Source: an uncultured Planctomycetia bacterium (lineage in GTDB: Bacteria > Omnitrophota > Gorgyraeia > CAYWPX01). From it: a stretch of DNA of 64,000 bases. The notes under the pieces are model-generated. The model was not told the origin of the DNA, made no database searches, and saw only the letters and a program-made list of their open reading frames with translations. The stretch spans positions 1,252-65,251 of the forward strand of contig CAYWPX010000010.1 of NCBI GenBank assembly GCA_964460615.1, read 5' to 3'. Below, one piece after another: positions 1 to 64,000 of the stretch (positions within the stretch are counted from its first letter, which is position 1; every line of letters begins with the position of its first letter). A program made the translations under genes and the position numbers.

Positions 1-3000
1 GCACTGTGAAATCAGACCAATTGATTTTGGCTTTTGAAAGAATATTCAGATCCGACCAATTAATCCCGGCTATCGTCAGGGCTTCAAAATCTTCCCAATT
101 TATACCGGTAGTCGAAATTGTATTAATGTTAGCCCAATTGATTCCTGCGGTAGTCATTACATTAAAATCATCCCAGTTAATACCGGATTCGGATATTGTC
201 TTTAATCCTGACCAGTTAACCTTGGCCTCTGTCATGGTAGTAAGGTCGGACCAATTGATATTGGCTTTACTAAGAACCTCTAAATCGCTCCAATTAATTT
301 TCTTTAATGACAGAGCGTTTATATCAGACCAATTGATGTTCGCGGTTGACATCGCATTCAGATCAGCCCAGTTGATATTTATATTTGACAAAATAGTTAA
401 ATCGGACCAATTTATATCGGCAGTAGTCAAAACATTCAGATCTGACCAGTTTATCCCGGATTCAGATATTAAAAGTATATCATCCCAGTTTATCCCTAAT
501 GTTGTCATTGACATAAGATCGGTCCAATTTATGCCTTTAGTGCTCAATACCTCTATATCATCCCAGTTGATACCCGCCTCAGTCATTGTAGTCAGGTTAG
601 ACCAGTTAATACCGGCTGTGGACAGGTTTGCTATATCATCCCAATTAATTTCTGCCTCTGTCATTGTAGTAAAATCTGACCAGTTTATGCCGGCTTCAGA
701 AATAGCAGTAATATCATCCCAGTTAACTCCGGCTCCAGTAAGGAAGTTAAGATCTGCCCAGTTAATACCTTTTGTAGATATGACTTCTATATCATCCCAA
801 TTGATACCGGCTTCGGTCATGGTATTTAGATTAGCCCAGTTTACACTTGCCATGGTCATTGTTGTAAGGTCAGACCAATTAATATTTGCTTCAGTTAAAA
901 CCGTAAAATCAGACCAATTTACATTGGCATTAGATAAAATGGTCAGATCCCCCCAATTGATTTTGGCTCCGGATAAAGAAGTAATATCTAACCAGTTGAT
1001 ATTGGCCTCGGAAAGAGCGACCAGATCATCCCAATTAACATTTGCTTTGGTTAATACCGTCAGATCCGCCCAGTTTATTTTGGCTTTGGAAAGAGTGGTC
1101 AGATCAGACCAATTAATTCCAGCCTCAGTAAGAGTTTCGAAATTTGCCCAGTTAATTTTGGCTTTTGAAAGAGTGGAAAAATCGGTCCAATTAATATTGG
1201 CTTTTGTAAGAGTATTAAAATCTGCCCAGTTGATTTTGGCTTTACTTAGAACATCCAGATCGTCCCAGTTGACGCCAGCTGTTGTCATTGAGCTTAGATT
1301 CTCCCAGTTGATGCCTTTACTGGCCATGGCATCTATATCCGTCCAATTAATCCCGGCAATAGACATTCGGGAAATATCGTCCCAGTTGATCCCGGCTGTC
1401 GCCATAACATCGAGGCCGGTCCAATTTACATTAGCATCGCTCATTACAGCTATATCGTCCCAATTCACTCCGGCATTGGTAAGGCTGGCAAGATTATCCC
1501 AATTTATAGTCTCACTCCAGTCGACACCGGCTCCTGTCATATAGGCAAGGTCTGACCAATTGACTCCGACTATGGACATCTCTTTTATGTCGTTCCAATT
1601 TATCCCGACATCGGTGAGAACCGCTATATCATCCCAGTTAATACCGGCTCTCGACATCCTGAATATATCATCCCAGTTAACGCCCAATGCGGCAAGGCTT
1701 GAAACATCATCCCAGTTGACATTTGAGGCGGCCATTTTTTCTATATCATCCCAATTGATCCCCTGGATAGATAGGCGCCTCATATCGTCCCAGTTAACGC
1801 CAACATTTGCCATTTCAGCAACATCTGACCAATTAACCCCTGCTTTACTTAAGCTTTCAATATTAGTCCAATTGACCGAACCTATTGTTGTTGACAACCA
1901 TAATTGCCTGCCTGCTATGCCCTCCAATTCTTCAAATATGGATCCCTGACCCATAGTAGGCGTGCCGATAGCGGTAAGCACCTGACCCATTTTGGTATAT
2001 AAGGATTCTGCCTCGTTAGCACCAACAGCAGTTTTAACAGCATTGATATCGGACCAATTAATAGTGTCAGTTTTTGATTTAATAGAGGTTACATCTGACC
2101 AATTGATGGTTGTTGTACTGCTTTTTATTGCGGAGACGTCCGACCAATTTATGGTGTCGGTTTTAGCTTTAATTAAAGTGGATAGATATGTAGCAATGGA
2201 AACAACCGCAGAGGTCTCATAAGTAATCCCGCCATGTGTAATAGTAATATTATTAGCCAAAATATCATGATCAAGTGTAGCTGTCGGATGCGGTGAAGCT
2301 GTGCCGCTAATACTAGTATCACCTTCTGCGCCTGGAGCAAGTTCGCCACTATCTTCCATAGGAGCTCCACCAGGCCCCATACCAACATAAGTAATAGTCC
2401 ACGTATCACCCGCATTTAAAGGCACAGGAACTCCATTACTTTCAAGCCATATTCTATACAGAATATCTTGATCGCTTTCCATAGTAAATGTTGATTTTAA
2501 CTCAATCTTACCGGCAGGGCCGACTTTTACATAGGTATTATAAATAGCATAAGCCCTTGTTGCTTCTACATAAGCTGTATATTCAGCGGTAGGATCGGGA
2601 GGAGTCCAGGTGCCTGTAAATGTATTATTAACCCAATCAGAACTTAATAATATATTATCCTCACCTATTGTAATAGAGCCATAAGGGCCTGCTTCATCGG
2701 GTATAAAAGTAAGTTTTCTGCCGTTATATTCCAACCACACTGTTACATCATAACGATTATTAGCTTTGTCCCAGCTAAATACTGACTTAACCTCGATACC
2801 TGAGGATTGAGGAACAATACGGACATAAATAGCATGATAATACTCCTCATATCCGGCTGTTATTGCAGCAGTATATTCGGAAGCTGGGTCGGGGGGAACC
2901 CAATAACCTGAAAATGTTGTTTCAGTTTGAGCCCATGTTATAGATGCAGGACTGCCATCTATGGAAATTGATGGTTCTTGGTAACCTCCTTGCAAGGTAA

Positions 3001-4321
3001 GCATTCTTCCATTAGTTTCAAACCAAATTGTTATATCATAACGGTCCAGATTATACGGAGACTCCCGCCCTTGTACACCATTTTTCCAGGTAAATATGGC
3101 TTTAAGCTGGATAGTAGGAGCTTGGGAAACATTGTAAACAAAATGGCCTGTATATGTTTTTCCTGAAGAAGCGACCGTAATCGTAACATCGGCATGATAA
3201 TCTGTTCTGGAATCCGACGGGATCCATCCGGAAATACCAAAAATATTATTTATCGGGTCGCCAAAAGCCACTGCTCCAAACGAAGCTTCAGAAGAATTAT
3301 CTAATTTTTTGATCTCAACAGCACACGTGTCACTTGCTGTAAGAGTCTTTATAACTCCTTTTTCTAAAAGAAAGGCCTGTATTTGAAAAGACTCTGATTG
3401 AGAATCCCATAAAATATTTGAAGCCACCTTTATTTCAGCAAGTAAGGCCGCAACATCAAACCGGAATTTCCCTTGATAACTTTTCCCGGTTGAAGCAACG
3501 ATTATGGTAATTGTAGCATCATAATAAACATTTCTATCAGAAGGATTCCAGCTGGAGTATGTAAAAATACCGCCTGTAGGATCACCAAAATTAGCGTCAA
3601 GAAGGACGACTTCGCTTGTATTGTCCGGTTTTAGGATTGCACAGCTCGTAACATAATCACTTGCTGTAAGACTTGTTACAACCGAGCCATTTTTGGATAG
3701 ATAGGTGGTTATTACAAACCTATCTGTGGAGGGATTATATCTAATGTATGCCTCAACATTCATATCAGAAGATAAAATATCAAAAGCACTCGATGTAGCA
3801 CTTGTGAGGCCCGAAGCTGTTGCGCTCAAGGAGTATAATTCCCCCGCTTTATCTATATTTAAACCTTTTCCGGTAAAATCAGCTACACCCGCGACTGCCG
3901 ACATGGAGGTAGTACCGCCGAGCGCTCCGCCTCCGGGGTTATTATTAATGGAAAGGGTGACGGTATCGGTGGCATTCAAGACAGTATTGCCGTTTGCATC
4001 AACAATAGTTACAATAGGCTGGGGGCTAAAAGCCTCTGTGGCGTTTGTAGTTTTGGGAGAGGTAGAAAATGAAAGAGCGGACTTAGTGGTATAGCCAAGG
4101 GTTGCTGAGCTTGAATTAGTTGAAACATTGTAACCACTATATGAACCGCCGTGATACATATCGGTGGAAAGCTCAACATAAGAATAGCCGTCATAACTGC
4201 CTCCGGTATAGATAGCGGCGTATGAAAATGCTGTAAAAGAAAATATTAAAAGACTGGATAAAATAAGGCCTGATAATATCCCTTTTAATAAAAAGCTTAT
4301 ATTTTTCTTTTTATTTTTCAT
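1..4321 (-). CDS. Giant secreted repeat protein, partial. Start ATG at 4321..4319; the C-terminus runs off the window start. Layout: signal peptide, ~700-aa N-terminal region with internally duplicated modules, then >=50 tandem 13-aa repeats with consensus x-A-G-[IV]-N-W-[SDN]-D-[LI]-x-x-[LM]-[ST].
   Basis: Hand reverse-complement translation from ATG 4321 reads MKNKKKNISFLLKGILSGLILSSLLIFSFTAFSYA... without a stop down to position 1. A 39-nt periodicity (gaccaatt...) runs from nt ~1 to ~2170. None of the other listed ORFs reaches 4321, consistent with an open frame leaving the window. The + strand ORFs 6..1544, 1560..1949 and 1992..2222 carry the antisense SDQLIP 13-mer and are shadows. Confidence 0.8.
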   Translation of the reverse strand, partial: MKNKKKNISFLLKGILSGLILSSLLIFSFTAFSYAAIYTGGSYDGYSYVELSTDMYHGGSYSGYNVSTNSSSATLGYTTKSALSFSTSPKTTNATEAFSPQPIVTIVDANGNTVLNATDTVTLSINNNPGGGALGGTTSMSAVAGVADFTGKGLNIDKAGELYSLSATASGLTSATSSAFDILSSDMNVEAYIRYNPSTDRFVITTYLSKNGSVVTSLTASDYVTSCAILKPDNTSEVVLLDANFGDPTGGIFTYSSWNPSDRNVYYDATITIIVASTGKSYQGKFRFDVAALLAEIKVASNILWDSQSESFQIQAFLLEKGVIKTLTASDTCAVEIKKLDNSSEASFGAVAFGDPINNIFGISGWIPSDSRTDYHADVTITVASSGKTYTGHFVYNVSQAPTIQLKAIFTWKNGVQGRESPYNLDRYDITIWFETNGRMLTLQGGYQEPSISIDGSPASITWAQTETTFSGYWVPPDPASEYTAAITAGYEEYYHAIYVRIVPQSSGIEVKSVFSWDKANNRYDVTVWLEYNGRKLTFIPDEAGPYGSITIGEDNILLSSDWVNNTFTGTWTPPDPTAEYTAYVEATRAYAIYNTYVKVGPAGKIELKSTFTMESDQDILYRIWLESNGVPVPLNAGDTWTITYVGMGPGGAPMEDSGELAPGAEGDTSISGTASPHPTATLDHDILANNITITHGGITYETSAVVSIATYLSTLIKAKTDTINWSDVSAIKSSTTTINWSDVTSIKSKTDTINWSDINAVKTAVGANEAESLYTKMGQVLTAIGTPTMGQGSIFEELEGIAGRQLWLSTTIGSVNWTNIESLSKAGVNWSDVAEMANVGVNWDDMRRLSIQGINWDDIEKMAASNVNWDDVSSLAALGVNWDDIFRMSRAGINWDDIAVLTDVGINWNDIKEMSIVGVNWSDLAYMTGAGVDWSETINWDNLASLTNAGVNWDDIAVMSDANVNWTGLDVMATAGINWDDISRMSIAGINWTDIDAMASKGINWENLSSMTTAGVNWDDLDVLSKAKINWADFNTLTKANINWTDFSTLSKAKINWANFETLTEAGINWSDLTTLSKAKINWADLTVLTKANVNWDDLVALSEANINWLDITSLSGAKINWGDLTILSNANVNWSDFTVLTEANINWSDLTTMTMASVNWANLNTMTEAGINWDDIEVISTKGINWADLNFLTGAGVNWDDITAISEAGINWSDFTTMTEAEINWDDIANLSTAGINWSNLTTMTEAGINWDDIEVLSTKGINWTDLMSMTTLGINWDDILLISESGINWSDLNVLTTADINWSDLTILSNININWADLNAMSTANINWSDINALSLKKINWSDLEVLSKANINWSDLTTMTEAKVNWSGLKTISESGINWDDFNVMTTAGINWANINTISTTGINWEDFEALTIAGINWSDLNILSKAKINWSDFTV

Positions 4322-4330
4322 TAAGATTTA

Positions 4331-4376
4331 TTAGCTCATAGTTCATGGCTCATGGCTCATAGCTCATAGTAACTCC
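4331..4376. repeat. Short dispersed leader motif TTAGCTCATAG(TT)CATGGCTCATGG / CATGGCTCATAGTAA in the 5' leader of the giant gene. Related copies lie at 17011-17063 (macB leader) and inverted at 4843-4868.
   Basis: Direct sequence comparison of the three loci; each is immediately upstream of a minus-strand start codon. Confidence 0.5.
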
Positions 4377-4383
4377 TAAAAAA

Positions 4384-4820
4384 CTACGATACAGAGCTTT
4401 TTATAGACTTAATCAAACTTGAAAGCATTTTCCCTATCTCGTTACCCGATTCTTTAAATTCATCTAACTGTAAATCGCTTATCCAACCTTTTTTATTGAA
4501 TATAACTAACAACGTTACTAATTCAAATAGCGAACCTCTTGCTATATATAAATATTGAATAAATTCTTTTTTGGAATATCTACCCTTTCCCTCTGCAATT
4601 CAAAGAATTGCGAGGACTTTAGTCCCGGAAATGCTTTGCATTTCTCGGGGCCCTCTGCAATATTTAAAGCTATAGAAGCGGCAGAAGATTCAAGTTGCTC
4701 AACAAGTCTAAAATGCTTTCTATCGGTTGTTATCTGATCTGTTAAATCTATAACTCTTTTAGAGAAATCAACTGCCTTTTTCCAAACCTCTAAATCTTCA
4801 AAGCTATATTTAACTGTCAT
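4384..4820 (-). pseudogene. Four-helix-bundle protein (23S rRNA intervening-sequence protein family), disrupted by an insertion that shifts the frame.
   Basis: The N-terminal part (listed ORF 4542..4820) reads ...FEDLEVWKKAVDFSKRVIDLTDQI...ALNIAEG. The family C-terminus KGRYSKKEFIQYLYIARGSLFELVTLLVIFNKKGWISDLQLDEFKESGNEIGKMLSSLIKSIKSS continues in another frame down to a stop at 4384. Removing the 62-nt insert restores NIAEGKGRYSKKEF in frame. Confidence 0.65.
4600..4661. mobile_element. 62-bp insertion inside the four-helix-bundle gene. It is flanked by an 11-bp direct repeat CCCTCTGCAAT (4589-4599 and 4651-4661) and contains two small hairpins (gtcccggaaatgc/gcatttctcgggg and ggact/agtcc).
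   Basis: The direct repeat was read directly. Insert length 62 is not a multiple of 3 and explains the frame change between the N- and C-terminal halves of the host gene. Confidence 0.5.
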
Positions 4821-4871
4821 TATTAATATTTTCTTTTGCTATAAACCATCAGCCATGAACTATGAGCTAAC

Positions 4872-5147
4872 TTACGGGGCGGTCCCCGTAAGTTGCCAAT
4901 TACGCAATCTTTGTTTAAGAAATCGCTTGCCAACTCCGGATTTTAAATATTTCTCTCTTTGTACGGCATCATTAATATTTAAACATGCTTCATAATAAAT
5001 CAATATTAACGGCCTTCTATATCTAGTTGAATATACTTTGCCATCATTATGTTCCTCTAAGCGATTTCTTAAATCATTTGTTCGGCCAGTATAATATTTA
5101 AAATCCTTTGAGCTTAATAATACGTATGTATAGTACATTGTCTTCAT
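4872..5147 (-). CDS. GIY-YIG nuclease family protein
   Basis: YTYVLLSSKDFKYYTGRTNDLRNRLEEHNDG motif. The 3' end overlaps a perfect hairpin cttacgggg-cggt-ccccgtaag. Confidence 0.85.
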   Translation of the reverse strand: MKTMYYTYVLLSSKDFKYYTGRTNDLRNRLEEHNDGKVYSTRYRRPLILIYYEACLNINDAVQREKYLKSGVGKRFLKQRLRNWQLTGTAP

Positions 5148-5153
5148 AGCAAC

Positions 5154-6791
5154 TTACGGGGCAGTCCTTGCGCATCTGCCGCCCAGCATGCTGGCGCGGT
5201 CCGGGTCTCCGCTACTTATAGCGGCCCATCTGTTTGAAACTCTGCAATCTCCAGATATAGTATCATAAGCGCCTCCCCGAAGGCCTGTTCCAACCCAATC
5301 AGTCACTCCCCGAGCTACAGTAGAATCTATGCCCGGCCAGTCAGTATTGGTAGCATTCCCTTCATAGCTGGTAGTAGTGGTTAACACCCCATCCCCATGC
5401 GTGCCTAAAAAAACTCTTCCTTCAGTCATTCCTAAGGTAACAATAAGTTCATATAAATTACCGGTTAAATCCAGGTTACCATAATAACCTGCACCCGCAT
5501 TTTCTCTAGTAGATGTACTATCAGCATATGATCCGGTTCTATAAGGCCCATCGGGAGAACAACTATCAATATTTGCATTGCCCTGGTTGGGGATTTCAGT
5601 AACTGTGCCGCTATTTGTAAGAGAAGTTGTAGCTGTTTCAAAATTTGTACTGCCCCAGCTATATTCTTCAAGTATAGGGTAATTTGGACCACGACAGACC
5701 TTTTCGTATTCAAGCTCTGTGTAGGGCCTAAGGGCTGCCCAATCAGTATATGCTGCAACATCAGGCCATGATAAATAACCACACCCTATGCACTGACCAT
5801 CAGTTGTTTCATTAAATGTCTTATCATGATCGTAATCACAACCAAATGTGATCACTCCAGCGCCAGGAGTAGTAGGGACGCGGATACCATTGCGGTAATT
5901 ATCAGCTGAAGCAATATTTGCCGCAGTAGCTGTATTTGCCAGCGCATAATAATCTCCAGTTTGAGAAGCTGTCCTCGTATTTTGCTGAACACGAGTAAGG
6001 GTATTAAGAAAATCTTTGTACTGATCTTGAGATATCTCATATTTCATCAAATAAAAAGCACTGTACCCTTTAGGGAACGTTACCGGCAATGTCCTGGTGG
6101 TAGAATCATTAAAATCATCAATACTAAACATTCCTGTAGTATTATTATTTCCAAGGCTCCCGGCACCGCCCCCACCAAGAATCAGTTCATTTTCACTGAT
6201 TATTTGTTTAGGAACGCCTGTTGTGCCGTCTTCAAATTGACCAGCCAAGCTACCACCGGATTCGCCGTCACCTACATAAAAAGCCCCGGTTGGTATATAC
6301 ACCATCTCGATACCATAAATCCTGAATACAGTTAATGGACCGTTAGCGTTGGCATCAGTTACACTGCTTGCTCCATAATCCCAGACTATCTCTACGTTTG
6401 AAGTGCTTAAAGATCCTGTGCCTGCTGCAGACCTTTGGATAAAACAACCCTTCATATCGCTAGGTACTACTATTTCCAGGGCAGTACCGGAGGTACCTAT
6501 AGAAAAACCTGTGGGGTTGGTCCCCGAGCCATTAAGCGTACCATGGCTCCAGGTTGTTCCGCCGTCAGTTGAATATTTCAGAAACACCCACGCCGCGTCA
6601 TAATTGGTATCATCCCTCCAGGAATTGCTCCAGGAAATAGTAAATTTCAGATTTAGGGTGTCATTGGTCGTATCCTGTCCGGAAACGGTGAGGCTCGTTA
6701 TTGAAAGATAGTTGGCAAAACATATGCCTTTTGAAAATAATAAAATAAAAATAAATAATGAAAACAATATAAATATTTTTTTCATAAACAC
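5154..6791 (-). CDS. Secreted formylglycine-generating-enzyme (FGE/SUMF1) domain protein with an N-terminal Asp-box (STDGGTTW) region
   Basis: Signal peptide MFMKKIFILFSLFIFILLFS. FGE-fold motifs IEMVYIPTGAFYVGDG, YLMKYEISQDQYKDFLN, LSWPDVAAYTDWAALRPYTELEYEKVCRG, GNLYELIV, RGG. Ends GGRCARTAP. Confidence 0.75.
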   Translation of the reverse strand: MFMKKIFILFSLFIFILLFSKGICFANYLSITSLTVSGQDTTNDTLNLKFTISWSNSWRDDTNYDAAWVFLKYSTDGGTTWSHGTLNGSGTNPTGFSIGTSGTALEIVVPSDMKGCFIQRSAAGTGSLSTSNVEIVWDYGASSVTDANANGPLTVFRIYGIEMVYIPTGAFYVGDGESGGSLAGQFEDGTTGVPKQIISENELILGGGGAGSLGNNNTTGMFSIDDFNDSTTRTLPVTFPKGYSAFYLMKYEISQDQYKDFLNTLTRVQQNTRTASQTGDYYALANTATAANIASADNYRNGIRVPTTPGAGVITFGCDYDHDKTFNETTDGQCIGCGYLSWPDVAAYTDWAALRPYTELEYEKVCRGPNYPILEEYSWGSTNFETATTSLTNSGTVTEIPNQGNANIDSCSPDGPYRTGSYADSTSTRENAGAGYYGNLDLTGNLYELIVTLGMTEGRVFLGTHGDGVLTTTTSYEGNATNTDWPGIDSTVARGVTDWVGTGLRGGAYDTISGDCRVSNRWAAISSGDPDRASMLGGRCARTAP

Positions 6792-6868
6792 TCTCTATTA
6801 ATGATCACTTACAACAGTTATAATTTCCCTCTTATACATTCACTATCAAAAATTAAACCTAAAATCTA

Positions 6869-8446
6869 TTAGGGCTCAGTCCTCGCACAACGGCCGCCAG
6901 TTTCCTGTGTGCGGGTTGATGCGCCACTTGAAGCATAGTTTCTATTAGAAATAGAAGCAATCGGGGCAGTAGGGATCCAACTCCCTCCGCGCTTGCCGGA
7001 CCCCGCTGCGCCGGTAACTCCTCTTGCTTGCGTGCCGTCAATGCCGGGCCAATCGGTGTTTGTAGCGTTTCCTTCATAGCTTGCGGTAGTAGTTAAAACA
7101 CCGTCTCCGTGTGTCCCCTGAAAAGCCCTCCCGAAACTATTACCAACTGAAACGACATATTCATGTAAATTGCCGGCCAATTCCATATTTCCATAATAGC
7201 CAGCTCCTGAAGTTACTCTTGTCGAGGTGCTTGTTGCAAATATACCTACTCTTAAAGGGCCATATCCCCCATCACCGCCGCTTAAAGGCATTGCGGGAGA
7301 ATAATTACAATTAGCGCCGGAAGTTGTTATGGTCTCTGTGCCGGATTCGCTTCCTGAAATAGTGGCAGCTGAAGTATATGAATTAGTCCCCCAAGCATAT
7401 TCACCATATACTGAAGCATTAGTCCCGCGGCATGCCTTTTCATATTCAAGCTCGGTCATAGGCCTAAGGGCGGCCCAATCAGCATAAGCACACACATCCA
7501 TCCAGCTAAGATAACTGCAAGCTCTGTAAGGCCTGGTTGTTGTGGCGCTACCGCTACCTGTCCAGCTAACGGTATTTCGGCTACTAACAGCATCTGAGTT
7601 TTTACCCGTAGCATCGGTAATATCTCTTTGAAGCCTTTGGGCAGCAGTAAGAGTATTAAAAAAATCCACCCATTGGCCTTCTGTGATCTCATGCTTCATA
7701 AGATAGAAATTTTTTGTACTTGACCCGTTCACAAGACCATTTGGAAAACTATTATTACCGGTAATGCCAAAACCCAGCATCCAACCCTGTATATATATGC
7801 TGTGGTCTGTATCAATATCGTCATTGGCACTTGCATCACAGCTAATGTAATTAGAACCTATCATTGGTTCAGCTTGCATAGCCGTATTATCCGTAGCAGA
7901 ATGAAAAGCGTATGTAGATTCATTTGTGCTATTGCCGTCCCCAAGGTAATACCCCCCCGGAGGTATATATACCATTTCTATTGCGAATACCTTAACGATC
8001 GCAGTACTTGAAGCGCTAAGGCCGTCTCCTTGCCAGTCCCAGCAAAGCCTGACATCATAGGCAGTAACTGTACCGGGAAATTCCCCAGTAGCTGCTCTTT
8101 GGAGAAAAGCACCCTTTTTATCACTGGGGACAATTATATCAACATCCATAGATGTCCCGCCGGAAGTATCGCTAGGGTTGGTGCCTGCGGTTTTCAAAGT
8201 AGCATGGTTCCAGGTAGTACCGCTATCGGTAGAATATTTGACAAAGAGCCACACAGCATCATAATTTATCTGGTTTCTCCAGCCGTTGTACCATCTGACA
8301 TCCATATTAATATCTATCGTACCGTTGGCTGCATTGGGATTGGTAAGATACACATCTATAACGGTTAGATTATTAGCAAAAGAAAGCTTTGCAATAAAAC
8401 CAGTGAAAAATAATAATATCAAATATATTTTAATTGATCTTTTCAT
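6869..8446 (-). CDS. Secreted FGE/SUMF1 domain protein; tandem paralog of 5154..6791
   Basis: Same architecture and motifs (YSTDSGTTW, IEMVYIPPGGYYLGDG, YLMKHEITEGQWVDFFN, LSWMDVCAYADWAALRPMTELEYEKACRG, GNLHEYVV). Ends GGRCARTEP. Confidence 0.75.
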   Translation of the reverse strand: MKRSIKIYLILLFFTGFIAKLSFANNLTVIDVYLTNPNAANGTIDINMDVRWYNGWRNQINYDAVWLFVKYSTDSGTTWNHATLKTAGTNPSDTSGGTSMDVDIIVPSDKKGAFLQRAATGEFPGTVTAYDVRLCWDWQGDGLSASSTAIVKVFAIEMVYIPPGGYYLGDGNSTNESTYAFHSATDNTAMQAEPMIGSNYISCDASANDDIDTDHSIYIQGWMLGFGITGNNSFPNGLVNGSSTKNFYLMKHEITEGQWVDFFNTLTAAQRLQRDITDATGKNSDAVSSRNTVSWTGSGSATTTRPYRACSYLSWMDVCAYADWAALRPMTELEYEKACRGTNASVYGEYAWGTNSYTSAATISGSESGTETITTSGANCNYSPAMPLSGGDGGYGPLRVGIFATSTSTRVTSGAGYYGNMELAGNLHEYVVSVGNSFGRAFQGTHGDGVLTTTASYEGNATNTDWPGIDGTQARGVTGAAGSGKRGGSWIPTAPIASISNRNYASSGASTRTQETGGRCARTEP

Positions 8447-8508
8447 AATTATTCTCTCTATTGTTTTGTTCCTTGCTATCAGCTGTCAGCCTTCAGCCCT
8501 TCCTACAA

Positions 8509-8572
8509 GCGAGGCAGGCCCGCCTGCGCAGGAATGACAAATACTTAATTTATTTTTTCTATTACCCTAACC
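8509..8572. repeat. Partial copy of the GC-rich palindromic element family (…GCAGGAATGACAAATACTTAATTTATTTTTTCT…)
   Basis: Shares GCGAGGCAGGCCCGCCTG and the GGAATGACAAAT + AT-rich tail with the elements at 9864-10066, 13501-13960 and 48404-48548. Confidence 0.5.
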
Positions 8573-8615
8573 CTCGCCTTTTGCCTAGAGTAACTTTATA
8601 CTAACAACTTTTCAC

Positions 8616-9785
8616 CTAAGGACTGGTAATCTCCTTCGCTTTCAGCTTAAGTACGTTATCCGCAATACGTTCTTTAACAATATTTGCGTATTTTGAATTT
8701 GGGTTTTTATCAATAAAGTCCTTGTAATACTTAATCGCTTTGTCGAATTTTTGTAAATAATAATCGTAGAGTACCGCCAGATTATAAGAAATATCCGCAT
8801 CACCGGGGAGGTACTTCTGGGCAAATTCATATTCATATGCAGCTTTTTTGTACTCACCTTTTTTCAGGTAGCTATTACCCAGATTAAAATGCAGCTTACC
8901 ATTCTCCTCTTTCATGCGCTCTGCCTCGGGGATGGCTTTTCTCATATCCTCTTCAAGGGATTTAAGCTTATCATCGGATTCTTTTTTTAGGGCAATGAGT
9001 CTTTTTTCAGAGTCATCTTTATAGGACTTGAATTTTGAATCCAGGTCTTTCCATTTATTAAAATAAACATCTTTGCCTCTTTCGGCTTCAAGGATCCTTG
9101 CTGTACTTTCCAGTAATTTTTTTTCAACACTCAAATCTTCAACTTCCTTAGTCAGTTTTTCTTTTTCACTTTTGTAATTTGCATTCACAGCCTCAAGCTG
9201 AGTCCTGTAATTATCGGCCCTTTCGCTTAGCATGCGAATTCTCGCAGTTGTAACGCCTTCCCTGGCTGAAATTTTGCTTAACTCCTCTTTAAGCTTTTTG
9301 ATCTCGTCTTTTAGCTTGGCATTATCATCAAGGGTTTCTCTAAGAGAATCCTCGAGCGTAGGAGTTCTTAAAACTATTGGGCTTTCAACGGAAGCAGTTG
9401 CTCCTGATTGTGAAGAAGATGCATCTTTTGCTGGGGTTAATTCTTTGGATAGGGTTTCATTTGCCTTACCGGGTATGTCTCTTTTTATTTGTAATAAGCC
9501 CGGGCTAGTAGAAGATCCCGGCTTAGATTCTTGAGGCTTTGGCGGTTCGGCGGCATTGGGTACAGTATTAGCAGTGATGCTATTTGAAACAGGTGTGGTA
9601 ATTTTAATTGCACTTGCATCGGGTGAAGCGGTTTTATTGGGAATGTCTAAAATGGCTTTTTCAGACACAGTTCCGGTGGTACTCTGGGAATAACAAGTAA
9701 TAACACAAGAAAAGATGAGGGCAAAAAATACAAAAACAAAACAAACCGATTTTTTAACAAATCCCCCGGCATTATTTTTTGCCAT
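8616..9785 (-). CDS. Membrane-anchored coiled-coil / TPR-repeat protein, possibly a secretin- or pilus-associated pilotin-like protein
   Basis: N-terminal hydrophobic segment, low-complexity S/T/P linker, long heptad-rich region, C-terminal TPR (NLGNSYLKKGEYKKAAYEYEFAQKYLPGDADISYNLAVLY...). Lies downstream of the secretin. Confidence 0.6.
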   Translation of the reverse strand: MAKNNAGGFVKKSVCFVFVFFALIFSCVITCYSQSTTGTVSEKAILDIPNKTASPDASAIKITTPVSNSITANTVPNAAEPPKPQESKPGSSTSPGLLQIKRDIPGKANETLSKELTPAKDASSSQSGATASVESPIVLRTPTLEDSLRETLDDNAKLKDEIKKLKEELSKISAREGVTTARIRMLSERADNYRTQLEAVNANYKSEKEKLTKEVEDLSVEKKLLESTARILEAERGKDVYFNKWKDLDSKFKSYKDDSEKRLIALKKESDDKLKSLEEDMRKAIPEAERMKEENGKLHFNLGNSYLKKGEYKKAAYEYEFAQKYLPGDADISYNLAVLYDYYLQKFDKAIKYYKDFIDKNPNSKYANIVKERIADNVLKLKAKEITSP

Positions 9786-9863
9786 CTATTTTGCCTCCTT
9801 GTGTGTCTATAACTTATTGTAATTAAATCTATATTGTTTATTTACTTTCTTTTTTTATTTTAT

Positions 9864-10066
9864 GGATTCCCGACAAGTAACCTCGGGAATGACAAATAGC
9901 ATATGGCGTTTCTGGATTTCCTTAGGAATTTTATGATTTAAAATTCCAAGGACCAGGGCCCGCCTAAACCACGCGGGAATGACAAATGCTTAATTTACTT
10001 TTTTTCTTCCAACCTAAACCCACTGGATTCCCGACAAGTACACTCGGGAATGACAGATAACATATG
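9864..10066. repeat. Three adjacent GC-rich palindromic elements (GGATTCCCG[A/C]C-loop-G[A/C]GGGAATGACAAAT followed by an AT-rich tail). The middle one embeds the GGAATTTTATGATTTAAAATTCC hairpin typical of the MITE-like family.
   Basis: Read directly; inverted repeats and shared 40-nt tail ATGACAAATGCTTAATTTA(C/T)TTTTTTTCTTCCAACCTAAACC. Confidence 0.6.
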
Positions 10067-10119
10067 GAGCTTAGGCCCCGCCTGAGCAAAAATAACAGCT
10101 CCTTACTCACAACTCATAA

Positions 10120-11697
10120 CTAATATTCTTTGTCCGGCTGAACGGTCTCTTTCAGGTTATATTTATCGCTCTCATAATTTTCATTTCCCTCTACGATTTT
10201 AGGGGAAAGAAGTATCACTATCTCGGTCTGTTTTTTATTGCTTGTTATACTGCGAAATAATTGCCCGACCCCCGGTATATCCATAAGTATCGGTATGCCT
10301 TGTTTATCCACTACAGACTCATCTTTTCTTAACCCGCCTATGACAATAGTCTGCCCATCCTGAACTATAACACTCGTTTCAACCAAAGTGGTATTGATAA
10401 GAGGGACTTCGGAGCCCTGGGGCGTAGTAAGAGTCGAAACCTGCGAGGATATCTCAGGTTTGATAGACATGGTAATATATCCGTCATCATTTATCTGCGG
10501 AGTAACCAGGAACTGAACTCCGACATCAATATAATGTATCTCCTCATTCACTCTCTGGCTTTCCCCTGTCCCGATAGTTGTGGTAGTAACATATGCCAAT
10601 TTATCCCCTATATGGATCTTAGCTTCTTTATTGTTTAAAATCATAATGCTGGGATTGGCAAGGACCTTTGTGTCCTCAACCTCTTTTAACATTCTTATGT
10701 CAGCGGCAAAATTGTCACTTGAAAAATTACCGACTGCAATGTTACCAAATGTCGATGCGGCGGCACTTGCTATCGGGAATGTTCCTGAAAATGTGAGCCC
10801 ATGCATCAAATACTTGCCGCCCTTTTTAAAAACACTGTCCCAGTTGATGCCGGTAGCAAGCTGAGGGTTCAGAACCAGCTGGATGATCCTTACCTGGATC
10901 AGGACTGCTTTCGTCTTTTTATCCAAAGCCTTTATTATTTCCTCAACTTCTTTAAGCCTGTCCGGAAAAGCCCTTATAACAAGCTGGTTACTTCTTGCAT
11001 CCGCCTGAACAGAACCTACGGATTTATTATCAAGTTTTTCTTTAAGCTTATTAGCGACATCATCTGGGCTGGCGTATCTAAGAGTAAAAACCTTTGTCTC
11101 GAGAGGGTGATCCATCTGTTTAATGGCATCCTCCATCTTTTTTAATTTTTCGTCAGTATCAATAAGGACCACGGAACCGGTATCCTCATCGATAACAACT
11201 TTTCCCACGTCGCTTTTGATGTTCTTTAGCGCTTCCAAAATATATGCCGGCTTGGCGTAATTAAGATATACTATCTTCATATGAGTTTCATCGCTGAATT
11301 TTTTGCCATAAATAGCCTGAAATTCCGCCTCTGTCATTATGTGAATGATATTATCGCCCAAAATTTTATAACCCAAGCCGTTTGAGATGGAAATAATATC
11401 CAAAGAATCTTTTATTGAAACGTTTTTGAGATACAGGGTAACCCTCCCTTGAATATTTTTGCTTATAGAAATATTGAAATCGCCTTTTACCGCCAAAAAT
11501 TTGTAGACGTCCACAACATCCATATCCCTGAGATCAAGGTCTATCTTTCTATCGAGTTTTGCCTTAAGCGCTTCTGAAGCAACATCCTCAAACGCCGAAA
11601 CTTCACTTATTGATAAATCGCCGGTTTTAGGGTACAAAAAGAAAGCCAATAATAATAAAAAGAAGTATATAAAAACTTTTTTAAAAGAGATCGTCAT
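10120..11697 (-). CDS. Secretin (GspD/PilQ family outer-membrane channel)
   Basis: C-terminal secretin domain motifs LANPSIMILNNKEAKIHIGDKLAYVTT..., VGVQFLVTPQINDDGYITMSIKPEISS, TTLVETSVIVQDGQTIVIGGL, IPILMDIPGVGQLFRS. Confidence 0.85.
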   Translation of the reverse strand: MTISFKKVFIYFFLLLLAFFLYPKTGDLSISEVSAFEDVASEALKAKLDRKIDLDLRDMDVVDVYKFLAVKGDFNISISKNIQGRVTLYLKNVSIKDSLDIISISNGLGYKILGDNIIHIMTEAEFQAIYGKKFSDETHMKIVYLNYAKPAYILEALKNIKSDVGKVVIDEDTGSVVLIDTDEKLKKMEDAIKQMDHPLETKVFTLRYASPDDVANKLKEKLDNKSVGSVQADARSNQLVIRAFPDRLKEVEEIIKALDKKTKAVLIQVRIIQLVLNPQLATGINWDSVFKKGGKYLMHGLTFSGTFPIASAAASTFGNIAVGNFSSDNFAADIRMLKEVEDTKVLANPSIMILNNKEAKIHIGDKLAYVTTTTIGTGESQRVNEEIHYIDVGVQFLVTPQINDDGYITMSIKPEISSQVSTLTTPQGSEVPLINTTLVETSVIVQDGQTIVIGGLRKDESVVDKQGIPILMDIPGVGQLFRSITSNKKQTEIVILLSPKIVEGNENYESDKYNLKETVQPDKEY

Positions 11698-12353
11698 CTT
11701 AATTCAATCTCCTCGCCCATATACTCTAAAATCACTTTGTCTTTATTTATGGCTTTAACTATACACGACAATATTTTGTCCCCTTCCAAAAGAAAATAGG
11801 TAACTTTAGTTTTTCCATCCTCAATCATAGCATATCTTTGTTTAGGGTCTTCTGCCCAAGAAATACCAGCTACTCGCAAATCTTTGGTTGCTTCGGCAAT
11901 CTGTGTAATACCAAATTGCTGCGCTGCAACTTTAGGCTGCTCTTCAGCTGGATTAAAAATATTTCTATTTACAAGCGTATCTATATAAAAAGTGTATTCT
12001 TTAAGCGGCAGTGATATGCCCTTATCGATAGCTTTTTTAATTTCTGCTAAATTGCTCTTAAAATCCGGGACATTATTAAGCCTCTCTATCCCGCTTATAA
12101 GTATCCCAAAATATATCAAAAGTAGTAGCCCGATAACTCCCCATAGTATCCTATTTATGCTCGTGAGAGTTGAAGCGCCTCCACCATGCGCCTGTATAAA
12201 ACCCAGCTTCTCACCAAATATTTCAAAAGCTTTTTTAACCGGCTCTATAGCGTCCAGCTGGGGATTCTTAGAAGGAATCTTCTTCGATATATCCGCCTTC
12301 CCCTCTATGGCTTTTAAAAGCTCTTTTTCGGCTGTATTGTGACTTGGTTCCAT
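11694..12353 (-). CDS. Single-TM periplasmic protein (GspB/C- or PilP-like position between ExeA and secretin); hypothetical
   Basis: One predicted TM (WGVIGLLLLIYFGILISGI). Overlaps both neighbours by a few nt (operon coupling). No recognisable catalytic motif. Confidence 0.5.
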   Translation of the reverse strand: MEPSHNTAEKELLKAIEGKADISKKIPSKNPQLDAIEPVKKAFEIFGEKLGFIQAHGGGASTLTSINRILWGVIGLLLLIYFGILISGIERLNNVPDFKSNLAEIKKAIDKGISLPLKEYTFYIDTLVNRNIFNPAEEQPKVAAQQFGITQIAEATKDLRVAGISWAEDPKQRYAMIEDGKTKVTYFLLEGDKILSCIVKAINKDKVILEYMGEEIELR

Positions 12354-13186
12354 TGACTATCAGATTCCTTTTCTATAACCTCAATAACCATCTCTTTATC
12401 TACCATCATTTTGGTCTTGCTCATAGCTAGTTCTCTAAGGCACTTGTGGCAGAGACGGATTATGCCCCTCGGGTAACCTTTTGTCCTGTAATAAACTTCT
12501 CTTATCGCTTCTTCAGCAAAAATCGGGGTTGTATTTTTATTACCGGCCTGACGCATCCTAAACTCCATCATGTCTTTTGCCTCTTCAAATCCCAGTGGAT
12601 TTAAAGTAAATTTAAAATCGATCCTGTCATAAAAATTTGATATAGTTACAATCTTCGAATACAACTCCAGCTGTCCCAATAAAACAAGCTGGATAAGCTT
12701 AAATTCGTTGGTCTCATAATTCAGTAAAATCCTAAGCGATTCCAACGTCTCAAAAGACAATTTTTGCGCTTCATCAATCAGTAATATTACGGTCTTATTC
12801 TCAGAAAGATTCTTGTGGAGTAGGAATTTCTCAAAAGCGTCTCTCATCTCTGAAGTTGAATGGCTAGCCATATCAGCCGGAAACGGGACCTGAAAATTCC
12901 TGATAAGAGAAAACAAAAATTCTTTTTCGTTCTCAAACGTAGGATTCAAGATCATATGAAAAATAAATTCTTCTCTATTATGGAGTTCTTGGATTAGTTT
13001 TCTGGAGAGCGTGGTCTTCCCGACACCTATATCGCCGAGAATTACACTTAAGCCCCTTTTTAGGCGGAGTTCGATAAGAATATTAGTAAGAGCTAAATCG
13101 TATTCTCTGGAAAGGTACAGAAAATCCGGATCCGGATTTGTCGAAAAAGGTTCTTTTTCGAAACCGAGTATTTTGTAATAGCTCAT
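12314..13186 (-). CDS. ExeA/GspA-like AAA ATPase (secretion pathway protein A family)
   Basis: Walker A ILGDIGVGKTTL, Walker B ILLIDEAQKL, typical ExeA length and N-terminus. Confidence 0.8.
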   Translation of the reverse strand: MSYYKILGFEKEPFSTNPDPDFLYLSREYDLALTNILIELRLKRGLSVILGDIGVGKTTLSRKLIQELHNREEFIFHMILNPTFENEKEFLFSLIRNFQVPFPADMASHSTSEMRDAFEKFLLHKNLSENKTVILLIDEAQKLSFETLESLRILLNYETNEFKLIQLVLLGQLELYSKIVTISNFYDRIDFKFTLNPLGFEEAKDMMEFRMRQAGNKNTTPIFAEEAIREVYYRTKGYPRGIIRLCHKCLRELAMSKTKMMVDKEMVIEVIEKESDSQWNQVTIQPKKSF

Positions 13187-13500
13187 TTTTGGCTAATTAT
13201 ACCCTAATATATTATTTATATAATATTTATAATGTATTTATATACTAGTATACTTTATAATTAAGTAATGTCAAGTTAAAATAAAAAAGTTAGAAATATT
13301 TTAGTTTTATTACGCTTAATATGATATCTGTATCACCCGCCTAATAGCATTTAATAATAATACTAAGGCAATAAAACTATGCAATAGGTAGTAGTCAAAT
13401 AGGATGGAGTATATCATGTATCGCTCATTAAAATATGAGAATTTACAGGGCAGGTAGATTTCAGTCATTTCTAAATGGTTTAGCCAGAGGTCTTATTCCT

Positions 13501-13960
13501 CTGGGTTTCCGCCTTCCCTTCACAAAGACTGGCGGGCAGGCGCGGGAATGACAAATGCTTAATTTATTTTTTTCTTCCAACCTAAACCTTCTGGATTCCC
13601 GCCAACCAAATGCGGGAATGACAAACCATGAAATTTTCGCCTGCGGCGAGACATAAAAATGCAAAGGATCTTTGGGGTAATTTCTTGTCATTCCTGAATG
13701 GTTCAGTCAGGAATCCAAGTTTTATTTCTTGTTTTCGCTTTTCTTCTGGATTCCCGCCTAAAACTTGCGGGAATGACAAATGCTTAATTTATTTTTTTCT
13801 TCCAACCTAGACCTTCTGGATTCCCGACTAAAGATCTCGGGCCTGCCTGCTCGCCTCGCGGCGAAGCCGAGGGCCGGCAGGCAGGTATGACAAAAAGAAA
13901 AAATACTGGATTTCCGCCTAAGGCGGACAGGCCCGACTAAATCTTGCCTGCCTAAAAAGG
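13501..13960. repeat. Cluster of at least 5 GC-rich palindromic elements of the CTGGATTCCCGCC-(variable loop)-GCGGGAATGACAAA family. Some are followed by the 40-nt tail TGCTTAATTTATTTTTTTCTTCCAACCTAAACC; one is in inverted orientation (…GTCATTCCTGAATGGTTCAGTCAGGAATCC…).
   Basis: Read directly. Repeated units start at 13501, 13591, 13746, 13816 and 13908; the nested hairpins are GC-rich in an AT-rich background. Confidence 0.7.
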
Positions 13961-14042
13961 CAGGTAGGATATTTTTGAAATACTCCCGCCCACAAGGGCG
14001 GACTTTCGCAATTCAAGTCAAGCGAAAGGTCAGGGGATCTAT

Positions 14043-14129
14043 ACTCCGCATCATAAAATATCACAAAAATCCCTTACTTGTTGCCTATACCGGCAACAAG
14101 ATAAGATATTTTTGTGATATTCTGCGGAG
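14043..14129. mobile_element. MITE-like element, copy C. Terminal inverted repeats CTCCGCATCATAAAATATCACAAAAAT … ATTTTTGTGATATTCTGCGGAG.
   Basis: TIRs read directly. Same family as 19929-20084 and 25795-25917, with compensatory changes keeping the TIR complementarity. Confidence 0.55.
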
Positions 14130-14162
14130 TGGCAAGTGCTTATTGATTAATAAGCACTTGTC

Positions 14163-14202
14163 TAAACAAAAAAGGGTAAAATAATCAGATTATTTTACCC
14201 TT
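14163..14202 (-). terminator. Rho-independent terminator downstream of the YHS gene
   Basis: Hairpin AAGGGTAAAATAAT/ATTATTTTACCCTT followed on the minus strand by TTTTTTGTTT. Confidence 0.6.
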
Positions 14203-14221
14203 TAAAAAAATTTTCTAAAAA

Positions 14222-14497
14222 TTAATAGCTAGAAACGTTCCTTAAATACTGTTCCGGATTCTTTTTGAACTCCTTTACAGCATCATAAGAAAAAAACCAA
14301 TAGCGTTTTCCTTTGTACCCTGTATTGAACTTCTTCTGGGTGATTTCTTTGCCAGTAACTGGGCAAACCTTATTATCTGCATCGGTCAAAAGAAGAGATT
14401 TTCCACCCATAGCAGCTTGTGTTACGTTTACATCGGCAATAATTACAGTACCTATCACAAAAGCAAAAAGTATTACCAAACCTACTAATCTTTTCAT
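14222..14497 (-). CDS. Secreted YHS-domain (metal-binding) protein
   Basis: Signal peptide, then CPVTGKEI…YKGKRYWFFSYDAVKEFKKNPEQY, which resembles the YHS/TRASH motif. Confidence 0.55.
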   Translation of the reverse strand: MKRLVGLVILFAFVIGTVIIADVNVTQAAMGGKSLLLTDADNKVCPVTGKEITQKKFNTGYKGKRYWFFSYDAVKEFKKNPEQYLRNVSSY

Positions 14498-15030
14498 ACT
14501 ATTTCACCCTCCTTTCACATTTGTTGAAAGTATATCACCAAAAATATATCGTGTCAAGATAAAACAAACTGGCTTTAAATTAATTTTTCCAAATAAAATA
14601 CAAAATTAGGAAACTTATTTAGAGATATAATCTTAAAATAAATAATATAATTTACAAATAGTTTATTTTTATCGTCGAGATTTTTTCTTAGCTTATTATT
14701 TATTTTGCAATTTTAATATTATTGAATCTATAAATTCAAAAGTTAGAAAATGAGTTAAATATTATCGTTTTTTTAATTTGTTATCTTTTGTGCTTAATGA
14801 TAAATATAAGTTAAATTAAAATTTATGATTTTTATACACTTCAAAAAATAATAACCAATTGAAATAAAAAGAAAAAAACTATATATAATTTCCTAACAAA
14901 CTAATAAATTATTTTACTTTTTAATATTTAGCTGCAGTTAAGATCTTCTGCTTATTATTCAATTAAACTATTCTTTATATTAGTATCAAAATCGATGATA
15001 ATGAAATAATTACTTAAGAACTTAAATTTA

Positions 15031-16998
15031 TTATTCATATCTCAGCGCTTCAATCGGATCAAGTAATGATGCCTGATAGGCCGGCCATAATCCAAATACA
15101 ACCCCTACCATTAGAGAAAAAATTGTTGCTAAGGCTATTGATGAAACAGAAACTGCAACCGTCCATCCGGCAAATATGGTTATCAGGACCGATATTCCTA
15201 TTCCAAATATAATGCCGGCAAGACCTCCAATAAATGACATAAGTATTGATTCTATAAGGAATTGTATCATTATGTCCCTCTGCGTTGCTCCAATAGCTTT
15301 TCTAAGACCGATCTCGCGTGTTCGCTCAGTAACCGATACTAACATTATATTCATAATGCCTATGCCACCTACAAGTAACGAAATAGCAGCTATTGCCCCT
15401 AAAAGTAAGCCCATGGTCTTAGTAGTAGCTTCCAAGGTAGCTTTTATATCTGACATATTCCTGATCTGAAACGAGTCTTCTTCATCTTTATTTAAATGAT
15501 GCTGTTTTATGATCTGCTTAGTTATCTCATCCTCTGCCTGGTCAATTAGTTCCGGCGCTTTCACTTCAACAAATATCGAATCGATATACTGCTTTCCGAA
15601 TATCCTGAACATAGCTGTAGTAATAGGGATTACGATCGTATCGTCCTGATCGCGCCATGAGCTACCGCCTTTTACAGGAAGAATCCCGATAACCCGGAAA
15701 TTTATCAGGTTTATTTTTATTATCTGGCCTACGGGATTATCTTCACCGAAAAGTTCTTTTACAACTGTCATGCCCAGAAGAGCGACTTTCTCCCTCATTC
15801 GTACCTCTTCGGGAGTGAAAAACCTGCCTATTGTCGGCTCGGCTGCGCGCATCTGGGCATAATCTACATCAACGCCCTCTACCTGAGTATTCCAGTTTTT
15901 GTTACCAAAGACTATCTGGCCCCTGCCGGTTACGGAACCGCTTACTTTGCTTACGACATTCGTAAGTTTGCTTATAGCACCTATATCCTGGAAAGTAAAT
16001 CTTGTTACAGCTCCCGATTCCATGGCTACGCCATGAAGTCTTGCTGACCCGGGCCTGATCATAAGAAGATTTGAACCCAATGAAGATAATTGTTTTTCTA
16101 TGGAAATCTGGGCACCCCGGCCTAAAGCAAGCATCGCTATAACTGCAGCTACTCCTATCAGTATGCCCAGCATGGATAAAAGAGAGCGCATCTTATGCGA
16201 ATACATCGCAAAGACAGCCTGCCTTAGATAATCGATGAATTCCGCTTGCCCAACGGCCTTATGTGATCGGGATATTACATTATCTACTGAACTTTCCTTT
16301 ATCAAGGACTCTTTCAGTACAGTTTCTTTTTCTACAACCTTATCAGATATGATCCGGCCGTCTTTCATCTCAATAATACGCTTTGCATAGGCGGCTATCT
16401 CTTTTTCATGAGTAACGATAATTACGGTTTTGCCCTTATCATTCAGGCTTTTTAGTATTGAGATTATCTCGTCCTTGCTTTTTGAATCCAGATTTCCCGT
16501 CGGCTCATCGGCTAGTATGATCAACGGATCATTAACCAAGGATCTGGCTATAGCGACTCTCTGCTGCTGGCCCCCTGACAGTTCATTTGGACGATGGGAT
16601 AAACGGTCTTTTAGACCGACTCCTTCCAATTCCGCTTTTGCCCTATCTTTTAAATGCCTTTTACCGGCATATATCAAAGGAAGTTCCGCATTTTCCAAAG
16701 CAGTCATCCTCGGAAGAAGGTGGAACTGCTGGAATACAAACCCTATGAGATGGTTTCTTACAGTAGCAAGCTCTTCGTCTAAAAGTCCTGTGACGCTTTT
16801 TTTGCCTAAGAAAAATTCACCGCTATCCGGCCTGTCCAATAACCCCATAACATGCATAAGAGTCGATTTACCTGAACCGGATGAACCTATAATGGCAACA
16901 AATTCCCCCGGGGAAATCTTTAAAGATACATTAAGAAGAGCCTGTATCTCGATCTGTCCCATCCTGTAGGTCTTTGAAATATTTTTAAGTTCTATCAT
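15031..16998 (-). CDS. macB: MacB-type ABC transporter (fused ATP-binding and FtsX-like permease)
   Basis: Walker A GSSGSGKSTL, signature LSGGQQQRVAIARSL, Walker B ILADEPTGNLD; C-terminal 4-TM FtsX-like permease. Confidence 0.9.
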   Translation of the reverse strand: MIELKNISKTYRMGQIEIQALLNVSLKISPGEFVAIIGSSGSGKSTLMHVMGLLDRPDSGEFFLGKKSVTGLLDEELATVRNHLIGFVFQQFHLLPRMTALENAELPLIYAGKRHLKDRAKAELEGVGLKDRLSHRPNELSGGQQQRVAIARSLVNDPLIILADEPTGNLDSKSKDEIISILKSLNDKGKTVIIVTHEKEIAAYAKRIIEMKDGRIISDKVVEKETVLKESLIKESSVDNVISRSHKAVGQAEFIDYLRQAVFAMYSHKMRSLLSMLGILIGVAAVIAMLALGRGAQISIEKQLSSLGSNLLMIRPGSARLHGVAMESGAVTRFTFQDIGAISKLTNVVSKVSGSVTGRGQIVFGNKNWNTQVEGVDVDYAQMRAAEPTIGRFFTPEEVRMREKVALLGMTVVKELFGEDNPVGQIIKINLINFRVIGILPVKGGSSWRDQDDTIVIPITTAMFRIFGKQYIDSIFVEVKAPELIDQAEDEITKQIIKQHHLNKDEEDSFQIRNMSDIKATLEATTKTMGLLLGAIAAISLLVGGIGIMNIMLVSVTERTREIGLRKAIGATQRDIMIQFLIESILMSFIGGLAGIIFGIGISVLITIFAGWTVAVSVSSIALATIFSLMVGVVFGLWPAYQASLLDPIEALRYE

Positions 16999-17010
16999 AG
17001 ATTTAAATTA

Positions 17011-17063
17011 GCTCATAGTTTCGCCTGCTAATGAGCAGGCAGAGCTCATGGCTCATAGTAAAT
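17011..17063. repeat. Copy of the leader motif (TTAGCTCATAG…GCTCATGGCTCATAGTAA) in the macB 5' leader, split by a GCCTGCTCATTAGCAGGC hairpin
   Basis: Direct comparison with 4331-4376. Confidence 0.5.
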
Positions 17064-17122
17064 ACGTCTAAGGCTAGGAGCTTAGATTTCAAGCCTGAAG
17101 CCTGCAGCCAGAGACATTCCCG

Positions 17123-18082
17123 TTATCTTCTTCTTCCCGGCATAAACGGATTTGTCCCGCTCGAGCCAGAAGGAAGAGCATATCTTTTGGTCTTAATAAT
17201 GACCAAGTCATCTTTGGTTAGCCCGGAAAGTATTTCTATGTTTTTGTTATCAGAGATTCCTACTGTTACAGTATGCTTAACGGGTTCTTTTTTTGGGCCT
17301 TTCTTAAGAAGAACGAAACTCTCTTCTTTTTCTTTGTGAACCGCTTCTACCGGCAATGTCAGAATGTTTTCTTTACTCTCAACTACAAACTCTATAGTTG
17401 CATTCATCCCGGAACGGAAAAACGGGGGAACTTTTTCAGGTATAAGATCAACTTCATAAATAGTAACGTTATTGACTGTCTTTGATTCATAATAAATGTG
17501 CTCAACAATAGCCGCAATTTTTTCATTGGGATAAGCATCCAGGCTTATAATAGCTTTGAGTTTTAATTTTATATGTCCTATATCCGTCTCATCTACCTGA
17601 GCTCTTGCAATAAGCTGGTCTGATAATACTACTACCGCATCCGCTGTAGTTACTGTCTGGCCCGGCTGGGTAGTGGCAACTATTACTTCTCCGTCGATAG
17701 AAGCTAAAAGGGGAATAGGCTTATATGCATCCTTCCAAAATTTTAAGGCCTCAGCGCCCTGCCCGCGCGCAGCATCCAAGACTGCCGCTCTTTCAGTGGA
17801 ACTCATCCAAGCAAGGGTTTGGCCGCTTTTTACGATCTCGCCTTCCTTGACCAGTATCGAATCCACCCTTCCATTAACTGGCGGCTTTATCTCCAAGCGA
17901 TTTTTCGGAAGCACTGTACCGGTGGTTGAAATAATCTTATCAATAGTTCCTGTAACCGGTTTAATCTCTCTGGTAATTTCACTTGTTGAACTTTTCCTGA
18001 TAAAACTCAAAAAGAAAGATAATATTATGCACACAAAAGCAAGTGAAATACATATAACAAATATCTTATTTTTCATACTCAA
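17123..18082 (-). CDS. macA: Efflux transporter periplasmic adaptor subunit (MacA/HlyD family)
   Basis: N-terminal TM anchor, biotinyl/lipoyl-like and beta-barrel adaptor features. Sits between the TolC-like gene and macB; 17-nt overlap with the upstream gene. Confidence 0.8.
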   Translation of the reverse strand: MSMKNKIFVICISLAFVCIILSFFLSFIRKSSTSEITREIKPVTGTIDKIISTTGTVLPKNRLEIKPPVNGRVDSILVKEGEIVKSGQTLAWMSSTERAAVLDAARGQGAEALKFWKDAYKPIPLLASIDGEVIVATTQPGQTVTTADAVVVLSDQLIARAQVDETDIGHIKLKLKAIISLDAYPNEKIAAIVEHIYYESKTVNNVTIYEVDLIPEKVPPFFRSGMNATIEFVVESKENILTLPVEAVHKEKEESFVLLKKGPKKEPVKHTVTVGISDNKNIEILSGLTKDDLVIIKTKRYALPSGSSGTNPFMPGRRR

Positions 18083-19349
18083 GCGTTTCTCCTTTCGCCT
18101 GAAGCCAATTTGCTTCTGCTACAAGAGCAGCTGCTTCGGCATTTACATAAGTAGTTTTGGACTGGACCAGATTATCTTCTATGATCGTCCAGTTATCAAA
18201 AGTAATAAATCCTATAGAGTACTGGGCATTTGCGATCCTGGAACGTTCTTCGTTGGCTTCGAGAAATTTCTTTTGTACTACCGCATTGTCCACTGCGTCC
18301 TCAAGGTCCCTCCAGGCGCGTTCTAATGTCAATATGACATTATCCCTGGTATTTCTTTCATTGGCCTCGGCTTCTTTTAACTGCGCCTTGGTCAAAGAGA
18401 CCTGTGCGATCCTCTGCCCTCCCTCAAAAATAGGAAAGGATAAGCTTAGCCCTATATTCCACTGGTTTGTCTGGGGAAGCCACCTGGAATCGGCTCTGCC
18501 GGCGCTTCCTAGAGCTGAAATAGTAGGGAAGAAATCTGCCTGGGCAGCCCTCAAATTATAATAAGCTGATTTTGTCTGGGCGGCAAATTGTTTAACCGAT
18601 GGGTTCTCTTTTGCTAAAGTAAAAAAATCGGGCCTCTCCTGCAGCTTCTCAACAACCGTAAAATCCCCCTTCACCTTTAAAGACATATCTTCGTATCTGC
18701 CCATCTCTTTAATAAGGTTCCGCCTTGCGACAGACAATTCTCTTTCGGCCTGCTTTACCTGATACACTGCCTGGGCCAAATTTGCCTCGGCAGTCATTAA
18801 GGCACCCTTATGCTCTATGCCCGAATCATACCTAAGTTTTATAAGATCCAGATTCTTTTTCCTTATTTTTTGTATATCGTTAGTTATAACTATAAGTTCC
18901 TGGGCTCTAAGCAAATTTATAAAAGCACTTCTCAGGCTGAACCTGACCGATGCTGATGTAAATTTATATGAAAACTGGGAAGCCTTTATGGTTTCTCTCG
19001 CAGCCATGGTATTATCCACGGTCTTGAACCCGTCGAATAATAACTGCGTTCCGGTAACATCGTATGAATTTGAAGTACTGGTCTTTGCGCCTTTTGAGGA
19101 TGGCGAATTGGATTGCGTGGTACTAAGGCCTGTCGTTATCTGGGGCATAAGGCCGGATGCCTGTATATCTTTATTGGCCTTGGACTGGTTTATTACTTCT
19201 CTGGAGGAAATAAGGACGGGATTAAGTTTTGCCGCCTCTTTAACACAGTCCAGCCAGCTCAAAACCTGTTCCTCGCCCGCCGATATATTTAAAAGGAAAG
19301 AGTTTGATAAAAATAAAATCGCAGCTACAATACAGCAAAATCTTCTCAT
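18066..19349 (-). CDS. TolC family outer-membrane efflux protein
   Basis: Signal peptide, two coiled-coil/beta-barrel repeats typical of outer-membrane factor proteins. First gene of the tolC-macA-macB operon. Confidence 0.8.
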   Translation of the reverse strand: MRRFCCIVAAILFLSNSFLLNISAGEEQVLSWLDCVKEAAKLNPVLISSREVINQSKANKDIQASGLMPQITTGLSTTQSNSPSSKGAKTSTSNSYDVTGTQLLFDGFKTVDNTMAARETIKASQFSYKFTSASVRFSLRSAFINLLRAQELIVITNDIQKIRKKNLDLIKLRYDSGIEHKGALMTAEANLAQAVYQVKQAERELSVARRNLIKEMGRYEDMSLKVKGDFTVVEKLQERPDFFTLAKENPSVKQFAAQTKSAYYNLRAAQADFFPTISALGSAGRADSRWLPQTNQWNIGLSLSFPIFEGGQRIAQVSLTKAQLKEAEANERNTRDNVILTLERAWRDLEDAVDNAVVQKKFLEANEERSRIANAQYSIGFITFDNWTIIEDNLVQSKTTYVNAEAAALVAEANWLQAKGETLEYEK

Positions 19350-19391
19350 TGATTTAGAAAACCTTTTTTTCTTTTTTAGATATTATACCAC

Positions 19392-19425
19392 AAAAAAAAT
19401 AGACAGTAATTTTTATTTACTGTCT
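19392..19425 (-). terminator. Hairpin AGACAGTAA…TTACTGTCT with flanking T-run (minus strand), downstream of csp gene 19664..19873
   Basis: Read directly; symmetric A/T runs make it potentially bidirectional. Confidence 0.4.
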
Positions 19426-19663
19426 TTTGGAAGATCCAAAATTTGAACTCAGAATTCTTCACTTCTTAATCTAAAAATTATGACACTTAAAATCCGGATT
19501 TTATCCTTGTCTGGAACATCAGCTTATCCTGATGAAGATAACAGAATTTCTCATGATTATACATGCTTAGGACATTTTTGCATGAAGGGTACTTGCATAT
19601 CCTTTTTCGTCCGGTTACCTTGAGCTTTTTCATATTTGGCCCTTTATTTAAAATGAGGTCCGA

Positions 19664-19873
19664 TCAAACGGTTTTCGGCAAACGGATATTTGTAGCAAGA
19701 GGCCCCTTATCGGTCTTCTCCACTTCAAATTCAACCTTCTGGTCTTTTTTCAGGTCAGTCATCCTGACATCAATAAGGCTACTTTGGTGGAAAAATATTT
19801 CTCTGCCGTCTGTAGCACTGATAAACCCGAATCCTCTGTCGCTGACAAGTTTCTTTATGGTTCCAGTATGCAT
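19664..19873 (-). CDS. Cold-shock protein (CspA family)
   Basis: RNP1/RNP2 motifs KGFGFI, IFFH. Confidence 0.9.
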   Translation of the reverse strand: MHTGTIKKLVSDRGFGFISATDGREIFFHQSSLIDVRMTDLKKDQKVEFEVEKTDKGPLATNIRLPKTV

Positions 19874-19928
19874 GGCGCTCCTTAAGTTATATATCTTGGT
19901 TAAATCGCTGGTTTCTTTAGCTACGTTA

Positions 19929-20084
19929 CCCTACTTCGTAACATATCGTAAAAATTTCTACCTCGAGAAATCATAAAATGATTTCCGAGACTAAGTCCTT
20001 GGAATTTTATTATTTAAAATTCCGAAGGGCCCCGGAAATCTAAAAGATTTCCAGGTGGCGATATTTTTACGATACTCAGTAGGG
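19929..20084. mobile_element. MITE-like element, copy A (~156 bp). TIRs CCTACTTCGTAACATATCGTAAAAAT … ATTTTTACGATACTCAGTAGGG; internal hairpin GGAATTTTATTATTTAAAATTCC.
   Basis: Read directly; lies in the promoter/5' region of csp gene 19664..19873. Confidence 0.6.
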
Positions 20085-20132
20085 TTGATTAACTCGCAAA
20101 TTATAATTTTATTTATAAAAAAGCGAGTTAAT

Positions 20133-20173
20133 CAAAAAAAATAGGGCCTAGCGTTTTGGTAAGCGCTAGACCC
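20133..20173 (-). terminator. Rho-independent terminator of csp gene 20190..20390
   Basis: Hairpin CTAGCGC/GCGCTAG followed by TTTTTTTT on the minus strand. Confidence 0.5.
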
Positions 20174-20189
20174 TATCTTAATAACTAGA

Positions 20190-20390
20190 TTATAGTTTTA
20201 CTACATTAGTTGCCTGTTCACCCTTTGGGCCTTTTTCAATGTTGAACTCAACTGACTGACCTTCTTCTAATGATTTAAAACCTTCACCCTTAATAGCTGT
20301 ATGATGTACAAATACATCCTTTCCATTTTCTGGAGTGATGAATCCATAACCTTTGCTATTATCGAACCACTTTACTGTTCCTTTTGTCAT
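20190..20390 (-). CDS. Cold-shock protein (CspA family)
   Basis: KGYGFI, VFVHH motifs; strong SD AAGGAGG upstream. Confidence 0.9.
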
Positions 20391-20494
20391 TATTTGTTAC
20401 CTCCTTTTCCTACAAATTTAGCAAATTGTTTAGAAATCGCGATTAGCTTTACCTATTAGACTCTTTGTTCCTAAGGGGTAACCAATAATGCAAC

Positions 20495-20537
20495 AAAAAA
20501 AACCGCAAGGTTAGTTATCTTACTTGAACCTTTGCGG
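20495..20537 (-). promoter_or_regulatory. Terminator-like hairpin (CCGCAAGGTT…AACCTTGCGG + T9) located inside the ~175-nt 5' UTR of the csp gene. Candidate attenuator/thermosensor; alternatively the Ehr operon terminator.
   Basis: Lies between the consensus promoter at 20573-20600 and the csp start codon at 20390. Confidence 0.45.
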
Positions 20538-20572
20538 CCTTAGACTTCTAAACTCACATTTACTATGGGTTC

Positions 20573-20600
20573 ATTATAGCATATTCAGGGTTTATGTCAA
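20573..20600 (-). promoter_or_regulatory. Consensus sigma70 promoter TTGACA-16nt-TATAAT reading toward the csp gene
   Basis: Minus strand: TTGACAtaaaccctgaatatgcTATAAT. A perfect hexamer pair is unlikely by chance in 64 kb. Confidence 0.6.
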
Positions 20601-20660
20601 CAAAAATAATAAAATAAACCGTTTAAGCGATTTTGGCCTGATTTTGAATCTTTTCTTGCC

Positions 20661-21170
20661 TTAACCTTTCAAAAACGCTAATAACGACTTAATGATTACG
20701 ATAGGTTCCGGAGGACAGCCCGGGATATGTAGGGCTACAGGAAGGATATCTTTTACGGCTCCTTCGACATAATAAGAATCCTTAAAAAAACTTTCATTTA
20801 AAGCACAATCACCTACTGTAATGATAAATTTCGGCTCAGGCATAGCTTCGTAGGTGCTCTTTAAAGCAAGTAGCATATTCTTGGAGACTGCTCCTGTCAC
20901 CATAATGGCATCGGCATGCCTAGGGGAAGCCACAAAACTGACCCCGAACCTCTGTAAGTCGTATATGGCATTATTTGTAGCTATTATTTCAGCATCGCAC
21001 GCTCCGCACGATCCGACATTCACCTGCCTAATATGTAGCGAACTGCCGAATCTTTTTTTGATGAGGCACATTAGCTCATTACCGCTACACTCCAGCTCAT
21101 GCGACAACTTTTTATCGATGGATCTGGTGACAACGCCTTTAAGAATTCTATTTTTCAGTATACTAAGCAT
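20661..21170 (-). CDS. NuoB-like [4Fe-4S] small subunit of a group-4-hydrogenase-like / complex-I-like module
   Basis: Cys ligand set GSCGACD…GDCA…PGCPP; NuoB/HycG family size. Confidence 0.85.
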   Translation of the reverse strand: MLSILKNRILKGVVTRSIDKKLSHELECSGNELMCLIKKRFGSSLHIRQVNVGSCGACDAEIIATNNAIYDLQRFGVSFVASPRHADAIMVTGAVSKNMLLALKSTYEAMPEPKFIITVGDCALNESFFKDSYYVEGAVKDILPVALHIPGCPPEPIVIIKSLLAFLKG

Positions 21171-21172
21171 AA

Positions 21173-22750
21173 TTATAAGTCATTCCCCGGATATGATAGG
21201 TCGAAACTTTTATTACACAACGGAAAATCAGGGATAATATTCCCTAAAACCGCATACGTCAGAGCCTGCCAGCTCGAAAATGACGGATCTACGATTTTGC
21301 ATCGCTCAATAAGCCCTTTGGAATCTATCTTTAACCAAAATAATACAGGGCCTCGCCAGCCTTCCGCATAACCAAGGGCACAACCTTCTTTTATCTGGAA
21401 ATCTGTTTTTGCTTTCTTATCATGCGAAATTTTTTTTGCAAACTCCTCTATCAATCTCCCGGACTCTTCAAATTCCAAACATCTTACCCTCAGCCTTGCC
21501 AAAACATCTCCTGAGCCATAAGTTGAGATTTTAAATTTTGCTTCCTTATATATAGGAGAGAATTGCTTTCTTAGATCGATAGAAATACCCGATGCCCTGC
21601 CGGCTAAACCGACTACACCCAGGTCTTCGGCAGTTTTTTTTCTTAAAATTCCCGTCGTATCGACTCTGTCCATAAAAGAAACACTTGAATCCAGGACCTT
21701 TACCAATTCCCAGAAATCATGTTTTATTGATTCTAGCGACCTTAGAAGTAATTTTATTTTGGCACTGTCAAAATTTGTATTGATCCCGCCTATGGTATTG
21801 GAGTTTTTCAGGAATCTGCTGTTTGTAAGTGCTTTGTTCAATTGCAGGATGTTCTCTTTTATTATTGCGGCATATTCGGACGGGAAACTAAATCCTACAT
21901 CCAGCGCAATCCCGCCAATATCGGTAATATGATTATACATTCTTTCGAGTTCAAGATATATCCCGCGGGCATATACTGCTTCCTGAGGTACGGAAACCCC
22001 GAATATCTTTTCCGCTGCCATGCTGAATGCTAAGCTATAAGAAATTGCCGAATCGCCTGCAATGCTTTCAGATAGTTTTATGCCATCTGAAACCGATTTG
22101 TTTTCAAAAAGTTTTTCGACTCCTCTATGCGTGAATCCAAGCCTTGTCTCCAGGCTTATTATCGGCTCCCCCGCAACGCTAAACCTGAAATGCCCCGGGC
22201 CGATGATACCGGCATGGACCGGGCCTACAGGAATTTCAAATATCCCCTCTCCGTCGACCCTATTAAATTTATAATCTGTTAGATCGGACTTCTTTGGTTC
22301 TTTAAAATCCTTTCTGAGAGGGTAATTGCCCTCGGGCCATACCTCATCATGCAGTTTTAACCGCCTCAGGTCAGGGTTACCTTCGGGCTTAACTCCGAAC
22401 ATCTCATAAATTTCTCTTTCAAAAAGGCTCGCTGAATGGATATCTTTTGACAAAGAATTAAAATGAGGATTATCCTTATCAACATCAATAGTAACAGTCA
22501 CCCATTGACCCTGCTTAAGATTGACGAACACCGCGTTTATCACAAATTTTCCGGTATTCTTCCTTTCGTCAAGCGCAAAAAGCGCCATCACCGGCGATAA
22601 AAGGATCTTATGCAAAGCCAGGCACACGCCAAAAAAAGTTTCAGGCTTTACCTTGATAGTGATCTCATCCTGATAGCTTTCTAATACCTCTAAGGGAGCA
22701 AGATCAGGAAATCTCTTTTTTATATCTTGAATAATCTCTGGGTCACCCAT
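21173..22750 (-). CDS. Fused NuoC/NuoD-like large subunit lacking the NiFe-binding cysteines (Ehr-type, hydrogenase-related)
   Basis: NuoC-like N-terminus (LKLHDEVWPEGNYPLRKDF). NuoD/large-subunit core GPVHAGIIGPGHFRF…RLGFTHRGVEKL has no CxxC. The C-terminal motif reads DPSFSSW instead of DPCxSCxxH. Confidence 0.8.
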   Translation of the reverse strand: MGDPEIIQDIKKRFPDLAPLEVLESYQDEITIKVKPETFFGVCLALHKILLSPVMALFALDERKNTGKFVINAVFVNLKQGQWVTVTIDVDKDNPHFNSLSKDIHSASLFEREIYEMFGVKPEGNPDLRRLKLHDEVWPEGNYPLRKDFKEPKKSDLTDYKFNRVDGEGIFEIPVGPVHAGIIGPGHFRFSVAGEPIISLETRLGFTHRGVEKLFENKSVSDGIKLSESIAGDSAISYSLAFSMAAEKIFGVSVPQEAVYARGIYLELERMYNHITDIGGIALDVGFSFPSEYAAIIKENILQLNKALTNSRFLKNSNTIGGINTNFDSAKIKLLLRSLESIKHDFWELVKVLDSSVSFMDRVDTTGILRKKTAEDLGVVGLAGRASGISIDLRKQFSPIYKEAKFKISTYGSGDVLARLRVRCLEFEESGRLIEEFAKKISHDKKAKTDFQIKEGCALGYAEGWRGPVLFWLKIDSKGLIERCKIVDPSFSSWQALTYAVLGNIIPDFPLCNKSFDLSYPGNDL

Positions 22751-24177
22751 ATCACATCCTTGTTAAAGAAAATAAATAAAACCCCAACAGCGCATAATTG
22801 TATAAAAAGAAATAAAAATGCTAATTTATGACTTATTGGTTCTCTTTGGCTTGTCATTCCTTTGGGAAGATTGCCAAAAAGTATTTTAGCAAAGTGATAG
22901 ATAAACGCTCCGAAAACTATCGATAGAAATATCAGTATAAATGCTGCCAGTACATACGATCCTTTCGTAAAGGCGGCTATTATTATAAGTATCTCGCTTA
23001 TAAATAGAGAAAACGGCGGAAAACCGGTAAGCGCAAATACCCCCAATAGGACCATTATGCCTGTGAATGGAAGCACCTTCATCACCCCGCGGATAGCATT
23101 CATATTATGTTTTTTGTAATAGCCTACGATATTACCTGCCCCGAAAAACATTAGTGATTTAGCCACGGCATGGTTATATATATGAAAAATCGCCCCGGCC
23201 AGAGCTAAAGGCGAACCTAATCCAAAGCCGATTGAAATCATCCCAACATGCTCAATACTGCTATATGCGAGCAGCCTCTTAAGGTCCTTCTGCACTAAGA
23301 TAAATACGCATGGTATCGCCATTGAGATTATCCCGAAAAGAATCAGTAAATTCCCAAAAAATGGAAAACCAACGTTTTCAATAACTATGATCCCGAACCT
23401 TAAAATCGCATATATCGCTATTTTTAACAATACTCCTGACAAAAGAGCGCTTATAGGAGCGACTGCCTGGCTATGCGCATCGGGCAGCCACGTATGCATG
23501 GGCGCAAGGCCTGCTTTGGTGCCATACCCGACGAGAATAAATATGAAGGCGATCTTGATCATATTCTTATTCATATTGGACGAAACTAAAACCATGTCGG
23601 ACCAATTGAGGCTTTTAACATTACCTATAAGAGAAAAAGCATAGGAAAAAAGGATCGTACCCAGAAGCGCAAATATGATCCCCACAGAACAGATGATAAT
23701 ATATTTCCAAGCGGCCTCTACGGACTCTTTGGAGTTATAAAAACCCACCAAAAACGCCGAGACAAGCGTAGTCATTTCTATGGTCACCCATAACATCCCT
23801 AAGTTATTGGCTGCCGGCGCAAATAACATAGCAAGGCACAATAGATTGAAAAGAACATAATATATCTTTACTTTCTTAGTACTTAATTTCCCCTCTTTCA
23901 GGTCTTTTTCAATGTACCCGATGGAGTAAAGTGCTGTAGCAAAAGCCACTATGGATATAACGAATATAAAGAATGCGGATAATGTGTCTATATATAAAAG
24001 ATCATTATGCACTAAAATATTTCCTGAAATTATGGAATCTTTTAATAATATAAAGCTCGCTACAAGCACCACCAGATACCCCAGGCTATTTATTACCCCA
24101 AAGATTCTATCTTTTTTGATAATTAAGGATAGGCCCGCAAGTATTAGCGGTATAGCTAAGACCAAAAATATTCCCAT
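22720..24177 (-). CDS. NuoM/NuoN / HyfF-like proton-pumping antiporter subunit
   Basis: ~14 TM helices with the conserved WLPDAHSQAVAPISALL…LLAYSSIEHVG motifs of complex I antiporter-like subunits. Confidence 0.75.
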   Translation of the reverse strand: MGIFLVLAIPLILAGLSLIIKKDRIFGVINSLGYLVVLVASFILLKDSIISGNILVHNDLLYIDTLSAFFIFVISIVAFATALYSIGYIEKDLKEGKLSTKKVKIYYVLFNLLCLAMLFAPAANNLGMLWVTIEMTTLVSAFLVGFYNSKESVEAAWKYIIICSVGIIFALLGTILFSYAFSLIGNVKSLNWSDMVLVSSNMNKNMIKIAFIFILVGYGTKAGLAPMHTWLPDAHSQAVAPISALLSGVLLKIAIYAILRFGIIVIENVGFPFFGNLLILFGIISMAIPCVFILVQKDLKRLLAYSSIEHVGMISIGFGLGSPLALAGAIFHIYNHAVAKSLMFFGAGNIVGYYKKHNMNAIRGVMKVLPFTGIMVLLGVFALTGFPPFSLFISEILIIIAAFTKGSYVLAAFILIFLSIVFGAFIYHFAKILFGNLPKGMTSQREPISHKLAFLFLFIQLCAVGVLFIFFNKDVIWVTQRLFKI

Positions 24178-24185
24178 AAACTTTT

Positions 24186-24821
24186 TTATCCTTTTAAACG
24201 CGAAAGTTTATTTACGTCAATATGCGTAAATAGCTTATTTATCCGGTAAACAAAAAATCCCATTATCATGACACTTAAAAATACGTCAAAAAATATCGCT
24301 ATCTCGATAAAAAACGGCATTCCTCCCGATATCGTCAAGGCCAATAAGAATAGCCCGTTCTCCATAACCAGTAACCCTATTATCTGAGAAAGGGCCGTCA
24401 TCCTCGAGACCATCAGGAATATGCCCGATAAGAGCACAAAAAAGGCTACCGCAAACATCCCGGTGATAGACTGATTTGCCGTTACTATCACTTGCGTTGT
24501 AAAAAACCATGATAAATATGTGAAACCCAGCGCCCATATTAAGGATAACTGCGGGTTGATAAATAATCCCAGGTCTTCGTTAACTTTTATCTTCCTGATT
24601 ATTCTGTATAATAAAAATGGAACTAAAATGACCTTTATGATAAATACTAAAGCAGCAATTATAAAAAGATCCCCTTCTCTCTCCTTTAAAGCGACAATAA
24701 ACGCCGCCAAAAATAGGCAAAATGACTGGCATCGAAAACCCCTTATCAGGGCCCCCATCCTTTTAGCGATAACCATCAGGTAAGTGGACATTAAAAGTAA
24801 AAATAATATAATTTCCTGCAT
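24186..24821 (-). CDS. HyfE/NuoK-like small membrane subunit
   Basis: 211-aa polytopic membrane protein at the HyfE position of hyf/ehr operons; assignment by context and size. Confidence 0.5.
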   Translation of the reverse strand: MQEIILFLLLMSTYLMVIAKRMGALIRGFRCQSFCLFLAAFIVALKEREGDLFIIAALVFIIKVILVPFLLYRIIRKIKVNEDLGLFINPQLSLIWALGFTYLSWFFTTQVIVTANQSITGMFAVAFFVLLSGIFLMVSRMTALSQIIGLLVMENGLFLLALTISGGMPFFIEIAIFFDVFLSVMIMGFFVYRINKLFTHIDVNKLSRLKG

Positions 24822-24822
24822 G

Positions 24823-25746
24823 TTAGGCTCCTAAAATGGCAAATATTACTGCAACAATCCCCAAAACAAAGGCAAACCCGAGAAAATCCGCTACTCTAAA
24901 TAATCTCATCTTCGCTAACGACACCTCAACCAATGCCACTATGATAGCGATAATGGCAAATCTGGCTACATACCATAAAATCCAGTATATAAAATCGGCG
25001 GAATTTAAAATTTCAGGGACGTTGATAGGAAAAATTATCTGGGCTATGATAAAGAATAGGATCAGCTGCTTTATGTATGAAGATATTTCCAGTAAAGCTA
25101 AACTCCTGCCGGAATATTCCAGGACCATCGCCTCGTGTACCATAGTAAGCTCCAGATGCGTCTCCTGATTGTCTACAGGAACTCTAGAAGTCTCAGCTAT
25201 AGTTATAAGAAATAAGGCGATTGCGCCGACTATGGATGCTACTGATATCCCGTGCATACCGCTAAAGGCAGCTAAATTCGTCGAACCAAACTGCAATGCC
25301 ACAGAAAATACCACTAAACACATCACCGGCTCAGCTAAGCTTGATATGAACATCTCCCTTGATGAGCCCATTCCCCCGAAAGAACTTCCCGTATCGAGGG
25401 CCGCAAGGCATAAGAAAAATCTTCCAAGAGAAAAAATAAATATAAGCGCAATAAAATCCCCCATATGGTTCAAGGGGTTGGTAAAAATAAAAATCGGGAT
25501 AAGAACTGCCGCAGTTAAAACGGAGGAAAAAACCATATAAGGCGCGATTCTAAACACCCAGGAAGCGTCTTTAGAAATAACCTCATCTTTAGAAAATAAT
25601 TTGACGAGGTTAAAATACGGCTGCAAAACACCCTGGCCTATGCGCATTCTGAGGGTATTTTTGACCTTTGTTATAAATCCGCTTAGTATAGGTGCTGCCA
25701 GAATAAAAAAAGCTATCTCGATTAAAACTAAAAATATATTTTTCAT
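24823..25746 (-). CDS. NuoH / HycD-like membrane subunit
   Basis: N-terminus …APILSGFITKVKNTLRMRIGQGVLQPYFNLVKLFSKDE… matches the NuoH/HycD signature. Confidence 0.8.
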   Translation of the reverse strand: MKNIFLVLIEIAFFILAAPILSGFITKVKNTLRMRIGQGVLQPYFNLVKLFSKDEVISKDASWVFRIAPYMVFSSVLTAAVLIPIFIFTNPLNHMGDFIALIFIFSLGRFFLCLAALDTGSSFGGMGSSREMFISSLAEPVMCLVVFSVALQFGSTNLAAFSGMHGISVASIVGAIALFLITIAETSRVPVDNQETHLELTMVHEAMVLEYSGRSLALLEISSYIKQLILFFIIAQIIFPINVPEILNSADFIYWILWYVARFAIIAIIVALVEVSLAKMRLFRVADFLGFAFVLGIVAVIFAILGA

Positions 25747-25794
25747 ATTGAATCTCTTTTTGGGTTTTAACCCGGAGCTTCTTTCATGTATGAT

Positions 25795-25917
25795 CCCGCA
25801 TCGTAAGATATCGCAAAAATTTCTTCCCCGATAATTCCGAAGAATTTTCGGGACTAAATCTTTGGAATTTTAGGATTTAAAATTCCTAGGGGCGATATTT
25901 TTGCGATACTCTGCGGG
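25795..25917. mobile_element. MITE-like element, copy B. TIRs CCCGCATCGTAAGATATCGCAAAAAT … ATTTTTGCGATACTCTGCGGG. Inserted in the intergenic gap inside the Ehr operon.
   Basis: Read directly; same family as 19929-20084. Confidence 0.6.
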
Positions 25918-25973
25918 ATAATCTATCTTGCATTAATTCCGGGCTTAAAAGCCAGGAATTAATGCAATATAGA

Positions 25974-27821
25974 TTAGAACCTGCCCATAAATACAATTAA
26001 TAATATCAGTGTCATAAAAATATAAGCGAGATACAGATGAATAGACCCCGGCTGAATACGCCTTGCGTACTTGGCCAATTTAAAAATCAAACTAAGCATC
26101 GGCTCATATATATACTCTTTAAAAACTTTGGTAGTATGCGTTTCATATCTAAAAGATTTGACATAATAGAAAGACTCTCTGATCTTTTGTGTTTTGCGGT
26201 AGGGCAAAAGAAAAAAACTGAAAGCGATCCTGAATGGCTTTGAAAAAGCCGTAGCAGTATATTCATTCCTCGGGTCAAGCTTATAGTAACCGCAATCCCA
26301 TGTTTTATATATAACGGCTTTTTTCCTTTTAAACATATACAGCATTACTCCTAATAGCCCCGTCGCTACCAGCACAATCGCAAGTATCGGTAAAGATAGA
26401 TAAATATCTGCCCCCGAAACCTGCGGATTAGCCTGCAGACTAATAATAAAATTATTCGGAGTAAAACTCATATTACTTATATCAACCCCGGCAGAAAAAC
26501 CCGCTATCTTACTAAGCATCTTTATAATGAATCCCGCCGCTAAACCAAGAAGAATTACAAGTACTGATAATATTGCCATAGATATCCTCATTGATATCGA
26601 TACCTCTTTGGCGTCTTTAGCGTTTCTACTTCTTGGCTGGGCAAGAAATATTATCCCGAATGCCTTGATAAAAGTGGCTATGGCTAAACCACCTGTGAGA
26701 CAAAGTAAAGATGCTACTATGCACAAAAATAGTTTCGTGCCGCCCAAAGTGTTAAGAGCCCCCAGGAAAAATGCCTGCAAAGTTAACCACTCGCTGACAA
26801 AGCCATTTAAAGGCGGTAAAGCTGATATCGCCATTACTCCTACCAGAAAATAAATAGCGGTCTGGGGCATCCGCTTTATAAGCCCGCCAAGTTTTTCCAT
26901 ATCGCGAGTTCCGGTAGCCTGGTAGATACTGCCGCTGCCTAAAAATAGAAGGCCTTTAAATATTGCATGATTCACGAGGTGATATAGCCCGGCTATTAAA
27001 GAAAAGATTGCAAGATATGGCATATTTATGCTCATAAAAAATATTGCCAGCCCCACTCCAAGCAGGATAATCCCGATATTTTCAACACTTGAATAAGCCA
27101 AAAGCCTTTTTATATCTTTTTCCATGAGGGCATATATGACACCCACTAAACATGTGAATGTAGCAAGTATGATTATAAGAATTCCCCACCACGAAGCGCC
27201 CACTCCGAGTATGAAGATAACAAATCTTATAAGCCCGTATATTGCGGTTTTGATCATTACGCCTGACATGATACTTGAGATATGGCTTGGAGCCTGCGGG
27301 TGGGCATATGGCAACCAGATATGTAAAGGCACAATGCCTGCCTTGGTGCCAAAACCTACTACAAGCAGAAGAAAAACTGCATTCCTGATATTCTGCGGCA
27401 TAAGCATACAACCACTTTTGATGCTTAATAGATCGAACGAACCGGTATATTTATAAAGAATCATAAAAGCAGCTATTAAAAATGCTGTTCCGATATGAGT
27501 CATTATTATGTATATTGTACCCGCCTGAATAGATTTTTCATGGGTGGAGTCAAACACGACGAGAAAGTATGAAACGAGTGACATGATCTCCCATATTACA
27601 AGAAAGAAGATAATATTTTTAGCCGTCACAACTAAACACATCGAGATAACAAAAATAATCATTAGAACCCATGCTAATAGGATCTTTGAACTAGGGTAAT
27701 CTTTTTTGAGGTAGCCGATAGAGTATATGGCGGATGGGATCGATACAATAGCAATCGCTATCAGGAAAAAAACTGACAGTGGATCAACTAAAAACAGTTT
27801 TGAAATACTTTGAAAATCCAT
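25974..27821 (-). CDS. NuoL / HyfB-like antiporter-type membrane subunit
   Basis: 615 aa, polytopic, WLPYAHPQAPSHISSIMSG…LLAYSSVENIG motifs. Confidence 0.8.
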   Translation of the reverse strand: MDFQSISKLFLVDPLSVFFLIAIAIVSIPSAIYSIGYLKKDYPSSKILLAWVLMIIFVISMCLVVTAKNIIFFLVIWEIMSLVSYFLVVFDSTHEKSIQAGTIYIIMTHIGTAFLIAAFMILYKYTGSFDLLSIKSGCMLMPQNIRNAVFLLLVVGFGTKAGIVPLHIWLPYAHPQAPSHISSIMSGVMIKTAIYGLIRFVIFILGVGASWWGILIIILATFTCLVGVIYALMEKDIKRLLAYSSVENIGIILLGVGLAIFFMSINMPYLAIFSLIAGLYHLVNHAIFKGLLFLGSGSIYQATGTRDMEKLGGLIKRMPQTAIYFLVGVMAISALPPLNGFVSEWLTLQAFFLGALNTLGGTKLFLCIVASLLCLTGGLAIATFIKAFGIIFLAQPRSRNAKDAKEVSISMRISMAILSVLVILLGLAAGFIIKMLSKIAGFSAGVDISNMSFTPNNFIISLQANPQVSGADIYLSLPILAIVLVATGLLGVMLYMFKRKKAVIYKTWDCGYYKLDPRNEYTATAFSKPFRIAFSFFLLPYRKTQKIRESFYYVKSFRYETHTTKVFKEYIYEPMLSLIFKLAKYARRIQPGSIHLYLAYIFMTLILLIVFMGRF

Positions 27822-27980
27822 AATTTACCTATGAAGTCCCATGGTTTTGCAGTCGCGGTTAATTGAAAACCCGCCGCCGCTTAGCGCCGGCGAGGTCCGC
27901 CTTCAACTTATAGAGTGACATCTCGCCGTTATGTAGAATTCCCGCATTCATCCTTCGTACTTTAGACACAAAGTTTTCAG

Positions 27981-28023
27981 GGAAGGCGGATATAAAAGTA
28001 AAAGACCTTGACGGTTTACTCAA
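27981..28023 (-). terminator. Candidate terminator downstream of the ACR3 gene
   Basis: 10-bp stem AAGACCTTGA…TCAAGGTCTT, then T-rich TTTTACTTTTAT on the minus strand. Confidence 0.4.
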
Positions 28024-28128
28024 TCAAGGTCTTGGGTTTCATTCCTGCGGCCTTTGCCGTATAGCCAGTATAACTAATAGTTTGTTCCGGTATTTACTTT
28101 ATCAGTATAATCCTTTAAGGTTACTATT

Positions 28129-29187
28129 TCAAGGATTTTTTTTAAATCTAAGTGCCAAGTTCACAAGTATTATCAAAACAGGGACTTCTACTAACGGCCC
28201 AATTACTGTAGCGAAAGCCTGGTTTGAGCTTATACCAAATATTGCTACAGCTACTGCAATCGCCAATTCAAAATCATTACTAGCAGCAGTAAATGAGGTT
28301 GCAACTCTTTGCCCATAATTTATCTTCATACGACCAGAAATAAAAAAAGTCGCAAACCACATTATAAAAAAATATATAACCAAAGGCACAGCAACCCTGA
28401 ACACGTCTAAAGGTTGTTTTACAATATATTGGCCTTTTAAAGAAAACATTACAATTATTGTAAATAGAAGCGCTACTAAGGTTATAGGGCTTATCTTAGG
28501 AATAAATTTATCTTCATACCACTTTTTGCCTTTTAACTTTATCAGACTGAAGCGCGTTATGGCTCCCAATAGAAATGGGATACCAAGATAAAATAAAACC
28601 GTTGATGCGGCATCCACCATGGATATATTTATATTTAAACCTTTGTCAAGGCCCAGCCACTTTAGCCCTAGAGTAATAAATAGATAGATATATGCTGCAT
28701 AAAATAAGATCTGGAATATTGCATTAAAAGCTACTAGACCTATTGCAAATTCCCTGTCGCCCTCGGCAAGTTCATTCCACACAATAACCATAGCAATGCA
28801 GCGCGCCAAACCAACAAGAATAACTCCAACCATGTACTCCGGATAATTATGGAGAAAAATAATTGCGAGAATAAACATTACAACAGGCCCGACAATCCAA
28901 TTCTGGATCAAAGAAAGCGCTAAAAGCTTTGGCTTATTAAATACCTTTCCCATCTCTTCATATTTTACTTTAGCAAGAGGAGGGTACATCATAAGTATCA
29001 AACCTATCGCTATTGGAATGGATGTAGCCCCTACCTGCATATCCGATATGCATTTAGTAGCGCTTGGAGCAAAATAACCTAAAGCAACCCCTATCCCCAT
29101 CGCCAAAAATATTAAAGGTGTTAGCAGCTTATCTAATAACGATAGTTCTTTTCTAGATTCATATAATTCATGTTTTGTATAAGGCAT
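28129..29187 (-). CDS. acr3: ACR3-family arsenite efflux transporter
   Basis: 10-TM BART-superfamily layout and typical ACR3 N-terminus. Confidence 0.8.
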
Positions 29188-29222
29188 GCTTACTCCTTCT
29201 CAGTAAATTATCATCCAATATT

Positions 29223-30011
29223 TTATGTAACCGGTTTTTTTGCCGAAATTTTGAGGCTTACTATAACATCCTCTAGGCTTTTAAAATTATCCAAAATATT
29301 GTCTACAGGGTAACTTGACTGGCTGATTACACCCACATCTTCGAATCCTGCCTTCTTAATAAGTTGTATATATGTGTCTTTACTTATAGCCCCTGCAATA
29401 CACCCCACATATGCCTCAACCGATTCTTTAACTGAATTTGGCAAATCCTTAAGAAGCGCCAAGTCTGAGATCATTAATCTGCCAGATGGTTTTAACACCC
29501 TAAATGCCTCTCGAAACACCTGTTCTTTGTCAGGCGAAAGATTAATTACACAATTTGAAATAACTACATCAATTGATTTATCTTCAACTGGAAGTTTCTC
29601 AATTTCGCCTAAGCGAAAATCGACATTGCTATATTTGCCTTTTTTAGCATTCAATTTTGCCTTATCAATCATTTCGGATGTCATATCAATACCAATAACA
29701 CGGCCATCCGGACCCACTTCTTTTGCTGCCAAAAACACATCAAAACCAGCCCCGCTTCCCAGATCAAGAACAACGTCACCCTTTTTTAATGAAGCAAGCG
29801 CTACCGGGTTACCGCATCCAAAACCTAAATTCGCTTCTTCGGGGGCAGAATTCATATCTGACTCGCTATAACCAATAGCTTTACTTATTTGTTTTGCCTT
29901 TGTAGTGCCGGAACAACAAGTTGGCCCTGAGCAACAAGAGGTATTTCTTGTAACTGCCTTGGCATAGCCATCCCTAACCATTTTTTTAATTTCTTCTGAT
30001 TTTCTTTTCAT
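29223..30011 (-). CDS. arsM: Arsenite S-adenosylmethionine methyltransferase (ArsM)
   Basis: SAM motif VLDLGSGAGFDV, N-terminal Cys cluster (CCSGPTCCSG), ArsM-like length. Confidence 0.8.
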   Translation of the reverse strand: MKRKSEEIKKMVRDGYAKAVTRNTSCCSGPTCCSGTTKAKQISKAIGYSESDMNSAPEEANLGFGCGNPVALASLKKGDVVLDLGSGAGFDVFLAAKEVGPDGRVIGIDMTSEMIDKAKLNAKKGKYSNVDFRLGEIEKLPVEDKSIDVVISNCVINLSPDKEQVFREAFRVLKPSGRLMISDLALLKDLPNSVKESVEAYVGCIAGAISKDTYIQLIKKAGFEDVGVISQSSYPVDNILDNFKSLEDVIVSLKISAKKPVT

Positions 30012-30053
30012 ATTTCAACCGATCCTCCATATCTAAATCTACTTAAAAAGCAT

Positions 30054-31013
30054 TTATACCAAAATTTGTTGAATTAAATTAAATAGATAACCCGTTATTA
30101 TGATAGCCAGGATCGTTATGCCAAAAAAAATTGCTATCAAGTTTAGCTTCATCGCGCGCCTTAGCATTATGGCCTCAGGCAGGCTGAGCGCTGACACCGC
30201 CATCATAAAAGCTAGAGCTGTCCCAAGCGGAAATCCTTTTTGGAATAAAACAACAGCTATAGGCACTATTGCCGCGCAGCTACCATACATCGGCACTCCT
30301 ATAAGAGTAGCTATGGGAACGGAAAATATGCCTGTCTTGCCGACAGTGGATTGAACCATACCCTCGGGTATATAATTATGGATTAAAGCCCCTACCCCAA
30401 CACCTACCAATACCCATATCCAAAGTTTTTTTATAATGCAATTTGCTTCACTAAGGCCGAATGAGACCCTGTTTTTAAAACCCTTGTATTTTATCTCGCA
30501 ACTTGATTCCAAATTACCGGCAACGATATCTTTCTCCAGGTATCTTGCTAAATTCATCCTGTCCAATATAATTCCCGATATGGTGCCTATCGACATCCCG
30601 CTTATTATATAAAGAAGTGTTATCTTCCATCCAAAAAAACCTATCATCAGCACTACAAGGTACTCATTAATTAAAGGCGATGTTATCAAAAAAGAAAAAG
30701 TTACTCCCAACGGGATGCCGGCTTTAAGAAAACTCAAAAATATCGGTATTGAGGAACACGAGCAAAAAGGCGTCACTGCTCCGAATGCTGAAGCTAATAT
30801 ATTACCTAAGCCTTTTTTGTGCGCCAGCCAGCCTTTTATCTTATGCTGAGGCAGAAATGTTCTAAAAAAACCAATAGCGCCTATCATAAAAAATAGAAGC
30901 AGCATTATCTTTATCAAATCGTAGATAAAAAAATCCAATACTGCCCCCAATTTTGACTCAGGGTCGAATCCAAATACTGAATATATAAGCCAATCAACTA
31001 CTACTTGCAACAT
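30054..31013 (-). CDS. arsP: ArsP-like permease (organoarsenical efflux permease family, DUF318)
   Basis: 8-TM permease with a [10 protein letters not shown] motif; located in the ars cluster. Confidence 0.65.
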
Positions 31014-31153
31014 GAGTCGCTTTTTGAATCACTTTTACAGCAGCATTTTTGGGATTTGGACTTCTCTTCAATCTTCTTATCAAGTTTTGCAAAAATCCCC
31101 TTAAAAAAACTTTTTATCTTCCCGCTAGGTCTACATTCTTTTTCATTTTCCAT
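31001..31153 (-). CDS. Unlisted small Cys-rich ORF (50 aa): [50 protein letters not shown]
   Basis: Below the ORF-track size cutoff. Strong SD AAAGGAGAAGAC-ATG; stop overlaps the arsP-like start by 13 nt (translational coupling). CCC…CC C-terminus suggests metal(loid) binding. Confidence 0.5.
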
Positions 31154-31362
31154 GTCTTCTCCTTTTTTTATTTAACACCCAATTTTTTTAAAAAACTCAT
31201 CATCGGACACCAGTTGGTAAAAGCGGATTGCAAAAGATTCGCCCCGACAAAAGCCGTAAACCATAGCCATAGAGGGCTAAAATAATACGCCAGCACCAGA
31301 CTTATTAAAATCAATGTACCTGCTATGCCTCTCAGGATCCTATCCATAAAATTAGCTCCTTC

Positions 31363-34300
31363 TTAGGTTTTTTGTTTCATCGCCATGTAATAAATAACCG
31401 GAACGGTTGTGCGCGATAGTATCGTAGAGGCTATTTCTCCTGCCATTAACGATACCGCAAGGCCCTGGAATATCGGATCAAACAATATTACCGATGCCCC
31501 CACTACAACTGACGCTGCTGTAAGTAACATCGGTCGGAATCTTTTTGCACCGGCGTCTATGACGGCCTCCTCAAGGCTCATGCCTTCGTTAACCCTTATC
31601 TTAATAAAATCGGCTAAGATAATAGAATTTCTTACTACAATGCCGGCCCCCGCGATCATACCTATCATCGAAGTAGCCGTAAAAAATACTCCGAATAACC
31701 AGTGCGCCGGAAGTATCCCCACCAAAGTAAGCGGTATCGGGAGCATGATTATCCACGGGGTCTTAAATGACTGGAACCACCCCACCACAAGGACATATAT
31801 AAGTATAAGCACCAAGCAGAATGCGATACCCAGATCCCTGAAGACCTCATAAGTGATCTGCCATTCTCCATCCCATTTCATAGACCATTTATCAGTTGTT
31901 TTTGGCTGATCGGTAAAAAGCTGTGTCAATGTTTTTTCCTTTGCCGGGGCTGGCGAAGGAAGGGCAATATCATTTATAGGGCCTTTTAAGTCGAGTATCG
32001 TATAGACCGGGCTTTCATATTCGCCCGCAACATCAGCTATGACGTATGCAACCTGCATAAGATTTTTATGATATATCGGCATATCTTTGGATCTTGTTTC
32101 CGTAATGACCAGCTCTCTTAATGGAATTTTTTGGCCCGCTCTCGACAATATCGATATATCCAAAAGCGCATCGAGGTTCTGGCGCTTCTCCTTTGGTAAT
32201 CTCAATATTATCTCAACCGGTTCATGTTCATCGGATAAATGCGCGAGATCAACCATGCTTCCTTTTATCGCCAGGGCGATCGTATTTGCTATGACAGGAA
32301 CAGAAATCCCATTTAAAGTAGCCTTCTCAGTATTGATCCTGAGCCTAAAAAGTTTTTCGGGCTTTGTAACATATGTGTCGATATCGGTAATACCCTTATT
32401 TTTGTTAAGGAGTTCTTCGATTTTATTGGCGAGTTCATTCTGGCCCTCGGTTGTCGGGCCATAGACCTCAAAAACCAGCGTTGAAAGCACCGGCGGGCCG
32501 GGCGGAACCTCGGCTATCTGGACATGCCCTCCGTGATTTTTAACTATTTCGTGGATCTTTGCCCTTACGGACTTTGCGATATCATGGCTCTGCCGTTTTC
32601 GTGATTTTTTGCCGACAAGATTCACCTGGAGGTCTCCTTGATGCGGCAACGACCTTAAATAATAATGCCTTACTAAGCCGTTGAAATTATAAGGAGCACT
32701 ACTACCGGCATATGCCTCTATATCCTTTACTTCCGGAACAGTCACAAGATAATCTGAGATCTCTTTAAGCGCGTTTTTGGTCTTTTCGAGTGGTGTTCCA
32801 TCCGGCATATTAAGCACAACCTGAAATTCATTCTTATTGTCAAATGGGAGCATCTTTACTTTTACCAATCTAAGAGGAATAAGCATTATGACCGCCACTA
32901 AAAGCGCGGCCATAGAGATAAGGAATATTTTTCTGACCTTAGCATTATAAATAAGAGGGTTCATGTAGGATCTATATATGCGCGTAAGAAGGTCTTCTTT
33001 CTCCCCTTCGGAGTGGCTTTTTAATTTGCCTTCTTTATGGGCCTTTCCCAGGATCTTGTATGCCGCCCAGGGAGTGGCAATAAAAGCAACCATCATGGAG
33101 ATGGACATAGCTATACTGGCGCCTATCGGTATGGGGCGCATATAGGGGCCCATAAGCCCTCTCACGAATGCCATCGGCAGAATGGCCGCAATGACTGTAA
33201 GCGTAGCGAGTATCAACGGACTGCCGACCTCTTTTACGGCTTCAATGGTAACATCAAGCAAGGATCTCCCGCGGTTTTTGGGAAGCCTTAGATGCCTTAC
33301 AATATTTTCTACATCGACAATAGGGTCATCGACTAATATCCCTATTGAAAAGATCAGCGCAAATAGCGTTATCCTGTTAAGCGTAAATCCCAGAAAATAA
33401 AAAGCCGCCAAAGTCAGAGAAAGCGTCATCGGTATCGCTATGGCTACTACTCCTGATTCCCTGAACCCGAGCGTAAACGCTATCAAAACGCTTACGCCGA
33501 ATATAGCAAGCGCCATATGGAACAAAAGCTCATTAGACTTTTCATTAGCAGTCTCTCCGTAATCCCTCGTCACGGTAAAACTGATATCATTGTGCCATTC
33601 GGCAATTCGTATCTCTTCAACTTTTGAAATAATGTTTTCACAAAGTTTTACCGCATTTGCACCCTTTCTTTTTGAGACCGCAAGCGTAACTGCTTTGAAA
33701 GGCCCTTTTTCCGTTTCAATCGAGCCTTTGCCGAATCTTATATTCACATCATTATCAAGTTCGTCCGGACCGTCTACTACCTCGGCAATATCCTTGAGAT
33801 AAACCACTCCGCCGCCGCTTACCCCAACCACCAAATTCTCCAAGTCTTCTTTTGACCTGAAAAACGCGTCGGCTTCAACGTGGGTCAAATTATCGGCATC
33901 ATCCAAATGCCCCGACTCAATCTTGATATTCGCTTTTTGGATCAGCGAGGTTATCTCGTCGGTATTAAGCAGTCTCTCGCTTAATTTTGCCTCATCAAAA
34001 AAAACCTGAAACTGCCTTTTTCTGCCTCCGGTAATAACAGTCTCGGAAACATCCGGTGTGGCATTAATTTTATTTTGGATGTCGGCTACGATCTTACGGA
34101 GAGTGACTTCATCTTTTGTTTTACTGTGGAATGTCAAACTTAAAATCGGGACATCATCGATAGACCTGAGCTTTATAAGAGGCTCGGAAGCGCCTTTTGG
34201 AAGCAGATCCAGGTTTGAATACACCTTTGTATAAAGCTTGATGAGGCTTTTTTCTACGTCCTCACCGACCTTGAACCTGACGGTTATAAGAGCGCCGTCA

Positions 34301-34593
34301 CTTTCGGCTTTTGAATATATATATTCTACCCCTTTTATCTCCCAGAGCTTTCTTTCGCCGAGATTAAGGATCCTTCTTTCGACTTCCTCACTCGTCATCC
34401 CCGGGTAAGAGACAAATATATCGAACATCGGCACCGAGATCTGAGGCTCCTCTTCTCTGGGAAGATTTATAACAGAGATCATACCAATTATTATAGAAGT
34501 AACTATTATTAAAGGCGTAACTTTTGAATTAACGAATGTTTTTATTACATTTCCCAAAAAACCTTGTTTGTCGAAGGAATTGATATTATTCAT
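31363..34593 (-). CDS. RND efflux transporter permease subunit (AcrB/CzcA superfamily)
   Basis: 1076 aa, 12 TM with two large periplasmic loops, typical N-terminal TM1 and conserved TM4 region. Confidence 0.9.
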   Translation of the reverse strand: MNNINSFDKQGFLGNVIKTFVNSKVTPLIIVTSIIIGMISVINLPREEEPQISVPMFDIFVSYPGMTSEEVERRILNLGERKLWEIKGVEYIYSKAESDGALITVRFKVGEDVEKSLIKLYTKVYSNLDLLPKGASEPLIKLRSIDDVPILSLTFHSKTKDEVTLRKIVADIQNKINATPDVSETVITGGRKRQFQVFFDEAKLSERLLNTDEITSLIQKANIKIESGHLDDADNLTHVEADAFFRSKEDLENLVVGVSGGGVVYLKDIAEVVDGPDELDNDVNIRFGKGSIETEKGPFKAVTLAVSKRKGANAVKLCENIISKVEEIRIAEWHNDISFTVTRDYGETANEKSNELLFHMALAIFGVSVLIAFTLGFRESGVVAIAIPMTLSLTLAAFYFLGFTLNRITLFALIFSIGILVDDPIVDVENIVRHLRLPKNRGRSLLDVTIEAVKEVGSPLILATLTVIAAILPMAFVRGLMGPYMRPIPIGASIAMSISMMVAFIATPWAAYKILGKAHKEGKLKSHSEGEKEDLLTRIYRSYMNPLIYNAKVRKIFLISMAALLVAVIMLIPLRLVKVKMLPFDNKNEFQVVLNMPDGTPLEKTKNALKEISDYLVTVPEVKDIEAYAGSSAPYNFNGLVRHYYLRSLPHQGDLQVNLVGKKSRKRQSHDIAKSVRAKIHEIVKNHGGHVQIAEVPPGPPVLSTLVFEVYGPTTEGQNELANKIEELLNKNKGITDIDTYVTKPEKLFRLRINTEKATLNGISVPVIANTIALAIKGSMVDLAHLSDEHEPVEIILRLPKEKRQNLDALLDISILSRAGQKIPLRELVITETRSKDMPIYHKNLMQVAYVIADVAGEYESPVYTILDLKGPINDIALPSPAPAKEKTLTQLFTDQPKTTDKWSMKWDGEWQITYEVFRDLGIAFCLVLILIYVLVVGWFQSFKTPWIIMLPIPLTLVGILPAHWLFGVFFTATSMIGMIAGAGIVVRNSIILADFIKIRVNEGMSLEEAVIDAGAKRFRPMLLTAASVVVGASVILFDPIFQGLAVSLMAGEIASTILSRTTVPVIYYMAMKQKT

Positions 34594-35995
34594 TTGTTAT
34601 CCTTTTAGCAAGATCTTCCATTTCAAACTCACCGAGTTGCCCCGAAAGGAAGAAAAGCCTTGTGCGGGAAGCTTCAACATCTGTGATGAGCGAATAATAA
34701 GCTTTTGCCACACTAAGGTATGAATAACGCACCTCAAGAAGGTCAGCTATGGACTTCCTGCCTTCCCTATATAAAGGAAGCATCAGGTCCATACCTTCTT
34801 TAGCGTCATTAAGCATCTCTTTAATGACCGGGATATTGGATTCGGTTGTCTTAAAATGCCCGAATTCCCCTGCTATATCACCGGCAATGCTGTCTTTCAG
34901 GATCTTTTCATCAAATTCTAATTTTTTAAGTTCTTCTTTTGATATCTTGATCCGGGATAGATATGCCGGATCGAATATGTCTATCTGGGCCTTGACCCCT
35001 GCCAGATAATTCTGTCCGCCATTTGCAGAGAGCCTGTGGGTGTCTTCATGGACCTCTGCGAAAGCGTTTATTCTGGGCAAGATAGTCGATTTTTCTCTCG
35101 AAAGGTCTATCCGCTGAGCTTTAATTATTTTTTCTATCGCCGCCAGGTCAGGCCTGGATTTATACGCTATATCAAATAAATTATCAAGCGATTCTCCCAT
35201 TTTAACGGGCCTGATATTGCCCTCGATTTCAAAAGTATTAAAAGGTTCTTCTCCCATGATTATATTTAAAAGCACATGAGTTATCATCTTATCCTGCTCA
35301 AGTTTGTTCTTCAATTGATTGATATTGCCAAACGCTACCTTTGCGACATAAAAATCAGCTCCGAGTATAAGCCCCTTATCCTTAAGGTCCTTTGCCGCCT
35401 TTACATCTTCTAGGGATGCAAGGCTGATCTCATTACATGTTACTAGCAATTTCTCGACAGCAATGGCCTTTAAATATGCATCGGATGCTACTAAATAGGC
35501 CTCCATCTTAGTGAATAAACTTTCAAATCTGGCAGATTCGACATGTAATTTAGCGGCCTTTACCCTGTAAATCGTCTGCAAGGCATCAAAGACCGGGAGC
35601 TTTCCGCCGATGGAAAAATCAAATGTCGGGTGGGAATCTGGCTTGTTGAGATTTGATAGAGAAAAATTTTCCTGGTTAAAGGCATTCTCCCTTAATAGGC
35701 TTCCGAAAACATAAACAGGGTCATTGCCGATCTCAAAAGAGGCGCCGGCGGTGAACTGAGGCATAAACCCTGACGCAGCCTTGTATTTGCGGGCAATAGC
35801 AAGATTGACGCTTGAATCCTGTTTTTTTAGTTTCGGATAATAGGCAAGGACCTTCCCGTAGAATTCCCTGAAAGTAAGGATCTTGGCGTTTGGAATATCT
35901 TTTGCGTAAGATATGTTTGCAAAATTAAATAAAAAAACCAGAAGAAATGAACATAATATCCTTAAGGAGCTTAGAAAAAAAGCATGGTTAGACAA
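34586..35995 (-). CDS. Outer-membrane efflux protein (TolC/OMF family)
   Basis: Signal peptide, two OEP repeats; 8-nt overlap with the RND gene. No membrane-fusion adaptor gene between them. Confidence 0.75.
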   Translation of the reverse strand: MSNHAFFLSSLRILCSFLLVFLFNFANISYAKDIPNAKILTFREFYGKVLAYYPKLKKQDSSVNLAIARKYKAASGFMPQFTAGASFEIGNDPVYVFGSLLRENAFNQENFSLSNLNKPDSHPTFDFSIGGKLPVFDALQTIYRVKAAKLHVESARFESLFTKMEAYLVASDAYLKAIAVEKLLVTCNEISLASLEDVKAAKDLKDKGLILGADFYVAKVAFGNINQLKNKLEQDKMITHVLLNIIMGEEPFNTFEIEGNIRPVKMGESLDNLFDIAYKSRPDLAAIEKIIKAQRIDLSREKSTILPRINAFAEVHEDTHRLSANGGQNYLAGVKAQIDIFDPAYLSRIKISKEELKKLEFDEKILKDSIAGDIAGEFGHFKTTESNIPVIKEMLNDAKEGMDLMLPLYREGRKSIADLLEVRYSYLSVAKAYYSLITDVEASRTRLFFLSGQLGEFEMEDLAKRITNE

Positions 35996-36072
35996 TTTAG
36001 CCCTCCTTTATATAATTAATATAATTAAAATTCACTGAAAACACAACATAATTAATAGATATAAACACTCCA

Positions 36073-36426
36073 CTAATCTTCTAAGCATTTACCTATTTCT
36101 CCAACGCACCCAAGACAGGTAAGCCTGCCTAATGAACGTATCTCTTTGCATTTTAAAGAGCCGGCCTTGCTTAAGAGAGCGTTTTGACAAATTTTAACTT
36201 TTTCCAAAGAGATATCCTGAAAGAGGTACTTTGCCGCATAAAAGGCACCGCAAACTCCTTCAGGCGCCCTCCCTCCCCCATAATCTGCGAATAATTTAAC
36301 CACATCTTCGCTTAGAGAAAATTTATCTTTAAAAGCGCTGATGATCGACTGAGCGCAATTCAATCTGATAGACCCATCTTTGCCCAAAAAATATGCCTTA
36401 GCCTTCTCAGAACTCATATACTTCAC
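36073..36426 (-). CDS. C_GCAxxG_C_C family redox-active protein
   Basis: C…GVCGAFYAA…CLGC motifs. Confidence 0.7.
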   Translation of the reverse strand: MKYMSSEKAKAYFLGKDGSIRLNCAQSIISAFKDKFSLSEDVVKLFADYGGGRAPEGVCGAFYAAKYLFQDISLEKVKICQNALLSKAGSLKCKEIRSLGRLTCLGCVGEIGKCLED

Positions 36427-36473
36427 TCCTTATATTGTATTATTGTAATAATGCGATATTAATTACAAAAGAA

Positions 36474-36740
36474 TTATTTCTTTAATACCCTTAGAAGTTT
36501 CTCTACTCTATCATCAACCACCTTATAGCAGCACTTGACCCCATCTTTTTTGGTAGCAACGATGCCTCTATTTTTTAATAATGCGAGGTGCTGGGAAATA
36601 GTGGATTGAGGCAACTTTAAACCTCTTACTATCTTATTCACGTTACATTCGTGGTTTAAAAGCCCCTCGACAATTTTGAGCCTGACCGGATGGCCAAGGG
36701 CCTTAAAAAATTCGCTCTCTTTATTATATTCTAAACTCAT
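36474..36740 (-). CDS. arsR: ArsR/SmtB family transcriptional regulator
   Basis: wHTH ALGHPVRLKIVEGLL…STISQHLALLKNRGIV, C-terminal CC pair. Confidence 0.85.
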   Translation of the reverse strand: MSLEYNKESEFFKALGHPVRLKIVEGLLNHECNVNKIVRGLKLPQSTISQHLALLKNRGIVATKKDGVKCCYKVVDDRVEKLLRVLKK

Positions 36741-36813
36741 TTAGATCACCTCTATCGTATTATTACGATAATACAATATAAAATAATTTTTGTCAATACT
36801 TATTTAAAAGTAT

Positions 36814-37377
36814 TTATTTCTTTAGATAGGCTTTGATGATCCTTAGGTCGACCTTAGGTTTGTCATTTCTATCGGTGTCCATATTCTCTATTCTCTCCAC
36901 TACTTCATAGCCGGATACGACCTTGCCGAATATGGTGTGGCGCATATCGAGCCAGGGAGTCTTGGCAGTTGTGATAAAGAACTGGCTTCCGTTCGTATTA
37001 GGGCCGGAGTTCGCCATAGCAAGCATACCCGGAGAATCAAATTTCACGCTCTTTGATACTTCATCCCGGAACGGTTCACCCCAAATAGACTCCCCTCCGC
37101 AACCTGTCCCGGTCGGGTCCCCGCCCTGGATCATAAAACCTTTTATGACTCTATGAAATATTATGCCATTATAAAATCCCGTATCGGCCAGCTTTGAAAA
37201 ATTTTCACACGCCTTTGGGGCTACACCATCCAAAAGCTTCACTTCTATATTACCCAGATTTGTCTCCAACACCACCACCTTATCGTCCATAGCAGATACT
37301 CCTCTTATATTAGTGAAGCTTATCAATATTAAAATCAACACTGTTACTAAAAAATCCCGCTTTGTTACGGCAAACAT
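36814..37377 (-). CDS. Cyclophilin-type peptidyl-prolyl cis-trans isomerase (secreted)
   Basis: FHRVIKGFMIQGGD, GMLAMANSGPNTNGSQFFIT. Confidence 0.9.
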   Translation of the reverse strand: MFAVTKRDFLVTVLILILISFTNIRGVSAMDDKVVVLETNLGNIEVKLLDGVAPKACENFSKLADTGFYNGIIFHRVIKGFMIQGGDPTGTGCGGESIWGEPFRDEVSKSVKFDSPGMLAMANSGPNTNGSQFFITTAKTPWLDMRHTIFGKVVSGYEVVERIENMDTDRNDKPKVDLRIIKAYLKK

Positions 37378-37427
37378 ATAGTATTACCTTTAAAATTTTA
37401 GCGAAACAGTCAGTTGTTTTTGGCAGG

Positions 37428-39989
37428 TTAAATAACTTTTTTAAATAATTTCTTATTTATGAACTTCAAGCCTTCAAACCAGGCAAGGCTTGCCGCACCG
37501 CTCACTAATGCAATCATAACATCATCTACATGCAAAATTTCAAAATGGAACAGGTTCCTCAACTCTGGGACATATATAACCATTGATAAAGCTATCAATG
37601 CCGCGCCTACAACCCACATCAGCGCAGAATTTTTCTCTTTAACTATGCCGTTAAGGTTCTTTTCCCATGAAAGATTTGTCATTATCAGTATAAGGTTCGC
37701 AAATATCAGCGCTGCAAACGATAATGTGCGAGCCTCGAGATCGTTTTTACCTATATACAATGAGATGGTGAATATTGTAAAGACTACGACTAATATGCTT
37801 ACACCCTGAAGTAAACTATAGATAAAAGCTTTTTTATTAAATAACGACTCCATGAGGTTTCTTGGCGGATGCTTCATTATATCCTTTTCCTCAGGGCAGG
37901 CCTCAAACACCGTCGAGCATGCCGGATCAATGATAAGCTCCAGGAACGCTATATGAGCCGGAAGAAGCACTATGGGCATATTAAATAGGATAGGCAGAAA
38001 TGACATCCCTGCTATCGGAATATGGATTGCAAAGATATAAGCGATCGCTTTTTTTATATTATCATAAATCCTTCTGCCAAGTTTTACTGCGTGGACTATA
38101 GACGAAAAATCGTCGTTCAATAAAACCAAGGCCGAAGCTTCACGGGCGACATCAGTGCCTCTCTCGCCCATTGCAATACCGATATTTGCTGACTTAAGGG
38201 CCGGAGCGTCATTTACCCCGTCGCCTGTCATAGCTACGATTTCTCCGTTCGCTTTCAAGGCATTTACAATAGCGAGCTTCTGCTCAGGAACGACTCTGGC
38301 AAAAATATTTATTTTTTTTATTTTTTCTCTTAGCTCAGGATGATCCATCTTTTCCAGCTCCTGCCCTACGATGCACTCCTCCGGATTTTTTAAGCCTATC
38401 TCTTTGGCTATATGAATGGCTGTACCCGGATAATCGCCGGTTATCATAATAACCCTGATCCCGGCTTCATGCGCCTCCTTGATCGAGGCCGGCACAGTTG
38501 CCCTTACTGGATCCATAAAACCCAACAATCCTACAAATTCAAAATGAAAATCATGCTGAATGTCCGGGAGATCGGTTTTCTTGAATGACGCCTTTGCAAC
38601 ACCCAGAATCCTCAGTCCCCTCTTTGCCATATCTTCAATATTTTTTAATAGCTCATCCATCCTTAATTTATTAAAATGGCAGAGATCTGCTATGGCCTCA
38701 GGGGAACCCTTGGCGGCAATAATATAATTCTTCTTATCGGGAGATTCCCATACATGCGAAAGAGCCAAAAGCTCTTTTGAGAGCGGGTATTCTTTCACTA
38801 AACCCCAGTTATTATGTATATGCTCGGAACCCGAAAGATAAAACTCGCCTATCCTTTTAACCTCTTTTTCTATGGGGTCAAAAGGATCCTTCTGGCTGGC
38901 TAAAATGCCATACTCCATGATATTGTGAACTTCTTCAGGAAGAGCTTTAATATTTTTTGTATCGACATCGTAAAATTTGTTTTTTACGCAAAGGGTCACT
39001 AAATGCATCGCGTTTAAAGTAAGTGTTCCGGTCTTATCGGTGCAAAGGACAGTCGCAGCGCCAAGAGTCTCTATAGCAGGAGCTCGCCTTGTAAGAACCC
39101 GGCTTTTAGAGATCCTCCAGGCGCCTAAAGTAAGAAATATAACCAAAACTACCGGAAATTCCTCCGGCAGCATGGCCATGCTTAATGTTATACCTGCCAA
39201 TATGCCGTTTAACCAATTCCCCCTGGTTAAGCTGTAAATGATAACTACTAATATGCAAAGAATTATCCCCGCTATTGAAAAATTACGGACAATCTTTCCG
39301 GTTTCTTTTTTCAACAAAGTTTCTTCTTCTTTAATAGAGCTAAGGGCCTTGCCGATCTTCCCCATCTCAGTATGAGCACCGATACTAGTTACTTTGGCTA
39401 TACCCCTGCCTGATACGACAAGGGTCCCGGAATATACAAAAGGAAGGTCATCCCCTCCGGGCCGTTTGGCAGTTTCGCTTCCAATTGATTCTGATTTGCG
39501 TACGGGCATTGACTCGCCAGTAAGAAGGGATTCATCAATCGAAAGATTGGAGCAGGATAAAATTATGGCATCAGCCGGTACCCTGTCACCCTCACGAAGG
39601 ATCAGGATATCATCCATCACAACCTCGCGGCCCGCTATTCTCATCTGAAGGCCGTCGCGGATTACAAGAGCCCTTGGGCTGGATAAATCTCTCAGAGCCT
39701 CAAGAGTTCTTTCAGTCTTTCTCTCCTGGTAGAATGTGATGCCCACTACCACAAAAACGAATGACAAAAGCATCAAGGCGTCCTTCGGCTCACCCAAAAA
39801 AAAGTATATAAGACCGCTGCCGATAAGAAGAAGAAGCATAGGCTCTTTGACTACATTAAAAAATATAATGAAAGCGCTTCGCTTCTTCTGAGAAGGAATC
39901 TCGTTAAAACCGTGAATTTTCAGCCTCTCATTAACCTCCAGGCTTGAAAGACCCGTCGTATCTTTTAGGGAATTTTTGATTTTAGCCAT
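37428..39989 (-). CDS. Cation-transporting P-type ATPase (P2-type, Ca2+/Mg2+-like)
   Basis: CTDKTGTLT, MITGD, VAMTGDGVNDAPALK, 10 TM. Confidence 0.9.
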   Translation of the reverse strand: MAKIKNSLKDTTGLSSLEVNERLKIHGFNEIPSQKKRSAFIIFFNVVKEPMLLLLIGSGLIYFFLGEPKDALMLLSFVFVVVGITFYQERKTERTLEALRDLSSPRALVIRDGLQMRIAGREVVMDDILILREGDRVPADAIILSCSNLSIDESLLTGESMPVRKSESIGSETAKRPGGDDLPFVYSGTLVVSGRGIAKVTSIGAHTEMGKIGKALSSIKEEETLLKKETGKIVRNFSIAGIILCILVVIIYSLTRGNWLNGILAGITLSMAMLPEEFPVVLVIFLTLGAWRISKSRVLTRRAPAIETLGAATVLCTDKTGTLTLNAMHLVTLCVKNKFYDVDTKNIKALPEEVHNIMEYGILASQKDPFDPIEKEVKRIGEFYLSGSEHIHNNWGLVKEYPLSKELLALSHVWESPDKKNYIIAAKGSPEAIADLCHFNKLRMDELLKNIEDMAKRGLRILGVAKASFKKTDLPDIQHDFHFEFVGLLGFMDPVRATVPASIKEAHEAGIRVIMITGDYPGTAIHIAKEIGLKNPEECIVGQELEKMDHPELREKIKKINIFARVVPEQKLAIVNALKANGEIVAMTGDGVNDAPALKSANIGIAMGERGTDVAREASALVLLNDDFSSIVHAVKLGRRIYDNIKKAIAYIFAIHIPIAGMSFLPILFNMPIVLLPAHIAFLELIIDPACSTVFEACPEEKDIMKHPPRNLMESLFNKKAFIYSLLQGVSILVVVFTIFTISLYIGKNDLEARTLSFAALIFANLILIMTNLSWEKNLNGIVKEKNSALMWVVGAALIALSMVIYVPELRNLFHFEILHVDDVMIALVSGAASLAWFEGLKFINKKLFKKVI

Positions 39990-40276
39990 TTTGATATCTT
40001 ATAATATTTTGAACCTTATGAGTAGCTTAATAAGTAGAGATGCTAATTGATTATTTTAAAAAACAAAAAGAAGGCACTAGAGTTTTTACGCCTCCTACCA
40101 GTGGCTTTCTTAAAAAATTCTGCAGCTTTTATATAGCTACTGCTTAAGTAAATTCAACCGGAAAAAATAACATATTTATCTAAAATTTTATGCTAACTTT
40201 TTTAAGATCACTTCTTGCTTTGTTATAAAGGCAAATTCCGGTTCAATGATAGCGCAATCTGAATTATACCCATTAT

Positions 40277-40633
40277 CTACTTGGAGGCCTTAAGCTTATT
40301 CAACACCTCTTCGATCTTATTTAAATTAACCGGTTTTGTAAGAAATTCATTAGCACCTAACATCTTTGAAAAATCCTCTCCGATAAACGGGTATCCTGTG
40401 AGTATGAGCGTTTTTACATTTAGCTTGTTCTTCTTTATATACTCCACAATCTCCAAACCCGACAACCCCGGCATATTTTCATCTAAAATAGCTATATCAA
40501 AGTTGGTTTTTTTTATCTGGTCCAGAGCATCCTTGCCATCATAAACGATAGTGGTCTCATGGCCAATCTTATCCAGAAAATTCTTTAACATCTCTGTAAT
40601 CTTTTTTTCATCATCGGCAACAATTATTTTCAT
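40277..40633 (-). CDS. Response regulator, receiver domain only
   Basis: DD…D…K receiver pattern, 118 aa, no output domain. Confidence 0.8.
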   Translation of the reverse strand: MKIIVADDEKKITEMLKNFLDKIGHETTIVYDGKDALDQIKKTNFDIAILDENMPGLSGLEIVEYIKKNKLNVKTLILTGYPFIGEDFSKMLGANEFLTKPVNLNKIEEVLNKLKASK

Positions 40634-40666
40634 GTTTTTTTCTCCTTTAATATCTATTAGGGCCTT

Positions 40667-43600
40667 TTATTTAATGGGAAGTTTTATATTTACTGTTGTC
40701 CCGACACCCACTTCGCTTTCATACCGCATCTCACCGCCATGATTTCTGATAATACCGTATGATACAGGCAAACCTAACCCGGTACCGGTCTCCTTGGTTG
40801 AAAAAAATGGTTCAAAGATCCTTGCGAGATTCGCCGAAGATATTCCCTCTCCATTATCGCGAAATTTTAACACAATATAATCGCCTTCCCGCGCAGTTGA
40901 GATTGTAATAACCCCATTTTTGGATATCGCATCCTTGGCATTTGTAATAAGGTTCATAAATACTTCTTCAAGCTGTTTTTCGTCGCCGTTTATAAGCGGG
41001 ATAGACCTGTCATACTCCTTCACAATATCTATATTATCAGCCTTAAAATGCCGGCTTAAAAGGTCTGTTATATGGTCGATACAATCATTTATATCAAATT
41101 TTTTAATTTCTTTCTTTCCGGGTTTTGAATATGATAGAAGTCTCTCTATGATATATTTTGTCCTCTTGGTCTCATCAACAATATCCTTTAGGTAACTTTC
41201 CACTTTTTTATTATCGATCTTTTCCATTAAAGACATTTGAGCGGCGCCGGAGATTATCATTAGAGGGTTATTGATCTCATGAGCCATGGCCGCCACAAGA
41301 TGGCCCAGCTGTGACAAACGGCGTGCTTCTTCAATTTTTTTGCGCTCGGTAACGTCATTATATATCGATACTATCTCTCCTGTAGGAAGTTTATAGACAA
41401 AATTTTCCCTCCAGCCTGATACTCTGTTATCTTTATATAGTTCAGTTGGGCACTCCTCCGGAACACCTGTCTTATAAACTCTTCTGAAACAATTAAATAA
41501 CTGCATCTCTTTAATCCCCGGGAAAACTTCGAGAACGCTTCTATTTATAATGCTTTCTCTTTTAATATTTTCGATTTTTTCTGCTGCTCTGTTAAAATCC
41601 TGAATTATGAAATCCTGGCCGTCATTCATGACCTTATAGACGGCAACACCGCTACTCATGTTGTTAAAAAGCTCTTTGAATTTTTTTTCGCTGTTCCTTA
41701 TAAGATCTTCGGCTTTTTTATGTTCGGTGCGGTCAAATATATAGTGAACGTAAAGATCTGCCGAAAAGGGCATCCACCTGCCCTCATAATATCTTCCGTT
41801 ATATTCAACATCAATCTTTTGTGGTTCATTTGTCTTCCATAATTCAGGAGCCAGGCAAAACGGGCATGGGTCCCGTCGATCTGCGCAAGTCTCAAAACAT
41901 TTCTTGCCCGGAATAGCGCCTATTTTTCTTGCTGCTTCATTGGAAAAAACAATCTCTCTTGTGTCTTTTTTAAGTATCATGGCAATACATGGAAGGTTTT
42001 CTAATAAGATATTGCGCATGTTGACTTCTGATTTCAATTCATCTTCAATTTTTTTCCTCTCAGTAATATCACGGGCAGAGGCATAGATGGTATTTCCTAC
42101 CGGAACCGAACGCCATTCGATCCAGCGATAACTACCGTCCTTACGGCGATAACGGTTTACAAAATTAAGGATTGTTTTTTGATCGGATAGCATTGCCATA
42201 GCCTTAACCGTAGAGTCGACATCATCGGGATGTACCAGATCTAAAAAAAGCCTACCCTCCAACTCCTTAAGCGTATAACCAAGAGCCATTTCCCATTCAG
42301 GATTCAGTTTAAGAAAATGCCCGTCCGTATCGGCGATACAAAGGAGATCCAAAGCAGAATTAAAAAAATGGCCTATCTCTTCTCTGCTTTTTTTTGCTAT
42401 GCCCTCGGCAATTTTACGCTGAGTAATATCATGCATTGTAACAAAAACCTGATATGGTGTTTTTTCTTTTTCTTTAAATAGCGGTATCGCATTAACATTA
42501 ATCCATCTATATGCATTGGATCTTGGATTATAAATACCGATCATGCGATCCCTTACCGGCTCTCCTTCGCGCAGCGCAATTACTGAAGGATGATCATCAC
42601 TCGGTATCGGATTTCCGTTCAGGTCTACTACTTTCCACTCCGGACTAATCGAAGTCCTTCGCAGGAACTCTTCCCTTGTCAAGCCAAACATTTCAAGCGC
42701 AGAGGCGTTGATATCCACCAACACACCGCTTCGATCCTGATAAAAAACGCCTTCAGCCATATTCTGGAAAAGCGTACGATATTTTTCTGAACTTTCTATT
42801 AGTTTCTGGTCTGTTGCCAGGCGCTTCAACTCTAACTTATTAACCAACAGGCTGAACGCATAAATAAAAGCAAAAATTACGCTCATATTCAAAATCGCTA
42901 CCAGCGCAACGCCGAATTTGTCGCTGATAAGGCCAGATTCCTGTGATGTTATCTTTAGCCAACCAAAAAAAAGCGGAATTACGATTACTATTGGCCCAAG
43001 CCTTCTTATTATAAATCCGCCAAGGCTATCGCTTGAAACCAGCTTCATTAAACCATCTTTGGGCCTTAAAAATAAAATCCCCAAACCGGACAAAATAAAT
43101 AGAATAGCAGTATGGATCGCCATTACAAAACTTAAATTGGGTTTGACATAAAAAAATTCTATTCCGTAAAAATATCTAAGAGTCGATAGGATTGAAATCA
43201 GGATAACTCCGAGAGCGCATACCTGCCTAATGTATGTAAATATGGAATTTCTTAAATTGTTAGATAGAATAATCAAACCTAAAATACAAAATAGTATTGA
43301 AGAGTTAAATGCCATCCTCCCGGAACTTGATGCATTAATAGATATTTGTGATTCTTTAAAAAGCAACTGGTCTATTTTAAAATCTAATCCGTAAATATAT
43401 TCCAAAAATACCAGAAATCCTATCGAAAATATCAAAAAGGCAAATATTTTAGATATAGAGTGACCGATATTATTTTTGGACCTTTTATTGTGTTCTAAGG
43501 ATAACGATAACCCAACGAGGATAAAACATACCGCGGTGCTGGCCTTCATAGTAACCCAGTTCGGGAAGACGCTTTTTAAAACTCCGATATCAAAAATCCA

Positions 43601-43702
43601 TCCGAAAAATACAGCTGTTCCGGATAAAAATATAATTACGCTGATAGCTGATGAAATATTCTCAAAAAAAATATTAATCCTATCCTTAGACTCTATCGCC
43701 AT
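40667..43702 (-). CDS. Multi-PAS sensor histidine kinase with N-terminal polytopic membrane sensor region
   Basis: H-box HEINNPL, HATPase N/G boxes (NLITNAKDA, GTGLGL), several PAS-like blocks. Confidence 0.85.
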   Translation of the reverse strand: MAIESKDRINIFFENISSAISVIIFLSGTAVFFGWIFDIGVLKSVFPNWVTMKASTAVCFILVGLSLSLEHNKRSKNNIGHSISKIFAFLIFSIGFLVFLEYIYGLDFKIDQLLFKESQISINASSSGRMAFNSSILFCILGLIILSNNLRNSIFTYIRQVCALGVILISILSTLRYFYGIEFFYVKPNLSFVMAIHTAILFILSGLGILFLRPKDGLMKLVSSDSLGGFIIRRLGPIVIVIPLFFGWLKITSQESGLISDKFGVALVAILNMSVIFAFIYAFSLLVNKLELKRLATDQKLIESSEKYRTLFQNMAEGVFYQDRSGVLVDINASALEMFGLTREEFLRRTSISPEWKVVDLNGNPIPSDDHPSVIALREGEPVRDRMIGIYNPRSNAYRWINVNAIPLFKEKEKTPYQVFVTMHDITQRKIAEGIAKKSREEIGHFFNSALDLLCIADTDGHFLKLNPEWEMALGYTLKELEGRLFLDLVHPDDVDSTVKAMAMLSDQKTILNFVNRYRRKDGSYRWIEWRSVPVGNTIYASARDITERKKIEDELKSEVNMRNILLENLPCIAMILKKDTREIVFSNEAARKIGAIPGKKCFETCADRRDPCPFCLAPELWKTNEPQKIDVEYNGRYYEGRWMPFSADLYVHYIFDRTEHKKAEDLIRNSEKKFKELFNNMSSGVAVYKVMNDGQDFIIQDFNRAAEKIENIKRESIINRSVLEVFPGIKEMQLFNCFRRVYKTGVPEECPTELYKDNRVSGWRENFVYKLPTGEIVSIYNDVTERKKIEEARRLSQLGHLVAAMAHEINNPLMIISGAAQMSLMEKIDNKKVESYLKDIVDETKRTKYIIERLLSYSKPGKKEIKKFDINDCIDHITDLLSRHFKADNIDIVKEYDRSIPLINGDEKQLEEVFMNLITNAKDAISKNGVITISTAREGDYIVLKFRDNGEGISSANLARIFEPFFSTKETGTGLGLPVSYGIIRNHGGEMRYESEVGVGTTVNIKLPIK

Positions 43703-43739
43703 TTAATTCCCCTGATCTATTTGGTTAAAAGACCTTGTT

Positions 43740-44096
43740 TTATATATACTTCTCAACCTTCTCGTACAATTCAACATGATCAATGGGCTTTGTAATATAA
43801 TCAATTCCACCGCATTCTTTGGATTTTTCAAGGATATTCTCAATACTTGCTGTAGTAAGGATAATAGGAATATCTTTTGAAATTTTTTCTTTGATCTTTT
43901 CTGATACCTCACAAGCATCGAGATCCGGAAGCCTATAATCAAGGATAATTAGATCGGGCTTAAACTCATCGGCCGCCTTAAGCCCTTCGAGCCCGTTTTG
44001 GGCCGTAACAACATCATATCCTTTTGCCTTAAGGCGGTACACAAGCATCTTAGAGACCATAACCTCATCATCTATAATAAGAATCCTTTTAGACAT
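43740..44096 (-). CDS. Response regulator, receiver domain only
   Basis: ILIIDDE…LIILDYRLPDLD…K pattern. Confidence 0.8.
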   Translation of the reverse strand: MSKRILIIDDEVMVSKMLVYRLKAKGYDVVTAQNGLEGLKAADEFKPDLIILDYRLPDLDACEVSEKIKEKISKDIPIILTTASIENILEKSKECGGIDYITKPIDHVELYEKVEKYI

Positions 44097-44117
44097 TAAT
44101 ACCCTCTCTCCTCTTAT

Positions 44118-46991
44118 CTATAAAGGCAGTACAAAATGGAACTCTGAACCCTTACCTGACGGCGAGGCAGGCCCGCCTGACGGCGAGGCAGGCCCGCCTG
44201 ACGGCGAGGCAGGCATTGATTCAGCCCATATTTTACCTTTGTGCTGATCTATGATCTCTTTACATATCGCCAGCCCCAAGCCGGTCCCGGACGTTCTTTT
44301 TTCTCTCGTTGTATCAAGCTGTTGAAAGCTCTGAAATAATTTGCCCATGTCATTAGGACTTATCCCCGGCCCGGTATCCTTGACTATTACATGGATCGAA
44401 TCCGGATCTTTTTTTGCTATTATTTTGATACTCCCTTTATCTGTAAATTTGGCGGCATTATTTACTAGATTCGTAAGAACCTGAGTAATCCTATCTTTAT
44501 CAAATTTGAATATTGGCAGGCCATCCTCAACTTCTTTCTCTAAAATAAGCCCTTTTTCTTTAGCCACCAAGTACATAGACTTAGAGACTTCGTTTATTAC
44601 TGAGTATATATCATTTTCTATGATCTCAAACTGCATCTTTCCTGATTTAAGTTTTTGGAAATCAAGCACATTATTAACCAGCCGATTAAGCCTGTCAGCG
44701 CTGTGCCTAACCGTACTCAAAAGATCTCTCTGCTCTTCATTTATATCGCCCGTTAACCCGTCCAGAATAATGCTTACGCCTTCTTTTATAGGCGTGAGAG
44801 GAGTCCTTAACTCATGCGACACCATAGATATAAAATCTTCTTTTAGCGCCACAACTTTTTTCAGCTCATCTTCAGCCTTTTTGAATAAAGTAACATCTCT
44901 CACAGTAGCTTGCAGCAATATCCGGTCCGCGATCTTAATTTTTGAGAGAAGTACTGTCGCCGGAAAAACCCTCCCGTCGATAGTTTTATGGATCCATTCA
45001 AAATAATGCGAGCCTTTCTGAAGAGCTATAAATATCATCTTCTTTGCCTTGATCTCCGACAAAATACCATCCGGCTGATATTCAGGAGAAAGGATTGCCG
45101 GGCTCGTTTTGGCGAATTCTTTTTCATCTGCGATATTAAATAATTTAAGGGTGGCAGGATTAGCTTCGATAAAATTATCGTCAGGGTCAAGAATCATAAT
45201 AGCATCCGAAGAAGAATTATATAGAGTTTTATATTTGGCTTCGCTTTCCAGAATCGCATCTTCAAGTTTTTTGCGATCAGTAATATCCCTGCAAACGCCC
45301 ATAATACCCTTAAATTCTTTGTTCGTCGAAAAAACCGCAGCTGCGCTTACGTCTACCCAAAATGTAGAGCCATCTTTGCCCAAAACTTCAAGCTCAAAAC
45401 GTTCTATAAGATTTATTTTTTTGTCTTTTACCCTTTGCATAATATCATTAAAAATATTTTGGGCGGCAATTTTTGAGGAAGGGGTTAATACATTTTCAAA
45501 AGTACTGCTACCCTCAAACTCGGGGGCAAAACCTATTTGACGCCTTGTGGAAGGGCTTGTATAGATAAATTTACCGGATGAATCAAGTATCCAGACCATA
45601 TCATTGGCATTATCGGCAAGCAAGCGGTATCTTTCCTCGCTCTGACGCAATTTTTCCGAGTCAATGATCCTGATCTGAGAAACAACAAAATATATGCTGA
45701 ATATTACAAAAACAAAAATAACTACAACAATACCATAGATCCGGAAGCCATAAACATAGTGATCCCATAGTTTCTTGGATATATCTATACCCAGAACCGC
45801 TATGATTTTTTCTGTACCAAAGCTTCTTATCGGCACAAAAGCCGAAAACCATTCCCCCCATTCATCCTTATACGGCCCGGCAACAACCTCCTTACCGTTT
45901 TTAAAAGTATCCAACAGAACTATCGGATAATTTTTATAAATATCCCCCGGTTTAGCATAATCTTTAGAGCTTTCCGGCTCGGCATCTACATAGAAAAAGA
46001 CCTCTTTATCCCTTATGCCCATAAGATAAACAAATTTCTGGTTTAATCTGGCGTGGCGGATATGAGTCAACTGCTCTTTAAGCCTAATAAAATCATCTGT
46101 AGTTTTATCAGCCTCGGTTCCGGTAAGCGTAAGTATACGACGGGGATTGACCGCTGACGAAGCAATGCGCGTATTTATCAATAAACTGTTACTGTACTCA
46201 TTTTTAGCATAAATACCTATCTCTTCCGTAATAACCCATCCAAAAAATAAAATCGACAAGAAAACCACTACTACAATATACTTTTTACTTATGTTATTTC
46301 CGCTAACAGGCAATATGTCCGTTGACCTGAAATAAAACCAGAGCACGACCGCCGCCAGAATACTGAGCACGGCCCTAAAAAGCTGTATCGGAACTCCTGT
46401 AAAATCTTTGAAGGTTTGAATATTAATAAAATACGCCGGAGCAAATTTTCCTACGGGAACGATCATCTGGGTAAAAGCATATAATATAATGATAAGCCCC
46501 AAATAAATAAAAAGCTTGTCTACCTGTTTGCCGGATTTGACGGCCTTGGGACGCGTCGCTATGGCCGCTCCTGCCCATACACCGCCAAGAACTCCAAAAA
46601 AATAACGCGAAAAAATATTTACGCCGGTTGCTCCTTCTATTACCCAGCCAAACGCCAATATAAGAACCATCGGAACATAGATCCATCTTCCGAAAAACTT
46701 GCCTGACCTTGCTTGCTGGCTACTCCGTCCAAGCTCAAATAGGCACATAAAAGAAGCTGCCAAGAAAAAAAGCCGGATATTTTTGAATATATCACTATCG
46801 CCGATACTAACGCTGAACATATCAAGCCATTCATTAATACCGTGCAAAAAACCAAAGAGCCCGAGCCATTTCCAGATAGGTTCGTTTTTTTGTGATTTAT
46901 ATAAAAAAAACGAAGCTATGGATAATATAAAAAATCCCAGGCCATAGACAAAAAATATATAATCCATCTGTTCAGCAAAAAAATCACTCAT
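44118..46991 (-). CDS. Membrane-bound sensor histidine kinase (TM N-terminus, extracytoplasmic sensor, PAS, HisKA, HATPase) with a C-terminal GGPASPS x3 insertion
   Basis: H-box SHELRTPL, N box LTNLVNNAAKFT, G boxes DTGPGI / GTGLGL. Confidence 0.85.
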   Translation of the reverse strand: MSDFFAEQMDYIFFVYGLGFFILSIASFFLYKSQKNEPIWKWLGLFGFLHGINEWLDMFSVSIGDSDIFKNIRLFFLAASFMCLFELGRSSQQARSGKFFGRWIYVPMVLILAFGWVIEGATGVNIFSRYFFGVLGGVWAGAAIATRPKAVKSGKQVDKLFIYLGLIIILYAFTQMIVPVGKFAPAYFINIQTFKDFTGVPIQLFRAVLSILAAVVLWFYFRSTDILPVSGNNISKKYIVVVVFLSILFFGWVITEEIGIYAKNEYSNSLLINTRIASSAVNPRRILTLTGTEADKTTDDFIRLKEQLTHIRHARLNQKFVYLMGIRDKEVFFYVDAEPESSKDYAKPGDIYKNYPIVLLDTFKNGKEVVAGPYKDEWGEWFSAFVPIRSFGTEKIIAVLGIDISKKLWDHYVYGFRIYGIVVVIFVFVIFSIYFVVSQIRIIDSEKLRQSEERYRLLADNANDMVWILDSSGKFIYTSPSTRRQIGFAPEFEGSSTFENVLTPSSKIAAQNIFNDIMQRVKDKKINLIERFELEVLGKDGSTFWVDVSAAAVFSTNKEFKGIMGVCRDITDRKKLEDAILESEAKYKTLYNSSSDAIMILDPDDNFIEANPATLKLFNIADEKEFAKTSPAILSPEYQPDGILSEIKAKKMIFIALQKGSHYFEWIHKTIDGRVFPATVLLSKIKIADRILLQATVRDVTLFKKAEDELKKVVALKEDFISMVSHELRTPLTPIKEGVSIILDGLTGDINEEQRDLLSTVRHSADRLNRLVNNVLDFQKLKSGKMQFEIIENDIYSVINEVSKSMYLVAKEKGLILEKEVEDGLPIFKFDKDRITQVLTNLVNNAAKFTDKGSIKIIAKKDPDSIHVIVKDTGPGISPNDMGKLFQSFQQLDTTREKRTSGTGLGLAICKEIIDQHKGKIWAESMPASPSGGPASPSGGPASPSGKGSEFHFVLPL
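44153..44212. repeat. 21-bp tandem repeat x~3 (CCTGACGGCGAGGCAGGCCCG) inside the kinase coding sequence, encoding PASPSGG repeats
   Basis: Read directly; the unit shares GAGGCAGGCCCGCCTG with the intergenic GC-rich palindromic element at 8509-8530. Confidence 0.7.
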
Positions 46992-47036
46992 TGAACCGTC
47001 CTTTTGTAAACCGAAGATTATAACCTGATTCTAAAA

Positions 47037-47567
47037 TTAACTTTGCTTCTTAAAAAAAATCTTTCTTAAATTTTCCTTTCCTATCCCCTTAACCAGTTCC
47101 TGAAAAATAACAAAAATAAATAAAAGCACGAAGAGCCACACCTGAACCGTCCAGAATTTAGCCCACCAGACCTCACTGATCATATGGTCATAGGCCACTC
47201 CGAGGTCCTTATATTTTAACAAAAAAGGGATAAGGTGTTCTAATGTCCTTATAATAAAGGCTATTATAAAATACAGCGTTGTCTTCCAAACGGTGTTATA
47301 AATGAGAGGCCTTTGGGAGAACATATTAAAAAAAGGCATATTATTTGTTATAAACATAACCTTGCCGATGATGATCGCTGCAATGATGGACCTGGCAAAT
47401 GTAACAAGCTCGATCCCTCTATCAAGAAGCATCCATCCGAATGTAAGCTTAAAAAGATTGATGATCACAAAAAAATATATAACCGCCGGGAGTATCTTAA
47501 GAGTCTCTTCTTTTGCCCACTTTATGATTTTTTTCACCATAGCACCCAAAAAAAATCCAAGCAACAA
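47037..47567 (-). CDS. Hypothetical polytopic membrane protein
   Basis: Four hydrophobic segments; no recognised motif. Confidence 0.4.
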   Translation of the reverse strand: MLLGFFLGAMVKKIIKWAKEETLKILPAVIYFFVIINLFKLTFGWMLLDRGIELVTFARSIIAAIIIGKVMFITNNMPFFNMFSQRPLIYNTVWKTTLYFIIAFIIRTLEHLIPFLLKYKDLGVAYDHMISEVWWAKFWTVQVWLFVLLFIFVIFQELVKGIGKENLRKIFFKKQS

Positions 47568-47679
47568 TTTATTGCTTGGAACTATATTGAATTTAAGAGC
47601 TAAACATTTTGCCGCCCTCTATATGTTTATAATTAGTATACTATATGGCCATTTTAACATCAAGCTATTTTATGCTAAA

Positions 47680-48300
47680 CTAAACTTTTGTATTAGCTTC
47701 CTTAATAACGGCTATTTCCTTCATGATCTTATCACTTATCTCCTGATAAAGCTCTGGGGTAGGATTCTTATGAAGCTCCTTAGTAAAATCAATGGGTTTT
47801 CCGATATACATCTTTACCGGACTGGGCTTAAACGTCCTTATCCGCCTGGGCATCGCATCAAAAGTGCCTTCAATATAACAAGGGATAACCGGCGCCCTTG
47901 ATTTATAAACCAAAAATCCCACTCCGGGCTTCGCACGTTTAAGAAGTCTGTTTTTTGTCCTTGTCCCTTCCGGAAAGATCACTAAGCCGTTTTTGGATAT
48001 CAATACCTTTAGCGATGTCTTTATGGCATTGAGATCCCTCCCGTGCCTTTTGACTGCGAACGTGTGCGCATGCTTAAGTACCCAGCCTATTACCGGGGAC
48101 TTAAGGAGCTCTTCGCGTGCCATAAAATAGAGGTTTCTATTGATATAAGCAGACACTAAAGGAGGATCCAGATAACTGGCGTGATTTGCAGTAAAAATAA
48201 ACGGGCCTTTTTTGGGGATATTTTCAAGGCCGATGACAGTTGGTTTAAGATAAAGCTTAAAAAACAAAATAAACAGCACCCTAAGAATAGGATAGAACAT
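47680..48300 (-). CDS. plsC: 1-acyl-sn-glycerol-3-phosphate acyltransferase
   Basis: NHASYLD and FPEGTR acyltransferase motifs. Confidence 0.8.
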   Translation of the reverse strand: MFYPILRVLFILFFKLYLKPTVIGLENIPKKGPFIFTANHASYLDPPLVSAYINRNLYFMAREELLKSPVIGWVLKHAHTFAVKRHGRDLNAIKTSLKVLISKNGLVIFPEGTRTKNRLLKRAKPGVGFLVYKSRAPVIPCYIEGTFDAMPRRIRTFKPSPVKMYIGKPIDFTKELHKNPTPELYQEISDKIMKEIAVIKEANTKV

Positions 48301-48403
48301 TTTTGATGTCCTTTATTAAGAATTGATCGTAGTTTTATAATTTAAACTAACAAAAAAACTTAAGTCTGTCAACTACACAAAACAGGGTTCGAAAAATAGA
48401 ATA

Positions 48404-48548
48404 CTGGATTCCCGCCTTCCCTCCACAAACACTGGCGGGCAGGCGCGGGAATGACAAATAATTAATTTATTTTTTCTCTTCCAACCTAAACCTTCTGGAT
48501 TCCCGCCGGAGTTTACCCCGTACTTATTACGGGGAGGGAATAACAAAT
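48404..48548. repeat. Two tandem GC-rich palindromic elements (CTGGATTCCCGCC…GCGGGAATGACAAATAATTAATTTATTTTTTCTCTTCCAACCTAAACC, then CTGGATTCCCGCC…CCCCGTACTTATTACGGGG…GAATAACAAAT)
   Basis: Near-identical to the units at 13501-13590. Confidence 0.7.
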
Positions 48549-48552
48549 CAGA

Positions 48553-50385
48553 TCAGGATCTAATTCCACTTATTTTTTTATTTAAACTATCTATTTTTTC
48601 GACAAGTGCGAGCCAGAGGTCTTCGTCCTCTTTTATCAGTTTTTCAAGTTCCTGGAAACGCCGGCTCCGCTCAAGCGACCAATTGGCAGAATTTTCGACA
48701 AAGAGTTTATGTATCTCTTCAAGCTCTTTCTTGTTGCCGTCCAATCTTGCTTGGACTTCTTTAAGGCGGGAATTAGTATTGGATATCTCGGACTTAAGCT
48801 CTTTTTCTACCGATTGAGGAGATTTTTTCTCAGTGGGAGGATTATGCTTTGGCTTGGTTTTAGGTTTTGGTTTTATCTCTTCATCTTCGCTTAATTCATT
48901 TATGACCCTTGTCTCCATGCTATAAACATACTCTTCATAATTCCCCGGGTAACGAATAATTGCACCGTCCTTTACTTCGACTATCTGAGTAGCAAGCATA
49001 TTAACAAATGTCCTGTCATGGCTTATAAAAAAAATGGTCCCGTCAAATTTCTTTAATGCTATTCCGAGAGCTTCGACAGTTTCAAAATCCAGATGGTTAG
49101 TCGGTTCGTCGAGAAGCAGCACATCGCTTTTTGATAAAAGAAGCCCCGCTAAGCACAGCCTTGCCTTTTCGCCTCCGCTTAATACCGGGACTTTTTTATA
49201 AACATCATCATCCCTGAATAAAAAACTTCCAGCCAAAGCAAGTATGTCCTGTTTTGTGACATAATTATCTGACTTACTCAATAGGTGATCATAGACATCA
49301 TGCCTTGGGTCAAGGCTTGAGAGAACATGCTGGGCGTAATACCCGACCTTTAAACCATAGCCCCATTTAAAAGTTCCGTTTTTCGCATCCAAGTCTCCTG
49401 CAACCGTACGCATAAATGTTGTCTTTCCCTGGCCGTTATCCCCCAAGACAGCTACATGCTCACCCTGGTTAAACTCCATATTAATCTTATCTGCAACTAC
49501 ATGGGTCGGATAACCTACAGCAAGATCTTCGCACCTAAATGCCGGGATATTCCTTTTCTCTACATTTGGGATCTTGATATGAACGTTTCCAAGCTGATGT
49601 TCGGTATCTATAGTTTTAAGCCTCTCCATCTTTTTCTTCATAGATCTCGACTGAGTAGCTTTGGACGCTTTTGCTCCGAAGCGGTCAATAAATGCCTGCA
49701 ACTGCTTTTTTTTGGCAAGGATATTTTTATTGTGGCAATCTATCAACCTCACCTGTTCTTCTTTGAACATAAGATATTCTTCGACTGTCCCGGGATACAG
49801 ATTGAAAGAACCGTTTTCAATCTCAAGAGTTTCTTTACAGGTTTTTATGAGAAATTCTCTATCATGGGAGACTATTATAAACCCTCCCCTGAAATCAAGA
49901 AGGAACTCTTCCAGTAAGATAAGAGTTTTCAAATCGAGATAATTTGTAGGTTCATCTAAAATGAGAAAATTCGGGTCCCTTAATAACATTGAGGCTAATT
50001 TCACCCTGGTCCTGAATCCGCCGGGCAAAGTACCTATCTCCTTTTCCAGAATTTCGTTAGTCAGCTGAAAACTTGCGGCGATCTTGCCGCATTCCCAGGC
50101 CTCTTTTCCGGTATAACGCATCAGAAAATCTATAACTTTCTCGTCGAGCCTGAAAGGGTCGTGCTGCTCTAAGTACGCTAATCGAAAATTAGAGCACTCC
50201 TGTATGGAGCCTCCGTCCAGCTCCTCCTGGCCTGTAATGACTTTACAGAGAGTGGACTTGCCGGCGCCATTTCTTCCTATAACGCCTATCTTATGGTCTT
50301 CAGCAATAGCAAGGCTGGCATTCTCAAAGATTACCTGAGCGCCGTATGACTTGTAAAGATTGTTTAACTGCAACAGTGTTCTCAC
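48553..50385 (-). CDS. ABC-F family ATPase (two ABC domains, no TMD, C-terminal coiled coil; Uup/EttA-like)
   Basis: Two Walker A sites (GRNGAGKST, GDNGQGKTT), two LSGG signatures, charged coiled-coil tail. Confidence 0.85.
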   Translation of the reverse strand: MRTLLQLNNLYKSYGAQVIFENASLAIAEDHKIGVIGRNGAGKSTLCKVITGQEELDGGSIQECSNFRLAYLEQHDPFRLDEKVIDFLMRYTGKEAWECGKIAASFQLTNEILEKEIGTLPGGFRTRVKLASMLLRDPNFLILDEPTNYLDLKTLILLEEFLLDFRGGFIIVSHDREFLIKTCKETLEIENGSFNLYPGTVEEYLMFKEEQVRLIDCHNKNILAKKKQLQAFIDRFGAKASKATQSRSMKKKMERLKTIDTEHQLGNVHIKIPNVEKRNIPAFRCEDLAVGYPTHVVADKINMEFNQGEHVAVLGDNGQGKTTFMRTVAGDLDAKNGTFKWGYGLKVGYYAQHVLSSLDPRHDVYDHLLSKSDNYVTKQDILALAGSFLFRDDDVYKKVPVLSGGEKARLCLAGLLLSKSDVLLLDEPTNHLDFETVEALGIALKKFDGTIFFISHDRTFVNMLATQIVEVKDGAIIRYPGNYEEYVYSMETRVINELSEDEEIKPKPKTKPKHNPPTEKKSPQSVEKELKSEISNTNSRLKEVQARLDGNKKELEEIHKLFVENSANWSLERSRRFQELEKLIKEDEDLWLALVEKIDSLNKKISGIRS

Positions 50386-50661
50386 TTTTTATATATTTCC
50401 TTCTAATTTTAAAATAAACCGTTTAATTAAGCTTGGGATAAAAATGGCTATGACCATTGCACCGGATCATAGCCTATAGCATATTTAACATTATTTTAAT
50501 ATATTATAAATAAAATACCCGAATATATCAAGGTAAATTTAAACTATAAAAAATAACTCCACAAATTTTGGCTTTAGAAAAATTCATATCTTCCTTGTCT
50601 TATCTAAATAAGTATTGCGCCGTTTTATTATCCAGACACAAAAACCTGATTACAATCTCAA

Positions 50662-51027
50662 TTATCTAACGATATCCTTAATTTTTGCTATTATCGAGTT
50701 CAGATCTATAGGCTTAGCTAAGAGGCCTCCTATCGTGTCTAAGAGCCCTGCCTCTTCGAGTTCCTTATTCATGAAAGGTTTCCCGCTTATTAAAAGCACT
50801 TTTCTTCTGATATTTTCACTAAGGCTTTTGACTAGTTCTACGCCGGTTATCCCGCTCATTTTATTATCCAGGATTATCGCATCAAAATCCCCGCTTTGGG
50901 CAAGTTTTTGCCCCTCCCTGCTTTCTGAAACTGACGTTGTCAAAAAACCTTCACTGCTTAATGCCTCCGTAAGTTCTTCGCAAAGTTCTACATCATCATC
51001 AATAATTAAAAGCCTTTTATTGGTCAT
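50662..51027 (-). CDS. Response regulator, receiver domain only
   Basis: LLIIDDD…AIILDNKM…K pattern. Confidence 0.8.
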   Translation of the reverse strand: MTNKRLLIIDDDVELCEELTEALSSEGFLTTSVSESREGQKLAQSGDFDAIILDNKMSGITGVELVKSLSENIRRKVLLISGKPFMNKELEEAGLLDTIGGLLAKPIDLNSIIAKIKDIVR

Positions 51028-51162
51028 TAATCCCCCTCTTATTATAGATATGTGCTATTCTTTTCTGTGGCGCACTTTAGGGCTAACTTTATGGATCAGA
51101 AAATTATCCTGCCATACCAACAACCCATTGCTTGTCAATATACGGTGATGATGGCCTCGAAA

Positions 51163-51354
51163 TTATTTTTTCTTTACCTGGTAATGCAATTTTTCCTTAA
51201 TATAATCCTCGACGTCACTTTTTTGAATTCTGAACCCGCCTCGCCGGCCTTCTTTGTAGGCTTTGATCTTTTTTTCTCTGATTAATTCACGGACATATTC
51301 CTCACTGACCCTTAGAATTTTTGCGACTTCCTTAGTAAGCAACAGGTCTTCCAT
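51163..51354 (-). CDS. Small helix-turn-helix DNA-binding protein (excisionase/MerR-like HTH)
   Basis: LLTKEVAKILRVSEEYVRELIREKKI HTH. Confidence 0.55.
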   Translation of the reverse strand: MEDLLLTKEVAKILRVSEEYVRELIREKKIKAYKEGRRGGFRIQKSDVEDYIKEKLHYQVKKK

Positions 51355-51512
51355 ATGATCTCCTTAAATATTGATAACAATGCAATCTAATACAATTTAT
51401 AATAAACCAACCTATGAAAATAGAAAATGACTTTTTTCCCTATATTATTGATTTTTTTCTACCTGTAGATATATGCGGATATAAACACATTGGCCGGTCT
51501 GGATCCAATGGA

Positions 51513-52697
51513 TTACTGATTGATATGGACTACTTTTGCCGGGGGAAAACCGTTAAAATACGTGGAAGATGCTATACTATAGGCGCCGATATTTTCTGCA
51601 TACAACAAATCGTCTATCTCTAATTCCGGGAGTTCATCTGCAACCGTGATAGTATCCAAAGCATCACATGTCGGACCGAACACCGCCGATAGCTTAGGCT
51701 CCCCTTCCTTGAATGCTTTTAATTGATACTGGCAATGATCGAATATGATACCTGAAAACGTGTGATATACGCCGTCATCTACATAGTAACAGGTCTTGCC
51801 GTCACGGACAGCCTTACCGATAATCTTTGTCACAAGAGTCCCGGCATTAGCGGATATAAACCTTCCTGGTTCAGCCAAGATCTCCATAGTATCAGGAAAA
51901 AGCCTTTTAAATTCTGTGTTCAGTTTCTTTGCTAAGGTCTTAAACGCCTTTACCTTGCTATGGTATTTTACGGGGAAGCCTCCGCCGATATCGACAATAT
52001 TGATCTTATACCCGCGGGATTCGGATTCTTTAAGGATGGACTTGGTCAATTGAAGCGACTGCATGTAATTTTCAAAATTATTGCACTGACTCCCTACATG
52101 AAAACTTAATCCCTCTACAACTAAGCCCATTTTGAATGACTCAACTATCAGGTCCACGGCTTCGCCCGGATCTATGCCGAATTTACTTGATAATTCAACC
52201 ATGGAGCCAGTATTGGGGACCTTGATCCTCAGGCATAACCCCGCGTGAGGACAATGTTTTTTTATCTTTTTAAGCTCCTCCATATTATCATAGGTTACTA
52301 AAGGCTTATACTGGTCCAGCTCATGAAGCGCCTCTACCTGTTTAATAGTATTGGCATAAATAATATTATTCGAAATAAAATCCTGGCGTTCTTTAGCTTT
52401 CAGATCTTTTATATTTTCATAAACTATCTTAAACTCAGGCAGGCTCGCCACGTCAAAACTAGCACCCAGCTTATAAAGCGTCCTGACAATTTCGGGATCA
52501 GGATTTGACTTAACGGCATAATATGCCTGGACCCTGGGCAAACTCTCCATGAATTCAAGGTAGTTTTCCCTTATCTTTTCGTGGTCTATAATAAGGACCG
52601 GAGTTCCGTGTTTTTGTGCTATCTTCTGAAGACGATCGAGATAGGCCTTATTTGTCTCTTCCTGCGTACCGTTATTATTCTTTTCTATCACTGCCAT
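51513..52697 (-). CDS. Type III PLP-dependent decarboxylase (ornithine/carboxynorspermidine decarboxylase family)
   Basis: YAVKSNPDPEIV lysine-PLP motif, GGG motif; adjacent to homospermidine synthase. Confidence 0.75.
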   Translation of the reverse strand: MAVIEKNNNGTQEETNKAYLDRLQKIAQKHGTPVLIIDHEKIRENYLEFMESLPRVQAYYAVKSNPDPEIVRTLYKLGASFDVASLPEFKIVYENIKDLKAKERQDFISNNIIYANTIKQVEALHELDQYKPLVTYDNMEELKKIKKHCPHAGLCLRIKVPNTGSMVELSSKFGIDPGEAVDLIVESFKMGLVVEGLSFHVGSQCNNFENYMQSLQLTKSILKESESRGYKINIVDIGGGFPVKYHSKVKAFKTLAKKLNTEFKRLFPDTMEILAEPGRFISANAGTLVTKIIGKAVRDGKTCYYVDDGVYHTFSGIIFDHCQYQLKAFKEGEPKLSAVFGPTCDALDTITVADELPELEIDDLLYAENIGAYSIASSTYFNGFPPAKVVHINQ

Positions 52698-52702
52698 TAG
52701 TA

Positions 52703-54148
52703 TTAATCCTTAAAAAGGAAGTTATTGAACGCCCACATATTTTTCTTATCCAAATAGGCGTTAGGATTTTCTTTAAAAAATAATTTATAATTCTTGAAAG
52801 GCGTCCAGTCCGATGCTTCGGAGACCAGCTTCCCTAAGTAGGGCTTTGCGATCCTCAAAACATAGTCATAGGGAAGATCGTCCGGTATACACCATCCTTC
52901 ATTCGGATTGTCTATCATCCACATAGTAGCGGCAACAACTCCTATCGCTACCTGCATGGTTGTGGCGTTCTGATGCGGTAATATCCTTCTCGATTCTTCT
53001 ATACTCAGTATCGATCCGGTCCACCAGGAATTATACTTATGCCCCATAAGAAGCGCGCCTAAAATATCTTCGCCTTTAGTTATCTCATCGCTCATAATAC
53101 GGCACTTTGGCTGCAATTCATAATTTCGGCAGCGGATTTCATACAAACTTGAAAGCGTCTCATGGCACGGCATATACGCGTAATGGACTGTCGGGCGGTA
53201 GATCGCCTTGCCGTTTTTCCATACGGTAAGCTTGTCTGAGATAGTAAAGGCCTCTCCATGACGGATGACCATCCCGATAATTTCCTGATATGGTATCCAT
53301 GACCTTACCCAGGTATTCATCCCCATCTGTGAAAGGAATATCTGGTTCTTTGGGCCGTACTCAGGGACATATGCAAGCGGAGGTAACATCTTTTCATGAG
53401 TTCCCCAACCCATCTCTGCAGGAGCAACTCCCTCTTCGCGAAGCCCCTCTATGGACCAGGTACCTACAAATTCATCTATCTCTTTTGGTTTATTTGTTAT
53501 CTGAGTATCACGCTCGCTTACATGGATTACCTTTATACCTAAAGCCATGGATAATTGGGCAAAATCTTTTTTGGAAATAAGCTCTTCTAAGGTATCTACC
53601 TCTTTTTTAGGTGTGGTCTTGTCTTTAACAGCCTTTTTAGCGATATCAATGATCCCTTTTTTTGTAAAGTGGGATATAAGCCCGGGGTTTGCCCCGTGGT
53701 CAACAACAGAAGTAGTGCCGTTCTCCCAGGTAGCTGTCATTTTCCTGAGCCCCATCTGCCTATAATAGAGGGATTTTTCCAAAGGAGTTTTTCTCCCCAT
53801 ATCAGCATAAGGGTCCCATTCCTCAACAGATGTATTCACATAAAGAACCTTATTATCATGGCACCAGCTCAATAAGTCCCTGCAGTCGATATTCCACGCC
53901 AGGTCAATTATAAGCCCGCCCGCAGAGACATGCTTAGAAAGGATCCTTGTTATATTTATCGGAGTGATCTGTTCTTTAAAATATTTTATGCCTTTACTGG
54001 TCCAAGGCTTAAGCTCTTCTGTCTTATCGACAAAATCAATGATCGTAATATTGTGATGAGGAATTTTAATGTGTTTTAATAATATTGGTAGCGTGCATTT
54101 GGAGACTGAACCGTAGCCAATAATCAAAACCTTGTTATTAAATTCCAT
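52703..54148 (-). CDS. hss: Homospermidine synthase (saccharopine-dehydrogenase-like family)
   Basis: N-terminal NAD fold IIGYGSVSKCTLPIL and GANPGLISHF, ERDTQ, WSIEG, ELGWGTHE, YRPTVHYAYMPC blocks recalled from bacterial HSS; length ~480 aa. Confidence 0.7.
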   Translation of the reverse strand: MEFNNKVLIIGYGSVSKCTLPILLKHIKIPHHNITIIDFVDKTEELKPWTSKGIKYFKEQITPINITRILSKHVSAGGLIIDLAWNIDCRDLLSWCHDNKVLYVNTSVEEWDPYADMGRKTPLEKSLYYRQMGLRKMTATWENGTTSVVDHGANPGLISHFTKKGIIDIAKKAVKDKTTPKKEVDTLEELISKKDFAQLSMALGIKVIHVSERDTQITNKPKEIDEFVGTWSIEGLREEGVAPAEMGWGTHEKMLPPLAYVPEYGPKNQIFLSQMGMNTWVRSWIPYQEIIGMVIRHGEAFTISDKLTVWKNGKAIYRPTVHYAYMPCHETLSSLYEIRCRNYELQPKCRIMSDEITKGEDILGALLMGHKYNSWWTGSILSIEESRRILPHQNATTMQVAIGVVAATMWMIDNPNEGWCIPDDLPYDYVLRIAKPYLGKLVSEASDWTPFKNYKLFFKENPNAYLDKKNMWAFNNFLFKD

Positions 54149-54317
54149 AATTATTCTTCTCCTTGAATTTTTTAGAAAATTATTTTTTGGAATCGTTTAC
54201 ATTGTACATCAACACAGCTTTTTATGTCAAGCGGAGTATATACATTCATCTAAAAAAATATTTTTGGATTTTGTGCCAAGAAAATAAGTTGCCGTATCAT
54301 GTCTGATCAGCAATTTA

Positions 54318-55079
54318 TCACTCAGAATGGCTTTTTAGGTCGGTATCCACCAGCAATATTTCAGCATCGATTTTGGCGCCTACGGCGAATTCTTTTTCTT
54401 CGATTATCTCGGCCGATCCCAGGCTTTGTATAACATTTTCGTTTAACATAATCGGCCCGCCCTCCAGAAGATACAGGTAGGCTCCGCGCCCGGCTTTAAG
54501 CGTATAACATACGGTCTTGCCTTCCTCGAGAAATAAGGAATAAACCTCGGCATCTGAATTTATCTTGAGCGCATTAGGATCTTTACCGGATACAAGTTTA
54601 CAGAACTTATTGGTCCTGTCGGATCTATCTACAATTTTTTGTTCAACCGAAGGTTTGAGATTTTTTTCTGATGGCACGAACCACATCTGGATAAATCTAA
54701 GAGAAATATCTTCTCTGTTATTTATCTCTGAATGCCACATACCTTTACCTACTGTGGTATGCTGGACCCATCCTTTTTTCAATACGCCACCGCCACCTTT
54801 TTCGTCCGCATGCCGGAATTCCCCTTCAACGCAATACGTAACAACCTCTATATTGCGATGCGGGTGCATAGGCCAGGTGGCTCCGGGCGAAAGAATATCA
54901 TCATTAAAAACTTTGAGATTCCCGAAGCGGATATAATGGCTGTCATAATAATCCCCGAAAGAAAAATGCCATCTTCCGGAGAAAGCCCCTTTTTCTATTT
55001 CCCCGGAGGCTTTGTAATAATCTTTTGCTTTGCGTATAATGACCATGGGTCGGTACCTTTTAGTTGAACCTCGGGGCAT
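54318..55079 (-). CDS. Pirin family (cupin) protein
   Basis: HPHRNIEVVTYCVEGEFRHADEKG metal-binding motif. Confidence 0.85.
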   Translation of the reverse strand: MPRGSTKRYRPMVIIRKAKDYYKASGEIEKGAFSGRWHFSFGDYYDSHYIRFGNLKVFNDDILSPGATWPMHPHRNIEVVTYCVEGEFRHADEKGGGGVLKKGWVQHTTVGKGMWHSEINNREDISLRFIQMWFVPSEKNLKPSVEQKIVDRSDRTNKFCKLVSGKDPNALKINSDAEVYSLFLEEGKTVCYTLKAGRGAYLYLLEGGPIMLNENVIQSLGSAEIIEEKEFAVGAKIDAEILLVDTDLKSHSE

Positions 55080-55085
55080 CCATCA

Positions 55086-55451
55086 CTATCCTGTAACAAG
55101 CGGGTTGCCCATCCTTTGCCACTCCTCGAGGCCCCCCTTATAATCAAGGGCATTATAACCCAAAACCGAGAGCTTCTTCGCCGCTTGAGTACTGGCAATA
55201 CACTTAAACCCACCGCAATAAACAATGATATTATCATCTTTTGACAATAACTCTTTTGCGGTTGTCATATTTATAGTATCCGACGGAAACGGTATAGCTC
55301 CCTCTATATGGCCCCTTTTGTAACTGTCTAACGGCAACACGTCCAACAGGATATATTTGTCTTCGGAATTCCTGATCTCCATAAATTGGTCGTAGGTGAT
55401 CTCTCTGATCCCGCTTTTTGACACCGTATTCTTGACGATTTCAGAAAACAT
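55086..55451 (-). CDS. Rhodanese-like domain protein
   Basis: Single rhodanese fold with active-site loop region VYCGGFKC. Confidence 0.7.
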   Translation of the reverse strand: MFSEIVKNTVSKSGIREITYDQFMEIRNSEDKYILLDVLPLDSYKRGHIEGAIPFPSDTINMTTAKELLSKDDNIIVYCGGFKCIASTQAAKKLSVLGYNALDYKGGLEEWQRMGNPLVTG

Positions 55452-55465
55452 GTTTTGCTCCTTTC

Positions 55466-57004
55466 TTAAATTTTATCAGAAACTTTTGTTACGCTGAATT
55501 TACCTCCGCCCAATATGGATAAAGCTATCAACGCGCATAAAATTATAAAATTATACTCCCATCCGCCGGTAGAGATAAAAAATCCGTTCTTCCAGTGAAC
55601 CAGCTTAACTGCCATAATTGTAAAAATTATCAGCGGGATAGTCGCAATCCTTGTAAAGACCCCCAAAATAAGGCAGCTCCCACCCACAAGACATGAATAG
55701 GAAGCAATGTATGACCAAAGAATTTGAGGCAACCCCAGCATATTAGGCAATGTACTTGAAAATTTTTCTACCCCCGGGCCTTCAAATAACCCGAACGCCA
55801 TCTGAAGCCCATGCGCCACAAACATCACCCCCAGGCCAATCCTTAAAACTAAACTTGCCAAACTTGATGTAATCATCTTATCCCCCTTTTTTACAATAAA
55901 TTCCTTTATAATCCCAAACCCTTTTTGCCAACTATAAGACCGGTAAAAGCACATCATAAAATGTAAAAATGTCGCAAAAAATCCTGTTACATTCACCCCG
56001 AGGACAATCCCGCAGGACCTGTCATTGGCCATGGGTATTATGTACCCCAGATCCATTGTTCTATACTTACGCAGCCTTTTTTTCTTTATATTTCTTATTA
56101 TATTTTTCGCTACACTGTCTGCCTCGGATAATGCGAACTGGACCGCCATTCTCAGATATATATCCTTCTGCCTTACATAAGCTGAGTCTCCCACAACAAA
56201 AACCCGCTCATCAATCCTGAGGTACTCATCTACCTCTATCCTCCCTTGTCCATTTTTCTTTACATCTAAATTCTGTATAAAATCCGCCGTTTTAACACCG
56301 GCAACCCATATGACAATAGCATTTTCAATAACAGTCCCGTTGGAAATATAGACCCTCTCCCCTTCGATTTTATTTATACTGCTATTAAGAAGTACTTCTA
56401 TCTCCAATCTTTTGAAATTAGAATAAACATAATTTTTTATCCACTCCGGTAATTGCCCTAAGATGGATGAAGATTTTTCGACGATCATAATTCTGGCAAT
56501 TTTGGCTTCTTTTTTTAAAAATATCCTTAAATTAGAAGCGACTTCCGCGCCGGTATAACCTCCTCCGGCTATTATGTATGCACCAACTTTTCTAAATTTA
56601 ATTTTTTCAAGCAGCACCTTAGTATCGTTTAAATCATCCAGCTTTGAGGCGAACTTTTTTATGTTTTCATTTCCATAAAAATTAGTTTTGCTTCCGCTTG
56701 CTATCACAAGATAATCATAGCTTAAAATACGGTTTTTAGTACTGACCTCTCTATTTTTGATATCAACGGAAATAACCTCTTCTTCAATAAATTCAAAGCC
56801 ATACCTATTTACAATCTCTCCTATAGAATATGCAAGATATCCCGGGGTTATTCCTCTGCCAAGGCAATCAGGAAGTTCGGGCAAAAAATCTGAAGTGCTT
56901 TTTTTATCAAGAAGAATAACCTCGATATGAGGCCTAAACCGCGCCAATTTTTTTGCAGCCATAAGCCCCCCGAACCCGCCTCCGACTATAATGACTCTAT
57001 CCAA
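55466..57004 (-). CDS. NAD(P)/FAD-dependent oxidoreductase (NDH-2 / SQR-like) fused to a C-terminal DoxX membrane domain
   Basis: IIVGGGFGGLMAAKKL dinucleotide fold, second GGGYTG fold, then a ~130-aa polytopic DoxX-like tail (LRIGLGVMFVAHGL…). Confidence 0.7.
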   Translation of the reverse strand: MDRVIIVGGGFGGLMAAKKLARFRPHIEVILLDKKSTSDFLPELPDCLGRGITPGYLAYSIGEIVNRYGFEFIEEEVISVDIKNREVSTKNRILSYDYLVIASGSKTNFYGNENIKKFASKLDDLNDTKVLLEKIKFRKVGAYIIAGGGYTGAEVASNLRIFLKKEAKIARIMIVEKSSSILGQLPEWIKNYVYSNFKRLEIEVLLNSSINKIEGERVYISNGTVIENAIVIWVAGVKTADFIQNLDVKKNGQGRIEVDEYLRIDERVFVVGDSAYVRQKDIYLRMAVQFALSEADSVAKNIIRNIKKKRLRKYRTMDLGYIIPMANDRSCGIVLGVNVTGFFATFLHFMMCFYRSYSWQKGFGIIKEFIVKKGDKMITSSLASLVLRIGLGVMFVAHGLQMAFGLFEGPGVEKFSSTLPNMLGLPQILWSYIASYSCLVGGSCLILGVFTRIATIPLIIFTIMAVKLVHWKNGFFISTGGWEYNFIILCALIALSILGGGKFSVTKVSDKI

Positions 57005-57899
57005 AGATAACTCCTATGATTATTAATAAGCTCACAACTGAATGTATAGTTATTGTCAGCCTGGACGACTCAATAAGCTTTACCTTATCGTGCCAATGGC
57101 TCTTTAATATCCCGGCGGCTTTCATTGCTCCTGATACAGCAAAGAGAGAGACAATAGCCGGTAAACCCATATAGCCGCATATTATATTTAAAACAATGGA
57201 TAAGAACGCACATACCATAAGAACCAGGTAAAGTATGTAGGCGCGTTTTTGTCCGATAATAGATACCCATGTAAATTTACCGGATCTAATATCATCCTTA
57301 AAATCAGGTATCTCATTGGCATAAAGAATGGCGGTGGCTATAAACCCGAACGGTAAAGACAAGATAAAACTTTTTAAATCAGGGACCTGCCCTCCCTGAA
57401 GAAAATACCCTCCCATTACAGGCGCAGGACCAAAAAGTATAAAAATTATTATCTCGCCATACCTTCGATAGGAAAACTGCAACGGCTTGGCCGAATATGA
57501 CCAGGCCAAAAAAAGCACTCCAAAAAAAACGGCTATTATGAATATGTTTTTTTGTATTATTGCTATAACGAGCGCCGACAAACAAGAAATAGCCGCCATT
57601 AGCAAAGCCAGGTAAAAATAGAACCTTCCCGAAAATACCGACTCCTGTATCAGCTTGGATCCGCCGAAGTACCTGTAAAATTTTGTATCCTGCCAATCGA
57701 CCCCGGTCTTTGAATCCGCATAGTCATTGATAAGATTGGCGCTCAAATGCCCTGCCATTACCGTAATAAGCCCGAGCACAAAATTGGTGGCGTCAAAAAA
57801 ACCCTTTATGGCCAGCGACCCCGAGATAAAAGGCATTAGGCTGGCCAAAGTAAACGGCAGCCTTAAAGCCCGCATTATGTTATTAATAAAATTTTTCAT
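56997..57899 (-). CDS. UbiA-family prenyltransferase (MenA-like)
   Basis: NDYADSKTGVD Asp-rich motif, ~9 TM; 8-nt overlap with the downstream gene. Confidence 0.8.
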   Translation of the reverse strand: MKNFINNIMRALRLPFTLASLMPFISGSLAIKGFFDATNFVLGLITVMAGHLSANLINDYADSKTGVDWQDTKFYRYFGGSKLIQESVFSGRFYFYLALLMAAISCLSALVIAIIQKNIFIIAVFFGVLFLAWSYSAKPLQFSYRRYGEIIIFILFGPAPVMGGYFLQGGQVPDLKSFILSLPFGFIATAILYANEIPDFKDDIRSGKFTWVSIIGQKRAYILYLVLMVCAFLSIVLNIICGYMGLPAIVSLFAVSGAMKAAGILKSHWHDKVKLIESSRLTITIHSVVSLLIIIGVIFG

Positions 57900-57934
57900 T
57901 TGTTTTGCCTTATCTATTATGTTAGGATAATTGT

Positions 57935-58981
57935 ATGCTGAACAAATTAAAAGATGACATCGGATCTGAAATCAACGCATACCTGAAATATATCGATAAA
58001 AAATATTCTTTTAATAACATATCCCCACAAATATTCCGCTATATAAAAGGCCTATTACTCCAGAAGGGCAAAAGACTGCGCCCGTCTCTTTTTATTATTG
58101 GATATTCGGGGTTTACTAAGAAAAAACCCTCGGGATTATACCGAAGCTCAATATCCATGGAACTTCTGCATAACTTCATACTCGTCCATGACGACATAAT
58201 AGACAAGTCCGGCACAAGACGCGGAAAACTGTCTATGCATAATCTGATAAATAAGCATCTAAGTAAATATAAAAATCTCAGATTCACCGGGGAAGACCTC
58301 TCTATTATTTTGGGAGACATAATATACGCCCTCGGCATATCGGCATTTCTATCTATCAATGAGAATAGAACCCGTAAAGAACTTGCCTTAAACAAACTTA
58401 TTGATGCTGCTATTTATACGGGAACCGGGGAATTTTTAGAACTTCTTTTTGCGACAAAAGACATTAAAGCCATAGATAATAACGATATTTACAAAATTTA
58501 TGATCTTAAAACTGGCATCTATTCTTTTTCAACTCCACTGGTAATCGGCGCCATGCTTGCCGGAGCAAAAAAAACCGATATAAATAGATTATTCAATTGC
58601 GGGATATATCTGGGGCGTGCATTCCAGATAAAAGATGATATATCGGACTTGATTATCAATGAACGGGGCTCCGGTTATGAAGATTCTTCGGATCTGCGTG
58701 AAGCTAAAAAAACCATACTTGTCTGGTATGCATATAAAAATACCGATAAATCCGGTAAAACAATAATTAGAAAACTTTTTAAAAAAGACAAAGTTAGCGG
58801 AACCGATATTTTAAAACTGCGTAAAATAATCATTGATTCCGGTTCAATAGACTATGCAAAAAACAGGATCGATTATTTTGTCAATAAAGGCATTACTCTC
58901 CTAAATTCTTCATCAATGCGTCAAAAATATAAAGATCTTGTCTTGAGACTTTCCGATCTGTATATCTTGAATAAACAATAA
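57935..58981 (+). CDS. Polyprenyl diphosphate synthase (trans-isoprenyl)
   Basis: FARM LVHDDIIDKS and SARM KDDISD. Confidence 0.85.
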   Translation: MLNKLKDDIGSEINAYLKYIDKKYSFNNISPQIFRYIKGLLLQKGKRLRPSLFIIGYSGFTKKKPSGLYRSSISMELLHNFILVHDDIIDKSGTRRGKLSMHNLINKHLSKYKNLRFTGEDLSIILGDIIYALGISAFLSINENRTRKELALNKLIDAAIYTGTGEFLELLFATKDIKAIDNNDIYKIYDLKTGIYSFSTPLVIGAMLAGAKKTDINRLFNCGIYLGRAFQIKDDISDLIINERGSGYEDSSDLREAKKTILVWYAYKNTDKSGKTIIRKLFKKDKVSGTDILKLRKIIIDSGSIDYAKNRIDYFVNKGITLLNSSSMRQKYKDLVLRLSDLYILNKQ

Positions 58982-59012
58982 TAAACTTTTCCGAAATTAT
59001 AAAAATCGCGTT

Positions 59013-59306
59013 TTACGGATTTTGCAGGTCCGAAAAGGAAACAGCCGGCAGATACTCGTCTATTAATGTACGCTTCCACCATGCCTTGTTTTTTTGAAGC
59101 TCAGTCCAATTCGTATAATTGTACCTGTAAAATCCGGCCCTGATAAATTTGGGCGCTTTACCCAAAAAAGGATCTGATCTTAATAATCTGATAGTCTCTT
59201 TATCCCCCATCAAAAGCTTTTGAATAAAACGCACGAACCACAATTCATGCCCATAGCTAATAACACCGCTCTCGGTAACTCTGACTGAGAAAGGAAGAAA
59301 CCACAT
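59013..59306 (-). CDS. Hypothetical protein
   Basis: ORF only; W/Y-rich; no motif recognised; in-frame stop 36 nt upstream of its ATG. Confidence 0.3.
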   Translation of the reverse strand: MWFLPFSVRVTESGVISYGHELWFVRFIQKLLMGDKETIRLLRSDPFLGKAPKFIRAGFYRYNYTNWTELQKNKAWWKRTLIDEYLPAVSFSDLQNP

Positions 59307-59460
59307 GAGCCAGTCTAACCTAAGATGATATGGCGCTATCTAGTGAGCGCTGGAATATAAGCTTTGCTATCTGAAATGTCCCAAAATACGAGTCCAAGTT
59401 TTCGCTCCTCAAACTATGCTTATATAAATATATGCCTCTTAGCTTTTTATGGGCACAGCG

Positions 59461-61148
59461 TCATTTCCTTGACGGTTCTTTCATCCGGATAAGCTCATTA
59501 CTTACTAACGATGAGATATTAAAAAAATCATTCATAAGGGGTTGGCCATATTCTTTAGGGCTGATCTTACGATTATTCAAAAAATCTGTTCTTAATATCG
59601 CCAGCTCTGCCATAGATATGCTTGAAGGCGTAGGATTATCAAAGGCTTCTGCCGGGACTTTTAAAAAATCTTCATTACGAGATTCATTCCATCCGTCGGG
59701 GCCTTTATATTGCTTCAGCTTTTCATATATCCTATTCATCTCATCGCCATATCTATTTGTCTCCTTAAATAGATATGTCAAAAATAATAACACCGATGCA
59801 TAATCTTCCAGGAATTCTTCATTCTGCCTAATAGAATTAAAAGAAGAATGATATATCCTCCCGCCAAGTGAATTTAGATTTATTAACCTATTATAAAGAT
59901 TTTCTGCTTTTAGAATGGCTCTTTTGTCTTTTAAGTTAACAAATGCCTGGACAAGCCCGATACCGGTTAAGCAATTCCAAGAGGTGCTTATTTTGCGGTC
60001 TACAAAAGGCTGTTTGCGTTTTCTCCGGGCTATCAATAATTTGTGTTCGGCATCAGGCAACATCCTATCCGCTTTTTTTATGAGATGATTTTTGTTTATA
60101 AAATTTCCTTTACCGGAAATCTGATAAATCTCCTTAAATTGCGCCAATTCAAGCGGCGTCAGAACATCCTTAAGCTCTTTTTCATCCCACAGATATTGAG
60201 CGCCTTCCTCATGTTCGGTATCGGCATCAACACCGGAATAGTAAACCCCCTCATGCTCAAATGTATACTCTAAGCAATCCAATATCTTTTGGGCCACTTC
60301 ACGATACTCCATTTTTTGGAATAACCTGTATGCTAAAGAGTATTCCCATAACGCTAATGCCTGATCATAAAGCATTTTCTCAAAGTGCGGTACAGACCAA
60401 TCTCTATCTACTGAATAACGAAAAAATCCCCCGGCAAGATGGTCATGTAGCCCCCGAGACGCATGGCGTCAAGGGTCCTAGTAATCATATCCTGAAGTTT
60501 ATTATCTCTATTAATCTCAAAATAGTAGAGCATGAACAATAAAGTACTATGGGGAGGGAATTTTGCGGTGTCTTTAAACCCGGCAAATTCATGGTCAAAG
60601 TTGCTCCACAGAATATCGATGATATCCCCTTTTTCTATTATATATGGCTTGGCTCTTGCCATATTAAAAGGTTCTATGAATTTTTTCTGTTCATCATAAA
60701 ATGTTTTGACTTTCTTAAGAATATCGAGCAAAGATGCCATTTGATGGCGCGTTTGGGAAGGAGCATAGGTAAGCGCATATATCGGATTTAGATTTGGCGT
60801 AAAAAAAATATTTAACGGCCATCCTCCCTGGATGCCGATTGAAAAGATAAAAGCCATAGAGTACCTGTCGATATCCGGCCTCTCTTCCCGGTCGACCTTA
60901 ATAGATACAAAATATTTATTAAGATAATCTGCCGTTTCTTTATCGCTGAAGGCCTCTTCGGCCATGACATGGCACCAATGGCATGTGGAATAACCTATGG
61001 ATGCGAATATAATTTTATCATCCTTACGGGCGTAAGCGAGCGTATCCAAATTCCACGGCTGCCACCATACAGGGTTATCCTTATGCAAAAACAAATAAGG
61101 TGATATAGAATCTGCCAGGTTATTTTTTTTAAATTTGGAGGGCTCCAT
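59461..61148 (-). pseudogene. Thioredoxin-domain protein YyaL/DUF255 family, split by a -1 frameshift in a G5 run at ~60436
   Basis: The N-terminal ORF (CHWCHVM thioredoxin-like motif) ends …AMRLGGYMTILPGDFF*. In the -1 frame the same DNA reads [31 protein letters not shown] and continues into the listed ORF 59461..60375. Confidence 0.65.
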
Positions 61149-61208
61149 TATGATTTATTATTTTAAATAACCTATTTTCCGTTATCGGTATAAAGTTTTC
61201 TATCCAGA

Positions 61209-61625
61209 TTAAACCTGTTCAGAAACCTTCTCCAAAATTTCACATGCAACCGATTTGCTTCCTTTAACAGCTATATCGCTCAGCGAAAGAATACCAACGA
61301 GCTTTTTGCTATGATTCAACACTGGAAGCCTGCGTATCTGTTTGGCCTCCATAACCATAGCTATTTTTTCAATCTCATCATCTTCAAAACACCACTCGAC
61401 ATTAGAACTCATTATTTCATTAACTTTTGTCGTATTCGGGTCTTTAGCTTTGGCTGTCAAGCGAATCGTTATGTCTCTATCTGTAATTACACCTATTAGA
61501 TTGTTGTTTTCGCAGACAGGCAATACCCCTATATTAAGATTCTTCATTTTCTCGGCGGCTACCTTAACCGATGCATTAGGGCCTATGAACTCAACGCCTT
61601 TTGTCATTTCGCTTTTTACCAGCAT
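61209..61625 (-). CDS. CBS-pair domain protein (start revised to the internal Met)
   Basis: Two CBS motifs. AAAAGGAGG SD 6 nt upstream of ATG at 61625, whereas the listed start at 61799 has no SD and adds an unconserved extension. Confidence 0.7.
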   Translation of the reverse strand: MLVKSEMTKGVEFIGPNASVKVAAEKMKNLNIGVLPVCENNNLIGVITDRDITIRLTAKAKDPNTTKVNEIMSSNVEWCFEDDEIEKIAMVMEAKQIRRLPVLNHSKKLVGILSLSDIAVKGSKSVACEILEKVSEQV

Positions 61626-61665
61626 GATATGCCTCCTTTTTACAACCCAGTTGAATGAAACTGGG

Positions 61666-61953
61666 TTACCTCTCTTTAAAGGTACTGCAGACAGCCTGAC
61701 TACCCGATAATTGCACATGAATATCTGGAGCGGCGCACATAAGGCAATCATTGAATTTACAGCTTTTTGTCTTGCACGCTCCGACTCCTCCCATACCATT
61801 GTTCCCGGTACATTTTATTGAAGCTGATACAAATGCATCGCAGATAGGGCCGGAACCTCCGACATTAATAGCAAAGGCATGGCAAATTCTATCTTTATTG
61901 TAAGAACACGATCCAACAACACATTCTGTCACCAAAGGCATTTTTGTAATCAT
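61666..61953 (-). CDS. Cys-rich DUF1540-like protein (two repeats)
   Basis: CVVGSCSYNKDRICHA and CKTKSCKFNDCLMCAA motifs. Confidence 0.55.
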   Translation of the reverse strand: MITKMPLVTECVVGSCSYNKDRICHAFAINVGGSGPICDAFVSASIKCTGNNGMGGVGACKTKSCKFNDCLMCAAPDIHVQLSGSQAVCSTFKER

Positions 61954-61977
61954 ATCAATACTCCTTTAATCAATAAT

Positions 61978-62472
61978 TTACTTTGATGTAATTTCTATTC
62001 TTTTATGAGTTGCGTGCGCAAGTTCTGTTTTCGGAAAAGCAATTTTAAGAATTCCTTTTTCATAAGTGGCTTTAGGCTTGGCAATATTGGCATAATTCGG
62101 GAGGCTTATGGATCTTGAAAAAGCACCCAGATACTGCTCCTTATGGAAAAAGTTCTTCTTCTTGTCCTCTTTTGTCTCTTTTTTATCGCCGGATATGGTG
62201 AGTATGTTATTATCGACCTTTATATTCACGTCTTTTTTATCACAACCCGGAATATCGGCCTCAACAATCACTTCTTTATTTGTTTCATACATATCAACAG
62301 CCGGTTTAAAGCCTTCAAAATCTTTTTTTAACATAGAGGGCAATCCCGTCAGGAAAGAATGTCCCGAAAAAAAGCTTTCAAACTGCTTGTCGATAGAATT
62401 TTTGAACATAAGCATATCATTTATTGACGGTTCATGTTTTACCGGCCAGAATTTTTTGTTCTCTTTTGCCAT
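61978..62472 (-). CDS. Hsp20/alpha-crystallin small heat-shock protein
   Basis: PAVDMYETNKEVIVEADIPGCDKKDVNIKVDNNILTISG…GILKIAFPK. Confidence 0.9.
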   Translation of the reverse strand: MAKENKKFWPVKHEPSINDMLMFKNSIDKQFESFFSGHSFLTGLPSMLKKDFEGFKPAVDMYETNKEVIVEADIPGCDKKDVNIKVDNNILTISGDKKETKEDKKKNFFHKEQYLGAFSRSISLPNYANIAKPKATYEKGILKIAFPKTELAHATHKRIEITSK

Positions 62473-62533
62473 AAAAGTGCCTCTCTTATAAACTTTATGA
62501 TATTAGTATTTTATGACCCTTTTGTTTATTCTA

Positions 62534-62617
62534 GGCAGACTTTCCTGTTTCCTATTAAAAGAAAGGTCTATCCCCCAAGGACAGACTTTCCTGTTTCCTA
62601 TCAAAATGAAAGGTCAG
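62534..62617 (-). promoter_or_regulatory. Two tandem copies of a 31-35-bp palindromic element CAGACTTTCCTGTTTCCTAT(T/C)AAAA(T)GAAAGGTC immediately upstream of hsp20; candidate operator
   Basis: Direct repeat read at 62538-62568 and 62584-62615, each with inverted ends GACTTTC/GAAAGGTC. Confidence 0.45.
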
Positions 62618-62654
62618 GCACAAAATTTATTATACATTTTAATAAATTTTACAT

Positions 62655-62876
62655 TTAGCATACCTTAGACTTAATGATCCGTTCGGCTTTTACCCAGTTT
62701 TCCAAGTCCCTCCCGCTTTTTCTCCCGCTTTTTTCCCAGAGCTCCTGGGCCTTTTTCCTGATCTCGTTATTAAGCTCTTCTTCGGAACAGCAGGATGATG
62801 AAGCCATTTTATGCATTTCCATTTTTACCATTTTAACCGCCTCCTTTTTACGCCTTATGCGTTTTGTATAATTCAT
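62655..62876 (-). CDS. DUF2934 family protein
   Basis: IRKKAQELWEKSGRKSGRDLENWVKAERII motif. Confidence 0.6.
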   Translation of the reverse strand: MNYTKRIRRKKEAVKMVKMEMHKMASSSCCSEEELNNEIRKKAQELWEKSGRKSGRDLENWVKAERIIKSKVC

Positions 62877-63083
62877 TGCATAAAAATCCGTTATAATTTT
62901 ACGAAATTACCGTGAATGAGTAAATTGGCTGGTTCTGCTTATTGCTGACTTTTTTCTACTGCGGAATCATTAATAAAGATTATTGTCAGCAGGGCTTTTC
63001 TGGCGGACTGAAAACAGGCGCTTTTTGAATCCAAACAGAAATTCGAATCCGGGGTTATGCAAAGACTCGAAATAAGGCGGTAT

Positions 63084-63785
63084 TTACCTGTAAAATTCGT
63101 TAAAACGCTTTTCTGATATTTTCCAGTTTATATTTTTAAAAAAACTCTCTATATATTTTGCCCTATCAAGCCCGAAATCAGTAATATAGGCATGCTCAAA
63201 TACATCCATCACAAGTATCGGCCTCGAAGAAGTTATATGTCCGACATCATGCTCGTTAATCCATATATTTAATAGCTTCCCTGTTTTAAGCTCCCAAGAG
63301 AGCACTGCCCATCCTATCCCGCGCATTAAACCGGTAGAGATAAAATCTTCTTTCCAATCATCAAAACTTCCGAAATCCTCTGATATCTTTATATAGAGAG
63401 GGCTTTTCGCATCCAATGGAGCACTCGGGCCAAGATTCTCGAAATAGTATTCATGTAGCACCATACCGTTAAGCTCCCAGGCAAAGCGGCGTTTTAACTC
63501 GGCATATTCGGGAGTCCTGTCCTTTTTGTCCAAAATTAAGTTGTTAAGTTTTTCAAGGATATCATTGGAGTTTTTAACATAGCCTTCATAAAGCTTTATA
63601 TGATTTTTAATCAATGTATCGCTAAATATCTGCATACCGACTAAGCTGGAAAAATCTTTTGCCTTTGCGATTGTTACCGACATAGCTAACCGCTTTTCCG
63701 ATACTTTTTGCTCCTCTGCCTCCAGTATCAAAGCTCCTAGAATAATAACCGCTACGATAAACAATAAATAGGCTGCCTTTTTCAT
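63084..63785 (-). CDS. Secreted Fe/Mn superoxide dismutase family protein (divergent)
   Basis: Signal peptide; SOD blocks WELNGMVLHEYYF, GIGWAVLSW, LVMDVFEHAYITDF. Confidence 0.6.
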   Translation of the reverse strand: MKKAAYLLFIVAVIILGALILEAEEQKVSEKRLAMSVTIAKAKDFSSLVGMQIFSDTLIKNHIKLYEGYVKNSNDILEKLNNLILDKKDRTPEYAELKRRFAWELNGMVLHEYYFENLGPSAPLDAKSPLYIKISEDFGSFDDWKEDFISTGLMRGIGWAVLSWELKTGKLLNIWINEHDVGHITSSRPILVMDVFEHAYITDFGLDRAKYIESFFKNINWKISEKRFNEFYR

Positions 63786-63799
63786 GTAATCCTCCTTTT

Positions 63800-64000
63800 T
63801 TATAAGGCTTTCTCCAGGAATGATTTTATGCCTCTTGAGAATTTTTCTTTTGAATCCAAAAATGCCTCATTATGGCTGCCTCTTATCTCCAAGAATTCCT
63901 TATAAGGCGTGGCGGCACCGAATAGTTTCTGGCCCATATAAAAAGGCACTATCTCATCATTCGCACTATGTATGATCAATTTTGGGCAAGTAACATCTCT
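63800..64000 (-). CDS. Alpha/beta hydrolase, C-terminal part (N-terminus beyond the window end)
   Basis: Hand translation …IVPFYMGQKLFGAATPYKEFLEIRGSHNEAFLDSKEKFSRGIKSFLEKAL*. The stop is at 63800-63802, with a catalytic-His-like GSHNE near the C-terminus. Confidence 0.55.
   Translation of the reverse strand, partial: RDVTCPKLIIHSANDEIVPFYMGQKLFGAATPYKEFLEIRGSHNEAFLDSKEKFSRGIKSFLEKAL

Follow-up and report, generated by a model that had tools for sequence, protein, structure and literature searches.

Background

In the current tripartite-efflux model a pump cannot do without its adaptor (MFP), the protein that links the RND to the TolC channel and also opens the channel. To our knowledge, an MFP is required by all OMF-dependent RND pumps that have been characterised. 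RND transporters that function without a periplasmic adaptor do exist (HpnN, MmpL3, SecDF), but they belong to other RND families (HAE2, HAE3, SecDF) and are not paired with a TolC-type channel. Arsenic detoxification, in the current view, goes no further than the inner membrane. In our literature searches, RND, OMF, DUF2892 and C_GCAxxG proteins were not part of any described ars operon. We discuss here a locus in which all of these meet.

The window, by which we mean the whole stretch of 64,000 nt that was analysed, belongs to contig CAYWPX010000010.1 (GCA_964460615.1) of an uncultured bacterium assigned by GTDB to Omnitrophota (CAYWPX01); the host is probably an Omnitrophota bacterium. Between positions 28129 and 36740 there are nine genes, all on the minus strand and with intergenic gaps of -13 to +77 nt. 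They are given below in operon order, together with the predicted signals (bit scores are followed by the cutoff where there is one).

36768..36796, minus strand: sigma-70-like promoter TTGACA-17-TATTAT upstream of arsR; 11/12 positions, best match in the region
36753..36770, no strand: operator O1, TATCGTA-N4-TACGATA, a perfect palindrome that overlaps the -10 box and the bases immediately following
36474..36740, minus strand: arsR, ArsR/SmtB-family repressor, 88 aa (NF033788, 83.5 bits, cutoff 55)
36441..36458, no strand: putative second operator O2, lying between arsR and the C_GCAxxG gene and differing from O1 at 2 positions
36073..36417, minus strand: C_GCAxxG_C_C family protein (PF09719, 34.7 bits, cutoff 27)
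34586..35995, minus strand: TolC-family OMF, 469 aa (PF02321, 115 bits, two repeats)
31363..34593, minus strand: RND permease, 1076 aa (PF00873, 481 bits, model positions 2-1019 of 1021)
31168..31347, minus strand: DUF2892/YgaP-like_TM protein with two TM helices, 59 aa, between the RND gene and the CCC ORF (PF11127, 55.6 bits, cutoff 25.3)
31001..31153, minus strand: CCC micro-protein, 50 aa; Shine-Dalgarno AGGAG; 13-nt overlap with the permease start
30054..31013, minus strand: PF03773 ('ArsP_1') permease, 319 aa (PF03773, 216 bits, cutoff 32)
29223..30011, minus strand: ArsM, As(III) S-adenosylmethionine methyltransferase, 262 aa (NF008823, 358 bits, cutoff 263)
28129..29187, minus strand: ACR3 arsenite efflux permease, 352 aa (TIGR00832 equivalog, 442 bits, cutoff 282.8)
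27990..28033, minus strand: intrinsic terminator, 10-bp stem, 12-nt loop, T-rich tail; stem at 28002-28033

Like AcrAB-TolC and MexJK, this locus encodes an ACR_tran permease of full length whose proton relay is intact (Lys replaced by Arg at R988) and an adjacent TolC-family channel. It also has a small membrane partner, AcrZ in AcrAB-TolC and DUF2892 here. Unlike those pumps it lacks an MFP gene, both in this operon and across the clade, and its permease is identical to AcrB at about 22% of positions. DUF2892, with two TM helices and a conserved Cys, bears no relation to AcrZ. With the HME-RND system CusCFBA it shares the joining of an inner-membrane exporter (CopA there) with RND and OMF in one metal(loid) locus behind a metalloregulator, and in a related locus, L095, a CCC-permease pair lies directly behind a true CusA-type pump. 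However, the RND of the window is not an HME protein (TIGR00914, 231 against a cutoff of 701), there is no equivalent of CusB or CusF, and what it exports is presumed to be a metalloid. Canonical ars operons (arsP-arsR-arsC-acr3 in C. jejuni, arsR-arsM in Rhodopseudomonas, arsF-arsG-trx-permease-arsC-acr3 in Prevotella) have in common with the window ACR3, ArsM, a PF03773 permease with CxC and an ArsR/SmtB regulator. They differ in that the window has RND, OMF, DUF2892 and C_GCAxxG genes, no ArsC, and an ArsR without the known As(III) sites. Finally, the CCC peptide is reminiscent of ArsD, the As(III) metallochaperone of ArsAB, in being small, cytoplasmic, Cys-rich and encoded just before an arsenic transporter gene. 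This is an analogy, since the CCC peptide has no sequence or fold relation to ArsD and is partnered by a secondary permease instead of an ATPase.

Organization of the locus

Our preferred explanation, which as a whole we hold with about as much belief as doubt, is that the locus is one ArsR-repressed nine-gene arsenic operon built of two units and containing an adaptor-less RND-OMF pump. The first unit, arsR-C_GCAxxG-OMF-RND-DUF2892, would be an efflux module that recurs and whose RND belongs to a divergent family. The second, CCC peptide-PF03773 permease-ArsM-ACR3, would be an arsenic cassette. The first-pass annotation had rightly recognised an ars-linked cluster. ACR3 and ArsM are bona fide; the eight genes it named are all in place with strong family matches, and it overlooked the ninth, DUF2892.

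The operon signals agree with a single transcription unit. TTGACA-N17-TAT(T/A)AT also stands upstream of the arsR orthologues in related loci L001, L011, L013, L086 and L087. An operator had been expected upstream of position 36740, and O1 lies there; it is the sole perfect match within the 64 kb window, and ATCGTA-N4-TACGAT or near variants occupy the same place in L001, L011, L013 and L087. Four to five other genomes carry the same promoter and operator ahead of their arsR orthologue. O2 is weak: matches with up to 3 mismatches number at chance level overall, and its position alone is suggestive. The terminator named in the first-pass annotation is real, with its hairpin about 96 nt past the ACR3 stop (dG -19.9 kcal/mol, z = -5.05; 0/200 shuffles fold as well). 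No internal terminator was found in the window between DUF2892 and the ars genes, and there is a single promoter/operator for the whole set.

The C_GCAxxG protein, previously singled out as an unusual partner, recurs in the same slot of the orthologous loci L011, L027 and L087. It scores 25.9 bits with TIGR01909, below the cutoff of 47.4. Its six conserved cysteines form a pattern kept in four orthologues, and it has no signal peptide and is predicted to be cytoplasmic. Translation more likely starts from the ATG at 36417 than from the GTG at 36426; the Shine-Dalgarno AAGGAG goes with the ATG.

The RND pump and its missing adaptor gene

The RND permease scores under every NCBIfam subfamily cutoff (for HAE1, NF033617 406 against 1250 and NF000282 345 against 1250; for HME, the TIGR00914 score given above). 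Its closest solved structure is MexK (223 bits). AcrB D407, D408, K940, R971 and T978 correspond to D422, D423, R988, R1018 and T1025, and these relay residues are invariant in the 74 family sequences tallied. The full docking subdomains are kept and can be aligned with those of AcrB. No conserved Cys occurs in the RND, nor was a conserved Met or Cys triad identified in it, and its TM4 motif, VDDPIVDVEN, is like the one found in HAE1 pumps for organic substrates. Identity across many MAGs of the clade is 65-77%. The OMF has a signal peptide, no lipobox, normal length and no extra domain; its clade profile matches the solved TolC and CusC structures with E of about 1e-14 to 1e-12, and its last 8 nt are shared with the start of the RND gene.

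DUF2892 has its own Shine-Dalgarno (AAGGAG) and a near-invariant NLxQSAFTxWC(P/L) motif, and several homologues have Cys-rich C-terminal tails. It adjoins RND or OMF in 18/22 adaptor-less loci and in 35/61 others, and a natural RND::DUF2892 fusion exists (P0075). From this association we propose that DUF2892 may be a small membrane subunit of the RND.

The absence of an adaptor from the RND and OMF pair, which the first-pass annotation considered atypical, is borne out. There is no room for an MFP between the genes of the operon, a cognate-MFP profile built from the MFPs of sister loci has no match there, and no MFP gene is hidden in the region. When the adaptor is sought elsewhere, the only match to the profile in the 64-kb window is a MacA-type MFP at 17126-18118 (also given as 17123-18082), part of a complete MacB operon that lies 10 kb from the ars operon. 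What does not stand is the idea that the absence is an oddity of the ars operon; it is a trait of the whole RND clade. The profile found no MFP in 19 related loci with flanks that reach 10 kb at most and are shorter where contigs are short (the loci named for this absence are L001-L018, L022, L023, L027 and L049), and Pfam tables of L086-L088 contain none. Taking together 22 related loci from Omnitrophota, Kiritimatiellia, Elusimicrobia and Methylacidiphilaceae, no MFP stands between OMF and RND wherever both are seen, nor in the flanks examined. These adaptor-less RNDs are monophyletic in a neighbour-joining tree.

In the sister clade, about 55 loci from at least 8 phyla have the order OMF-MFP-RND, with the MFP always between the other two; by the cognate profile, an MFP directly precedes the RND in essentially all loci at ~50% RND identity, and in L046 the ORF that separates OMF from RND is a true HlyD-type MFP. 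The sister lineages would then be ordinary OMF-MFP-RND(-DUF2892) tripartite pumps, and the comparison of gene orders indicates that the adaptor gene was lost throughout the branch that contains Omnitrophota, Kiritimatiellia, Elusimicrobia and Methylacidiphilaceae, with OMF-RND translational coupling kept. In most loci of the adaptor-less clade OMF and RND are overlapping or abutting (gaps of -29 to +83 nt where they adjoin), and the two co-occur in nearly every locus of both clades. Relatives in Chlorobi have a membrane-proximal mini-adaptor only, having independently dropped the hairpin, lipoyl and barrel domains, which suggests that the family tolerates loss of the part of the MFP that contacts the OMF.

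Could the RND and OMF nevertheless form a complex with an MFP whose gene lies in another part of the genome, so that gene linkage alone was lost? This is quite conceivable, though we place it somewhat short of an even chance. The requirement for an MFP in all characterised pumps of this type speaks for it, and so does the anatomy of the proteins: neither RND nor OMF of the adaptor-less clade shows an indel or added domain by which adaptor-free docking could be explained, and a single discriminating residue was found. The organism does encode MFPs, as MacA testifies, and further MFP genes are present in an Omnitrophota-type contig (L094). Such a solution fits poorly with the constant position of the MFP in the sister clade, the tight spacing of OMF and RND in most adaptor-less loci, the empty flanks of the 19 profile-searched loci, the commitment of the window's sole MFP to a MacB operon, and the independent shedding of OMF-contacting domains in Chlorobi.

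Is the pump connected with arsenic?

Two genes of the second unit, ACR3 and ArsM, are bona fide arsenic genes. ACR3 contains the RCIAMV cysteine and GPLVEVPVL glutamate motifs, and we take the Cys in R-C-I-A-M-V and the Glu in G-P-L-V-E-V-P to be essential for transport. ArsM has cysteines at 26/27/32/33, 66 (GFGCGNP), 154 (SNCVINL) and 204 (GCIAGA). The four conserved cysteines of CmArsM, C44, C72, C174 and C224, have probable counterparts among these; the 50-residue spacing of C154 and C204 equals that of C174 and C224, a match of spacing rather than of aligned sequences.

The PF03773 permease is a more delicate case. Its TPFCSCSS motif (Cys84/Cys86) resembles the vicinal CxC pair of CjArsP (Cys65/Cys67), but the CSC core is also present in the SO_0444 Cu/Zn-type homologue and in every other PF03773 protein aligned and has no discriminating value. 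NCBIfam models for the SaoE and SO_0444 types score far below cutoff. Among the closest plasmid homologues (41-45% identity) some lie in or beside ars clusters (Prevotella, NT-26), while that of Citrobacter does not. Orthologues with 68-73% identity occur both in arsenic operons (L092/93 and L097/98, like the window) and in copper operons, following CopA in L094 and CsoR-OMF-MFP-CusA in L095. The name ArsP is therefore unproven for this permease. The first-pass annotation took ArsM together with ArsP to imply MAs(III) export; ArsM is confirmed, and export is not secured, with the CxC pair family-wide and orthologues in copper operons too.

The CCC ORF is a member of a real micro-protein family whose gene always stands before this permease. 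A Lys-rich N-terminal part, predicted to be helical, is followed by a CCC...CC tail. The family has 20 representatives among 1.84 billion proteins, and the consensus KLDKKMEEKAK..CCC..SCCS is common to 23 CCC sequences, including those of the window, L092 and L095. The 13-nt overlap recurs with the permease orthologues of L092, L095 and L097/98, in contexts such as ArsR-CCC-permease-ArsC (L097) and DUF134-CCC-permease-ArsF-DsbD_2-ACR3 (L092). By analogy, we propose that the peptide might be a chaperone delivering a thiophilic ligand to the permease.

The label arsR holds as far as the ArsR/SmtB family is concerned, not as an arsenic-type ArsR, as orthologues of the gene head RND modules that have no ars genes. 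In L001, L013 and L087 they do so with the same promoter and operator, and in L086 with a divergent operator site. Judged from this distribution, 'arsR' appears to be the dedicated regulator of the RND module rather than an arsenic ArsR of the classical kind. Among the orthologues aligned, Cys32 and Cys71 do not vary, and Cys70 is found only in the protein of the window. An AF2 single-sequence model (pLDDT 73.6) has helices alpha1-alpha5 and a beta wing, and would put Cys32 immediately ahead of helix alpha3 and Cys70/71 in strand beta2 of the wing. PagR and BigR, the closest solved structures, have neither cysteine. Known As(III)/MAs(III) thiolate sites are C32/C34/C37 in R773, C95/96/102 in AfArsR, C15/16/55 in CgArsR and C101/102 in SpArsR. 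None of these is complete in the ArsR of the window; there is an equivalent of R773 C32 only, the protein ends at residue 88, and the remaining cysteines are those of the wing.

More generally, arsR, operator, OMF, RND and DUF2892 form a recurring module that is often found without ars genes. In 17/23 adaptor-less modules no ars gene is present within the flanks examined, so that the native substrate of the module may not be arsenic. Neighbours of such modules include glutaredoxin, thioredoxin, DsbA-like protein, peroxiredoxin, TauE, YeiH and an MBL-fold protein. This brings us to another alternative: the RND module may have nothing to do with arsenic and may be a general exporter for thiol, redox or soft-metal stress with its own ArsR/SmtB sensor (e.g. 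of persulfide or Cu/Cd), merely placed beside the ars cassette, or transcriptionally fused to it, in a compact genome. We regard this as possible, though on balance improbable. Besides the thiol/redox-type genes that adjoin most orthologous modules, it can appeal to the MFP-bearing relative L035, which adjoins an SO_0444-type Cu/Zn permease; to the CCC-permease pair behind a CsoR-regulated CusCBA-type operon (L095); and to the closest solved relatives of the ArsR (PagR, BigR and also HlyU), none of which is an As sensor. A standalone DUF2892 gene is, moreover, sulfide-induced in Azospira (PMC5358917).

What weighs against an accidental neighbourhood is its repetition. ACR3 lies within 10 kb in 6/23 adaptor-less loci as opposed to 0/61 others (Fisher p = 2.5e-4), in at least 3 different gene orders, and the ACR3 stop overlaps the OMF start by 4 nt in L009 and L049. 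The order in L049, ArsP_1-ArsM-Trx-ArsF-DsbD_2-ArsC-ACR3-OMF-RND-DUF2892, is unlike that of the window. The shared promoter and operator, with no terminator between DUF2892 and the ars genes, and the gain of a third cysteine, Cys70, beside Cys71 in the regulator of the window point the same way.

Proposed mechanism

If the two-unit operon is what we believe it to be, it could work as follows. A thiophilic ligand would bind Cys32 and Cys70/71 of the repressor, As(III) or MAs(III) being the likeliest candidates, and free the protein from the palindrome over the -10 box. ArsM would methylate As(III), while ACR3 and the PF03773 permease, the latter fed by the cytoplasmic CCC peptide, would carry arsenicals across the inner membrane. 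The proton-driven RND with its DUF2892 subunit and the TolC-like channel would then expel them across the outer membrane.

A bolder suggestion is that a whole Gram-negative RND lineage docks straight onto a TolC-type channel, without a periplasmic adaptor, as a two-component RND-OMF pump carrying a two-TM DUF2892 subunit, and that in Omnitrophota it has become the first RND-type outer-membrane arsenical exporter, fed by ACR3 and the CCC-served permease. We consider this unlikely as a complete statement. Much less credible is a pump that works without any channel, releasing a lipid or envelope substrate into the periplasm as the MFP-independent HpnN and MmpL do (SecDF is also MFP-independent) and leaving the OMF to other pumps: the 8-nt overlap here and the similar coupling in most relatives, the joint occurrence of OMF and RND in nearly every locus, the classical OMF-MFP-RND order of the sister clade and the full docking subdomains are all at odds with it.

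Implications

PF03773 genes should not be called 'ArsP' on context alone. Two uncharacterised families gain partners with which they can be tested: the CCC micro-protein, PF03773 permeases, and DUF2892, RND pumps. If the pump handles arsenicals, arsenic detoxification would gain an outer-membrane step. The adaptor-less lineage, together with the Chlorobi lineage that keeps a membrane-proximal stub, forms a natural series of reductions in which the real need for the adaptor can be tested.

Operon organization

Between positions 28129 and 36740 the window is packed with nine minus-strand ORFs, with intergenic gaps of -13 to +77 nt, and profile scores make the family assignments of these genes firm. 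The first-pass annotation had described an arsenic cluster containing an RND inner-membrane permease and a TolC-like outer-membrane factor (OMF) without a periplasmic adaptor (membrane-fusion protein, MFP), together with a C_GCAxxG protein. The genes that it named are confirmed, and a further one, encoding a DUF2892 protein, had been overlooked.

Genes and signals of the operon
28129-29187, minus: ACR3 (TIGR00832, 442 bits, cutoff 283)
29223-30011, minus: ArsM (NF008823, 358 bits, cutoff 263)
30054-31013, minus: PF03773 permease (216 bits)
31001-31153, minus: CCC ORF, a 50-aa Cys-rich peptide; AGGAG ribosome-binding site; 13-nt overlap with the permease start
31168-31347, minus: DUF2892/YgaP-like_TM, 59 aa (PF11127, 55.6 bits); AAGGAG ribosome-binding site
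31363-34593, minus: RND permease (PF00873, 481 bits, full length)
34586-35995, minus: TolC-type OMF (PF02321, two repeats)
36073-36417/36426, minus: C_GCAxxG protein (PF09719, 34.7 bits, cutoff 27)
36474-36740, minus: ArsR/SmtB regulator (NF033788, 83.5 bits, cutoff 55)
36796-36768, minus: sigma-70-like promoter TTGACA-17-TATTAT, the region's best match, upstream of arsR
36753-36770: perfect palindrome TATCGTA-N4-TACGATA, overlapping the promoter; sole perfect copy within the 64 kb window
about 96 nt past the ACR3 stop: hairpin (10-bp stem; dG -19.9 kcal/mol, z = -5.05) with T-rich tail

No RNA genes were found in the window by Rfam or tRNA scanning. The genes next upstream of arsR, in the same orientation, encode a secreted cyclophilin (36814-37377) and a P-type cation ATPase of the Cation_ATPase_N/C type (37428-39989); a similar ATPase comes after a CusA-type RND gene in comparison locus L094. 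Immediately downstream of the operon (20661-27821) lie subunits of a complex-I-like or Hyf/Mbh-type membrane hydrogenase (NuoB-, NuoCD-, NuoH- and NuoL-like).

Absence of an adaptor gene

In the window the OMF and RND genes overlap by 8 nt, and the region has no space for a further gene. We collected 80 loci with RND relatives, and several more by exact-protein look-up. Relatives of about 50% RND identity, from Acidobacteriota, Verrucomicrobiota, Armatimonadota, Ignavibacteria, Nitrospirota, Desulfobacterota and NC10, have a gene of 340-620 aa directly upstream of RND; it lies between OMF and RND in those loci that have an OMF gene (none was seen in the Armatimonadota loci). Pfam identifies this gene in L046 as a HlyD_D23/HlyD_3 adaptor. 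The window and 85 loci were then screened, over all their six-frame ORFs, with a profile built from 49 cognate MFPs. The profile picks up an adaptor immediately before RND in essentially every locus of about 50% identity, and none in the searched flanks, which extend to 10 kb at most, of the loci with 53-77% identity (L001-L018, L022, L023, L027 and L049). The Pfam tables of L086-L088 hold no adaptor either.

With an unrelated RND as outgroup, a neighbour-joining tree of the RNDs groups the adaptor-less proteins into a single clade, whose sister group is the adaptor-bearing relatives. The clade comprises Omnitrophota, three Elusimicrobia, one Methylacidiphilaceae MAG and one unclassified MAG; L086, a Kiritimatiellia locus identified later than the tree, shares the adaptor-less layout. 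Since the adaptor-less proteins make up a single clade and no MFP was found in the searched flanks of related loci, adaptor loss is a trait of the lineage, neither an assembly artefact nor a quirk of the window operon.

Chlorobi relatives of the RND carry a lipoprotein of 130-180 aa between OMF and RND (L079 9600-9998; L081 3436-3933; L083 9451-10002). Of the adaptor profile's 380 positions it matches just an N-terminal segment (7-50) and a C-terminal one (308-378). By position in the profile it can be interpreted as a membrane-proximal domain that lacks the hairpin, lipoyl and barrel parts, a putative 'mini-adaptor'. The Chlorobi state is an independent intermediate of adaptor reduction.

Could these pumps nevertheless use an adaptor? 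One encoded elsewhere in the genome, acting in trans, could explain the adaptor-less loci, and this explanation stays alive because no feature of the RND and OMF sequences accounts for docking without an adaptor. True independence of the pump from an adaptor is a matter of inference. A hidden or displaced adaptor in the window is rejected: the profile's only match there is a MacA-type MFP (17126-18118) belonging to a separate, complete OMF-MFP-MacB (ABC-type) tripartite operon (15031-19349, minus strand). Just before that MacB operon, at 14001-15000, GC content drops sharply to 0.27, compared with about 0.40 elsewhere.

Integrity of the RND and OMF proteins

The closest named relatives of the RND (65-77% identity) belong to Candidatus Omnitrophota MAGs, which makes that phylum the most likely source of the window. 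Identity to E. coli AcrB is about 22%, MexK is the closest solved structure, and the protein scores under every curated RND subfamily cutoff. The proton relay of AcrB corresponds to window residues D422/D423 (D407/D408 in AcrB), R988 (K940), R1018 (R971) and T1025 (T978), and these window-type residues are invariant in all 74 family sequences tallied. A conserved Cys or Met metal site in the RND was considered and rejected: the family has no conserved Cys, and its several conserved Met and His residues form no interpretable pattern.

Structural adaptation to the loss of the adaptor was considered for both proteins and rejected. Comparison of adaptor-less with adaptor-bearing RNDs gave no clade-specific insertion or deletion and a single discriminating residue. 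Differences in entropy between docking and porter subdomains gave a Mann-Whitney p of 7e-5, but ratios of 0.70-0.71 versus 0.74 overall, an ambiguous signal because the docking domain is simply the most variable. The OMF is a TolC-family protein of normal length with standard tip motifs. At RND identities of 65-80%, OMF identity is 0.37 in the adaptor-less clade versus 0.50 in adaptor-bearing relatives, a weak signal from one identity bin that the OMF may diverge somewhat faster relative to its RND in that clade.

DUF2892 as part of the module

OMF-RND-DUF2892 is the near-constant core of the module. Besides the window, 18 of 22 adaptor-less loci have DUF2892 adjacent, as do 35 of the 61 others. 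One RND protein cluster, P0075 (L004 10001-13450; L005 1863-5312), is a natural RND::DUF2892 fusion of 1149 aa with DUF2892 at its C-terminus. The homologues have in common the near-invariant motif NLxQSAFTxWC(P/L), with a terminal CC or CCC tail in several. The C-terminus of the RND is cytoplasmic, by the established topology of AcrB; given the two TM helices of DUF2892, the tail of DUF2892 should be cytoplasmic as well.

In Acidobacteriota the gene next after the adaptor-bearing RND-DUF2892 pair encodes a methyltransferase of some 195 aa (L054 13448-14038; same position in L056, L063, L071 and L082), whose best NCBIfam matches are ArsM models, all sub-threshold.

Linkage to arsenic genes

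Of the 23 adaptor-less loci, 6 have ACR3 within 10 kb of RND (the window, L004, L008, L009, L011 and L049), as against none of 61 others (Fisher p = 2.5e-4). The order is ACR3-OMF-RND-DUF2892 in L009, where ACR3 and OMF overlap by 4 nt, and DUF134-ArsP_1-ArsM-thioredoxin-ArsF-like-DsbD_2-ArsC(LMWP)-ACR3-OMF-RND-DUF2892 in L049. Because it recurs in differing arrangements, this linkage argues for a functional connection between the RND module and ars genes. The majority of modules have no ars neighbour; they stand beside genes of glutaredoxin, thioredoxin, DsbA-like, peroxiredoxin, TauE, YeiH-type and MBL-fold proteins, and in the adaptor-bearing L035 an SO_0444-type Cu/Zn permease comes next. 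Judged from such neighbours, thiophilic or redox-active toxicants are a more fitting description of the general substrate class of the family.

In several Omnitrophota loci a DUF134 gene together with a Nitro_FeMo-Co-like gene is found repeatedly next to the RND module or to ars genes (L004 7198-7883; L087 12420-13831; L092 11232-12490), accompanied in L087 and L092 by a methyltransferase of about 200 aa.

The PF03773 permease and the CCC peptide

The permease carries the motif TPFCSCSS (Cys84/Cys86). Its CSC core is kept in all PF03773 homologues aligned, the SO_0444 type included, and the motif is therefore not defining for ArsP. Motif searches for Campylobacter ArsP gave no match, and the permease was assessed through the gene contexts of plasmid homologues and orthologues. 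Among the closest plasmid homologues (41-45% identity), that of Prevotella is in an ars operon (ArsF-ArsG-thioredoxin-permease-ArsC-ACR3), that of NT-26 is beside ars genes, and that of Citrobacter has no ars neighbours. The contexts of orthologues with 68-73% identity are both arsenic and copper.

Contexts of permease orthologues
L092, arsenic: DUF134-CCC-permease-ArsF-DsbD_2-ACR3
L097, arsenic: ArsR-CCC-permease-ArsC
L094, copper: CopA-permease
L095, copper: CsoR/RicR-OMF-MFP-CusA-CCC-permease

The CCC ORF is a genuine gene. A word-indexed homology search gave no match; when 1.84 billion representatives were searched exhaustively with phmmer, 20 family proteins of 41-69 aa emerged, with the consensus GK.K.FF..L..KLDKKMEEKAK...CCC...SCCS. 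Its overlap with the permease start is 13 nt in all four contexts examined (the window; L092 7858-8013; L095 7861-8013; L097 2714-2869), in arsenic and copper operons alike. The peptide has no Pfam family, signal peptide or TM segment, and may be a cytoplasmic thiolate chaperone.

Regulator and operator

The perfect palindrome overlapping the promoter is a candidate for the ArsR operator that the first-pass annotation suggested checking upstream of 36740. Orthologues of the regulator, of 88 aa, are upstream of the module in L001, L011, L013, L086 and L087; all five loci have the promoter TTGACA-N17-TAT(T/A)AT, and four have the palindrome ATCGTA-N4-TACGAT or a close variant. The C_GCAxxG gene lies between regulator and OMF in L011 and L087, and directly before OMF in the truncated L027. 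A copy of the palindrome with 2 mismatches, between arsR and the C_GCAxxG gene of the window (36441-36458), may be a second repressor site or may be due to chance.

Cys32 and Cys71 of the regulator are invariant among orthologues, and the window copy alone has an additional Cys70. In an AF2 single-sequence model (pLDDT 73.6), Cys32 immediately precedes helix alpha3, and Cys70/71 are part of wing strand beta2. PagR and BigR, the nearest solved relatives, lack the two invariant cysteines. This arrangement is not among the As(III) sites known for ArsR proteins, and any inducer named for the regulator in this operon would be putative.

Proposed function and implications

The architecture and the comparative pattern are directly observed. 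The operon joins a conserved, ArsR-type-regulated OMF-RND-DUF2892 module without an adaptor gene to a CCC-permease-ArsM-ACR3 cassette, and probably forms a two-stage route by which arsenicals would cross the inner membrane first and the outer membrane second. We infer the RND substrate; in the window operon arsenicals are our best guess. Our literature searches (RND in ars operons, DUF2892-RND, adaptor-less RND/OMF, Omnitrophota arsenic genes) did not find this arrangement described. To efflux specialists, an RND lineage that, from its genomes, appears to be adaptor-less would come as a surprise.
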